The notes below the pieces were generated by a model. The model made no database searches, was not told where the DNA came from, and saw nothing but the letters and a program-made list of their open reading frames with translations. A stretch of 64,000 bases of DNA from Octopus sinensis (taxonomy: Eukaryota), in the NCBI RefSeq assembly GCF_006345805.1, contig NC_043026.1, positions 3,410,001-3,474,000 of the forward strand. Reading direction: 5' to 3'. The position numbers were made by a program, and so were the translations under genes. Positions 1 to 64,000 of this stretch are shown piece after piece (within the stretch, counting starts at the first letter, position 1; every line of letters starts with the position of its first letter).

Positions 1-208
1 CTACTTCTGGGCAGCCACGTTCAAAGTATTATTATATATATAATTTACTCCTCCTGTATGTGTGTATTTTTATAATAAAAAATATGTAATAATTGAATTA
101 GAAAAAAGATAAATTTTATGCATGAACTTCTGTTTGTTTGTTACATGACAATAATAAAAGAATTTTATGATTTATTGTATTTATCAATCCAGTAATGGCA
201 ATTATTGA

Positions 209-424
209 TAATAATAATAATGAAATTATTGTATACAGTGCTCGGGTGCACCACAACTTGTCAAAAGTGCGTATAAAGCATATGCAGTAATGTACAAATG
301 TCTGGAAAGCGAACAATGTATGAGTCAGATACATGCTTGCGTGTGTATGGAGGGGAGAAAATCAGGTGTAGTGTTGGCGAATCTCAGGAAGCATGGAAGT
401 TTTGAAGGATGCAGTGCTCCGACA
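209..424 (-). mobile_element. CR1/L2-type LINE 3' end fragment (second partial copy at ~659-786)
   Basis: Reverse complement of the 3' tail at 41207-41410, which follows CR1-like coding sequence; same tail at ~23050-23230. Confidence 0.7.
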
Positions 425-1121
425 ATAATAATAACAACCCTCCCTTTCCTATTTTATATCCTTCATATGTCCTTCTCTTTTACTTTGTTCTCTCTTTCCC
501 TGTCTCCTTTTAAATGCCAACTTTAACATTTCCCTTCTTTTATATAAACATATATATGTATGTGTGTGTGTTATATATTGTGTACGTGTATATGTATATT
601 ATGTATGTGTATATATGTATATACTTTTATTCGTGTACTTGTTTCACTCATAAAAAAATAATGAAATTATTGTATACAGTGCTCAGGTGCACCACAACTT
701 GTCATAAAGTACGTATAAAGCATATGCAGTAATGTACAAATGTCTGGGAAGTGAACAGTGTATGAGTCAGATACATGCTTGTGTGTCATGAAAGAAAAAA
801 ACATGCAATAATTGAAGTAGGAGAAAGATGAATTTCTGTTTGTTTATTAAACGATAACAATAAGTGACTTGCACATGTTATTATTTATCAATGCAGTAAT
901 GGCAATTATATAATCTATTTATATAAAATTCTTTGCCTGTCTGTTCCCAATGCATTCTCAGACAGCTCAACCAAATTAAATCAATTTTACACGATAATAG
1001 TATCAGACCCTGTGAGTGTTAACATGTTACTTTTTTTGGGGGGTTCATTTGCATTAAAACAATATAACATTGGCAATGGTTTGGCATTTCATGTCAAAAG
1101 TGAAAGAATAACATCTCTATA

Positions 1122-1620
1122 CATCATCATCATTTAGTGTCCGCTTTCCATGCTAGCATGGGTTGGACGGTTCAACTGGGGTCTGGGAAGCCAGAAGGCT
1201 GCACCAGGCCCAGTCTGATATGGCAATGTTTCTACGGTTGGATGCCCTTCCTAACGCCAACCACTCCGTGAGTGTAGTGGGTGCTTTTTACGTGCCACCG
1301 GCACAGGTGCCAGACGGGACTGGCAAACGGCCACGGACAGATGGTGCTTTTTACGTGCCACCGGCACGGAGGCCAGTCAGGGCGACGCTGGCAACAGCCA
1401 TGTTCTGATGGTGCTTTTTACGTGCCACCGGCACGGGGGCCAGGCGAGGCTGGCAACGACCGTGAATCGGATGGTGCTTTTTATGTGTCACCGGCACGGT
1501 GGACAGGCGAGGCTGGCAACGGCCACGATTGGGCGGTGCTTTTTACGTGCCACCGGCACTGGTATCACAGCTGCAATTTCCATTGATGTTGATCGACTTC
1601 AATTTTGGTTCTGATTTCTG
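1122..1620 (-). mobile_element. RTE-type LINE 3' tail with (CAT)n end and ~60-bp internal minisatellite
   Basis: catcatcat-ttagtgtccgctttccatgctagcatgggttggacgg...ggatgcccttcctaacgccaacc, then five units of ggtgctttttacgtgccaccggcac plus related spacers; same family at ~14225, 17560, 20290, 57245, 62630, 63285. Confidence 0.65.
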
Positions 1621-1929
1621 ATTTCCACTTGCCTCAACGGAATGTCATGTAATTTTGTTTCATTTTTATTCTTCTACTTTTAATTCGAATTATATCCCAA
1701 TGTGAATGGCATTATCCATTGGCAACTTTCTGTCTTTACGGCTATGACAGCAGAATGGTATGTCAGTTGCAAATTTACTGTTAAATTAGCAGTTCATACA
1801 AATGCTTGTATTTGGTTAATTTGATTGATTGATTGATTGATTCTAGTTTCAGCTTATGAGCTGTGGCCATGCTGGGGCACCGCCATTATATTTGTTTATA
1901 TTTGGTTAATATTTGTGGCACTCTGTCAG

Positions 1930-2280
1930 GACAAGAGTTCCAGTTGATCCGATCAACGAAACAGCCTGCCCATGGAATTGACATGCAAGTGGCTAAGCAC
2001 TCCACAGACATGTGTACCCTTAACGTAGCTCTCGGGGGAGATTCAGCGTGACACAGAGTGTGACAAGGCTGGCCCTTTGAAATACAGGTAGAACAGAAAC
2101 AGGAAGAAAGAAAGTGGTGGTGAAAGAATACAGCAGGGTTCGCCACCAGCCCCTGCCAGAGCTTCATGGAGATTTAGGTGTTTTTGCTCAATAAATACTC
2201 ACAACGCCCGGCTTGGGAATCAAAACAGCAATCCTATAACTGCGAGTCCGCTGCCCTAACTACTGGGCCATTGCACCTCC
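1930..2280 (-). mobile_element. tRNA-derived SINE
   Basis: Minus-strand head ggaggtgcaatggcccagtagttagggc...gttttgattccc with A/B-box-like motifs; body recurs at ~21400-21560. Confidence 0.7.
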
Positions 2281-2369
2281 GTTAATAGTTGATAGTCATA
2301 CATCTATATGAATAGATACTGCATACAGAAATAAAGACATGCATCATACATACAACTGCTTACAATAAT

Positions 2370-3265
2370 AGAGATTACTGTGTAATTTAGTCTGTGTTCA
2401 TAATTTTTGGTTTACAATATTGAAAAAAATATGCCACCAAAGGAAAGATGCAATCTCTCCAGAAACTGGTATAACTGGTGTGTGAGGAATGAACACAGTC
2501 ACCTTTACCACAACCAGTGAGAATATGGGCCTCATTGGTTTGTGCACAATCTTTTACCATTGCATAATTTTTGTTGAGAGAGGTTAGGCAACAGCATAAT
2601 AGCTTCCTTTGATCCATTTACTTTCATTTTGGAGGACAAACAAACATACAAACCAACAGAATCTCTCTTTTATATATATATGTAAATAAGAAGAAAAAAA
2701 ACAATAGTTTTCCCTGAACCATTTACTTTCATTTTGGAGGACAAACAAACATACAAACCAACAGAATCTCTCTTTTATATATATATGTAAATAAGAAGAA
2801 AAAAAACAATAGTTTTCCCTGAACCATTTACTTTCATTTTGGAGGACAAACAGACAGAATCTCTGTCATATATATATATATATATATAGATAGATAGATA
2901 AAGATAAAAGGAAAAAGCATTGTAGTTTCCCTGGATAAGAAAAAAAGCATAATAGTTTCCCTTGAACCATTTACTTTCATTTCTGAGGACAAACAAACAC
3001 AAATGGACAGAATCTCTCTTTTATGTCTATAAATAAGATAAGAAGGAAAAGTATAATAGTTTCCCTAGGTAAGAAGTAAAAGCATAATAGTTCCCCTTGA
3101 ACCATTTACTTTGATTTTGAAGGACAAACACGAACGGACAGAATTTCTTTTATATATATAAATAACATAAGAAAAAGTAAAACAGTTTCCCTTGAACCAT
3201 TTACTTTCATTTTGGAGGACAAACAAATAAACAAACACAAATGGACAGAATCTCTACTTTATATA
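2370..3265 (-). mobile_element. Internally deleted Helitron relic: helicase C-terminal fragment plus six tandem copies of its 5' terminus
   Basis: Minus strand gives IMLLPNLSQQKLCNGKRL and EAHILTGCGKGD-VFIP, matching the helicase at 8900-9050. The repeat core ccatttactttcattt occurs at 2614, 2719, 2824, 2967, 3102 and 3197, each with tatatataaaagagagattctg on the minus strand. Confidence 0.7.
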
Positions 3266-3267
3266 TA

Positions 3268-6200
3268 TCTCTCTATATATAAAAGGCAGTTTGTCTGTCA
3301 GGTTGTACCCTCACCCTGACCACGGCTTTCAACCGACTCTAACGAAACTTGACACACACATAGCCCAATATCATAATTCAAAACTAACGCAGCGAAAAGT
3401 TTGAAAAGTTCCCCCAGTTCTGAAAAAATTCGATAAATTTGACATGGGGTCGAGAATCTAAGCTTATCGTATGCAACACATTTTCCGTTGTAGTTTTCGC
3501 AACTTGCAATCGATTTTCACCAAACTCATGGTGAAGCTTAATGTTACCCTAAGGAACTTAATTCTGACGTTAGTTTTTCATGCAATACCTTACCATCAGA
3601 AAAAATTCGATAAAATCATGCCATTTTGGGAAATCGCGTTCAAATTCAAGATGACATATTTTCAACAATATCTTTAACAAATTGGCAGGAATTTTTTTGG
3701 AAATTCATAGCGAGCATCATGTCTGCTCCAAGGAGCTATATGACCCTTTTGATTCCAATAGGATACGTTATTACTGGAAAAAATCAGTTAATTACATCAT
3801 ATGTGGCACACATAGCGAATTTCAGTCGATTTTTGCCGCTTTTATCATAAAGGCTACTAGAAATGGCATATGTTTTCCTTTTGCTTCAAATCCGAGCAAT
3901 GTTGGGCTTTAGATGCGTTTGCGGTTGTGTGCGCACGTGCGCGTGTGTCCTTGACACGATGATTGCAGCTCTTCCCATTGGCTCCCCAAACGGTGAACAA
4001 TGCTCTCAATTAAACACCCTTTGGCCAATCACATGCACTGACACACTCAGTTGTGCGCGTAGTTTGTGACTCCCACTTCTTCTCTCGGTTCACACCCGCT
4101 CGCTTCACACGTTGGCCTACTTCTGCTAATCGCTGCTGCAGCCGCAAGTTATTCGAATACTTTTTTTGTTTAAACTTTCTTTATAACTACCACCCCAAAC
4201 GTTTTACCTTAAATTTTTGACGTACCCTAAGGGTTCTCGGACGCTAATTGCAAACTCTAAGCCGCTTTTGTCGTGTGCACCAAAAAACCATTTCCATTTG
4301 TTTGTTCAGTTTGGTCACTTTTTCATTGTTGTCACTCACATTGCTGCCCGCTTTTTTTCCATTTTTGCACATTTTCATACATTTTGAGATACTTACCCAC
4401 GTGTTCCTTTTTATTACACCTTTGCCAAACACATTGCTATCCACCAAAATGCCACCCAAGAAGAGAAGGAAGCTCCTCAGCCCTCGGATGTCCAAGGCAT
4501 CGGCTGCTAGGGCTAGAAGGGCACGCGAGACCCACGAGGAAACCGCTTTGCGCCTCTCGCAAAAAGCTTCCCGTTCTGCCGCTGCTCAGGCATCTGAAAC
4601 TACTAGCGACTGTTCTACCCGACTTGCAAAGGCCGCAGCGTACAGATCTTCCCTCCGCTCGAGGTTGACGAAAGAGCAACAGTCCAGGCAAAACATGCGG
4701 GCTTCTTCCTGTGCTTCCATCAGCAGAGCTCACGAGAACCCCGAACAAAGGGCCAATCGGAATGCGGCTAACGCTGCTAGCACCACCAGGACACGATCTG
4801 TCGAAACCCCACAGCAGAGGAAAACTCGCCAAGCTGCTGACGCTGCAAACACAGCCATGGCCCGATCTGCCGAAACACCTCAACAGAGGAGAGCTCGCCA
4901 AGAACCTAACGCCGCAAACACAGCCATGGCCCGATCTGCCGAAACTCCAGACCAACAAACTATTCGGACATCCAGAGATGCCATTAACACTGCTTCTGCT
5001 AGGGCTTCAGAGGGTGCTGAGGCGAGAGCTGAAAGGCTTTCAAGGGATGCCACTGCTACCGCTGTCGCACGCGCATCTCAATCTGCTGAGGCACGGCGCA
5101 CTCGACTTGAGAGTATCAACCAACGTCGGGATATCATTCGTGGTGTACGTACCCCTGCCCCCGATTTCTGGTCGTCACTAGCATTCAACTACGACACCAC
5201 AATTAACTTCTCCTTGCGTGACGACATCAAGATAGGGTCAATGACAATTGTATGCCAGTTTTGCAAAGCCAAGAAATGGCCCAGAGAGCCACCTTGTTTG
5301 TGCTGCTCTGGTGGCAAAGTGGACCTGCCACCCCTACGGGAACAACCTCAACCACTGAAGGATCTCGCAGCGGGTTTAACCCCTGAATCGTCACAATTCC
5401 TTGAAATCATTCGAAAGTACAACTGCTCATTCCAAATGACCTCTTTCGGGGCCAAAATTCCTCCAAGAGAAGGCTGGATGCCTACTTTCAAAGTGCAGGG
5501 ACAGGTCTACCATCTTATTGGGTCACTTCTGCCAGATGAGATTCAGCAGTCTTCTTTCCTCCAAATCTACTTCATTGCTGACTACAACCAGCAGGTTGAT
5601 GCACGCCTTGGAATAATACCGGGTACATGCTATGTTTCCCGCAAAGTCGTTCTTCTCCGTCTCCAAACCATGCTTCATGATATCAACAGCTACGTCTGCA
5701 GGTTCAGGTATGCCTTGGACAGTGCTCCGTCTCCAAACTTCACCGTTGTCATTGATGCTGATAAACGACCCCACGGGGTGCACGAACGCCGTTTCAACGC
5801 ACCTGCGTGCTACGAAATTGCCGCAGTCATACACGGAGAGTAACACAACAGCCGTGACATAATCATCTCCTCCCGTGGTAACAGCCTACGCAGGATCAGC
5901 GAGACTCACAGATCTTATGACACGCTTCAGTATCCATTGCTTTTCCCTTATGGGGAAGACGGCTACCACTTCGGAATTCCTTTACCGCAGCCCTCCAATC
6001 AAACTACTGCGGCATCAAAGACGGTTTCCTGCAGAGCGTTCTACTCATACCGGTTCATGGTTAGGGAGGGTGAGTTCAACTTATTGCCCCGTTGTCGTCA
6101 GCTATTCAACCAGTTCGCCGTCGACATGGCCGCCAAAATGGAATCGGAAAGACTGCTATACATTAAACTTAATCTTCGCTCCGATTCCTACATTCATCTC

Positions 6201-9200
6201 CGTGACGGCTTGCAACAAGAAAATGACCCTCGCAACATCGGCAAGCCATGCATTCTACCCTCCACCTTCACGGGAGGACCACGATATATGCGTGAAAGGA
6301 CCCAAGACGCCTTGACCTACGTGCGCATTTACGGCCGGCCGGACCTCTTTATCACCTACACGTGCAATCCCAACTGCAACGAAATCACTCGCGAACTCCT
6401 CCCGGGTCACTCTCACACCCATCGACACGACATCGTTGCTTGGGTTTTCCGTCTGAATTTGGGCAAAATGATGGATTTGATAGTTAAGGGTCAGATTTTC
6501 GGGCATGCCAGGTGCCACATGCTTTCGGTCGAGTGGCAAAAGAGGGGCTTGCCACATGCTCACATCTTATTTGGCTAACTAATAAAATCGAGACTAATGA
6601 CATTGACAAATTCATTTCCGCCGAGATTCCTGATCCCGATGAAGACCCCGAACTGTACGAAATTGTCCGCACTACCATGGTGCACGGGCCCTGTGGACCA
6701 AATTACGCCAACACACCATGCTGCAAAAATGGATTAGCCTGCTCAAAGGGATTCCCTAAACGGTTCACTTTGGAGACTCAAACAGGCGGCGATGGGTATC
6801 CGCTGTACAAACGAAGGAGTCCAGCCAATGGAGGCCGCACGATTACGGTTGGGCGACATCAAGTGGACAACAGCTACATTGTCCCCTACTGTCCTCTCCT
6901 GTTGAAGATATTCAAAGCCCACGTCAACGTTGAGTTCTGCAGCTCCATCAGGTCAATACAATATGTCTGCAAATATGTCAACAAGGGCATCGATGCTGCC
7001 ATGTTCAGCATCCAGAGGACCACCAGTCGTGACGAAGTGTTCAACTACTTGGCAGGCCGGTACCTCAGCAGCAACGAAGCGTTTTGGCGCATTTACGGCT
7101 TCCCGCTCCATCAGAGACACCCGGCTATAGTGCAGCTTGCTGAACACTTGGAAAATGGACAGCGGATTTACTTCACAGAGCAAACTGCTGCGCAGGTAGC
7201 CACCAACCCTAAAGACACAACGTTGACCGGTTTCTTCAAATTATGCCAACGTGATGACTTCGCTCGAACGCTTTTGTACCCCCAGGTCCCATCGTACTTC
7301 GTGTGGTCTAACAACACCTGCGTTCGACGGAAATCCGGCAAAAACGTCAAGGCTTCCCAGGCATCAAGTTTGACTCCTGTCTGGGTCGAGTTTACAACAT
7401 CCCGCCAAACCAGCACGAATGCTTCTACCTCCGTCTCCTTCTACATGAGGTCACTTGTCCAACAGGTTTCGGCAATATACGTACCGTCAATGGGGTTCTG
7501 TGCGACACCTTCAGGGAAGCATGTATGAGACTTGGCCTTCTAGAGGATGACTCCCAGTGGGACGCCACTATGACAGAGGGCGCTTTACTGCAAACGCCTT
7601 CGGCCCTACGACATCTTTTCGCAATCCTTCTTCAAAAATGTCAGCTTAGTGACCCACTAAGTCTCTGGATGAAATACAGGGATGACATGTCGCAGGACTT
7701 CTTACGTACGGCTCAGCAACACTGCCCTTCCGCCGAGATCACGTTCACCAACTTCATTTACAATTTTGCGCTTATTCAACTCGAAGACGCTGTCATCGAT
7801 ATGGGTGGCTCTGCTTTAACGGAGTACGGCCTTCCACCACCCACATGTGAACACGCCAATGTTATGTCTGCTGAATTGTTACGCGAAACTTCCTACTGCA
7901 TTGTGGAACTGCACCAGTACATCCAAGATAATGAACCACGACTGATTCCAGACCAGCGCATAGCCTACAACACCATCGTAGACTCTGTCAGACAGCAACG
8001 TCGGGGGATTTACTTCCTTGACGCACCTGACGGCACTGGCAAAACCTTCATCACGAAACTATTTCTGGCGGAGGTCAGACGCAACACAGACATTGCCCTG
8101 GCTGTAGCTTCCTCTGGTATCGCGGCCACGTTGCTTCCGGGTGGCAGAACCGCCCGCTCTGCCTTCAGACTCCCGCTCGATCTGGCAAAGTCCGAGTCAC
8201 CTATCTGCAACATCGCCAAGAACTCAGAACAGGCCGACATTCTGTGCAGATGCAAACTCATCGTATGGGACGAGTGCACTATGGCACACAAAGGCGCCCT
8301 TGAGGCACTGGACAGGTCCCTGCAAGACACCAGAGACTCTACGGCCCCCATGGGAGGATTGACTTAACTTCTTTCAGGAGACTTCAGGCAGACTCTACCT
8401 GTTATTACAAAAGGAACCCGTGCCGATGCCGTGCGCGCGTGCCTTAAGTCGTCAGCTCTTTGGGCACATGTGCGGCCCTTGCACCTCCAAGCTAACATGC
8501 GCGCGCAGTTGATTGGTGACAGCGGATCCACTGCATTCTCCAGGGACCTTTTATCGCTCGGTGAAAATAGGATGCCGGCTAATGTGGATGGCTGCGTTCA
8601 ATTGGACTCACTTTGCACCACTGTCGACACCCCTGCTAGCCTCCGGGACGCTGTCTTCAACGACCTACAAAACAATTTACGCGACCTAAAATGGCTGGCA
8701 GGCAGAGCTATTCTCGCACCCAAAAATACAACGGTCAACTCCATCAATATCCAGCTACTTGAAGCTATTCCTGGTGATGTCCACGTCTACAAATCTATAG
8801 ATAGGACAGCAGACCCCGCCGAGCTTGCCGATTATCCTGTTGAATTCCTGAATTCACTTGAACCGCCAGGCCTACCGCCACACATCCTGAAGTTAAAAGT
8901 CGGTGCGCCCTTTATGCTCATCAGGAATTTGGTTCCACCTAAAGAGTGCAACGGCACACGTCTGGTTGTGAAACATTTGGCACCACATTTAATAACGGCC
9001 ACAATACTTACCGGTTGTGGGAAGGGAGAGGACGTCTTCATTCCACGCATGCACCTTCAACCGTCGGGCGCTGACCTACCAATCCACTTCAGGCGTTCTC
9101 AGTTTCCTGTCAAACTCTGCTTCACAATGTCCATCAATAAATCCCAAGGCCAAACGCTACAAGTCGCTGGGTTACATTTGGGCGAACAGTGTTTCGCCCA

Positions 9201-9432
9201 CGGTCAACTCTACGTGGGCTGTTCACGCGTTGGGAGGCACAATGATGTTTTCATGTTTTCGCCCAAAGGGACAGCTAGGAACATCGTATACACAGAAGTA
9301 TTCGAGTGAAGAGAAGACATTGCAACCTACACATGCGCCTTCGTTCCCTAGAGGGAAAGAAACTAGATTGGGATTAGTCGTTGCCTACTAGGGGCTCTTA
9401 CATACCCGGGCAACGCCGGGCTATGCTGTTAG
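3268..9432 (+). mobile_element. Near full-length autonomous-type Helitron
   Basis: 5' A|TCTCTCTATATATAAAA at 3268; 3' hairpin cccgg-gcaacg-ccggg (9405-9420) followed by TTAG|T (variant of CTAG|T) at 9432; RepHel coding region inside. Confidence 0.92.
4449..9309 (+). pseudogene. Helitron RepHel transposase (HUH endonuclease + Pif1-family SF1 helicase), disrupted
   Basis: ATG 4449 MPPKKRRK; Cys cluster CQFCKAKKW..CLCC; Rep motifs PDLFITYTCNP, VEWQKRGLPHAHIL, YVCKYVNKG; helicase motifs FLDAPDGTGKTF, IVWDECTM, SGDFRQTLP, QFPVKLCFTMSINKSQGQT, HGQLYVGCSRV. In-frame stops at 5841-5843 and 8365-8367; frameshifts at ~6570 and ~7350. Confidence 0.95.
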
Positions 9433-9501
9433 TATGTATATATATCTGTAGGTGTATATATATATCTGAGTTTATATATGAATATGCATGTATATATAAT
9501 A

Positions 9502-10482
9502 TTCTGCGGATCTTTTCTTTTTGAAGGCCAGATTTTCCTAGTTAACTAAAAAGTTTGAAACTTCGTATACTGGTAGAATGTGTCAAAAGAAAACATTATT
9601 GTAAACAAAATTGAAAACAAAATTGTAATTTGTAACTTAAACGTAGTTTAATTTTTACTAATTTTAACCAATGAAATCCCAACATCTTCGAATATTAACC
9701 AATGAAATCCCAACATTGCTGCGTTATCGATATTGATAAAGAAATATAGCAGACGCACGACACACACACACACATTTGCACAAGCACATAGTAATTAATA
9801 TATAAGCATACACACACATACAAACGGACATATACATACACACACATACGCACACAAGCAAAAATACACGTTGTGTTTTGCCACTTGCCGCAACAAATTT
9901 GCACAGAAGGGGGGGGGTCAATGTTTCATCGTTTCGGGGTCGATAAATTAAGTACCAATTATGCACTGGTGTCGAGGATGTTTTTCCCAATTTATATCAC
10001 AGCTTCCGACAAGCTGGGGGCATCCTTTTATGAAAAAATATTTCGCAAATTTTTACAATACGACTAACACTCCACGCGCAAACTCGAGACCGATTTAGGC
10101 ATATTATTGTTTTGTTTTTGTTGTTTCTGGCCCTTCAAAACCATGGGAGAAGCCTTTTCGGTAAAAAAAAAATAAAGAAAATATTCAAAAAATATCGTTA
10201 ATATCTTTATTGGGCGACGAAATTAATCGATTTAAGAGATATAGCTGTTATTTCTAGCACATGTAGAAGACAGAAGAAGAGGTAAATAATTTGAGCTCGA
10301 ATGCTGCGATTTCATTGGTTAAAATTCTTAAAATTAAACTACGTTTAAGTTACGAATTACAATTTTGTCTTCAATTTTGTTTACAATAATGTTTTCTTTT
10401 GACACATTCTACCAGTATACGAAGTTTCAAATTGTTTAGTTAACTAGGAAAATCTGGCCTTCAAAAAGAAAAGATCCCAGAA
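9502..10482. mobile_element. Non-autonomous DNA transposon (MITE) with ~180-bp imperfect TIRs
   Basis: 9502-9680 (ttctgcggatcttttc..gaaggccagattttcctagttaact...) is the reverse complement of ~10310-10482; partial third TIR copy at ~10650-10750; no clear TSD. Confidence 0.8.
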
Positions 10483-11072
10483 ATGTAAATAAACCAAATC
10501 TGTTTTTTAAACAAGGGACATTTTCATACGGCACAGAATGTTTTCACCTCAATAGGCATCATTGATTGGTTGAAATTGCAGAAATTGAAGAAAAAAACAA
10601 CAACAAATATCTTACAAACTATAGTTTGTAAGATAAAGCCAAGAGAAAAAGATGTTTTATAAACACATTCTACCAGTATACGAAGTTTAAAAGTGTTTAG
10701 TTACGTGGAAATTATTTTAAAAAACTGCCGTTCGAACCAAAAGGATCCCAAAGTCCGAGTTTTCTTTTCCTTAGTGAAAATCGTGTGGGTGAAAGGATCA
10801 ATGGGGTGAAATTTCCAAGGCTTCTACCTCACCCCATCCCGTTTTCCGGACCAAAAAAGGGTTTTGTAGCATATTAGGAGGTCACCAGAATTCATTCAAT
10901 GAAAAAAAAAAAAAAAAAGAATCCAATGATTCCTTGATTCCTCAGAGAAAATGATGTGGGTGAAAGGATCAAAATTTACCCCCAACACACTCACTCGCAC
11001 ACGGATAGATACGCTTGAAAGACAATGTGTGGGGTGCAACCGTGTTCACTGTTCCGCTGCAAAAAATAAACA

Positions 11073-11237
11073 GGCGCAGGAGTGGCTGTGTGGTAAGTAG
11101 CTTGCTAACCAACCACATGGTTCCGGGTTCAGTCCCACTGCGTGGCATCTTGGGCAAGTGTCTTCTGCTATAGCCCCGGGCCAACCAAAGCCTTGTGAGT
11201 GGATTTGGTAGACGGAAACTGAAAGAAGCCCGTCGTA

Positions 11238-11279
<42 letters not shown>

Positions 11280-11433
11280 CACAGAAGTGGCTGTGTGGTA
11301 AGTAGCTTGCTAACCAACCACATGGTTCCGGGTTCAGTCCCACTGCGTGGCATCTTGGGCAAGTGTCTTCTGCTATAGCCCCAGGCCGACCAAAGCCTTG
11401 TGAGTGGATTTGGTAGACGGAAACTGAAAGAAG
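11073..11433 (+). mobile_element. Two tandem 5' halves of the dominant tRNA-derived SINE
   Basis: ggcgcaggagtggctgtgtggtaag...ggttccgggttcagtccc heads at 11073 and 11278, separated by (TA)n. Confidence 0.9.
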
Positions 11434-11439
11434 CAAAAG

Positions 11440-11870
11440 GTTCAACAATGCTCTACTGCATGAGTAGCAGAGGTATGAACTGTTCCAGATTGCTGATGTG
11501 GTGTATGGACAGATAATGGTTTAGTGACAATGGAAAGAGTGAAACACGGAAGTGCTGCTGTGAGATTTTAAATGTGGAGAATGCACAAGTGGCAGAGATT
11601 CTTCCCAAAGATGACAGCAGTATGATGGAGGAAGCAATTAAGGATATGAAGCCAGGAAAAGCCCTTGGTCCATCAGGAATTACCACCGAAATGCTTGAAA
11701 TATCTAGCAGAGTAGGATACAGCTTAGTTAGCCATGCAGCAAATCAGGTTGTACAGGAAGGTGCCATACCCAATGTCAGCATCAAAGTCAACTGTCACAA
11801 AGGTATAAGATGCTTTAGGGAAAGGAAATTATAGAGGCAAATTGCTGGACTGGGTCAGGAAATTTACAGA
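11440..11870 (+). mobile_element. RTE LINE ORF fragment (region preceding RT), degenerate; continues ~12215-12370
   Basis: EEAIKDMKPGKALGPSGITTEML is the typical non-LTR pre-RT motif (K..GKA.GPD.I..E.L); ttggttgacctggagaaagcc corresponds to a DLEKA-type motif. Confidence 0.7.
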
Positions 11871-11879
11871 AAAGGGGTA

Positions 11880-12212
11880 AAGGGTAACGACCCACTTTGG
11901 TCATGAATGCCCATGGGATTGCACCAGGAAAGTTCCCCTCCAAGGCACAAGTCCGGGCAAGGTTGTTTTATGGAAAACCAAGAGTCGCCCATGTATACCA
12001 GCCTCCCCTCTCAAAGCCATTGATGCTATCCAAGGGAAAGGCAAAGGGGCCGATACAGCTGGGCACCAGTGACATCACAATTCATTTCTACAGCTGAGTG
12101 AACTGGAGCAAGATGAAGTAAAGAGTCTGGCTCAAGAACACAACACATAGCCCATCCCAGGAATTGAACCCACTACCTCATGATTGTGAGCCTCAACACT
12201 CTAACCACTGAA
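11880..12212 (-). mobile_element. Second tRNA-derived SINE family (copies also ~13040-13297 and ~20860-21160)
   Basis: Shared tttctacagctgagtgaactggagcaa...gctcaagaacacaac body; minus-strand head with ggttcaattcc B box. Confidence 0.7.
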
Positions 12213-12834
12213 TCAGAGAGTGATACAGTTCAGTTTTATACCAGAGAAAAGTACTACAGATGCTCTCTTTATTATGAAACAATTACTGTAGAAGCATTTA
12301 GCTAAAAGTAAACCACTGTACTTGGTTGACCTGGAGAAAGCCCACAACAGGATCCCTTGCTCAGTGATTGCAGCAGGTCCTTGACTTGCTAACAGAAAAC
12401 AACTTCCAGGCTGGGTTCTAAAAGTGACAGGAACGTTGGGGCTGGTGTATTGTTGCACAAAGTGACTATTTTGAAGATGATGCTAGAAACTTAGGTAAAT
12501 CAGTTATTTTTTTCTTAAACGTAACTAGTGCAGGAACCTTTTGATACCACCTCATATATAACAGTAACTATGTGAGAATAAAGTGGTTTACTTTGAAAGT
12601 TTTTATCCTTCAGTCCAGAGGAAATCAGTTCCCATGAGCCTTTACAAGGCCTCTGAGGCTGATGGGAGGGAAGGAGGGAGATATCCTCAAAACAGAAACC
12701 TGATCTGAATGCTTGCAACAGAGTAGACTCTGCTTATGGCACCCAAGGTATTAATGTTGTGTTGTTAATTTGGGTGATGGATTATGTCTACCTCCTAAGT
12801 AGGAAATGGAAGGATTTGAACTCAGAATGTGAAG

Positions 12835-12975
12835 AACCAGAACAAATACCACAATCCTTTCATCTTTAAGTTGCCACACAAAATCAGGCATCGATGTCGA
12901 GTGCCTCGAGTTGGTTTTATTAAAGCTGGCAAAATGGTTTTGATATCGGTTCTTGAATGAATCTTTCCTACTGGT
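12835..12975 (-). mobile_element. Penelope-like element GIY-YIG endonuclease fragment
   Basis: SFKNRYQNHFASFNKTNSRHSTSMPDFVWQLKD resembles the PLE FK.RY.NH..SF....Y...T.LS..IW.LKD segment. Confidence 0.6.
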
Positions 12976-13392
12976 CAAGTCAGAAGTAGTGCCATCGTCA
13001 AAGGCTAGGGGCCCACTAGGTGGGTTATTCAATGCTTGGTTGATTTCTGTTATTAATTGACAAGTCCCTTAACCCCTTCAGGGTTGTTAGGGTACTGCAG
13101 CCTTGCAGAGTATCTCGGGTGAAAAAGCCTGGTGGAGCTCATCCCTCTCCAAGCTAAAGTCATTTTTACAGCTGAGTGAACTGGGGCAACGTGAAATGAA
13201 GTGTTTTGCTCAAGAACACAATGGATTACCCAGTCCAGGGATTGAAACCACAATCTTATGGTCATGAATCCAACACCCTGACTACTAAGACACATGCCTC
13301 CACCGTGCACACATTTATGAATGAAAATACAGTTCTAAATACTGATTATTTGTTTAAACTGCAATGAATAACTATATAAATATCCAAGTATT

Positions 13393-13981
13393 TTCTGTTG
13401 TGTCTGGGGAGAGTCATTCTCTTTTAGTGCCTTATTATTTAACACACTCACTGGTAAAATTTCCACTTCTTTCTTATTTTTATTTTCCTAAAATTTTCTT
13501 TGAGTCTTGCAACCTTTCCAATAGTTTTGACTCTGTCCGTTATTTACACTGCGTTCCCTTTTGTTTGTTTGTGCGCATGTGTGTGGGTCAGTGGGTCAGT
13601 GTGTGCATGCCTATACATGCATGCATGTACGTATGTGTGTTTTTGCATGTGTATGTACGTATCCTGCATATTTATGTGCTTGCCTGTCCGTGTTTGTGTA
13701 TTTTCTATGTATGGATGTGTGTGTGAGCATGTGCTTGTATATATATACATCTGTGTGTGCATGTCTGTCTGTGTGTGTGTGTGTGTGTACCATGTTTGTA
13801 TGTGTGGATGTGCATCTTTATATGTGTGGTTCCGTGTCTGTTCATGTAGTCTGTATACTTATCCATCTGTATATTGATAAATAATAAGGCACAAAAAGAA
13901 AATGACTCTCCCCAGACACAACAGAACATGCTTCAACACACGAACTCATATAAAGAATCTTGCAAACCAAACCCAAAAACG
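13393..13981. mobile_element. MITE-like foldback element with (TG)n core
   Basis: ttctgttgtgtctggggagagtcattctc..gtgccttattatt (13393-13440) is inverted at ~13880-13927; flanked by the 15-bp direct repeat aaatatccaagtatt (13378-13392, 13982-13996). Confidence 0.65.
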
Positions 13982-15230
13982 AAATATCCAAGTATTCTTA
14001 ATTATTTCTCTTTATTAAAAATATCAAAATAGTAAATTAAGTTATTAATGTACACATATTGTGGTTATATAAAATGTAGTGTTGTTATCATACTGTTAAT
14101 GTCTTTCTTGTGTGAATACATTGATATATTCTTTCATCGAATGAAGTTTGGTATTGATATAGGCACAGGTCATGAATGGATGGTAAGAAGTTCGCTTCCG
14201 ATCATGTGGTTTTCTCCACTGCAAGTCATCATCATCATCATTTAACATTCATTTTCCATGCTGCCAGGAGTTGGTTGGTTGACAAGAGTTGATAAGGCCA
14301 GAGGACTGCACCAGCTCTGCTTTCACAGGATTTCTGTGGCTGGATGCCTTTCCTAAGGTGAACCACTCCACAGAGTGTACTGGGTGCCTTTTATGTGGCA
14401 CTAGCACCAGTATCAATTCTGCTGTGGTGGATGGATCAACAAGAGCCTTGGGTGAATTTGGCAAATGGAAAATGAAAGAAGCTTGTCATTTATAAATCTG
14501 CTTGAGAAGACCTGTCAAGCCAAGTGGAATTGTAGTTGTGGCCAATGCTGGTGTCATGTAACTGGTACTTGTGCCAGTGATACATAAAAAGCACCTTTCG
14601 AACTTTGGGCTTCACAGAGGCAGTGACAAGACCTTTGCCAACAGAGCATACTTGAGAAAACCTGTCAAGCCAAGTGAGATCCTAGTTGTGGTTGATGCAC
14701 AGTGCTGCCAATGACTCTACGTTCGTACAAAACTGTACGTTTTGGCCAAAATTTTGATGTGCTGTACGTTCAGGTGAATTTGCTGTATGCTTTAGTGATC
14801 TTGGCATTGTTTTTAAAATCCAGGCTTTGACCGATTGATTTTTTTACATGTGCGTTTGTGAGCTTAATAAAAATAAAAGTACGCCTGGTCTGCTTTTGCA
14901 AACACGTCTGCATGGACACACGCATTGACTAATGAGGTCAAGGGTGTCTGTAATTTTGGGTGATTGTATATACGTTACCACACCGTAGCTGTCATAACAC
15001 AAGTTTTCTCACAGGCTGAAGGTATGTGATTGTTTTTTTTGAAAATTTGATAAATTAGACTCAATTTTACAGCACTTATTTATACAAATCCACCGTATCT
15101 GCCTGAACCTGGATTTTAAATGGTATGTAATGTGTTTAATAATTTGATTAATTCAAATAAATCTTACAGATCTATTAACTGGAGCAAGAGATGAGTGATA
15201 GAACTTTGAAAACAGAACATTCCTCAGTTA

Positions 15231-17300
15231 ATGAACGTGAAGGCTAGATGGGCATCGTATGAAAGGAAACTTCTGCAAAAATTATTGTGTGATGAAAAAT
15301 TTTCTAGTTGGTTGGAGCGAGGCAAGAACGATACAACTAAAGGCAAATGCATATTATGCAAGCATGAAATTGCAGGTAGTTTGAGCCAAATTTTACGACA
15401 CGAGCAGAGAGAAAAACAAAGCAAGAATGCAAAGGAAGCAAAAAAGTCGACCAATTATTTCGAGGCCTCATCAATTTCTTCCCATTCCAAAAAGTAGCAG
15501 CTGCTGAATTAAAATATTGTGCATTTGTCGCTGAGCATATTCTCCCAATTTCTATTTTGGACCACTTACCTGGCCTTGTTTAAACACCTGTCCTGATTCT
15601 AAAATTGCCCAGGATGTAAAGTGTGCCTGAATGAAAGGTACATAAATCTTTCTTAAAGCCATTGGCCCCTACAGCTTCACACTTTATTAAAAAAACTTCA
15701 TTCATTAAAATTCTCACTCGTTATTGATGAAACAACTGATGTTTCAACTCTAAAAGCAACATGTCCTGGTTTCCAGATATTAAGATGTTGAAATTCAAAA
15801 GACAGTCAACGATTTTCTTACACTTATAGAAATACAGGATTGCAGTGCTACGGGTATATACAGCTGTCTTCTATCATTTTGAAACAAACAAGCTATTCCT
15901 CTGGAAAATTGATAGGTTTTGCCTGTGATAATGCAAATGTTATGATGGGAAGCAAAGGAGGTGTTCAGCACTTGTTGAAGCAGAACAGGGCAGATCTTTT
16001 CGTGCGAGCCTGTGTCTGTCATTCTTTACACTTGTGTTCATCAAACACGTGCAATGAATTACCGAATTCTGTTGAAGAATTGACAAGCATACTTTAGTCA
16101 CAGTCCTAAGCGTATCAATGAATTCAAAGATCTGCAGAAAATAGCTTCAATTGATCCTCACAAAGTCCTGCATGCAAGTTGCACTAGATGGCTGTCTCCC
16201 AAGAAAGTTGCGCAGTGCATTTTAGAGCAGTGGCCAACACTGCTGGCATATTTCGCACAAGTAACATTAGAGGGTGGGTGTCCAATTACGGCTCGACGAA
16301 TTCTCACTGAAATGAAGAATCCTCTTACAAATATGTATTTAGCATTCCTCTCTTTCATTTTAAATGACGTTAACAAACTAAACCTGGAATTCCAGGCCGA
16401 AGGCTATCGGATGCATAAGCTTAAAAGAGCCATCAACGCTGGAATGAAGGGAATTTTGAGCAATTTCATCAGACCTGACTTACTTTCTGTCATCAATGTG
16501 TGTGAGATTAATGTCAACGATGCAACGACATCCCAACCATTAGATTGTATCTACTTTGGCACTGGAGCTGAGAGAATTTTATACGAAAATGCTACCACCA
16601 TTGCCCTTGACGAATTGTTGGCACCGACAGGATATACGATTCTTTGTTAGTCTTTCAAATCAAATGCTTGTGCAGTTTTCATCTTGTGATATGCAGAACA
16701 ATTTGGGATTACTAGAGGTGTTGGAACCAACCAACCGTAACTGAAGGAAGACCAAGGTCAATTATACCACTTATCATGTGCTTCCCAAGTTTTTGTGATG
16801 AAAAAGATTTCGAAGAAATTATTCAGGAATGGTTCAACGTTCTTTCATCCCATATAATGAAGCAGAAAAATTTTGGTTTGCTGTTTCACAAGAGAAATGT
16901 GGTGATGAGTACTGCTACCCCCTGTTGCCATTCTTTATGCTCAGTCTTCTTTCTTTACCAGACTCCTCTGCATCGCCAGAAAGAATTTTCGCTGTTTTCC
17001 ACAATATCAAAACTAAAAGTCAAAATCACTTGAAAACTTCATCGCTTAACCCTTTAGTGTTGCATTATTCTGCCAAAATTAATCCTTTTTTACCCACATT
17101 GTTTTGAACTAATCATGCATTATCTTGTAACTATGAGATTTTGAAGAGGTAGCTGCTAATTTTTAAAACGATATTGTAGGGCTGGTGTGAGAGACCAGAT
17201 CTGGCCACATTGAACATAAAACAGGCAGAATACTTTTGGCCGGATATGGCCGGTTTAAATGCTAAAGGGTTAATGCTCTTTTGAGGTCAAAAACTTTGTT
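15231..17300 (+). pseudogene. hAT transposase pseudogene (BED-like finger, DDE, C-terminal dimerisation region)
   Basis: KCILCKHEI..ILRH (BED-like), FSLVIDETTDVST, IGFACDNANVMMG, CVCHSLHLC (CxxH), SSASPERIF; many stops and frameshifts. Confidence 0.85.
17050..17269. mobile_element. piggyBac-type MITE nested in the hAT transposase
   Basis: TTAA|CCCTTTAG...CTAAAGGG|TTAA (TSD 17046-17049 and 17270-17273); removing it restores the reading KTSSLNALLRSK. Confidence 0.9.
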
Positions 17301-18070
17301 ACAAAATACCGATTGTACGATGTGGGAGACTGATGAACAACTTTGTAAAACATTATTTGAAAATAATTGATACAACAGAGAAACTCCCCACGAAGACGAT
17401 TTTTCTTTTTGATGTCCAAACATTCAACGTTTCAATAAATGTTTTCCAAATCAAAAAAAATGTATAAAAAGTTCGTTTTGACTGTATTTGGGGGCTTCAG
17501 TAAAATTCTGTACGTTTTGAAAAAAACCTTGGCAGCACTGTTGATGCCAGAGTTTCATAACTGGCAGATAAAATGTACCCATTATACTCTTGGAGTGGTT
17601 GACATTAAGAAAAGCATTCAGCTGTAGAAACCATGCCAAGATAGACTGGAACCTGGTGCAGCTCCCCAGTTTTCAAACTGTCCAACCCATGCCAGCATGG
17701 AAAATAGACATTAAATGATGATATGTGTGTTGCTTACATTCGTGCTCTATGGCAGTCACTATATGTGATGTTCTTGTCACCTGTCAACAACTTGAGGGCT
17801 TATTTGGTACCTTTCTAGGCTTGTTAAATAAAAGATCTCTTCCTTGAAAAACAGTTAATGATTAGTAACAAGAACAGCATTCAGATGTAAAACAAAGCAT
17901 TAATATGTTTATTTAACCCAGGTAAGCAGAAAGAAAATCAAAATAAAATGAAATGGATAGTTACACTTTAGTAGGAATACATGTATGTGCCGTCGTGTGT
18001 TTTGAGAGAATGATTTACCATGTGCTTATTTATGTAGCTTCACTCCTGTACAAATGCATTTATGTGTTGT

Positions 18071-19627
18071 TCAGATTGTGATGGGTTTCTCTCCTGTATG
18101 AATACACTTATGTTTTGCTAAGGCACCATTTTGAGTGAATGATTTACCACAAATGTCACAGTGATATGGTTTATGCCCTGTGTGTGTATGTTTGTGAGTA
18201 ATTAAGTTACCTTTCTTAGAAAATGATTTATCACAGACATCACATTGAAATGGTTTATCCCCTGTATGAATGTGCTTGTGATTGGTTAAGTGGTGATTTA
18301 GAGAGAATGATTTGCCACAGATATCACATTGATATGGTTTCTCACCTGTATGGATGTGTTTGTGTGTAATTAAGGTACTTTTCTGAGAGAATGATTTACT
18401 GCAGATATCACAGTGATATGGTTTATCTCCTGTATGAATGTGTTTGTGGGCAGTTAAGTGCTGATTTAGAGAGAAGGATTTACCACAGATATCACATTGA
18501 TATGGTTTATCTCCTGTATGAACAAGTTTGTGTGTAGTTAAGCTACCTTTCTGAGAGAATGATTTACCACAGATATCACAGTGATATGGCTTCTCTCCTG
18601 TATGAATTCGTTTATGAGTAGTTAAGTTATCACTTTTATAGAAAGATTTACCACAGATATCACAGTAATATCGTTTGTCATTTGAATGAATGAGTTTGTG
18701 AGAAGATAAGTTATATATTTGAGAGAATGATTTACCACAGATATCACAGTGATATGGTTTCTCTGCTATATGAATGTGTTTGTGTAATGTTAAGTTACTT
18801 TTCTTAGAGAATGATTTACCACAGATATCACAGTGATATGGTTTTGGCTTGCCTCCTGTATGAGTGTATTTGTGTGTTGTTAAGTTACTCTTCTGAGAGA
18901 ATGATTTACCACAGATATCACAGCAGTGGGGTCTAGGATTATGTCCTGTATGAATGTATAAGTGTGTAGTCAAATTACTTTTCTGAGAGAATGATTTGCC
19001 ACAGATATCACAGTGGTGTGGTTTTGCATTCTGTCCTGTATGAATGTATAAGTGTGTAGTTAAGTTACTTTTCTGAGAGAATGATTTGCCACAAACATCA
19101 CAATGATATGGCTTCTCTCCTGTATGAATACGTTTGTGTCTATTTAAGTCATCATTTTGAGAGAATGATTTACCACAGATATCACAGTGATATGGCTTCT
19201 CCCCTGTATGAATACGCTTGTGAGTAATTAAATTATATACTTGAGAGAAGGATTTACCACAGATATCACAGTCATATGGTTTCTCTCCAGTATGAATACG
19301 TTTGTGTGTAGTTAAGTTACTTTTCTGAAAGAATGATTTACCACAGATATCACAGTGATATGTCCTTTTTTGTGTATGAATACGTTTGTGTTTAGACAAT
19401 TGATTACTTCGAGAGAATGATTTACCACAGATCGCACAGTGATATGGTTTCTTCCCTGTGTGAGTATGTTCATGAGCAGTTTGCTTACTTTTTAAAGTGA
19501 ACGACTTCTTACAGATGTCACAGTAGTATGATGTTTTACCAACATCTTTTGATATCTCATCAATAAATCGAATCATTCTAGACTGTGTTTCCGATTTAAC
19601 ATTGTCCTCCCACAATTCAATTTCCAT
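18071..19627 (-). CDS. C2H2 zinc-finger protein, 17 tandem fingers, 518 aa, no KRAB/BTB domain visible
   Basis: Uninterrupted ORF with [19 protein letters not shown] repeats; first ATG at 19627 ([13 protein letters not shown]); the listed ORF start at 19699 is a TTG. Confidence 0.93.
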
Positions 19628-19971
19628 ATCTTTTCTTGTTTCAACACAAGATGCAGAGGCTATTCTTCTTTTTAATTTTAATTTTCTTATTCTCAGCAAA
19701 TACTTCCACTGCTACATCAACCATGATCTTAGTCAATATCTGAAGATACTGCAAACTCATTTGCAATCAAGTTTAATTACAATGTAAAAATCATCTTGTA
19801 ACATTTTGCAGACTGCAAAAATTTTGCTAAGTCAGAGGAAATATTTCCCAGTAACAAACACAGTTGTTTTACTTCAGCATCACATTTTCCATTAATTTTA
19901 GCAGATGATAAATAATGATGATCTATCCAAGGTGAAGAAGATATTCTTGAATTCCAATGTCAAATGATAAT

Positions 19972-19990
19972 CTGAAATAACAGAGAGACA
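19972..19990 (-). promoter_or_regulatory. Candidate 3' splice acceptor of the ZNF coding exon (exon would start at 19971)
   Basis: Minus strand tctctctgttatttcag|att: pyrimidine tract plus CAG, ~345 nt upstream of the ATG. Confidence 0.45.
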
Positions 19991-21688
19991 GTATAAGCCA
20001 TAGAAGATACTTAGAAATTAAGATTCAACATTTTTCTATGTTTTATGTTTTACTAGATTCAATCTAGTAAATTATGGCTGCAGCCATGCTGGAGCACCAC
20101 CTTGAAGAAATGTTTTAGTCAAATGTATTGACTCCCGTACTTAGTTTTTTAAAGCTTGGTACTTAGTCTATCTCTTTTTAGTCAAACCTCTAATTTACAG
20201 GAATGTAAACAAACCAGCACCAGTTGTGTCAAACAATGGTGGTGGTGGTGGTGGTGGTGGGTGGACAAACACAGACACAAAAACACACAATCATCATCAG
20301 TGTTTAACATCCATTTTCCATACTGGCATGGGTTGGATGGTTTGACATGGAACTGACCAGCAGGGGTCAGCTGTCCAGACTCCAGACATCTGATTGTGAC
20401 ATGGATGCCCTTTCCAACACCAACCACTTCACAGAGTACGCTCAATGTTTTTTTTCTTTTATGTGCCACCAACAGAGGTGCGTTTATGCACCACTAGCAC
20501 AGGTGCATATTACTTGGCTCTGCTACCTGCAAAGGACAAGCCTGTATGTATGGATGACTGCGATTTTACTTAGCTTGATGCACCTTCTCAAGTAAAGCAA
20601 ATCATCACAACACCTTGTCCCTTGTCATTTCCTCAGTGAGGCCCAGCATCTGAAGATCCTTCCTCACCACTTCCTGGGTCTACCCCTTCTGCAGGTTCCC
20701 GCCACAATTAGAGCTCAGCACTTCTTCACACGGCAGCTGCATGGGCTTCTTCCAGCTTCTGTCAAACAAATCCACTCAAAAGGCTTTGGTTGGTCCAAGG
20801 CTATAGGAGAAGGCACTTGCCCAGGGTTGCAGGCTGAACACCAAACATGAATCAGCATAGGATAAAAAGTTACCTTCTGAGGCACAAGTCTGGGCAAGGT
20901 TGTTTTATGAAAAACCAGCAGTCACCTAGGCATATCAGCTTACCCTCTCTACGCCACTGATGTTATCCAAGAGAAAGGCAAAGGGGCCGATACAGCTTGG
21001 CACCAGTGACATCACAACTCATTTCTACAGCTGAGTGAACTGCAGCAACAGGAAATAAAATGTCTTGCTCAAGAACACAACACACTGCCCAGACCAGAAA
21101 TTGAACTCACTACCTCATGATTGTGAGCCCAACACTCTAACCATTGAACCATGCACTTCCACTTACCATAGCTGTACTTTTAAATGTTATCAAAATTACA
21201 TCATACAACTTTTATGTGAGGTCTATGTACTTACTGACCTTCACATTGTGTAAAATGTTTGTGTTAAAGTACAAAATAGAGGACAGTAACATTCTTCTTT
21301 CTCCAGAAATGTCATTCATCATTGCTTGGTTGTCGCTGTTGTCCAAGATCTCAAGTGACTTTGGAATTGTTGGAACTATTGTTTAACTGAAACTCCATCG
21401 CTTACGATGACGAGGGTTCCAGTTGATCCGATCAACAGAACAGCTTGCTCACGAGAATAATGCGCAAGTGGCTGAGTACTCCATAGACATGCATACCCCT
21501 TCACATACTTCTCAGGGAGATTCAGCATGACACAGTGTGACAAGGCTGGCCCCTTTACCAGCTGAGTGAACTGGAGCCCCATGAAATAAAGTGTCTTGCT
21601 TTAATATGTATATAAATAATTATCAAAGTTGGGAGGTTAGTCCAGGTAGTTATAAAGTAATGGTGTAACTAGGAACTTTCTCTTAAAC

Positions 21689-21792
21689 TCCCTGATGAAG
21701 CTGTTTTACTAAATAGATTGTATGATTAATCATTTAATTATATAATTATAAATGGATATGCTCTTGGTACATCAGTTGAAACATATGTCGGA
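21689..21792 (+). ncRNA. Type I hammerhead ribozyme motif in a Penelope-like pLTR remnant
   Basis: Stem I tcc/gga; core CTGATGA 21692-21698; stem II agctg/cagtt with ~70-nt insert; GAAAC 21778-21782; palindromic stem III acatatgt; GTC at 21787-21789. Confidence 0.7.
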
Positions 21793-22419
21793 TGTTTCAT
21801 TTATTAATCTCTCTGTTTTATGGATCTTATAGATATAAAAATAGATAATATACCACTTCCCATTGTTAACTTTGTTTTATATATGTGTGTGTATATATAC
21901 ATACACACACACACGCACGAACAAAGAGTGTCAGGGAATTTGAGAAGACTCAATGGTACAAGTACTAAGGAGAGGCCAATTCCTCTTTGCAAAGACAGAG
22001 GAAAACCGTTCCATTGGTGTATAGTTTCACTTAACACAGTTAAAATTTCTTACAAACATGGCATGCTTTGGTTGGTCTCTGATAAGGAATACTTAGATTA
22101 AGGTCAAAAGACCGAAAGTCTTAACAAGGAGAAATGACAGGTTCTTCTGATGTCCACAGAGTGATACACATTAAGTTTCTAGCAACAGTGTTTAGTTGTA
22201 GTGAGTAATGAAGGTCATGTCATATCACCTCACATCTTTCCACAGGGTCTTAGAATTAATACTGCAGGATACATCTTGGTGTTGGATGAACAAAGTATGC
22301 AGTGGAATGCTATACATGTTTAACCAATACTCAGTGCCTTCTTACAAAGCCCGCATAACCCAAGAGTGGATATCAGGCCATCTTTACAATAATTTAACAT
22401 CAACTGTTTGTTGCATATA

Positions 22420-23230
22420 TTAATGACATAGATGCCAACTTGAAGAAGGTTACAGTATTGAAATAGGCAGATGACATCAAGCTGTACCTTGAGATGAAAA
22501 GAACAGATCCTATATGCGAGAGAGCTTACCTGCAATTAGACCTGAATGCAATGCAGCAATGGATTACTGACGGGCAACTCTGTGGACAAGTGCACCGCCA
22601 TGCACTTTGGGAGGAAAAACCCATCTTAAGAGGTTTGTTGGTGAACGTGATCTGGGTATTATTGTAAACAGCGATCTGCGTTGGACAAACCACATCCCTA
22701 AAATTGTCAAGATGTCTGAGGGTGTCTTAGCATCACTCAGTAAGACCTTTGTCCGCAACTCTCCAGCTGCCTGTTTAAAACTGTATACGACTATGGCCTG
22801 TCCAGGGTTTGCATCACCAGTCTGGAAATCCTATCTTGCTCAGCATATCATTCTGCTGGGAACTGTTCAGAAACCTGCAAACCAACAGATGTCTGATGTC
22901 AGGTATCTACCATACCCTGAACGTCTTGCTTCCCTGAGCATGGACATATTAAAGTTTAGACGTCTGGCAACTGGGTTGGCAGATATCCACAAGATTATCC
23001 ACCATCTCTCCAACAACCTTGGGCACTTTTTTGAAATTCAAGTCTAGCTCTCATGAGTAAGCTTACAAAATCACTCAGCAACACAATACCCATGACTTTT
23101 GGAAACATATTTTCACACTCAGAATTGCTGAAGCATGGAATAAACTATCCAAATCAGTTGTTAGCTGTCGACACACTACAATCCTTCCAAATTTCCATGC
23201 TTCCTAAAATTCACCAACTGCAGACCTAAT
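22420..23230 (+). mobile_element. CR1/L2-type LINE, RT C-terminal region and 3' tail, degenerate
   Basis: ADDIKL, ERDLGIIVNSDLRWTNHI, KLYTTM..P..ASPVW, YLPYPERLASL; tail matches 41060-41270. Confidence 0.85.
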
Positions 23231-23231
23231 A

Positions 23232-23640
23232 CTATTTACTATTTTACTATTTTACTTGTTTCAGTCATGTGACTGCGGCCATGCTGGAGCACCGCCTTTA
23301 GTCGAGCAAATCGACCCCGGGACTTATTCTTTGTAAGCCCAGTACTTATTCTATCGGTCTGTTTTTTGCCAAACTGCTAAGTGACGGGGACGTAAACACA
23401 CCAGCATCAGTTGTCAAGCAATGCTAGGGGGACAAACACAGACACACAAACACACACATATATATATACATATATACGACAGGCTTCTTTCAGTTTCCGT
23501 CTACCAAATCCACTCACAAGGCATTGGTTGGCCCGGAGCTATAGCAGAAGACACTTGCCCAAGATGCCACGCAGTGGGACTGAACCCGGAACCATGTGGT
23601 TGGTAAGCAAGCTACTTACCACACAGCCACTCCTGCGCCT
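23232..23640 (-). mobile_element. Full-length dominant SINE (tRNA head, internal TA/CA microsatellite, conserved 3' half)
   Basis: Near-identical to copies at 25872-26302(-), 33871-34312(+), 48478-48882(-); diverged copies at ~26700-27105 and ~62860-63180. Confidence 0.9.
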
Positions 23641-23764
23641 AATGCCACCACTTCTTTTTTTTTTTTTGTAGTGTACACGAGCACTGTATATAACAATTTC
23701 ATTATTATTATTATTATTTTTTAAATTCTGGCTGTCAAACTTGTCAGACTTAAACCCAATGGAC

Positions 23765-24335
23765 AACTGTAGGTACTCGTCGCGTAGACTGGACCCGGTG
23801 CACGCAGACGCGCAAGCCAGTCGTAGCCCGTCGATCCTACAGCGACTTGCATATGCAAATGAGCTGATTGGCGCAACACTGCAAAAACTAAGTTAATAGC
23901 GAGCCCCTACTGGAGCTTAGGAAATATTTTTCAACGATATACGGTGTGTATTATTTTAAAGACAAGTGCGTTTTTTTTTTCGTTACAAAACAATTAGAAG
24001 CATTGAAAAACATTTTTTTTTCAAAGTAGACCACTACAGGCGACAATTCACTTGTTTCCTTTGAATAGTATATTTGGAGCATTGAAAGGAAAACTAATAA
24101 GTAACCTTACAATACTATAGTTTCACTGAAGGTTGCGGTACTACTAGCGAACAGTGGTCCCGGTGCGTGCCAGTTAGTCATGACTAGTCGATCCTTACTT
24201 TGTTTAAAAAATCATTTATTTTGTGTTTTATTTACTTTGCTAGGTAGTCGTTGTAGGATCGACTACTCACGACTAGCTGGCACGGATGCGCGACTGCGCG
24301 CACCAGGGATCACTGTTCGCTTGTAGTACCGAAGG
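23765..24335. repeat. Old MITE-like element: three copies of a ~80-bp GC-rich motif (two direct, one inverted)
   Basis: ggtact..ggtgc..gccag..gtcgatcct at ~23770 and ~24136; inverted at ~24245-24330. Confidence 0.55.
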
Positions 24336-24496
24336 TTGCTATTGTCCAGACAATGTCCAAATTAGATATTATCTGGATAATGTAAATCAACCAACTTTGG
24401 AAATACGGTCTGTTCCCTCAATACAGAGAACAGCGCAATCCAAGATTTCGGAAAAATTGATAATAGATCTGGTACTGTTTACCGTTAGACGATGAT

Positions 24497-24551
<55 letters not shown>

Positions 24552-25016
24552 GGCATAGCGCGAGCGATTCTAATTAACTTAGATGAAAATATTTTAATAT
24601 TATTATTTTAAAATATCCTTACCTTAGAAGTTAAATTTTCAATTAATTAGTAACACAAAATAAAAACAGTTTGAGATTATAAGATTTATGCAACGGAGAA
24701 TTTCTGCACGGATTTCGCGGCGCAAAACGTGAACATGGGTCAGCGAAAAGCAAATCAATGTCACGACGCATGCGTATTTAATATATAACGTATGTAAGGG
24801 GAAACAACTCACTGGTTTTTTTAAAAATTAAATTCTTGTTGTTGGATGTTGTTGGTTGTCCTCCCAGAATCCGTTTCCAAAACACGTGGAGATTTTCTAA
24901 ATAACAATGTAAATAAAACAACAATGTGTTCATAGCCATCGTTAGATACGTATCTGACATTCATTAGTTTATTGAGAGATAATATGGTTTACTGCTAGTT
25001 TTCCCACTGTGTATGG

Positions 25017-25195
25017 CAGTGCTTTTCAACCTTTTTGCTGGAGCGGAACCCCAAGGAAACACTCCGCTGGCCCGAGGAACCCCTGTGCAATAATTCAATA
25101 GTCTTATGCACACATATCTGCACAGGAGAATTAAAAATTACTGCCGATTTTAGCAGTTTTGTAACTTCTTGCGGAACCCTGGTTGAAAACCACTG
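25017..25195. mobile_element. hAT-type MITE; second, truncated copy 25501-~25668
   Basis: TIRs cagtgcttttcaacc / ggttgaaaaccactg; internal sequence nearly identical between the two copies. Confidence 0.85.
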
Positions 25196-25199
25196 ATAT

Positions 25200-25253
<54 letters not shown>

Positions 25254-25304
25254 ATACTAAGCAATAAAGGGTTTAGCAACGAATTGCCTTACCACATACC
25301 GAAT

Positions 25305-25426
25305 TTAGAAATAGCAGTCAAAGAGTTATAGCTATTTCTTCTACTAAAAAGGGAGATCTCAGTAAAAACTGAAATCTCCCTTTTTAGTAGAAGAAATAGC
25401 TATAACTCTTTGACTGCTATTTCTAA
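25305..25426. repeat. Perfect 53-bp inverted repeat with 16-nt spacer
   Basis: ttagaaatagcagtcaaagagttatagctatttcttctactaaaaagggagat - ctcagtaaaaactgaa - exact reverse complement. Confidence 0.95.
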
Positions 25427-25456
25427 TTAATTTCACCCTTCATTATTACGGATAAC

Positions 25457-25500
<44 letters not shown>

Positions 25501-26094
25501 CAGTGCTTTTCAAACTTTTTGCTGGAGCGGAACCCCTAGGAAACACTCCACTGGCCCGGGGAACCCCTGTGCAATAATTTAATAGTCTTATGCACACATA
25601 TCTGCACAGGAGAATTAAAAATTACTGCCGATTTTAGCAGTTTTCTAACTTCTTGCGGAACCCCTGGACTGTACTAGTTGCCGTGGTAATTGCCATTCTG
25701 TTTTGCATGACCAGCCACAGTATGTAAAGCAAGACAAGAGGCCTACAACATAATTAGAAGGATTCCCAACATTGTTGATGGTGATTAACCCTTTGGAGAC
25801 GGAGCCTCATTTGGAGTTTCAGTGCCAAGAAGACAGCCCTTTTCACAAGCCCTACACAGGGCATACTCTATACTCTTTTACTTGTTTCAGTCATTTGACT
25901 GCGGCCATACTGGAGCACCGCTTTTAGTCGAGCAAATCGACCCCGGGACTTATTCTTTGTAAGCCCAGTACTTATTCTATCGGTCTCTTTTGTCTAACTG
26001 CTAAGTGACGGGTACGTAAACACACCAGCATCGGTTGTCAAGCAATGCTAGTGGGACAAACACAGACACACAAACATACACACACACACATATG

Positions 26095-26136
<42 letters not shown>

Positions 26137-27139
26137 TATATACGACAGGCTTCTTTCAATTTCCACCTACCAAATCCACTCACAAGGCTTTGGTCGGCCC
26201 GGGGCTATAGCAGAAGACACTTGCCCAAGACGCCATGTAGTGGGACTGAACCCGAAACCATGTGGTTGGTAAGCAAGCTACTTACCACACAGCCACTCCT
26301 GCAATATTAAAAAAAATGTTCCAAAAAACAAAAACAAAACAATTACTTTACAGTTATATAAAACTATATTCTTGTAGGAAATTGAATGAACGAATACAAT
26401 CTTCTTTGTCATTTCACTTTTCGCCCGATCGATCAGCCTTGTCGTCTCCTAAGTGTTAAGGATGTCACTGTAATTCCACCTTCCTTGTCAATGAGCTCCA
26501 AGGAATGGCTGGATTTGTTTAGACCAGTTTACCAACAAACTACAGAACTGAGCAGTGGAAGTCTCCAAGAGTTTTTTGAACAAAATAACAAAATAAAAAG
26601 AACGTAAAAGTTGATACACTTAATGACGAAAGTATGGGAAAACTTGTGGGAAATGTGATTATATTAAGAAGTATAGATTCCGTGGCAAAAGTCTGTCTTT
26701 TCTCTATTCTTTTCCTTTATTTGTTTCTGCCATGCTGGAGCACTGCCTCAAAGGGTTTTTTTTTTTTTGGTTGAAGAAATCGACCTAGAACTTATTCCTT
26801 GTCAGCCTAGTACTTATCACATCAGTTTCTTTTGCTGAATTGCTAAGTTACAGGGATGTAAACACCAATATCGGTTGTCAAGCAATGGTGGGGCTGGGAA
26901 CAAACAGACTCACACACACACACACACACACGCATACGACGAGCTTCTTTCAGTTTCCATCTACCAAATCCACTTCACTCATAAGGCTTTGGTCGACTCA
27001 TGAGGCTATAGTAGAAGACACTTGCCCAAGGTACCACGCAGTGGAACTGAACCTGGAACCATGTGGTTGGGAAGCAAGCTTCGTATTATAGCCAGGCCTG
27101 TGCCTATCCTCCAAAATGTTTGAATATCTGCAACCTCTC

Positions 27140-27560
27140 CTCCTCACACCATCAACATCAAGACTGGAGCTCCACTTTAGTGTCAGTGGTGCCCAACACC
27201 ACCGACATTTTACTGACTTTGAGGAAACTCAACTGTGTTTTAATACTGGAGCAGTGCTGACCATTTCTCGAATCTCCCCTTCAGCCCTCTGACACGGGCT
27301 TACCACTCACTCTACGAAGATTGCAATTCCTCATCAAACTTGCTTTTGTTATGTCAATAGATAAGAGTCAAAGACAAAGTTTAGAGAGATGTGGATTGTA
27401 TCTGCCTGATCCAGGGACAATTCTATGTTGTTGTGTATATATGTTGAAAACCAGCAGATATATGCAGGCCAAACAGAATTCGACAGCAATGCCAAGAAGA
27501 GACAAGATAATGGAAAAAGAACTTTGACAAGGAATATTGTCATCTTATGAGATATTCTTC
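27140..27560 (+). mobile_element. Helitron helicase C-terminal relic
   Basis: INIKTGAPL; PLQPSDTGLPLTLRRLQFLIKLAFVMSIDKSQRQSL; TRNIV..YEIF; homologous to 8890-9309. Confidence 0.75.
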
Positions 27561-27734
27561 ATTGAATATACTTATTCTGTAGAATATGTAAAAGAAAAAA
27601 ATTTTAAGGCACAGGAGTGCATCCCAGTTCTATGGATTTAACCAGTGTTCAGTGGAAAACTAAAAACGTTAGTTTTGCATTGATGAATATGGGTATTTAA
27701 ATTGTTTATGAAGCCAACAATGGGGACGTTCTAG

Positions 27735-28270
27735 TGTGTTTTCGGCTCACAAATCTGCTAAACACTGAGTTTAAGATTTTGGGTATTTTGGCCGGGGAAG
27801 CACAAATGTGCACAATCCTGAACAAGTCTATCAACGACAACCTCCACTGCATGAGATGCATCATAGAGAGGGCTGGGACTAAAGCTGGCTTCGGTGGTGC
27901 CCTGATCGGTTTGGATCAGTGTAAAGCATCCGATAAGGTTGACCATCGCTACTTGGAAGCCGTCCTGAAATCGGCTGTTTTTAGAGGTTGGATCGCTGCA
28001 ATGGACACAGGCACCCACTAAGTTGTAAAAATAAACGGCCGCATTGCACACTCGGTCCGTCAGGGCTGTTTGATGTGACCTCCTCTGTACTTGCTGGCTC
28101 TCAATCCATTGCTGCAGAAGTTTGACCATTTGAAGGACATATCTTTCGAAGTGGGACACGGCAGAGTAGTATCGGCGTACACGGTTGACGTTACAGTCAT
28201 GGGGTCAGATGGCTCGAAAGTGGAGACGGTCAGCTCGATTCTAAAAGAATACGAGTAAGCAATCGACAAA
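27735..28270 (+). mobile_element. Tx1/L1-type LINE RT fragment
   Basis: INDNLHCMRCII...GALIGLDQCKASDKVDHRYL and downstream SVRQG, matching RT domain motifs. Confidence 0.75.
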
Positions 28271-28381
28271 GATAAACATTAAGGGCCGTTAGGCCAAGAC
28301 GAATCGTAAGGAGTAACGCCATATAATTTAATCGTATCAAGGATCTATAATCCTTTTAGGTATGCTAGCATCCTAGTTCTC

Positions 28382-28422
<41 letters not shown>

Positions 28423-28423
<1 letters not shown>

Positions 28424-30190
28424 TAGCTGGTGTACCCGGTAATTCCCGGGGATAAAGATGTTCTACTGAAACGCCTTATTAGTCTGATATAAGAAAGCAA
28501 TTTCGTTATAACTGCCACAAAAGGTGTATTTTCCATCACGAAAACGTACAAAAACTGTCAGCTGGAGGAGGGAGAGACTGTTGGAGGTTGACGAAACGGT
28601 TATTTGGAGATGTTGAAAAAATGTGTATTAATGCAATGTGTAAATTAATTACAGCAATATGTATGTAACCGTTTAGATATTGAATTAGAATAGACGATCA
28701 TCAAAATGTTGTGTGAACTGTAAATAAGCAATAAATATTATGATTTGTAAAATAAGTATAACTGATAATACAGGGTGTCGCGAGTCAGTGTGGTGTGAAA
28801 GTTTGGTTTCAGTTTTTAAAAATTTTAAGCATTCACAGTATAGGTTCATAGTAGTGGGAAAAACTTATGAAATACGTTGTGGAATGAAAAATTTATGGAC
28901 TTTCATCGTAAAATTTGAACTTGAAAAATGCAGAATTATCGGAGTTATGGGCATTCATAGTGTAATGAAATTTAATAGAAACCCTGCGTGCATTGGCAGA
29001 ACTTAATTATTTGGAGATGTTGAAAAAATGTCTATTAATGCAATGAGTAAATTAATTACAGAAATATGCATATAACCGTTTAGATATTGAATTAGAATAG
29101 ATGAAGAATAATTGTTTTATTTTGTAAATATGAAACATAATGAATGAGAGACTTACTTGAGATCGCCGTTGTCGTATTAGAGCAGCTTGTGAAGTAGAAG
29201 CGCCCATTCCTACTCTGACTCGTCGTGGCATTTTAAAGGCGAACTTTATGAAGGCTAATTTATTTAAGGTAATATATGAATGTAGTATATATGCATAGAA
29301 ATATATGAATGAAGTGTTATAAGAAAGTGCAATAATAACGTTCACACTCATTGGTGATCGCTGTCAGTAACTGCGTTTAGCTTACGGAGTTCTTGTTTTT
29401 ATAACTATCGAAAATGCAGCCAGAAGGATAGACATATTGTTGAGAACAAATGATTTCGTTGAGGGTCTGTTATCTCCATTCCAGCCCCTGGTGGCCTAGA
29501 AAAGGTTAGAAGGGTCAAGTGGCAAAGACATGATTTTGCTTAGCGGAGGCATCTGGGAATATATAACTGCTGTCATTCATAGAAAATCTATTGTTTTACT
29601 GTGAGAAAAGTTCTGTTGAAGTATTAAATGAAATTTGGCAATCGAGGATCGAACCCACGCTATACCTGCATGAAGCCACTACAAATGCGTTGTGGAAAAA
29701 AAATTATCTACTGTCATGGAGAAAGTGTAACTGTAAAAATGCAGAATTATCGGAGTAAATTATGTATGTATAGAAATGTATGAATGAAGTCTTTAAGGTT
29801 CAAGATTCAAATCAAGGAAGTGCAATGATAATGTTTAGCAGTCAAAACTGAGTAGTGAAATGCAGAATTGGGTTGGCTGATCGTTGGTTCAAAGTAATCG
29901 AACATAAACAATGAAACGGGTTATTTCCCTTGAGTGTTAAAAAAAATATTGTGTAGGGGCATGAGTTATTTCCCTTGGGTGTTTTAAAAAAATAGTTACA
30001 TAAGGTATATACAAAGTCCCTTCCAGGGGCCTTATCAACTTTTCCAACAATCTAAGTATGTCATGTGGTTTCCAAACATGAGTTCTACTCACGTGTCAAG
30101 TTTCATCAAAATCAATAAGATGATGTAGGGAGAGTTAGCTAACAATGCCACAAACAAACACACCAATTTTCCACGCACGCACACATATAT
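28423..30190 (-). mobile_element. Non-autonomous Helitron
   Basis: Minus-strand 3' end cccggg-aatta-ccggg hairpin + tacaccag-CTAG|T at 28423; 5' region with gtgtgtttgtttg...attgattttgatgaaacttg near 30100-30190; internal duplication 28600-28700/29005-29110. Confidence 0.75.
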
Positions 30191-30279
30191 ATGCGATGGT
30201 TCTTGGTAAGCAATGTCAATTTTTACAATTCTGTAAATGATAACAACAACAACAATAATAATAATAATAATGATAATAA

Positions 30280-30940
30280 CAGAATATGTGGAGATGGACA
30301 AGAAACAATAAATCATATTATCTCTGGCTGCCCAGTCCTGGCTAAGAAGGAATATATTCACAGACACGACAGAGGGGAGCTACATACACTGGAAGCTATG
30401 CCAACACTATGGAATAACAACAGAAAAAAGATGGTATAGGCACACACCAGAAAAGGTCATAGAAAACGAGAAAGCAAGCATACTCTGGGATATGTCAATA
30501 CACACAGATAGAGAAATTAAGGCCAACAAACCAGATATAGTTGTCAGAGATCATGAAGAAAAAAATGCTTTCTAATTGATGTATCAATACCAGCAGATGA
30601 CAACGTGTCTCTAAAAGAAATGGAGAAACTTTCAAAATACAAAGACCTGGAAATAGAGGTAACTCGAATGTGGAATCTAAAAACAGAAACAATTCTTATC
30701 ATAGTAGGAAAATACATAACAAAAACACCAGGACTTACAAATATATATAACATACAGAAAATTGCATTGCTGGGCACTGCACACATCCTACGCAAAACAC
30801 TTTCAATACAGTAACCATCAGAGCATCACAATAAACCACAGCAATCTCCAGGGCACACAGAGCTGCGCTCGGTAGTGAAGTGGAAGCAAGCTCTAAAAAT
30901 AAAACTACTAAATAATAATAATAATAATAATAATAATAAT
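30280..30940 (+). mobile_element. Dong/R4-type non-LTR element 3' fragment (CCHC finger + restriction-like endonuclease)
   Basis: RICGDGQETINHIISGC (CCHC), NKPDIVVRD..KCFLIDVSIP (PD..D), EKLSKYKDL, LGTAHILRK; (AAT)n arrays on both sides. Confidence 0.85.
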
Positions 30941-30941
30941 T

Positions 30942-32370
30942 TATAAGCTTAAAGCTTATAAGCGATCACTGTGTAATGACTTGTAGGGAATACAACCGTA
31001 CAGACAAAACGGCGATAAAATGGATATTCTGCAGCGAAAAGGTGATATCTGAAAGGTTGGTCACATAAACTGGCACTAGGTCACCAATTTGGAACGTTCG
31101 AGCGAACTTAAGGCCCCTGAGAATAATAATGGCTGCATGATCGATATTACCTCGGGGTCACCAGTGTAGGGAATACGACCATTCGTAAGGAGTTGGTGAC
31201 AAATGTCTCCTTTAAAACGCCGCACGGTCGACCCTAACACAATAAGAAGCCAAATACATGATATAAAATACGGTGCCAAAAGGAATAATGAGGACGACAA
31301 CCGTTCTACTGTTTGAGAGAAGAAAGACTTTATTTACAAATGTGTATAAAGAGAGAGAGTGCTAGCAAAGTGGAGTGTTTGTATGCACGCGATAAGTGTT
31401 TGTGTCTGTGTGTTCGTGTGTGCGACAGATAAAACAGAATACAGGGCATAAGATGAGTCTCTCAGCATATTGAGTTAAGATGGAATTAGTTTACCAGTTC
31501 GTAAGTGGGGTACACGATAGCAATAGTTCTGTAACAAAATGTTGGGGTCAGAAGGCAGATTGCCGGTTGAACACATGTCGTGTAGCGGTTGTGGCTTCAA
31601 TACCGTGCCGAGTCTCTTGATACAGTAAGTTCTTTCAGGTAGGCTGGAGTTGTTTACCTCGATGAAATATTCATAACAGCGTGGAGTTTAAACCCGAGCG
31701 AGTGCTGCGTACGTATTGCTGAAGTCGACGGAGATGGAGATGACGTAGAGTTGAAGGACGACGATGGTGATGGCGACGGCAGAGGAAGGCGACGGAGATG
31801 GAGAACGTCCTGTCTGTCGCTGGTGTAAGTTAGCGTCGTCAGGGCTAGAGCAGGAACATGGTTGGCTGGTCGTCTGTCGCTAGAACTGGAACATGGCTGA
31901 GTAGCTCTGTGGTCAGTGACTAGACCATAGAAGGTCTAGAGCCAAAGACGAATAATAGTTTGTCGATCTCGCCTTTTATAGGGTTATGGTGGCTCAAATG
32001 AAGTAGTCCTTATCCGAAGGCCGTGATTGGTTGGCTTACACACTGGCGCGAAATAAGTCAAAAGACAAACTGCGCCAAATGCCAACCAATCAGAGAAGTG
32101 GACACAACAAGGTCAAACTAGCCGAAGATGGTTGTTATCTAGCACGAGATCATTTCTAATACGTCTCTCAGTGAGGATGTCACTCACGCTACAGATTAAA
32201 GAAAATAGTCTAATATTAAGGGATATAAGTCGTCGACGGTAATATGTAGGGTTTCCGTTCCATGCGTACGGAATCCCTACTTTTTTTCCGTCGAGGGATT
32301 GTATGCCCCAATATTAGACTATTTTCTTTAGTCCTTACACGGTGATCGCTCAAAAGCTTTAAGCTTATAC
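30942..32370. mobile_element. Foldback MITE (~220 bp) interrupted by a solo LTR
   Basis: tataagcttaaagctt..agcgatcac.gtgtaa.gact|aaagaaaatagtctaatatt is the reverse complement of ~32310-32369 once the LTR is removed; the core is also palindromic. Confidence 0.8.
30982..32193 (-). mobile_element. Solo LTR (~1.2 kb)
   Basis: TGTAG...CTACA termini; 4-bp TSD gact/gatt; TATA-like accctataaaagg on the minus strand near 31975-31985. Confidence 0.7.
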
Positions 32371-32371
32371 A

Positions 32372-32873
32372 ATATTATTATTATTGAGTGAAAGAGCAGT
32401 GCATGCCATCAAAGTGGCACTGCAGTAAAATATACGAAGCCCAATATATCCATCATGACTACCCGTCTGATATGAGTACACCTGGCACACACATCATAAT
32501 CATGTGTGTGCGACAGGGTGATCTCACGTCAAGATAAACAGGGCATGACTTTGCAGGTAGGGTCCAGTTAGAATTTTCTTCACGTTGAGTTGTCCATCCC
32601 GCTCAAATGGTCTCTGATTAAGGGTTGTTTAAGGATGCTGAACGAAACACCCATGTTTCCTAAGGTGAATTATTCAAATCTCAAAGAATTCCTCTCAATA
32701 CATAGCTATGATGTCCCTCCCCCCACTACGTCTGCTCGTGATCAGAGATACACATATCGTCAGCCACTAAAGGACATACTCATCTGGTTAAGGCGAAACA
32801 GTGTACATGATAACACTTTTAATCAGTTAAAATCAGTAGCCATGAGAACCAATGCCTGGTACTGCATTAAGGC

Positions 32874-32937
<64 letters not shown>

Positions 32938-33418
32938 TGCCCTGATGCAGTACCAGGCAGTGGCTCTCGTGGCTTCTGATCTTAACTGATTGGAAGTGTT
33001 ACCATGAACATTTTTTTGTCTTGGTATAAAAGATGGGCTACAGCAAATATTCTGCTCAATACCACAGATTAGCTTGTCAGTTGTTTGACCTTAACCAGTT
33101 GAGCATGTCCCTTAGTGGCTGACGATATGTGCATCTCTGCACCCCTGGAAACATGGGTGTTTCGTTCAACATCCTTAAACAACCCTTATTCAGGGACCAT
33201 TTGAGCGGGATGGACTCAACGTGAAGAAAATTCTAACTGGGCCCCACCTGCAAAGTCATGCCCTGTTTATCTTGACGTGAGATCACTATGTCATTCACAT
33301 ATGGTTGTGATGCATGTGCCTGGTGTACCCTCATCAGACAGGTAGTCATGATGGGTATTCTGGGCTTCGTATGTTTTACCCCAGTATCACTTTGATGACA
33401 TGCACTGCTCTCTCACTC

Positions 33419-33420
<2 letters not shown>
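32372..33420. mobile_element. Two head-to-head copies of an (AAT)n-associated non-coding element
   Basis: Minus copy 32372-32874 and plus copy 32937-33420 share gcagtaccaggca.tgg.tctc.tggct.ctgat.ttaac...gcatgcactgctctctcactcaataat; (AAT)n lies between them. Confidence 0.8.
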
Positions 33421-33513
<93 letters not shown>

Positions 33514-34032
33514 CGATTGAGGGGACAAACGAAAGAAGGGCACTCAATCAATTTAGTGGGAGTTACATGTACATGTATGGATCAAAACAGTTTAATTCAA
33601 ATTCGTTGATATTCTTGAGTTTCAAGCGTGATGCTAGCCGTCATCCATGGGTTGACAGCCGATGTCGGTATGTTTACGTCCCCGTAACTTTATGGTTCGG
33701 CAAAAGAGGTCGATAGAATAAGTACTAGGCTTAAGGAACCAGTCTTGGGGTCGATTTGTTCGATTAAAAGCCTTCAAGGCGGTGCTCAAGCATGGCCGTA
33801 GTAAAATGATTGAAAACCAGCAGAAGATAAAAGATGGGGGTTATTCAAATAATATACTTACACATATATAGGCGCAGGAGTGGCTGTGTGGTAAGTAGCT
33901 TGCTAACCAACCACATGGTTCAGGGTTCAGTCCCACTGCGTGGCATCTTGGGCAAGTGTCTTCTGCTATAGCCCCGGGCCGACCAATGCCTTGTGAGTGG
34001 ATTTGGTAGACGGAAACTGAAAGAAGCCTATC

Positions 34033-34094
<62 letters not shown>

Positions 34095-34606
34095 GTGTGT
34101 GTGTGTGTATGTATGTGTGTGTTTGTGTGTCTGTGTTTGTCCCGATGTTGGTGTGTTTACGTACCTGTCACTTAGCGGTTCGGCAAAAAGAGGATGATAG
34201 AATAAGTACTGGGCTTACAAAGAATAAGTCCCGGAGTCGATTTGCTCGACTAAAGGCGGTGCTCCAGCATGGCCGCAGTCAAATGACTGACACAAGTAAA
34301 AGAGTAAAAGAGAGATATGTATATGCATGTACACACGTGTGTGTATGCGTGTGTGTGTGTGCGTGTGTGTGTGTGTGTGTGAATGTTATTACGTCACAAC
34401 ATAACTCGAAAACATCTTTCCCCACTTCATTCTGCGCTCATCAAGATTTCCGTTGCCATATCCGTCTGCCAGTTGAAGTCTTTCTACAGTTTACTTTAAA
34501 TATTTTAAGTTACTCACAGTCTTACTGGTTCTTTCTTTTGATCTTTTTGTTTTCTATTTTCGTTTTTCACTTAAACAAAAACCAAAACTTTTTACCTTTC
34601 ATCGTC

Positions 34607-34991
34607 TCTATCTGGTTGTTTGATTAATCGATTGATCGACTCCTTATTGATTTATCAATTTAAATCAATCAATCCATATATATTTTATTTTATACTAACT
34701 CAACTAATCGCTTTATCAATCTATCTCACCCCTGGCTTTATTCTCTTTATAGATTACACGGTGATCGCTTATAAGCTTTAAGCTTATACAATATTATTAT
34801 TATTGAGTGAGAGAGCAGTGCATGCCATCAAAGTTTCTATCTGGTTGTTTGATTAATCGATTGATCGGCTCCTTATTGATTTATCAATTATCAATTTAAA
34901 TCAATCAATATATATTTTATTTTATACTAACTCAACTAACAGCTTTATCAATCTATCTCACCTCTGGCTTTATTCTCTTTATTGATTACAC
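34607..34991 (+). repeat. ~153-bp direct duplication flanking a 76-bp insert
   Basis: 34607-34759 repeats at 34836-34991; insert 34760-34835 matches 32341-32415. Confidence 0.85.
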
Positions 34992-36090
34992 TAATCTAGT
35001 AATTAGAATCAGTCTATCGTTAACTTTAAATACTCCATCGATCCTTTGTATTCTTCTTTCAACCGACTGAATCATTAATCTACAACACATTATTGATCGA
35101 TAACTTACCCATCTTTTCTTATATCCAGCTCATCGATAACTTTACCAGTCTACTCCACCTTACGGCCTTCTTTCTATTTTTCCGTTACTGTTGCGTCCGT
35201 CTTTTCATTTTATCGATTACAAAGTGATCCCTTGATTTAAACTAATCCGTACATTTATCGGATTTTCAACTAATTCTTTCCCCCTTATCATTCCTTTGTG
35301 TTAATCTATCATTCCTTATGTTAATCTATTAGTAACTGATTGGCCTATTGGTACATTCAATTCATCGATAACTTTATCAGTCTATTGGCTCTATATCTCC
35401 ACCTCTCCTTCCCGTTTTACTGTTTTTCTTTTATTTTTGCTTCTAGTTCTTCCTTCTCTCCTTTCTCCCTTTCTCAATCTCTCAACTTAATCTATTCATT
35501 CAAACTAATCCAGATTTTCTTCTGATTTTAACCAACGACTTCATCAATCCCTTCTTCTACTTCCCCTTCTCTCCCTTCCTCTTTTTATATATATTTCCTT
35601 ATTTCATCGATCTTTTAATATATTCAGTTTATTTCCGGCCTTGTGCCTAGAAAAGAAAAGAAAATAGATTCAGATTATCCATAATCTCTATAGTCTCCAT
35701 CTTATATTTCTTTTTATTTTCTTTTTATTTTCGTTTTCTTCTTTCCTCTCTTAACCCCTTTCCATCCCCCCTCTCTTCACCCCCTCCCTTGTATTTTCGT
35801 TTGCTTTCCTCTTCTTTCAATTCGATTACTTACTCATATATTTATTGATTTCAACTAATCCACGTATTTCATATTTAACTCACATCCTTATCAATCCATT
35901 TACACTTCCCTTCGCCACCCTCAATCCATCTTGTTTCTTTTATCGCTCAGTTATTGATCTATTGATACAGATTCACTTTATCCATCATTTTATATCAGTA
36001 GATGTATAATTTTTGTTTTTCTCATTTTCTTCATTTTTCAGTTTCCATCTCCATCCCTCCGCCCCCTCCCTTTCCCCACTCTAACCTCTC

Positions 36091-36652
36091 TTAGGGTTAG
36101 TTTTAGGGTTAGCTTCTGGGATTAGGGTTAGTCTTAGGGTTAGCTTCAGGGGTTAGGGTTAGCTTCTAGGGTTAGGGTTAGTTTTAGGGTTAGCTTCTAG
36201 GGTTAGGGTTTGGGTTAGTTTCAAGGTTTAGGGTTAGAGTTAGTTTTAGAGTTAGCTTCTAGGATTAGGGTTAGCTTCTAGGGTTAGGGTTAGGGTTAGA
36301 TTCTAGGTTTAGGGTTAGGGTTAGGGTTAGTTTTAGGGTTAGCTTCTAGGATTAGGGTTAAGGTTAGTTTTAGGGTTAGATTCTAGGTTTAGGGTTAGGG
36401 TTAGTTTTAGGGTTAGCTTCTAGGATTAGGGTTAGGGTTAGATTCTAGGGTTAGGGTTAGTTTTAGGGTTAGATTCTAGGGTTAGGGTTAGTTTTAGGGT
36501 TAGATTCTAGGTTTAGGGTTAGCTTCTAGGGTTAGTTTTAGGGTTAGCTTCTAGGATTAGGGTTAGGGTTAGTTTTAGAGTTAGCTTCTAGGGTTAGGCT
36601 TAGTTTCTAGGTTTAGGGTTAGGGTTAGTTTTCAGGGTTAGCGTTAGGGTTA
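36091..36652 (+). repeat. Interstitial telomere-like array (TTAGGG with TTAGTT and TTAG[C/A]TTCTAGG variants)
   Basis: Read directly from the sequence; ~560 bp. Confidence 0.92.
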
Positions 36653-39600
36653 CCTTCCCTTTATATCGTTACGTAGATGCATCAGGACCTCTGTATTTAA
36701 GTAGTACCACTCTTTCTATATTTGTTCTTGTTTTAATTTATTGGCATATTGTTTCCTTTTCTTCTTTCTTCCTTTCTTTGTTGAGTGTTTTCTGCTTATT
36801 TCTGTTAGTTCTGCATTTTATATTTTTGTGTCTATTCGTGAAATAATGTACTCTCGTCCATATCTCTTGCCCAATGTTGCAGAATATTCTTGTTCGTATC
36901 GTCATGCTTCTTCGTCGTCGTCTTCCGCTAAATTGCCGCCGTTAAAGATGTCAGCATATAAGAATTCATCAGTGTTAAAATGGTCTTCGTCTTTTCTGTC
37001 GCCTTCAGTGAATTTGCCCTCGCTAAATACATTTCCGTTCTCGTCAATGTCACCGCCTGCGTTCTCAGTGTCTGTATCAACGTTACCTAAAATATATAAA
37101 ACGTCAGATGACTATCTAGACACCATTAAACGCAGGGCTCATTACTTTACTCTTTTCAGGAATCCTACTCCCTGTCCCACCTCTAAGGTACCCGCTGAGT
37201 CAAAGATACGCCTCAACAGGAAACTGTATCCACTTCCAACCCAGAAATTCAACCAGAAGAAAGTTGTGAAGTTTTACCCACTGGACACTGTCTACGAGAT
37301 ACCTACTTTGGAGGAACTGCAGAGCGAGAAGAAGGAGCCGAAACGACCGACCCATGGAAGGAAGAGCTGAAGAGACAGCAAATGGTAGGTTTTTGATTTT
37401 TGTTGTTTATTTTTTTCTAATGGTAAGTATGTTGTAGCATTTATTATTCTATTATTTTTTGTTCTTCGTTTATTTTTCTGCATTTCTTACTTTATTTTTA
37501 CTTTTTGTGTTTCTCCCTGCTGAGGTTTATTCGCGTATTTAGACTGTATGTATGTACGCGTGAATGTAAACACACACAGACACACACTTTTTTTTATTCT
37601 TTTACTTGTTATAGTCATTAGACCAACGTTCCATGTGGCAGGCTTTGGCATGAAACCAATGGTTACCTTGTTAGCCCACAAATAAAGAGAACTTATCTAC
37701 CAATGCAGTGTTGAGCCCTCATTCTCACTGTTCCATATTAGCGAGTCAGTTGAATTAGGTACTTAAGTTGAAGCACCAAATCAGTGCGGTATTATCCGTA
37801 CAACTCAAATAGGTGAATAAAATCAAAATAAGCAACAGGATATCAAGGAGTGATGCAGTACGACCGTTTCAAACGTCTTCATTTAATTGAACAAGGCAAT
37901 CATTTCATCAATTTAAATGCAGGGCTATTCTCAGCTGCATAAATAAATGAATAGAATTTTGAATCAGTAGGACGCTTATTTTGATTATATATATATATGT
38001 TTTTTCCATGGTTAGTAAGTATTATGTCTAAAATTTTCTTTTAATTCAACTCATTAAAATAATCACCACTTACTAGCTAATTATGATTATATATTAATAG
38101 AAATAATATATATTTATATAAATATGAAATGATTTCTATATCTTTTATCCTTATATAAGATACCCTATATAAGATACTAAAATTTACTGAAATCATTTAG
38201 AAACTTGTCTGAAGAATATTTACTTAAATTTCTGAATATAGAATCTGAATGTCAAATGGTAGTTAGGCATTAAAACCTCTAGAGCACTAATAGTCTATCT
38301 TCCCTTACCCTTCTAACTTCAACATACTAGCTTTTTGCTATAGGTCATTCAAATGTATCTGGGCTGGGTTCCTCAGAATAAGAATAGATTTATTGGTTTT
38401 GACATTTGTTGTACCCTTTCCTATATTCATAAATAGAAAAATTCTTTGTCTCCATCCAACCAAAAATAAAATCCCCCTCACCACTGACAGATCTACAGTC
38501 AGAGAGTAGATTTAATACAATTTCTGAAATTTATTTAGCAAATTCTAACTTCAGCAGCAATATTTTAAGTTCTTGCTCTTCTTGTTCTGTACTTTTCCAG
38601 GATTAATCACTTCTTGTTCTGTACTTTTCCATGTTCAATATTTAAGAATATTCTAGGATTCTGCACCTGCATTTTTGATTTTAGTTCACTGTCTTTCCAG
38701 GCAGCACTTCTGTTATTATAATTATGATATTTACCTTTATAACTGAAAAAAATGATACTATGGTAAATATTTTTTTAAATATTTGTTTAAACTTAGAAAT
38801 TTTGTTTGCATATAAAAATATCAAAGGATTAACAGCAGCATATCTCTTACAAATAAACACATTTTTAAACAATTTTTATTATAAAATAATGCTATATTCT
38901 AATTAAATAATTAATAATTAGGTTTTTTCATGAGTGAAATATTTTTTTATATGTTTATATGTACATGATTTAATAATTTAACAAAAAAATAAAAATTAAT
39001 ATAAAATTGCAAAAAAAAAATCATAACTATTTTTAGGTTTAATATTTTTAGACAAAACTTTTTCCCAAAAATTCATCTGGATGAACTCTTTCATTTGAGT
39101 TCAAATAATATTTTTCTCTTAAAAGGATAAAAGTATTTTGATTTCTTAAAATTATCCCCTTCTTTTTACACTGAACGCCAAACAACAGCTAATATTTTTT
39201 GTCAAGGTTTTTCACCATAGACAAAGTTTCCTCTTACAGAGCTCTTTCATCTGAACTAAACCCAAACATAGAATAGCTCTGAAAACAGCTTGGAAAGTTG
39301 ACTAAATTCCCTTAGAAAAACGTTAAAAAAATAGCAACCATTGCCACTGCAGAGAATCAAATGTGTACTTCTCAAAAACTCCAGTTAAGTCTGCTGAATT
39401 ATTAATCTAAGCAACATAATACATTAGATACCATCTTTTATAACGTTAAATATCTTAAAATGACAAAAATATTTTAATCTTTTAAAATATCACTTCTTTT
39501 TCTCAGCCACAGACAAATCGGTGCCTGTTTCCCATCGTAACAAGCAAAGCTGTTGTCTGCTTAAAGCTACAATACTTATGTTCTGAACCTTTGTTTTAGA

Positions 39601-41029
39601 AAAAAACATATTGTTTTTTTCAAATTTGGTGTATTGATGTACTCTTTCATGTTGAATCTGATTTTGTTATTCATTTGTTCCAGAAAAAGTTTAGGAAAAC
39701 TTTCACTAAAATTCTGTTACTAATTAATTAACCCCAGGTTATCCACTAGTCAGATTGACCCTAAATGCCAACCCATAGTCCTAACTCTAACCCTAAACCC
39801 TAAACTCCATTGCTAAACCCTAACTCTAATCCTTGTGTATCTCAAACTTTCATTGTAGAATAATGTACAATTTGTTTTCCTGTAATTTTTCCAAAAAAAA
39901 TTTATGGATAATTTTTCCTTCTCCAGTGTTTCGCTTGACTTGATTCATTTAAACTTATTCAAATTTCAAAACTTCTTACAACTTATCGTTTTCTAAATTC
40001 TGTTTTCTGATTAAGAATAATCAAACTTTAAACCTCTTTAACATTTCTCTAAAATTTTTCTGGAAAAAGTGAAATTCTTTTCTGGTTGGTTTTCACTTCT
40101 TAAAAATTTTTAAATTGAGTGAAAATGTTTAAATTTGATATACTGATGTAATTTTTCTCACTAAACCTGATGTTGTTATTCAGTTGTTCCAGAAAAATTT
40201 TAGAAAAATCTAGAAAAGAAATCTCGAATGCAGTGGAGAAGTGAAAACAGCTAAGATCGATAAAATACTCTTAGAAAATGAAAACAGAAAACTTTATACC
40301 AAGCCACTACAGAGAAACCGTATCATTTAAAAAACAGATAAGCATACTGTACCATTAAGCTACATGAACTATTACATCTGATACCAACTTTTATAATGTT
40401 AAATATCTTAAAATGACCAAAATATTTTCATTTGTGTAAACAATCACCTTTTTTTTTGTCAGTTAAAGATACACCACTTTTTTGATGCTAATATTTTTTG
40501 ATGATTCATTTGAACACAACTGTTGTATAATTTTCTTCAATATTAGTTGATATATTTTGATTCAAAGTCAATCTTGGGTGTTACTTACCATATTTCATTA
40601 CTTAAAGTCACAACTTTTCTCCTTGCTGATACTTTTTAACAAGGTTTTCACCAAAAGATTCTCCTCAATGAACACAGTCTTTTAAACCCAATTAATTTAT
40701 TCACCCACAGTCATGGGTGAATGATTCTGCTAGAGAGTGGACTTGAGGGTTATAACCTTTATGTGCTCCTCCACCATTGCCACCAGTTTTGTCTGGCCCC
40801 TGTTGGGGCTGATACATTGCTAACTCCTATTTTGGTCACCAGTCTTCTCTATAAATAGTTAAGTCATAAGAGAACCTTGGGATGTGCAAGTAATAGTAGC
40901 CACAGTTTTAGCTTCTGCTTTACTGTTACGAACAGCAATAACTATCCAGTGTCATTTACCTCTTGTTATGAAGTCCATTTGTTCCTGCAAGAATTTTTTC
41001 AGTTGTGCTGCACTGGGACACTGTTGTTT

Positions 41030-41415
41030 TCTTTCATTTGTGTGAATGTATTTATAACTCTGAGCACCTTTTCGAACTCCACCTGTCTAACACCCGTGGA
41101 CATGTTTACAAAGTCAGAAAACAGCACAGCTCCCATGACTTTCGGAAACATTTTTTCACACTAAGAGTTGCTGAAGCATGGAACAAACTGCCGGCATCAG
41201 TTGTTAGTTGTCGGAGCACTGCATCCTTCAAAACTTCCATGCTTTCTGAGATTCACCAACACTACACCTGATCTTCTCCCCTCCATACACACACAAGCAT
41301 GTATCTGACTCATATACTGTTCACTTTCCAGACATTTGTACATTACTGCATATGCTTTATATGCACTTTTGACAAGTTGTGGTGCACCTGAGCACTATAT
41401 AATAATTTCATTATT
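41030..41415 (+). mobile_element. CR1/L2-type LINE 3' end
   Basis: TRGHVYKVRKQHSSHDFRKHFFTLRVAEAWNKLP, the classic CR1 ORF2 terminus, followed by the tail. Confidence 0.88.
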
Positions 41416-42546
41416 TTTTTATAAATAATGTGTTTTTTCTTCTTGCTTTATTTATTTTCTGGTGCACGTATCACAACGACTGGAAGCTTCATGAATCCTG
41501 GGATATAATATCACATTTATATTCTTTTTACTTCTTGCCTTTCTGCTGCATCCGTGGCAATGCAACACAAGATCAGTAGCATAACCTGACCGGGTCCTCA
41601 ACAACAGAAAATAACAAAACCGGAGCAGTGAGCATATATGGAAGTGGTGAGGTGTCGTTGGTGGTGCCCAGCATGGAGGGGATGTTGAGTCAAGGTCGAG
41701 GGTCAATGAGGAGGAAGTAAAGAGAAGCAGGTGGTTGATCATAGAGCGCATAAGCATGAGCAACAGTGTCCGCAGTACGAAATCAGCCAGTAGGGCAGCA
41801 ACAGATTGCAAGCTTCCATAGCATACCAACTGATGGAGGTGGTCATGGGAATGCATTGGGGGACACAATGATGATATTGTTGGACTAGAAGCAAGGCAGA
41901 GGTGTAGTCTTCACAGCTGTGGCAGCGGATGAGGTCATAGCCATGACATCAAGGCGAAGGTGAGGAGTCTGAATGTGAAAAATGATGAATGACCAGAGAT
42001 GCTGTCAGCGGTGCATATGATGGTGAGGAGCAGGCAAGCATGAATGAGTGTATGAGCAAGCGTGGTGGCTGCCTGGGTGCAAGGCGGAGTGCAACAATGA
42101 CAGCGAAGGTGAGGGCGCTCATGTGCCGATGTATGAGGTAGTGGCAGCACACTGAGGACTTGCTGACCTTGTAAGGTCAAGAGGCATGTATCGATTTATC
42201 AGAAAAGACGAGGACTGTAAATGTTTGAAATAATCAGCAAATATTTTGAGAATTGTGAAATGAAAAATTGCACTTAGAAATTTTCCTCACTCACACTTAT
42301 CAGATTGAGAAATTATGGGTTAATACACATTTACTAATAGCTGTGAAGATTATATTTACCCTGCATTTCACTGTAGTGTAAATCTTTGTCAAGAAAACAT
42401 GAGAAACGAAAATGTTGGAAATCAGTCACAAACTTTTTGAAAATTTCCAGTTGAAAAATTGTATTTCATTAGGTTATTATCTGAAATAGAATACCCGCAT
42501 ATCAATTAATCCCATTAAATTGAATTAATATTTGTATATATATATC

Positions 42547-42602
<56 letters not shown>

Positions 42603-42627
42603 ATATATTATATATATATATATACAA

Positions 42628-42687
<60 letters not shown>

Positions 42688-42689
<2 letters not shown>

Positions 42690-42895
42690 ACGGGAAGCTT
42701 TATGAAAATAGACAAAAGACGAAGGCAGGTTTACGGAAATAAACAAAAGACGAAGGCAGGTGGAATACAAACAAACAATTGTATTAGTATGGCGCTCAGG
42801 AAATATAAATAAAACAAGTCTTTAACGTTTCGAGCCTATGCTCTTCAACAGAAAGATACACAGAGAAGAAACACAGAAAGAAGGAGAGAAAAAAA
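42688..42895 (-). mobile_element. Penelope-like pLTR remnant inserted in (TA)n
   Basis: Plus-strand aacgtttcgagcctatgctcttcaacaga hallmark; ~31-bp tandem duplication of caaaagacgaaggcaggt. Confidence 0.65.
42819..42856 (-). ncRNA. Minimal type I hammerhead ribozyme, variant core
   Basis: Minus strand: ucuuu CUGUUGA a gagc-auag-gcuc GAAA CGUU aaaga. Stem I 5 bp, stem II 4 bp, palindromic ACGU stem III; core has U at A6. Confidence 0.65.
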
Positions 42896-43039
42896 ATGCA
42901 TGCAGAGGCTAGCGAATCAACATGGCAATATATATATATAGATATATATATACATACAACATACATATTTTTTCTTTTTGTAGTTTCAGCTCAGATTTGT
43001 GACCATGCTGGAGCACTGCCGTTTGCTACTCTGTTATTA

Positions 43040-44330
43040 CTGAGAGTCTCCTCTAATATGTGGCACTTGGTGAAGAATGGAGTTTGATGTTGCTTATCCT
43101 CATTTGCACCTCTTGCCATGAGGTAGGTTCATCTGGGACTCTCGACAGGAAGAGGTCCAGCTTTGATTTTAAAACCCCTACATCCACTTTGTGCAGGCTC
43201 CTCAGGCTCTTTGGGAGAATATTAAAAAGCTGTGAGCTCCTGAAGCCCAGGCTATTGCAGTAGTTGGTCCTGAAGCGTGACGGCATTGCTGGGATCTTTG
43301 GCACTATGCAGTGTCGTCCCGTTCTAGCATTGGTGTAGCTTACAATGCCAAAATTTGGCACAATTCCTTCCAGGATCTTCCAGATATATATTACTGCATA
43401 CCTCTCCCGTCTTCTCTCCGGGGAGTAGCGTCTTAGCTGTTTCAACCTTTCCCAGTAGCTGAGCTGTTGCAAAGAGATAATCTTTGTGAATCTTCTCTGG
43501 ATTGCTTCACGGTCCGCTGTTAATTTTACACTGGTGGGTGACCATAGCTGTGAGCAGTAATCCAAACGGCTGAGGACGAATGTCCGCCAGAGAACCATCA
43601 TGATTTCCTTATCTCTGGTTCTGAATGTTCTTAGGATCCATCCAGCCAGTCGTCTGCACTTATCGCCATCCTGGTAATGTGCACTTGGAAAGAGGTATCC
43701 TCACTCATGTCGATACCCAGGTCCCTCACAGACTTAGGCTCTGGGATTGAAATTCCCTGTGGACCGGTGTATCCTGTAAGTTTAATATTCAGTTTTGGAT
43801 GCTGATAGCACAGGGCCTGGAATTTTTCAGCATTAAACTGCATATTATTATCCTCAGCCCATCTGTAGATTGAGTCCAACTCCTACTGCAGGTGTGCAAC
43901 ATCGCTGGGGTTCTGTATTTTCTGCGAGACTTTCGTATCATCTGCATAGCTTGCCAGCGTGTCTACCCGGACATTTGAGGGCATATCTGAGAGGGCTACT
44001 ATAAAAAGTAGTGGTCCCAAGACAGTGCCCTGTGGAACACCGCTCACTATTTGTGTGTTCATAGAGGTGGCTCCATTAACCACTACTGCCTGACTCCTAT
44101 CTTTCAGAAAGTCATGTAACCACACTCCAAGTTTTCCAGCTATGCCGAGGTCACGCAGTTTGTGGCATATCATACCATGATCCACCTTGTCAAAAGCTTT
44201 TGCAAAATCAAGGTAGATTACGTCCACATTTGATTTGTTGAGTAACTGCCTCAACACCCAGTCATAATGTTGTAAGAGCTGGGTCAGGCAGCTCTTACCT
44301 TGTCAAAAACCATGCTGGGTATCACTCAGC
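43040..44330 (-). mobile_element. CR1-group LINE RT, fragmented
   Basis: QHGF..GKSCLTQLL, VIYLDFAKAFDKVDH, SGVPQGTVLGPLLF, YADDTK, RDLGI, FVLSRLDYCSQLWSP. Confidence 0.92.
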
Positions 44331-46645
44331 ATGGAAAAATTACCATCAGAGCAAGCCGAGCTGTGCCTGAAAAATATATGGGGAGATGTCAGCTTTGTCT
44401 GCCATGCCCCAAAGTTTGGCTACATCAAGGTCATATTCCAGTCGGAATCACTAACACATAAACATTCAACTGTCCCATTAAAAATGGAAGAGTTCTCTTT
44501 AATTGCTATCTATCTGGGACAGAGAGTGATCCAAATAAATATAAGTAAAATACCACCAGAAATCGATTTCTGGTGGGTAGTGAAAGCCATGGTGCTGGAA
44601 GATTCTAGAAGCCTCCTAGAAATAAAAAAAATCCCAAAGGATGAACTAGGGTGGGACAGGGTCAAAAATTCTACTGCAAGTAAAACCAGAAACTATAGAG
44701 AAAATTCCCGACATAATAGAAATCCCTGGAGGCAAGCATCTTCAGGTAATCGTGGAGGGAAGAAGGCCACGGTGTTACTTCTGTGGTGATTCAGGCCAGG
44801 TCAGAGTCTATAGTCTGAGGGAAAGAAGAAAAGGGGAAAAAAATGATCCACAGCAACCATTAACACCACTGCAACCACAATAACAACAGACACCACAAGA
44901 AGGGCAGCAACAGAGACAATTGGACATAACAACATTCACAAAAACCACAACAGCGCCGGCAGCAGCTGCAGCTACAACATCGACTGGAATGGAAACAACT
45001 GCATAATGTCAAGCAGAATGCACAGCAGCAGCAGCAACAGGGAACCCCCCCCCACCAAAAATAATGACAACACTGTTAACAGCGCCAACAGTAAAACAAA
45101 TACCTGCAGAAGAAATACCCGTCCCCTATTCAGCTAAGGAAAATGAGAGAAATAAGGAGGGACAGGCATGTGAAAGAGTCACAGGGAAAGGAAGGAAAAG
45201 ACGGAAGAGCACAAACGATAACCAGAAAAGAAAAACGTACAAGAAAATGGAGGAGGGAACGTGCAGTAACAATAGCACACCATGCATACACACACAAACA
45301 CAGAGGCAACAATAACATCATCCCCACCACTACCATCACAAACACAACATAGCCTCCATACACAACAGACGGACTTCATTCCACCAAATGACCATAAACC
45401 AGACATTATTAATCTCATGGCTATAAGTACAAAAAGTAATGAATTAATAGAACACATCCAATTATGTCAGACACGCTTGGAGGACTTCCTTGGAATTTCT
45501 CGCTCCTTAGAGTTAGTGGACGACTTTAATGCCATCTTGGATGCACGTGTGGATTGGGTGGGACTACCTGACATGAAAGTTGGGGTGCGTAAGCTTCACA
45601 AACCTTCTCATTCGTTTCCAATTAGCTGACAGTTTCAGACTGGATTTTCCAAATGCCTCACGGTGGACATGGGCAAATAGTGTTGGGACATCCGGATCTT
45701 ATCAAAACAAGGTATTTTGTAGGCCAGCAGATAAGGATAGCATAGGTTGTCCACAATTTTAAGTTGTCAACTATATGGATCCACAAAATTGTGATCTGTA
45801 TGGTCGACCTAGGTAGTTCCCATACGTAGGACTCCGGATACTGGAAGCTAAACACGTCTTTCCTGGCATTCCAAGTTTTCAGAGACCAGATTAATAAGTT
45901 AGTCGACTGAAAATTGACGTGTGCAGTCGTCAATAACCGATGGTGGGCAGTCCTAAAATGGGTGGTTAGAGTAGAAGTGGTAGGATTTAACAGGTAATTA
46001 GCGACAGAAAATACTAGAGAAGCGGGAGAACTCGTTAGGAAATAAGAAGAGTCACTCAGTAATGGCATAGCGACTGACGTGCCGGTAGCGAGATTGAACC
46101 AATTCTTCAACACCAAGCATGAAGATTGCATTGTCAGCGCTAAGGTAAGTGCTTTACGATAGGAGGGAATGAAAGCCATTCGATGGGCCCGGGTGGCCGA
46201 GGTGCATCATGTCCCTAAAACTACAATTTGGTGTTTGATGGTTTGGGACGAGTGCTTGTTACACGATTCCAAGCAGATTTGTACGGAATTTCAGTGGCAC
46301 TTTGCTGAACTATACGAGGCGCACAGTGGTTCGGAGGCGAAGGTGAACTTCACCTCCTACCTCGATGGACTGCTGCGGCTTTTGGCCAAGGATGTGGAGT
46401 TCTGCGAAATTCCGATAACAGCGGAAGGTATACGTGAGACGCACTGGACACTTGCAGGAAGGAGAAGTCTCCGGGATTGGATGGTTTGCCCTTCGAAATT
46501 TATATTCATATGCTAGACTTGTCTGGTGAGATTTTGCAAGATGTCTACCGCAACAGGCAGCAGAACTGTGAGCCGAGGTGTCGTGATGCCATTGAGGAAG
46601 GATCCAAACAAGGGGGACATTGTTGATAACTTTCGGCCTGTAACT
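44331..46645 (+). mobile_element. Tx1/L1-type LINE: ORF1 (with degenerate zinc knuckle) and ORF2 APE region, decayed
   Basis: ORF1 44331-44789 followed by RCYFCGDSGQ; APE motifs VDDFNAILD and RWTW; GVVMPLRKDPNKGDIVDNFRPVTLL. Confidence 0.75.
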
Positions 46646-46899
46646 CTGCTAACAAGCCTATCGTGTATATGTGTGTGTGTTTATCTCCTCCCCTCACCAG
46701 CACTTGACAACCGATGTCTCTATGTTTACGTCTACGTCACTTAGTAGTTCGGCAAAGACGACCGATAGGTTAAGTACAAGGCATAGAGGGAATAAGTCCT
46801 GGTGTCGATTTCTTTGATTAAAAGAACCCTTCAAGGCGGTGCTCCAGCATGGCCTCAGTCAAAATGACTTAAGTACAAAAATAAAGAATATCCATACAA

Positions 46900-47245
46900 T
46901 ACATAGGAGACTTTAAAATGTCGTGTCCACCCGTTGTTTTCCCCTCCCGTTTAAAGGAAGGTGGTGGAACAATATTTACGATAGACTCGGCCGATAGGCG
47001 GGCCCGACCTACACGTGACAACAGTTGTTCGACGAAGGTCCACAGCTCTGAAATATCTGGACACTGCACGAGTGCGTGCAGAACGGTTTCATCGCTCTGA
47101 CCGGATCTTGGGCAGGTCGGTCCGGTGATGGTTTTCGAACCGTGCCTGTAGCTCTTCTCTCGAACAGGTAGTGTTCTAATTTTTGTTTCTGATCTCTCTC
47201 TGACCCCTTTCTTTCTCAAAGTTTTCCGCACTTAAAGTAATTTTT
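46900..47245 (-). mobile_element. Tx1-type ORF2 C-terminal zinc finger fragment
   Basis: TLPVREK...GPTCPRSGQSDETVLHALVQCP..SELW (degenerate CCHC). Confidence 0.7.
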
Positions 47246-47297
47246 GTGTAGGTGGAGGCGGGGTGGGGAGACAGATGAACGATGTCTCATTCTCTGC

Positions 47298-47373
<76 letters not shown>

Positions 47374-47377
<4 letters not shown>

Positions 47378-48385
47378 ACGAATCACCTGCCGTCGCTCAA
47401 ACTCTTCGGAAAAAACCCCGGGACCCTACCAAGTCGAGCGACGATGATTTACTGACCCGATCGATCGGTGAACTCGCCACGGACTCAGAGAGAGAGAATT
47501 TGGCGGGGGAAGGCGGCAGCGAACCCGGCAACCGGCGACCGGAGATAACAACAACAACAACAACAGGAAGAGACACAAAGAGAGACGGCGGAAGGCAATT
47601 GGCTACATTTAACAACAGTAGTTTATAACTATTACATCAAATACATCGAAGAAAATACATGCAAGAAAGCAACAAATTAAAGCATGAAGATACAATATAC
47701 AGTTCAGAGTTCCATTAATGTTCAGATCAATTTAAAACAAATAACGTTCACATTAACGATACAGTTCAATACATTAGAGTCTTTCTCCTTCTTTCTTTCT
47801 CTTTTTTTAAACACATCTACATTTCACAATGTCTTTACACAGTTCTTTCTTTGCTTTCCGCAATTCTGTAACAGTTCTTTTCACATATCAAAACATAAAT
47901 AAACATACTGTTACGAGCTACTACAATAGCCAGTGCCCTCATACCGTAGTCCCTCTCTCTCGCTCCTTAATCCTATGTGTATGTCCTCCACATTGTCGTT
48001 GCCCCTCGCCGTAATCTTATCTGCCTGTCCTCTTTCACATTCACTGTCATTCTCTCGCTTGTCAGCTCCTCAGATTCCCTGTCTGTCTTCCTCTACGCTG
48101 TCATTCTCTGGCTTGTCAGCTCCTCAGATTCCCTGTCTGTCTTCCTCTACTGACCGCCCTCGTATCAGTCCCGTCTCTGCCTAGAACTTCCGGCTGACTG
48201 TCTTGACTCACAGCTCGTTCGCTTTTTATAGGGTAGCTTCCTCAAACTTTCTTTGACCGGCACAAGGCCAAAGGTCTCTCCAAAAGCCATCAATCTCTCC
48301 AGAATCTGATGGAACAAAGGATTTACTCGCCAGCTCACGAAAAGTCGGTCGCAAACACTGTCCCTGAATTGACCTACTCATAACA
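47374..48385 (-). mobile_element. Solo LTR (~1.0 kb) in (TA)n
   Basis: TGTTA...TAACA termini; atat on both flanks; accctataaaaagc on the minus strand (~48222-48235); internal ~57-bp tandem duplication at ~48040-48150. Confidence 0.7.
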
Positions 48386-49833
48386 ATATATATATAATGA
48401 ACCATTTCTTAAACATACACGATATAGTCTATAAATTTGGGATGTTTTTGAATGATAATATATTTTATCATCAGAATATACTCTTTTTCTCTTTTTCTTT
48501 TTACTTGTTTCAGTCATTTGACTGCGGCCATGCTGGAGCACCGCCTTTAGTCGAGCAAATCGACCCCGGGACTTATTCTTTGTAAGCCCAGTACTTATTC
48601 TATCGGTCTCTTTTGCCGAACCGCTAAGTTACGGGGACGTAAACACACCAGCATCGGTTGTCAAGCAATGCTAGGGGAACAAACACAGACACACAAACAT
48701 ATTCACACACATACATATATATATATATACATATATACGACAGGCTTCTTTCAGTTTCCGTCTACCAAATCCACTCACAAGGCATTGGTCGGCCCGGGGC
48801 TATAGCAGAAGACACGTGCCCAAGATGCCACGCAGTGGGACTGAACCCGGAACCATGTGGTTGGTTAGCAAGCTACTTACCAACCAGGGTCCAGTCTACG
48901 CTACTAGTACCTAAATCCTCATAGAATCGGAATCTACACCATCTGAAGCATATTTGTAGGAAATTCCATGAAAAATATCCATTTTTCTGCAAGATATTAG
49001 GGAAGAAACATATACTTCATAAAGGAACATTTATACACATGTATATTTATATATACCTACATATACACACGTCTTTGTAATGTTTTTTAAACACATAAAA
49101 CTTATAGATGCATACTTTTATAATATTTTACACTTAAACCGCCACAGGACAATATTTTCAGAGTTGCTTCTTAAAGTGTCCTTCACTTTTTTGATGAAAA
49201 ACGATACAAATTTCAGAGTATTTGGCTGTTATTTCTAGCATGCTGTTAGGTCATCTATGGGACAATATTTGACATGGATGATTTGTAAATTGTCCTTCGA
49301 TTTTTATTTGTGATGAAACAAAAATGTGAAGGTTTAGGTGGCTCTTTCTAGCATGAAATGAGACCATATACAGATCAATTTTATTTATGAATACTTCTTA
49401 TCTGTCCTTCAAATTTTATATGAGAAATAAAGTGGTTTCTATTTCTAGCATGAAAAATGACCAGCTATAGGAAAGCTTTTACTGAATACTTCTTAAGTGT
49501 CCTCCTCTTTTGTATGAACCCCAAACAGCAACAACAACAACAACAACCCTACGAGGACGAAAGGCAATGTTTGTGCGTGTGTGCAGTTGGAATGTCACTG
49601 CAACAACAACAACAACAACAATCTATTCTTATTAAACGTTAAAAACTGTCAGATGCAGACTGCACACACGCACACACAACGCTGATGACGACAATGATGA
49701 TGATGATGATGGAGGCGGCGGTGGTGGTCGTCTGCTGTTGTTGTTGTTGTTGGTCGTCTGCCTTTTAATGGAGAATCAATGATTATGAATGTCTCTGGTT
49801 TCGGACCAGACATTCCTATACATACATGCATGC

Positions 49834-49866
<33 letters not shown>

Positions 49867-50129
49867 ATACACACACACACAAACATACATACTTATAGCC
49901 TTATTTCTATACATACATTCGTAAATATGTGTGTATATATATATAAACACATCTATATATACTGTATATAAATATACACACACACACACACAAAGAGAGA
50001 GTGTTGAGGAATGTTACAACAATAAGTGTTAGTGTGTAGAATGCAATGCAGGTTCGATTCCCGGGTGAAGCCATTTACAACAACAACAACAACAACAACA
50101 AGATTGAAGTTTAATATTTCTGGAAATAT

Positions 50130-53100
50130 TTATTTGTCAAAATAAAAGAAAGCAAAAGATTGACGTCCAGGAATAATTCCAAAAACCATCAAAGAATTTT
50201 CTGAAACATCCAAACCAAGAACTTCAGAGACTTCATTATCATCCCCTCTGAGGAGTAAATATTTTGGATTATCTTCTAATTCCAGGATTTTATCATCTTC
50301 AGATGTTTCCTCTTCAATATGTCGAGGTATTTCGTAAATATTGTTATCTGAATCTGTTATATAAACACATTCACCAATTATGGTCAGACGAGGTCTTGGA
50401 ATATAATCTCCCAGAAAATAAAACTTTCCTTCTATTCTTATCCTCCTCACCAAAGACTTTTCCCTGAACAATTCCACAAAACACAAAACTTGCCAATCTC
50501 CAAATTCCTCCTCCACCTCCATCTCCCTCCTCAAAATAACAATATCACCAAAAGATGTGACTCCCACATCTTCCACCCCTTCATCTCCCTCAAACCTTCC
50601 AATTCTCCACATCTTCCCATGACACACTTCATCTTTACATTTCCCATCTTTGATATCAACCACATCCACATAATAAGGGTCAAAGATGTTGGCGCCTTTG
50701 CAAACATAGTAATCCTTGTTGTTCTCCCACATTCTTTCGTATTTCTTGTCTCTCTCTTCTTGAGTTATGTCTCTAATATAATGACCACCACACACGAGTT
50801 GATTGTCGTTGTATTTATAAATCCTTTTATAGTATTTCTCAGTTCTGATGGTTTTTAAACAACAGAGATCCCTGTTGAAGACCCTCATTTCTCTCCCAAA
50901 GGCAACAATGAAACATTCCTCTGTCCACCGACATATGTCCAGTGGTGGTCGTTGTTGTTGTTCATGTTGAAGTATGTCCACTGTTGTTGTTGTTGTTCTG
51001 ATTAATGTGACACTTTCTCGAAACATCAACACACTCACATTCTCATCTAACTTAATTACTTTACTGTTCCGGTCCCTAATGTCCCTATAATCATAATTAA
51101 CAGGTTCCTCGAATGCAGGAATGGAAAAAGGGACCATTGCTGTCCTATATGGAAGTCTCCTCACTGATATTTCATCAACTCCCGAATTATTAATCTCCGC
51201 TATGTAATTACCACATCTCACCTTTAATCTACCTTTACCAATTATTTCACCTGATTTACCTCTTCCTCCTCCATCTCCATCTCCTCCTCTGTATTCCAAT
51301 TTATTAATTAATTCATTACTGAATATTTCCTTGTTCGTTTCAGATGTAATGGAAGGGAAACGAAGACCAGAATCAAGTTTTAATAACGACACAGATTCCA
51401 GAATGTTCACTTGGTCCCCATCAATCTTTATGCAATGACATTCAATCAATTCATTATGTACACACCAGTAAATACTCGCCACTTTTCTCCATATTACACC
51501 ATAAGGGATGAGACTCGACCAAACTTGAGATGTCTGCAAATCTTCTCCATTCAGTTGAAATATTTCTTTCCTCTTAGGAACCGTGGCCATTATGTGTGAT
51601 TCTTGTGTAAAACACACACCACCAACTAAACTTGCAACATTTCTGTGACGTAGCAACTGGCCATCTTCATCGAATATTTTAACATTTCCATTATTGGCTT
51701 TTTCACACACAACTGTCTTTCCTTCCTCAGAGACATCAAAATCTTTTACTTGAACAGGACATTCGTCTGTTTGTAAACGAGCAACCGGGAAGCTGTCTTG
51801 ATTCACCATAAACAACCCTTCAACATACAATTCATTCCATCTCATTGCACTCCTGGGGCTTCCAACAAACCTTGGTCCTTTACAGTCTATACTGGAGAAA
51901 TCTACTTCATCTTTATAAATTCTTTTATTTAAAAATATTCTCTTGTATTCCCCATTCTGGGTCAAACACAAAATGTTTTGATATCCAAATGAACCTGAAT
52001 ATTTCTCCCACCGACCATAAATGTACAAAAAACTGTCATCAATTGTCATCCTGTCATCACCAGAATACCCCATGTAGTGTCTGACTGAATGTAAATATTG
52101 ACCACCACTGTTGAAGAAAATGATGAATCTTCTGTTGAAGACAATGATGACATCTTCATCAGTAACTTTAATATCCTGGATTTCATCAGAACAAACTCCA
52201 TCTTCGTTTCTCCTTATTAATGGTTCAGGTATGTCTATTTTTTTTATTTCCTTCACACTCGAATGTATTTCATCAATATCAACAAAATGCAAATGACCTC
52301 CATCTTCCCGTTCACTAAAAACCAGTTGATTGTTTGATAAAGAAGCCACACAATTATAATTATTTCTCGTTTTGTAAATTACCAATGACAATGGAAATTC
52401 CACTTTTAATGTCCAGAGTTGGGGTTTATTATAACGACGATCCCAACACGTAATGACCAGTGTGTTTGACTGCCATCGACACATTTTAATATCATAATAA
52501 ACATTCATTTTGATTGAATCCAAAACGTGACCATCCAATGTGAATATCTTAATGTTTCCATTCGTCCAGTCCCATCCTGCAATCAGATTATTTTCAGTAA
52601 GAACCAAAGATCTAATCCACGCTGGTCCTTTGTCTCTCAAATGTTTAGGGAGAGGAATATGTCTGGCTTTATCAGAAACTGTCAGGTCCTGTAGATGTAA
52701 AGTGGAAGACAACATTTCACTGAGAGAAATGTTTCTGGAAAATACATCCACCAGGTCGATATAATAATTAAGTTGATTATTAGTAACGAGATCATTAACC
52801 AACAAATTCTGATCGTTTATGGCAAACATACGGCTTCTGTCTATCAGATAAACAGACGTTTGGTCAATAGATCCACCTTGGAGACTGAGGGGACGTTTCA
52901 CTTTGGACATTAAAACACTGGGGACCATCTGACAACCGCCATGACCACCACCACCTATTCTAGTGTTGTACTGAAAAGCTTTTCCTCTAGTAACAATTAA
53001 TAGCTTTTCTATTTTTTTGTCTATTGATAATGATTTCACAAACACAGGGATATTAATTGTCTTAATTACTTCAACTTGATTATAATAATTGATGGCTAAA

Positions 53101-55520
53101 ATGTCTAAATGTGATGTTTTATCACAATAACAAACAATTTCACCTTCACCCATCTTACACACCCGTACATAAGGCTGCCTTAATGATACACTTCTCACTG
53201 TCTTTGATAGGTTTCCGATGACCCTTAATTGTTTCTGTAGGGGTAATGTGACCCCTATATGATTAGAATCCCATCGACATATATCTGTGGCTGTAGATGG
53301 CAGAGATAATCTGGACACAATGTCTCCTTCCTCAGAAATGTACAACAAGCAATCATGCTTGATGTCGGACACCACCAACTGTCCGTTGGACAGATTACAT
53401 ATTTCGCCAATGACAAGTTTTTGGTCATTCTCCTTTTCTTTGAGTCGTAGATTTAGATTTCTGATATAAGGATTTTTCGTGGGTAAACAACAGCCAGACG
53501 ACCGGTCTTGATACTTGTAAAGAAGAACCCTGTTGAGTTGAGTGTCCGGGACATAAAGAGTTCCTTGGAAAACAGCAATGTGAGGGTGAACAGGGAAAGG
53601 CAGTTCCCACTGCCATTTCATTTGTCCATATAGATCGTAACATCTGAGAATAGAGTGTCTTCTGAAGAGGACATAGAAATAAACATTATCAGAGTAGATG
53701 TGATGAGGGTAGCCATAGAATGGAAGGAATTTTTGAAAAAGTTCTTCACCACATGTGGAATAAAATACCATTTTATTTTCGTTTCCATCTACGACTACAA
53801 AATTAATTGGAGTTGCAGCAATGCTGACATTATGATGTCTGAGAGAAATTCTTTCTGCAATGTCAACTTTATCTTCGTTGATCCATAGGATATGGACCTC
53901 GCTTTTGTTTTCAGTGGTGGTCACAGCTAGACACTTATTTGATACAATATGACATATTTTCATGTAACCAGTTTGCACCTTTATTAAAGGGCCTTTTCTT
54001 AGTTCAGGACAGGTGATATACTGAAACCCTTTCATTTCAGGATAAAATACCAGGAATCTGTTTGCGTTTATTCTACAACAGAAAGAAGGAAACTCAAGGA
54101 AAACTGAATTATTTTGGTTAATTATTTCCCCATTATCAGTGAATAATTTAGCTTTCTTGTTTTTGTAAATTATTAATATAGAAGATGTAGACATAGGTAG
54201 AATATTAGTAACGTTGTAGCAATCCTCAATATGAATATAGTTGTTCAATGTTGGGGTCCATAGCTGGGGGTTATATGACTGCCTGGGCCAAAAGTCTTCA
54301 TTTGTTCCAATGATATGAAGGACATCAAAATAATCGGTTACAAAAATGTTTTCTTTGCCAACAGAAATATGGCGGCATTTCATGCCAATTTCTCTTGTTG
54401 TCACAGCACCTGTACCCGATATCCGATAAATAATATGTCCCTGAAGGACATAAAAATTGTTTTGGTACACAGAGATGTGGCTTGGAATGTCCAGGGAATT
54501 GGTATCCACCTGAAATAACTGCTGGCCATCCACATTGTAACAGGTAACCCTGTTAATATTGGAAAAGGATACTAAGAGTTTATTTTGTGCTCCAACAGCA
54601 ATATCTGTAGGTGTTTCTTTGGTTATGAATTTGTATTTTATCCTATTCTCTCCCCAGTCAATGACGTATATGGTCTGATCAAACATTTCTACACCTATAA
54701 ACGTAGAATGTTCCAAATAGGAAACCAAGATTAATCCTAGCTGAATTCTTTTGATTTCCAAACTTAAAGGGTTGATAATAAGAATCATCTTTCGAAAGGG
54801 GAGGGTGGCGAGGACTGTGTCTTCACTGATTCTAGTAAAATCAGTGACAGAAGATGAGCAACGAACATCGTTTCTGTTGCCGTCTCTTGTTACACAACAT
54901 ATTGTCATACAGTGGCGGGAATATGTTACAATACCCCCTTGTATGACAACGATATTGGATATTGGGTTGCTTAAGTCTTCACCAGATTCCTCAATCTCTA
55001 CTTCTCTGGTCACAACTGGCCGAAGAGGACGAAATTTTGTGATTACTTTTGGTGGTTCAATGGTCTTGTGGTTGTATGGGTTACAGGTGACATAAATGTC
55101 AAAGAGTCTTTGTTGAAACCAATCAAAGTTTTGGTGAACAAAATCATTATTTTGTTCTGCAATTTCCAGAAATCTTAGCATTTTACGTTTGATATTACGT
55201 AAAATTTGAGATCCATTTAAACCCAGAGAGTCCCTGCGCTTACATTCATCCTTTACATAATCTATAAACGTATTGATGTGGTCTGTTTTGATTAGTGTTC
55301 GGTAACATGTCACAATATGAAGAAAACTTGGTAACATGGACTTTTCCTGTTCTTTAGATTTCTTTGTGTCTTTTCTTTCCTGTTCTTCTGTTTTCTTTGT
55401 GTTTTGTGTATGTAATATTTGGGGAAGAATTGGTGTAGTTTCCTTATAAATTGCTGTTGTATCACAGACTGTGGCAGGAATGAGAGCCAATATTTTGTTT
55501 TCTTCATTAATCTTCTCCAT
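50130..55520 (-). CDS. 1796-aa uncharacterised protein: short N-terminal helical region + six tandem NHL-like beta-propeller domains
   Basis: Uninterrupted 5391-nt ORF in AT-rich DNA; in-frame stop just upstream of ATG 55520; a blade motif recurs six times at ~230-290-aa spacing; no signal peptide or TM segment apparent. Confidence 0.9.
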   Translation of the reverse strand: MEKINEENKILALIPATVCDTTAIYKETTPILPQILHTQNTKKTEEQERKDTKKSKEQEKSMLPSFLHIVTCYRTLIKTDHINTFIDYVKDECKRRDSLGLNGSQILRNIKRKMLRFLEIAEQNNDFVHQNFDWFQQRLFDIYVTCNPYNHKTIEPPKVITKFRPLRPVVTREVEIEESGEDLSNPISNIVVIQGGIVTYSRHCMTICCVTRDGNRNDVRCSSSVTDFTRISEDTVLATLPFRKMILIINPLSLEIKRIQLGLILVSYLEHSTFIGVEMFDQTIYVIDWGENRIKYKFITKETPTDIAVGAQNKLLVSFSNINRVTCYNVDGQQLFQVDTNSLDIPSHISVYQNNFYVLQGHIIYRISGTGAVTTREIGMKCRHISVGKENIFVTDYFDVLHIIGTNEDFWPRQSYNPQLWTPTLNNYIHIEDCYNVTNILPMSTSSILIIYKNKKAKLFTDNGEIINQNNSVFLEFPSFCCRINANRFLVFYPEMKGFQYITCPELRKGPLIKVQTGYMKICHIVSNKCLAVTTTENKSEVHILWINEDKVDIAERISLRHHNVSIAATPINFVVVDGNENKMVFYSTCGEELFQKFLPFYGYPHHIYSDNVYFYVLFRRHSILRCYDLYGQMKWQWELPFPVHPHIAVFQGTLYVPDTQLNRVLLYKYQDRSSGCCLPTKNPYIRNLNLRLKEKENDQKLVIGEICNLSNGQLVVSDIKHDCLLYISEEGDIVSRLSLPSTATDICRWDSNHIGVTLPLQKQLRVIGNLSKTVRSVSLRQPYVRVCKMGEGEIVCYCDKTSHLDILAINYYNQVEVIKTINIPVFVKSLSIDKKIEKLLIVTRGKAFQYNTRIGGGGHGGCQMVPSVLMSKVKRPLSLQGGSIDQTSVYLIDRSRMFAINDQNLLVNDLVTNNQLNYYIDLVDVFSRNISLSEMLSSTLHLQDLTVSDKARHIPLPKHLRDKGPAWIRSLVLTENNLIAGWDWTNGNIKIFTLDGHVLDSIKMNVYYDIKMCRWQSNTLVITCWDRRYNKPQLWTLKVEFPLSLVIYKTRNNYNCVASLSNNQLVFSEREDGGHLHFVDIDEIHSSVKEIKKIDIPEPLIRRNEDGVCSDEIQDIKVTDEDVIIVFNRRFIIFFNSGGQYLHSVRHYMGYSGDDRMTIDDSFLYIYGRWEKYSGSFGYQNILCLTQNGEYKRIFLNKRIYKDEVDFSSIDCKGPRFVGSPRSAMRWNELYVEGLFMVNQDSFPVARLQTDECPVQVKDFDVSEEGKTVVCEKANNGNVKIFDEDGQLLRHRNVASLVGGVCFTQESHIMATVPKRKEIFQLNGEDLQTSQVWSSLIPYGVIWRKVASIYWCVHNELIECHCIKIDGDQVNILESVSLLKLDSGLRFPSITSETNKEIFSNELINKLEYRGGDGDGGGRGKSGEIIGKGRLKVRCGNYIAEINNSGVDEISVRRLPYRTAMVPFSIPAFEEPVNYDYRDIRDRNSKVIKLDENVSVLMFRESVTLIRTTTTTVDILQHEQQQRPPLDICRWTEECFIVAFGREMRVFNRDLCCLKTIRTEKYYKRIYKYNDNQLVCGGHYIRDITQEERDKKYERMWENNKDYYVCKGANIFDPYYVDVVDIKDGKCKDEVCHGKMWRIGRFEGDEGVEDVGVTSFGDIVILRREMEVEEEFGDWQVLCFVELFREKSLVRRIRIEGKFYFLGDYIPRPRLTIIGECVYITDSDNNIYEIPRHIEEETSEDDKILELEDNPKYLLLRGDDNEVSEVLGLDVSENSLMVFGIIPGRQSFAFFYFDK

Positions 55521-55639
55521 TTTATGAATATAGAATTATTATCTTTTTCTGTTAAATATATTCTTTTTTGTGGATTTTGTTTTCTTCCTTTCGAATACAA
55601 TTTATCTCTTCAAAATTCACATTATTTTTTACAGCAAAG

Positions 55640-55660
55640 CTGAAATAAAATAAAAACTTT
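55640..55660 (-). promoter_or_regulatory. Candidate splice acceptor for the large coding exon (exon would start at 55639)
   Basis: Minus strand gtttttattttatttcag|ctttg, 119 nt upstream of the ATG. Confidence 0.5.
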
Positions 55661-58600
55661 ATTAGTTCTGTGAAAAGCTTTTGATAAAATAATATTTACT
55701 TGATTCATTCAAAGAATTTCAAGGAAAACACACATTTCATTAAATATATTAAACAAATTGTTTATTTGACAGTGAAGTTAAACATTTAAACTGTTTTCAA
55801 TGGAATAATCATTAGAAATAACCTTGAAGATATAAATACACCATTATCTTTATTGACTGAATATAAGTGATGGTGAAAAGTTTTGTAGTAAGAAGGAATA
55901 TAAATATTTTGTTGAGGTTATTTCTACAGATATTATCGGTAGAAATTATAGCCAGGACTGATTTCCTGCTATAACATTTCATATTGAAACGTCAGACGGA
56001 AAGAATGAGATCAAAGACAAAAGCATCTGTTGTTTATTTACATCTGATGTCTCGATACAAAACATTTTAGCAAAAAATCAGAGCCAACTATAATTTCTAT
56101 GGAATATCAATAGAATAATGTGAAAAACACTGCTAACAAAGTAGAATGTGGTGTTGACTTCTAAAACGATTTAATATATTTTACAGGAATTTATGGTTGC
56201 ATAATGAAATACCACGTCCCTACAAATCAGGAATATAAGTATTATTAATAATTATATACACTGGAAATGATGTGACAGTCATGGTTGGCTTGGTTTCCAT
56301 CATATTTACCTGGATTAACAGATACCAATAAAGCTGGAGATGAAACTGTTCTTAACCTGACAAATGCTGTAAATCTCTCGACATTTCAATATAATCCACA
56401 CAATTATCATACACAACATTGATTAACTCGGAAAGCTTATCCAAAGATGGGCTTTCATATAATCACACTGATAGACAGCATGTTGAGAGGATCGTTATTA
56501 TTTGTTGCTGATTGAGATCATAAAGATTGGTTAATGAATAAGCCCAATTAATGAAAGGTAGGTTCATCTTAATTATCTTTAATATAAGGGACAATGTTTG
56601 GGTAGCAATGAGAAAGATGTGTTTGTATGAAAAAGGGGTTTGGCAGGTGAAGTGTGTTTTGTTTTGTGTTAGGTGAGGAGTTATAACTTGGTGTAGTTTA
56701 TTATGAAGTATTGGGGGTTTAATGAGGTGGATTAGGAAATATTGGTGGGGTGTTTAATGACATTCTGGTGACGTATCATCATCAGAATGATCCTCCACCC
56801 CTCCTTGGTCTATGAAATAATGACTGTTACTCTATTGACCCCAGGAAGAATAAAAAATAAAAGAGACATTCTTCAGGATGTCAGCTCTTTGAAAATACAT
56901 GGACTAAACAACAACATATTTTTAGGAAAAGCTGGATAAGGCTATGTTGTTGTTATTGCTGTTGTTGTTGACAACAAAATTTATAAAGAGAAAAGCAGAT
57001 AATTGCAAATATTTGAACTGTAAAATTAAATTGGAATTAATGTTTATCTTTCACTTGTGCCATTCTACTTGGTTTATTTTGGGGAAGAAAAACCTACAAA
57101 ACCCCTCATAATAATTCGAATTTAATCTAATTGTAGATGTATTTATATACACATGCATACATATATATGAATGACTGTGTATAATATATACACAAGGATG
57201 CACATATGTATATTTATACATCCATACATCTGTATGTATGTATAATCATCATCATTTTACCCCCACTTTTCATGCTGGAATTGGTTGGATGGTTCAGAGA
57301 ATATCTTGCCTGAAGTTACATTTTCTGGTTTTCTTTCTACAGCTGGATGCTCTTCCTGACACCAACCACTGCACAATGTGCACTGGGTGCATCTTATGGC
57401 ACCATCGCTAGAGACAATCGCCATGTCCTTGACAAAACTAAAGGTTCCCCTCAATCTCTGGGTTTCACATATACCTTGGGATGGGTGTGAAATCTAGGGT
57501 AATAAATATATGAAAAGGAGTGGCTGAGTGTTGGGGAGAGACCTATGTAGGTCCAGTAACATTCCTAGTTTCATTGGAAGAATGGTGGAGAGAAGAGATT
57601 TACTGCCAATCTTTGTCACAGCAGTAAGATAGTAGAGTAAAAAGAAGAAGAGAAAGTGATTGAGAGATGAAAGGTAGAGGTAAGGGTGATAGGAGCGTGG
57701 CAGTAGGGACACAGGTGACAGTGACATGGGCGATATGAAGGATGTGTGATATTTGAAGTGAATGATAAGTTATGTGTATTAGAGGGGTGAGTGATAGGGG
57801 TGTGGTAAATATGAAAGGGTAACAAAAGGGATGCAGGTGTAGACTATATATATACAGGTGCAAATGGGAAAAATAGAACTTGACATGAAAGAATATGTGT
57901 ATTGTATTTTTTTTTATCATTGAGCAGAACAAAGAGAGTGACTCAAGATCTGAGAGTTTCATGTGTTGACACTCATCAATCTGGTTCTTTGGAGGTCTGG
58001 GAATATACCTCCCAAAAACCAGTTTTATAAATGCCAATAAATGAAACTTTTGGATCTTGGGTCACTTTGTTACTTCGGTGAAATAATATTAATATAAATA
58101 TATATATATATATACACATACACACTAACATATACATAGACACACATGTGTAATTATATGAATATACCTTCACATACCTATGTATAAATATTTGTGTCTA
58201 TGTATGCTTAGAGATATGAATCAATGAATGACAAAAGAACAAGAGTTACGTAGACACCTTCATTAGCTTCCAGCTGATTCTGCTACAGGAAGCAGTGAAC
58301 TCGAGCTGAGTGTGCGTGCGCGTAGGTGTCTGTGCATTTGTTTATGTTTGCAATCTGTTTTAAGTTGCTCCAAGCGGAAACATTGTCAACCAATCACACC
58401 CACCTTGGAAGACATGGGAAATAAGAACTTTTGTTCTTGCAAAATAGGAAGGCTGTCTGCCTGTAAAACAAGGCTACAATAATATATTCATCTAATCCAT
58501 GCTAGCATACAAAGTCAGATGTGCAATCAAACATAAGTAAACCCATGTTTATTCATTCATATACTCTTATGCATGCATAAACACACACACACACACGTGT

Positions 58601-59047
58601 ATGTGTGCTTCTGGTGTTAAGAAGATCATCCAGCCGTAGAAATCTTGCCAAATCTTTCATTGCAGCTCAGCAATGTCCTCTGGTTCACTGCTTCCTCGTC
58701 AACTGTCCTACCCATGCCAGTTAGGGAAAATGGATGTCAAAACCTTTATAATACATCAGGTGGTGTATTTTCTTTTTTGTATTTTAACCTCTAATCTTGT
58801 TTTGTTTCTTGCCAGGTTCTCGTGAGTCCCACTCAGTCAAGTCTGTGACTACACTCGATGAGGCTCACCAATCCTCACCTGGTTTCAAGCAAGAGAATAT
58901 TTCCCCAAGTTCTTCCAACATGAACAGCACAATGGTTGAATATGTTTTCTGGTGGAACACTGCAAACAAACGACTCTGTTTATGTGACGTGACATTTGTT
59001 TATAATTAGCAGCAGATGTCAAGACAAGGAGACATGAGCAGACATAT

Positions 59048-59089
<42 letters not shown>

Positions 59090-59315
59090 ATACAAGTACA
59101 AATGTAGATATGCATACATGAATATACACCCACATATATATACCATAGGCTTTATCAGTTCCAGGTACGAAACCCACTCACAAGGCTTGAGTCAACCTGG
59201 AACATTAGAAGATGTTAATTCTTTAATGTGCTGCAAAGTGGGACTGAACCTGAAACCACAAGATTGCAAAGTGAATTCCTTAACCTTACAGCCATGCCCC
59301 CATCTTTTTTTGGTG

Positions 59316-61760
59316 ATAATTTGAAGATAATAATAATAATAATAATCCTTTCTACTATAGGCACAAGGCCTGAAATTTTGGGTGTGGGGTCTAGTCGATT
59401 ACATCAACCCCAGCACCCAACTGTAGTGGGTGCTTTTACGTGCCATTGGCACGGGGCCAGTCAGGCAGTACTGGCAATGATCTTGCTCGAATCTTTTACA
59501 CATGCCACTGGTATAGGTGCCAGTAAGGCGATGGTGTAACGATCACACTCGAATGGTGTGTTTTATGTGCCATCGGCATGGAGGCCAGATAGCCGCTCTG
59601 GCAACGATCATGGTGCTCTTAACACCCTACTAGCACGGGGCTCGAGTGCCAGTAAGCTGATGCTGGTAACGATCACACTTGAATGGTGCCTTTTATGTGC
59701 CAATGGCAAAGAACCCGGTTAGCCGCTCTGTCAGCGACCACACTTGTATGGTGCTCTTTGCACCCCGCTAGCACAGTAATTTAATTAATTAATTAATTAA
59801 TCAATTAATTAACAATTTTACTAAGTAGATCGGTACGTTAAAATTACCTTTATAGGTAAAATTATCCATATAATTATAATTAGGCTCGATTGTGTACATA
59901 TTCAGTCATAGCACTTTGAAATTTTATAAAAATTGGAAATATTATACTGAAGAGAGAAGTAAGTAAAATTCAAATTACTTTAATCTTGAAACACGTATAT
60001 AATTAATTCTGGTCATGTTGATTCATTGTCTTTCTCTTTGCCTTCGTAAAAAAGTATGCTTACCGTCATGGAGATTCTTATAGTAGTAGAAAAAGAATTT
60101 TTAACTCCCATTTCTAATTTCGGGATGTGGTGAAGCAGTTAGCTGAACCCTAATTATCTCTCTATATATAAAGCTGAAGTTGTCTGTTATGGCAGGTTTG
60201 CTAGCCTTCAACTAACACTGTCTCCTCCAAGACCCTGCGGCACAAGTTGACCAAAATTGAAAGTATGATAGAAGAAGGTTTGCTCTTCCTTCCGTAGAAG
60301 AAAAAATTCAAATTGGACCATGTTAACACCAAAAATTATTTACATGAAAAAGGTGCTTTTTTTCTATGAAAATCCCTATTTTTTACGATATTCCTATTAT
60401 AATAAAACTGATTTTAAATTTTGGCATAAGGCCAACAATTTCAAGTAAGGGGTCCCCAGTACTCAGCTAGAACTTAATTTATCAATCCCAAACGGATGAA
60501 ACGCGAAGTCAACCTTGGTGGAATTTGAACTCAGAATAATTTGAAGATAATAATAATAATAATAATCCTTTCTACTATAGGCACAAGGCCTGAAATTTTG
60601 GGTGTGGGGTCTAGTCGATTACATCAACCCCAGCACCTAACTGTAGTGGGTGCTTTTACGTGCCACTGGCATGGGGACAGTCAGGCAGTACTGGCAATGA
60701 CCTCGCTCGAATCTTTTACACATGCCACTGGTATAGGTGCCAGTAAGGCAATGCTGTAACGATCACACTCGAATGGTGTGTTTTATGTGCCATCGGCATG
60801 GAGGCCAGATAGCTGCTCTGGCAACGATCATGGTGCTCTTAACACCCTACTAGCACGGGGCTCGAGTGCCAGTAAGCCGACGCTGGTAACGATCACACTT
60901 GAATGGTGCCTTTTATGTGCCAATGGCAAAGAACCCGGTTAGCCGCTCTGTCAGCGACCACACTCCTATGGTGCTCTTTGCACCCCGCTAGCACAGTAAT
61001 TTAATTAATTAATTAATTAATTAATCAATTAATTAACAATTTTACTAAGTCAATCGGTATGTTAAAATTACTTTTATAGGTAAAATTATCCATATAATTA
61101 TAATTAGGCTCGATTGTGTACATATTCAGTCATAGCACTTTGAAATTTTATAAAAATTGGAAATATTATACTGAAGAGAGAAGTAAGTAAAATTCAAATT
61201 ACTTTAATCTTGAAACACGTATATAATTAATTCTGGTCATGTTGATTCATTGTCTTTCTCTTTGCCTTCGTAAAAAAGTATGCTTACCGTCATGGAGATT
61301 CTTATAGTAGTAGAAAAGGAATTTTTAACTCCCATTTCTAATTTCGGGATGTGGTGAAGCAGTTAGCTGAACCCTAATTATCTCTCTATATATAAAGCTG
61401 AAGTTGTCTGTGTATGGCAGGTTTGCTAGCCTTCAACTAACACTATCTCCTCCAAGACCCTGCGGCACAAGTTGACCAAAATTGAAAGTATGATAGAAGA
61501 AGGTTTGCTCTTCCTTCCGTAGAAGAAAAAATTCAAATTGGACCATGTTAACACCAAAAATTATTTACATGAAAAAGGTGCTTTTTTTCTATGAAAATCC
61601 CTATTTTTTACGATATTCCTATTATAATAAAACTGATTTTAAATTTTGGCACAAGGCCAGCAATTTCAAGGAAGGGGGCCCCAGTACTCAGCTAGAACTT
61701 AATTTATCAATCCCAAAAGGATGAAAGGCGAAGTCAACCTTGGTGGAATTTGAACTCAGA
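59316..61760 (+). repeat. Tandem duplication, ~1220-bp unit (59316-60535; 60536-61760)
   Basis: Both units begin ataatttgaagataataat and end gaatttgaactcaga; few substitutions; each holds SINE pieces, an RTE-tail minisatellite and a Helitron-like 5' end (tctctctatatataaagc at ~60157 and ~61380). Confidence 0.92.
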
Positions 61761-61764
61761 ATGT

Positions 61765-62332
61765 AAAGACGGTCAAAATTCTGCTTTGCATCCACATAAT
61801 TCTGCCAGCTCGTCACAGTAATAATAATAATAATAATCCTTTCTTACTATAGGAAGAAGGTCTGAAATTTCGGGTGAGGGGACTAGTTGATTACATCAGA
61901 CTCAGCCCCTAACTGGTTCTTATTTTATCAATCAGAAAAAGGATGAGAGGCAAAGTTGACCTTGTGGAATTTGGTGGAATAAGTACCAGTTGCACAACTC
62001 CAGTGTGTAACTGGTACTTATTGAATTGACCCCAAAAGGAAGAAAGGCAAAGTCGACTTTGATGGAATTTGAACTCAGACTGTAGCAGCAAACGAGTCAT
62101 CATAATATTAATAATAATAAGAATGGCTTCAAATTTTAGCACAAGGCCAGCAGTTTCAGGGGAGCAGGTAAGTTGATTACAGCGACCCCAGAACTCGAAA
62201 GGTACTTATTTTATCGACCCTGAAAGAATGGAAGTTGACATCGGCAACATTTGAACTCAGAACGTAAAGACAACCAAAATGCTGCCAAGCATTTTGCCCA
62301 GCATGCTAACTGTTCTGCTAGCTCACCACCTA

Positions 62333-62335
<3 letters not shown>
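61765..62335 (-). mobile_element. Cluster of fragments of a third SINE family
   Basis: Repeated aataatcctttc..taggcacaaggcc..gattacatc..aaaggcaaagtcgac..gaatttgaactcaga segments. Confidence 0.65.
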
Positions 62336-62365
<30 letters not shown>

Positions 62366-62579
62366 AATAAACAATAACAAGAACCATACTTTTCCTATTT
62401 TATATCCTTCATATGTCCCCATTTACTTTCATCTCTCTCTCTCTCATTCACTGTCTCCTTTTAAATATCACCTTCAACATTTCATTTCCCTTCATTTACA
62501 TAAACATATATATATTATGTGTGTATATGTATATATCTGTATATATATTTATATATATATATATATATATGTGTGTGTG

Positions 62580-62628
<49 letters not shown>

Positions 62629-63284
62629 GTATCATCATCATCATCGTTTAACGTCTGCCTTCCATGCTAGCATGGGTTGGACGATTTTGACTGATGGCTA
62701 GCAAACCAGATGGCTGCACCAGGCTCCAATGTTGATCTGGCAGAGTTTCTACAGCTGGATGCCCTTCCTAACGCCAACCACTCCGAGAGTGTAGTGGGTG
62801 CATTTTACGTGCCAGTAAGGCGACGTGTATATATCTATATTCTTTTATTCTTGTATTTGCTTCAGTCATTTGAGTGTGGCCATGCTGGAGCACTGCCTTT
62901 AGTCAAACAAATCAACCTCAGGACTTATTCTTTCTAAGAGACCAATAGGTCTCTTTAGCCAAATTGTTAAGTTACAGGGATGTAAACATACCAATATTGG
63001 TTGTCAAGCTCTGTTGGTGGGAGAAACAGAGACACATAAATATATATGATGGGCTTCTTTCAGTTTCCGTCTAACAGATCCACTCACAAGGTTTTGATTT
63101 GCCCAATGTACCATGCAATAGAACTGAACCCAGAGCCATGTGGTTGGCAAGCATGCTTCTTACCACACAGCCACTCTTGTGCCCTTGCCCCACTGCTTCT
63201 AATTCTTGTCACCTCCCACTTTACCACTCCCTCTTTACGTTGTCTCTCATAATATATATATATGTTATGTATGTATATATATAT

Positions 63285-64000
63285 ATCATCATCATCATCA
63301 TCATCATCATCATTTAACGTCCGCTTTTCATGCTAGCATGGGTTGGACGGTTCAACTGGTGTCTGGGGAACCCGAAGGCTGCACCAGGCCAGTCAGATCT
63401 GGCAGTGTTTCTACAGCTGGATGCCCTTCCTAACGCCAACCACTCCGAGAGTGTAGTGGGTGATTTTATGTGCCACCGACACAGGTGCCAGCCGAGGCTG
63501 GCGAACGGCCACGCTCGGATGGTGTTTTTATGTGCCACCGACACAGGTGCCAGACAAGGCTGGCAGACGACCACGCTCGGATGGTGTTTTTATGTGCCAC
63601 CGACACAGGTGCCAGACGAGGCTGGCGAACGGCCACGCTCGGATGGTGCTTTTATGTGCCACCGACACAGGTGCCAGACAAGGCTAGCAGACGACCACGC
63701 TCGGATGGTGTTTTTTTTTTTTTATGTGCCACCGACACAGGTGCCAGACGAGGCTGGCGAACGGCCACGCTCGGATGGTGTTTTTATGTGCCACCGACAC
63801 AGGTGCCAGACAAGGCTAGCAGACGACCACGCTCGGATGGTGTTTTTATGTGCCACCGACACAGGTGCCAGACAAGGCTAGCAGCCGACCACGCTCGGAT
63901 GGTGTTTTTTATGTGCCACCGACACAGGTGCCAGACGAGGCTGGCGAGCGGCCACGCTCAGATGGTGTTTTTATGTGCACCGACACAGGTGCCAGACAAG
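63285..64000 (-). mobile_element. RTE tail with expanded ~61-bp minisatellite (>=9 units, runs off the window)
   Basis: (CAT)n-ttaacgtccgcttttcatgctagc head; units tgtgccaccgacacaggtgccag...ccacgctcggatggtgttttta from ~63465. Confidence 0.85.

Follow-up and report, generated by a model that had tools for sequence, protein, structure and literature searches.

The window (the whole stretch of DNA that was analysed) comprises 64,000 nucleotides of the Octopus sinensis genome and carries on its minus strand a long gene whose features are collected in Table 1. The open reading frame, 50130..55520, begins with ATG, has no internal stops and encodes 1796 amino acids plus a stop codon, just as a preliminary description of the locus had proposed. 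That description also called the gene intronless, which is true as far as coding sequence goes: in three Octopus species, five genes of the family are called as single uninterrupted coding sequences. A 5′ non-coding exon and intron are likely, and the conserved non-coding block ahead of the gene is a candidate promoter or 5′-UTR exon. The in-frame stops before the ATG block any N-terminal extension within the exon. Sequence analysis presents the gene product as a soluble protein of ~205 kDa; no signal peptide or transmembrane segment was found in the 1796 residues, for which the highest 19-residue Kyte–Doolittle mean is 1.4. A tRNA-like T-arm sequence directly 3′ of the stop codon came to nothing, ARAGORN finding no tRNA there and Rfam no family. 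The same window also holds a C2H2 zinc-finger gene.

Table 1. Features of the six-unit gene and its surroundings (window coordinates, or residue number for the motif).
Feature	Position	Strand	Basis or remark
AATAAA hexamer, overlapping the stop codon	50129..50134	-	Consensus match only
Complete CDS, one exon	50130..55520	-	~95% nucleotide collinearity with the P0001 gene of O. vulgaris, also single-exon
U6 propeller, aa ~1456–1796, pLDDT 75–94	50133..51155	-	TRIM-tail profile 94.4%
U5 unit, aa ~1241–1455, pLDDT <50	51156..51800	-	TRIM-tail profile 96.2%
U4 propeller, aa ~953–1234, pLDDT 70–92	51819..52664	-	TRIM-tail profile 98.2%
U3 propeller, aa ~700–905	52806..53423	-	TRIM-tail profile 98.7%
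U2 propeller, aa ~427–670, ~24 strands, pLDDT 70–86	53511..54242	-	TRIM-tail profile 93.5%
U1 propeller, aa ~185–410, ~24 strands, pLDDT ~80	54291..54968	-	TRIM-tail profile 97.4%
U1 motif VTDFTRISEDTVLATLPFRKMILII	aa 225	-	U1 dN/dS 0.2–0.3
Linker, invariant K162/F163 (TKFRPL...VVTRE..IEESGED), aa 147–184	54969..55082	-	Family alignment, invariant columns
Three predicted helices (56–98, 103–123, 132–146), aa 56–146	55083..55355	-	pLDDT 40–56, low confidence
K/E-rich N-terminus, predicted disordered, aa 1–55	55356..55520	-	pLDDT 24–33
Two in-frame stops (taa taa), 16–21 nt 5′ of the ATG	55536..55541	-	Direct sequence reading
Polypyrimidine tract + AG (ttttattttatttcag), candidate 3′ splice site of a 5′-UTR intron	55640..55657	-	Inferred
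Conserved non-coding block, 1.4–1.7 kb before the ATG	56930..57220	-	Shared with O. bimaculoides and with the counterpart gene in O. vulgaris

The preliminary description had picked out one blade motif recurring six times along the protein, and we found all six copies, at aa 225, 478, 744 (where U3 has the canonical tail motif ATDICRWDSNHIGVTLPLQKQLRVI), 1011, 1300 and 1526 (PLDICRWTEECFIVAFG), with spacings of 253, 266, 267, 289 and 226 aa. Its count of five copies preceded by an F/Y strand end turned out slightly generous: the [F/Y]xx[D/E/N]G end is clear in U2–U5 (LFTDNG, YISEEG, IFTLDG and IFDEDG, respectively), but U1 has V in place of F/Y (VTRDG) and U6 has no such end. Self-BLAST of the protein returned no internal matches, even at E=10 with a word size of 2. 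Both it and Pfam are blind to the repeat, so it took profiles to show it. Profiles of the units built from the family align in register in hhalign (U3–U6 89%, U4–U6 80%, U4–U5 77%, U2–U4 63% and U3–U4 59%), and plain HMMER models of units match other units at E<1e-5. An internal repeat of six homologous, in-register units, beyond chance, is thus confirmed at the level of sequence.

A profile search (hmmsearch) of 1.84 billion representative proteins found relatives outside the family only among mollusc RING/B-box proteins with NHL tails, at E-values of 9e-6 to 6e-4. Two of these, P0065 from a cuttlefish and P0068, score 29.1 and 47.1 bits against Pfam NHL (PF01436), the gathering score of which is 20 bits; related Mytilus tails score 20.6–27.6 bits, some members lying above the cut-off. 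The tail family goes by TRIM2_3, TRIM71, TRIM56 or B-box in its sources. Aligned to the six units in turn with hhalign, the tail profile matches every one at 93–99% probability, U5 and U6 included, although these two were absent from the query that found the tails. The tail signature spans blades 1–2 (a G.LVV.D strand, an [FY]xxxG strand end, then P.D[IV]C.W....[IV].VTLP..K.L.[IV]); it is present in full in U3 and largely in U1 and U5, while U4 and U6 keep its CRW/[IV]xV part and U2 has a degenerate form. What tails and units hold in common is G.LVV.D ... P.D[IV]... [IV].[VL]T[LI]P..K.[LI]. The profile evidence shows each unit, as far as such comparisons reach, to be a diverged copy of the NHL-type C-terminal propeller of mollusc TRIM-like proteins, which bears out the identity first suggested for them. 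Pfam itself finds no NHL match in the window protein, and within the family the threshold is unmet (two of 15 members at E=3.4; the best, P0045, at 18.5 bits), so that membership of the NHL class is transitive, by way of the tails. PDB sequence searches, whether with the window protein alone or with a profile of its family, gave only sub-threshold matches, to Brat (E=0.12), TRIM71 (E=1.1) and Thin (E=3.1). A lead to PF23381, a precomputed match on P0029 and many Mytilus tails, was dropped when local Pfam did not reproduce it. When the tail profile served in turn as the query of a word-indexed search, most matches were Mytilus paralogues and none was an octopus protein, an outcome uninformative for cephalopods.

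The likeness to mollusc TRIM-like proteins (Mytilus 'TRIM2_3', 'TRIM71-like' and 'TRIM56' models, cuttlefish P0065) extends over the whole C-terminal propeller, and both groups are expanded and lineage-specific. The architectures differ. The TRIM-like proteins carry one propeller with RING and/or B-box and a coiled-coil, whereas the octopus chain has six, without RING, B-box or recognisable TRIM coiled-coil, and is confined to octopods. With the animal TRIM-NHL proteins whose NHL domains have been solved (Brat, TRIM71/LIN-41, Thin/TRIM32), the octopus protein shares a six-bladed propeller, four-stranded blades and weak similarity over a single blade; the similarity falls below significance, the architecture is different and no above-threshold Pfam NHL match is found in the family.

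AlphaFold2 predicts confident β-rich, propeller-like domains in five of the six units, close to the six separate propellers that had been expected; U5 (pLDDT <50) does not fold confidently and U3 is good only for its first three or four blades (pLDDT 65–80), the rest being poor. Blade number is taken from AF2 strand counts, without coordinates: U1 and U2 (both ~24 strands) and U4 (22–23 plus an N-terminal closing strand) agree with six blades of four antiparallel strands at ~40–45 aa per blade. In U5, homology to the tail propeller covers the first ~150 aa, and the unit contains a Gly-rich low-complexity loop. U6 is enlarged by long hairpins and is acidic (net −16 over aa 1481–1796).

Foldseek matched multi-propeller proteins at E-values of 1e-13 to 1e-21, the best being the scaffolds IFT-A, DDB1/SF3b130 and Utp proteins. 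The queries were half-length multi-domain models, which is why the top matches are multi-propeller and of mixed class (WD40, YWTD), and we set Foldseek aside as a guide to propeller class. DDB1/SF3b130/CPSF160, IFT-A subunits, the tandem WD40 Utp proteins and the YWTD arrays of LRP4/LRP2 all place several β-propellers on one polypeptide, as the octopus protein does, and in the LRP proteins these are six-bladed and in series. There is no sequence relationship, however, the octopus units being contiguous TRIM-tail copies rather than WD40 or YWTD domains. DDB1, CPSF160 and SF3b130 have three seven-bladed WD40-like propellers, one inserted in another, and a C-terminal helical domain, whereas each octopus unit is one contiguous stretch, collinear with a single TRIM tail; the matches to them are at the level of fold only (TM 0.15–0.30). 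LRP arrays come with a signal peptide, EGF flanks and a membrane anchor, all absent from the octopus protein, and no Ldl_recept_b or EGF Pfam match occurs in it or in the family members scanned.

The other half of a TRIM ligase is missing. RING and B-box domains are absent from all 20 family members scanned (the window protein and 19 others), and neither RING-like coding potential nor a B-box turned up anywhere in the 64 kb of window DNA, so an upstream exon supplying them can be discounted within the window. Together with the in-frame stops before the ATG, this upholds the preliminary statement that RING and B-box are wanting, and the protein itself cannot be a RING-type ubiquitin ligase. A helical N-terminal domain of ~100 aa had also been proposed; helices are indeed predicted at aa 56–146, albeit with low confidence, and are a candidate oligomerisation or adaptor region. 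Against the PDB this region gave only weak coiled-coil or helical-bundle matches (E≥2.8). An HMM of the N-terminal region shows it to be conserved in Argonauta, the first 55 aa vary strongly between paralogues in the N-terminal alignment, and hhalign found no match between the N-terminal 160 aa and the propeller units. Descent of the helices from a TRIM coiled-coil is unsupported: against four TRIM-like coiled-coil regions, hhalign probability is ≤0.5%, a result that speaks neither for nor against such descent, as coiled-coils seldom align.

The family turned up in Octopus species and Argonauta and nowhere else, in keeping with the octopod-specific reading first offered. Its database entries are all 'hypothetical' or 'uncharacterized', and our literature searches gave no description of it; it is a new architecture made from a known domain. 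Every member checked keeps the N-terminal region and U1 to U6 in that order in a single-exon coding sequence. Argonauta has the same six units in the same order, and the architecture is, by this sequence comparison, older than the Octopus–Argonauta split. Copy number and clustering, a check proposed at the outset, came out high in O. vulgaris, with at least 27 clusters, 22 of them on a single 29-Mb chromosome contig, and many of the gene models there are partial. The 5.4-kb reading frame is intact in six of seven family genes read as DNA (the window gene, L001–L004 and L006), one copy among those read being frameshifted, and P0045, from a further lineage, is called as one uninterrupted coding sequence. 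The U3 Gly-rich loop (RIGGGGHGG, aa ~855–865) is expanded in paralogues. At this loop L006 (P0004) has an expansion of ~125 aa; the insert is an in-frame low-complexity repeat within an intact 1927-codon frame, which rules out disruption by a transposon. Nor is the family the cargo of a mobile element, since similarity between the flanks of paralogues declines gradually, with no termini, and transposon domains are absent. Synonymous divergence is mosaic (in L002, a dS of 0.77 in U1 against 0.04–0.08 elsewhere), and paralogues are seen, from their sequences, to swap segments.

Selection differs from unit to unit. U1–U3 have dN/dS values of 0.2–0.57 (0.4–0.5 in U2), purifying in ten of ten pairwise comparisons. 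Among three close copies, U4 stands at 1.7–2.0 and U6 at 2.2–2.8, with dS not raised; the departures above 1 have p=0.02, 0.003 and 0.003, and fast and slow units differ at p=0.004 to 2e-6, figures from a simple counting method in which the three comparisons share lineages. The proposed per-propeller check thus separated U1–U3 from U4 and U6. U5 is the least variable unit across 15 aligned members. Within U4, variable sites make up 44 of 83 positions (53%) in the B–C and D–A loops, 13 of 48 (27%) in other loops and 20 of 135 (15%) in strands; with strand labels A–D taken from AF2 secondary structure, without coordinates, they sit in the model on one loop face. The dN/dS of the whole protein against its closest copy is 0.9, to which relaxed constraint could contribute.

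Our best guess, held tentatively and at slightly less than even odds, is that the protein is a multivalent, ligase-less recognition scaffold caught up in evolutionary conflict. The whole protein would be an intracellular binding scaffold, in which U1–U3 and U5, under purifying selection, would join the N-terminal helices as the constant part for assembly, oligomerisation or partner coupling. One loop face of U4, together with U6, would supply the variable recognition surfaces, the ligands of which would change fast and would most plausibly be components of pathogens or selfish elements. The logic would be that of the expanded TRIM and NLR recognition families, minus a built-in effector. The pattern of selection fits a recognition role without proving one; fast evolution is also seen in reproductive and other non-immune proteins. 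A rival reading is a scaffold or adaptor outside immunity (cytoskeletal, transport, reproductive or neural), whose fast units would owe their rate to relaxed constraint, or else to selection of a sexual or lineage-specific kind, and not to pressure from pathogens. The top Foldseek matches are scaffolds, the NHL domains of TRIM2/3 bind motor and cytoskeletal proteins, and Octopus genomes contain other large lineage-specific expansions, with the zinc-finger gene in the window. We think it unlikely: two units, and a single loop face, are the only places where dN/dS is significantly above 1, and growth in copy number coupled with segment exchange among paralogues is more often a mark of families driven by conflict.

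Alternatively, the protein could be an RNA-binding regulator. Brat, LIN-41/TRIM71 and Mei-P26 use one face of their NHL propellers to bind RNA motifs; by analogy, the octopus array could read several such motifs at once and control mRNA fate. The weak direct sequence matches fall on the NHL domains of Brat, TRIM71 and Thin, which bind RNA, and long RNAs would suit multivalency; yet no unit is strongly basic (U5 has a net charge of −7, and U6 is the acidic unit noted above), the nearest relatives are not TRIM71/Brat orthologues but the expanded TRIM2/3-like tails of molluscs, and fast-evolving presumed binding faces are atypical of conserved RNA regulators, all of which makes this regulator decidedly unlikely. 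We hold out small hope for a decoy or regulator of TRIM-like ligases, competing for or presenting the targets of single-propeller RING/B-box/NHL proteins. Such a role would suit units homologous to entire TRIM tails in a protein that lacks the ligase module, but they are far diverged from present-day tails (library search E-values only 1e-5 to 1e-3) and the six-unit architecture is old; nothing therefore points to direct competition with one particular TRIM, and no cephalopod TRIM partner was found. Least credible to us is a non-functional or selfish family of reading frames, repeat-associated or decaying. Many intronless copies scattered along a chromosome, the partial O. vulgaris models, the frameshifted copy and the overall dN/dS near 1 could all be read that way. 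Set against them are the long frame kept intact in nearly all genes read and in P0045, the unit order retained in Argonauta, purifying selection on U1–U3 in every pair, and flanks that fade gradually without terminal structures or transposon domains.

A bolder form of the recognition scaffold, one we consider rather doubtful, is an octopod-specific intracellular recognition system made solely of NHL-type propellers, in which the U4 and U6 heads would evolve independently on a constant chassis. Diversity would come from duplication, exchange of whole propellers between paralogues and loop expansions. Were this true, the family would function much as the arms-race families TRIM5/finTRIM or NLR do, on a new architecture with no built-in effector. 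The traits of those conflict-driven families are well established. The B30.2 domains of TRIM5/finTRIM and the leucine-rich repeats of NLRs share with the octopus family lineage expansion, chromosomal clustering, exchange between paralogues and a dN/dS above 1 focused on loops at the surface of the domain that does the recognising; the octopus family differs in its NHL-type propeller fold, in a chain devoid of effector or signalling domains and in carrying several recognition modules per protein. Little is understood of innate immunity in cephalopods, which appear to be without many of the receptor families expanded in bivalves. A family of giant six-propeller proteins confined to octopods would give the search for lineage-specific recognition systems a concrete candidate, marked out by its origin in a TRIM-like target-binding tail, its expansion on one chromosome and the diversifying selection seen on one face of certain propellers. 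The family is also an example of a single-domain binding module multiplied into a stable multi-domain architecture, its unit order constant since before Octopus and Argonauta parted.

The gene product is a ligase-less protein in which six propeller units of the TRIM-tail (NHL) type, U1 to U6, stand in tandem; it comes from an octopod-restricted, expanded family whose units evolve at their own rates. Its frame is intact and as long as the preliminary description had it: one ATG-initiated frame of 1796 codons, too long to persist open by chance at the G+C of about 37% in the DNA around it. Two in-frame stop codons lie 16–21 nt upstream of the ATG, so no coding extension exists within this exon, and a polypyrimidine tract ending in AG about 120 nt upstream makes an intron in the 5′ UTR plausible. 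The description as intronless holds for the coding sequence: in three Octopus species, the models of five family genes each run as one unbroken CDS (O. vulgaris P0001, P0003 and P0045, O. sinensis P0026, O. bimaculoides P0019). A noncoding block of ~300 nt, 1.4–1.7 kb upstream, is conserved in O. bimaculoides and at the counterpart locus of O. vulgaris. About 60–80 nt past the stop lies a tRNA T-arm-like string, ggcttcacccgggaatcgaacc, but neither ARAGORN nor Rfam recognizes an RNA gene there.

The absence of RING and B-box, read earlier from this one protein, extends to all 20 family members scanned, which carry neither of these nor any other domain, and a search of all 64 kb of the window detected no RING/B-box coding potential. 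Between the N-terminal helices and TRIM coiled-coils no similarity was detected; the protein lacks both a signal peptide and transmembrane segments, and its U5 and U6 are acidic.

All six copies of the blade motif were found, at aa 225, 478, 744, 1011, 1300 and 1526 (spacings of 253 to 289 aa, the last 226). A strand end, [F/Y]xx[D/E/N]G, had been said to precede five of them; it does so in U2–U5 and fails in U1 (VTRDG) and U6 (none). Self-BLAST detects no internal repeat, Pfam has no match to the protein and the sole PDB sequence match is the Brat NHL domain (E = 0.12). An alignment of 15 members was divided into an N region (1–160) and six units and these were compared by hhalign, which pairs units in register (U3–U6 89%, U4–U6 80%, U4–U5 77%, U2–U4 63%, U3–U4 59%, U2–U5 34%) and matches the N region to no unit. 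Single-unit HMMER models also match different units in other members (E < 1e-5). Judged by these profiles, the six-unit repeat is real but ancient. AF2 predictions of the two halves, each from 36-sequence alignments, give a disordered N terminus and propellers of varying confidence (Table); of the helical N-terminal domain proposed earlier, three helices are modeled, at a pLDDT of only 40–56. Foldseek queries with multidomain models against the PDB confirm a chain of propellers, though not their class, matching multipropeller proteins at E 1e-13 to 1e-21 (IFT-A subunits, LRP4/LRP2, Utp tandem WD40, DDB1 and SF3b130).

The propeller class was traced by an exhaustive profile search with aa 161–1240 against 1.84 billion representative proteins. 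Beneath the family members runs a tail of matches at E 9e-6 to 1e-3, in which a Pfam scan identified a cuttlefish protein with RING, B-box and NHL (P0065), two with B-box and NHL (P0061, P0068), a RING and B-box protein from the mussel Potamilus (P0062), one with two B-boxes and a PML-like coiled-coil (P0067) and two NHL-like Mytilus proteins (P0066, P0069). The stretches matched in these relatives are C-terminal propellers, and the blade motif is plain in them, for example PPHGICLWANYEVVVTLPENKQICFV and APRDVAAIDNGQVVVTLPVRKELQFI. The TRIM-tail likeness first read from the motif is upheld: a profile of seven tails matches all six units in register (U1 97.4%, U2 93.5%, U3 98.7%, U4 98.2%, U5 96.2%, U6 94.4%; N region 0.1%), the U5 and U6 matches being independent since the query that retrieved those tails included neither. 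Used as a query in turn, the tail profile retrieved over 120 proteins, the majority of them from Mytilus, named by their sources TRIM2_3, TRIM2-like, TRIM71, TRIM56 or B box-type domain-containing, several of which pass the Pfam NHL cut-off. B-box proteins are reported to have undergone a bivalve-specific expansion (PMC8382680). No family member reaches the Pfam NHL threshold directly (best 18.5 versus 20 bits), so the octopus units belong to the NHL class transitively, through tail homology.

Word-indexed searches gave 39 clusters, all from O. vulgaris, O. sinensis and O. bimaculoides and almost all without Pfam domains; the exhaustive search added Argonauta hians, in keeping with the suggested restriction to octopods. 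The order N-U1-U2-U3-U4-U5-U6 is kept one-to-one in Argonauta, so the architecture is older than the Octopus–Argonauta split; a divergent lineage (P0045/P0073) has U1–U6 in order and no detected N region. Clustered at 90% identity, the O. vulgaris members form at least 27 groups, 22 on one 29.19-Mb contig (OX597841.1), where the loci are dispersed, not in tight tandem (four that were located span 2.4 to 22.7 Mb). For more than 7.7 kb the window runs collinear with the O. vulgaris locus at 9.57 Mb, the two being about 95% identical in nucleotides; the exact protein is absent from the collection searched. Among paralogues, L005 of O. vulgaris has a frameshift near aa 465, and downstream, within 6 kb and in both orientations, three extra copies of the gene's last 82 codons only (aa 1715–1796, 85–87% identical), fragments absent from the window. 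The O. vulgaris locus of P0004 (L006) is intact, with an in-frame expansion of ~125 low-complexity residues in the U3 Gly-rich loop, built of two tandem repeats (DGSISSS and GGGHHRPLR types) and spliced out in its gene model. Members P0019, P0024 and P0034 carry other insertions there and P0026 an acidic run in U4; these loops are hotspots of length variation.

Selection differs by unit. By Nei–Gojobori counts over five intact CDSs, U1–U3 have dN/dS of 0.2–0.57 in all ten pairs, which places the genes under purifying selection; a nonfunctional family is largely excluded. Among close copies (window, L001 and L002, the O. vulgaris locus of P0003), dN/dS is 1.7–2.0 in U4 and 2.2–2.8 in U6, with dS not raised (0.02–0.05); in distant pairs the dN/dS of these two units drops to 0.5–0.7. 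U4 plus U6 exceed 1 at binomial p of 0.02, 0.003 and 0.003, and differ from U2, U3 and U5 at Fisher p of 0.004 to 2e-6, in comparisons that share lineages. In L002, U1 has dS of 0.77 from the window versus 0.02–0.08 over the rest, a mosaic that indicates segment exchange (gene conversion or recombination) between paralogues. Sites of U4 variable among five close paralogues number 44 of 83 in the B–C and D–A loops, 13 of 48 in the A–B and C–D loops (p = 0.006) and 20 of 135 in strands (p = 3e-9); U1–U3 show no such bias. The B–C and D–A loops form one face in standard propeller topology, and the variable sites would lie on that face, with strands labeled from AF2 secondary structure.

We envisage a multivalent intracellular binding scaffold, in which U1–U3, U5 and the N-terminal helices would be the constant part, and one face of U4, plus U6, would be variable recognition surfaces engaging fast-changing ligands, most plausibly pathogen or selfish-element components. 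An RNA-binding regulator, a nonimmune scaffold and a decoy for canonical TRIM-like ligases are its rivals. The NHL-type domain and the mollusc TRIM-like expansion are already known; the literature searched holds no description of six such propellers per chain without the tripartite motif, conserved in octopods and diversifying unit by unit, and all database entries of the family are "hypothetical" or "uncharacterized".

Table. Coordinates of the gene, its units and other features
Feature	Location	Strand	Remarks
Six-propeller gene	window 50130–55520	-	
Disordered N terminus	aa 1–55		first half
Helices	aa 56–146		three modeled
U1	aa ~185–410		about 24 strands, pLDDT around 80
U2	aa ~427–670		about 24 strands, pLDDT around 80
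U3	aa ~700–905		first blades pLDDT 65–80, later part poorly modeled
U4	aa ~953–1234		second half, confident, pLDDT 70–92
U5	aa ~1241–1455		second half, pLDDT <50
U6	aa ~1456–1796		second half, confident, pLDDT 75–94
Microsatellites, gene's 3′ flank	window ~49500–50110		dense (TTG)n, (TG)n, (TA)n, (CAA)n
Last-82-codon copy	L005 11761–12006	+	
Last-82-codon copy	L005 16730–16975	-	
Last-82-codon copy	L005 17163–17408	-	
U3 loop expansion	L006 ~8590–8970		
Decayed Helitron	window 4248–9309	+	five consecutive ORFs, non-ATG starts
Zinc-finger ORF	window 18071–19699	-	542 aa, at least 14 C2H2 fingers
~400-bp repeat	window 48488–48882; 23239–23621; 25876–26287; 33889–34313; 11091–11434; 26766–27080; 62841–63165; others		
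Skewed region	window 34000–40000		G+C down to 0.27, AT skew -0.26, GC skew -0.27 to +0.12
209-aa ORF	window 36741–37370	+	no Pfam match

Elsewhere in the window, the decayed Helitron bears STPR repeats, Helitron_like_N, PIF1 helicase and Pif1 2B domains at a G+C of ~0.50 versus ~0.37 in the rest, and the skewed region is probably low-complexity or repeat DNA. The ~400-bp interspersed repeat, in at least 10 copies or fragments (68–98% identical), matches neither Rfam families nor tRNAs and recurs in the flanks of paralogue loci L001–L004. The zinc-finger ORF is 57–66% identical to the zinc-finger part of P0008, an O. vulgaris model with zinc fingers and a six-propeller family member in one chain, probably fused in annotation.
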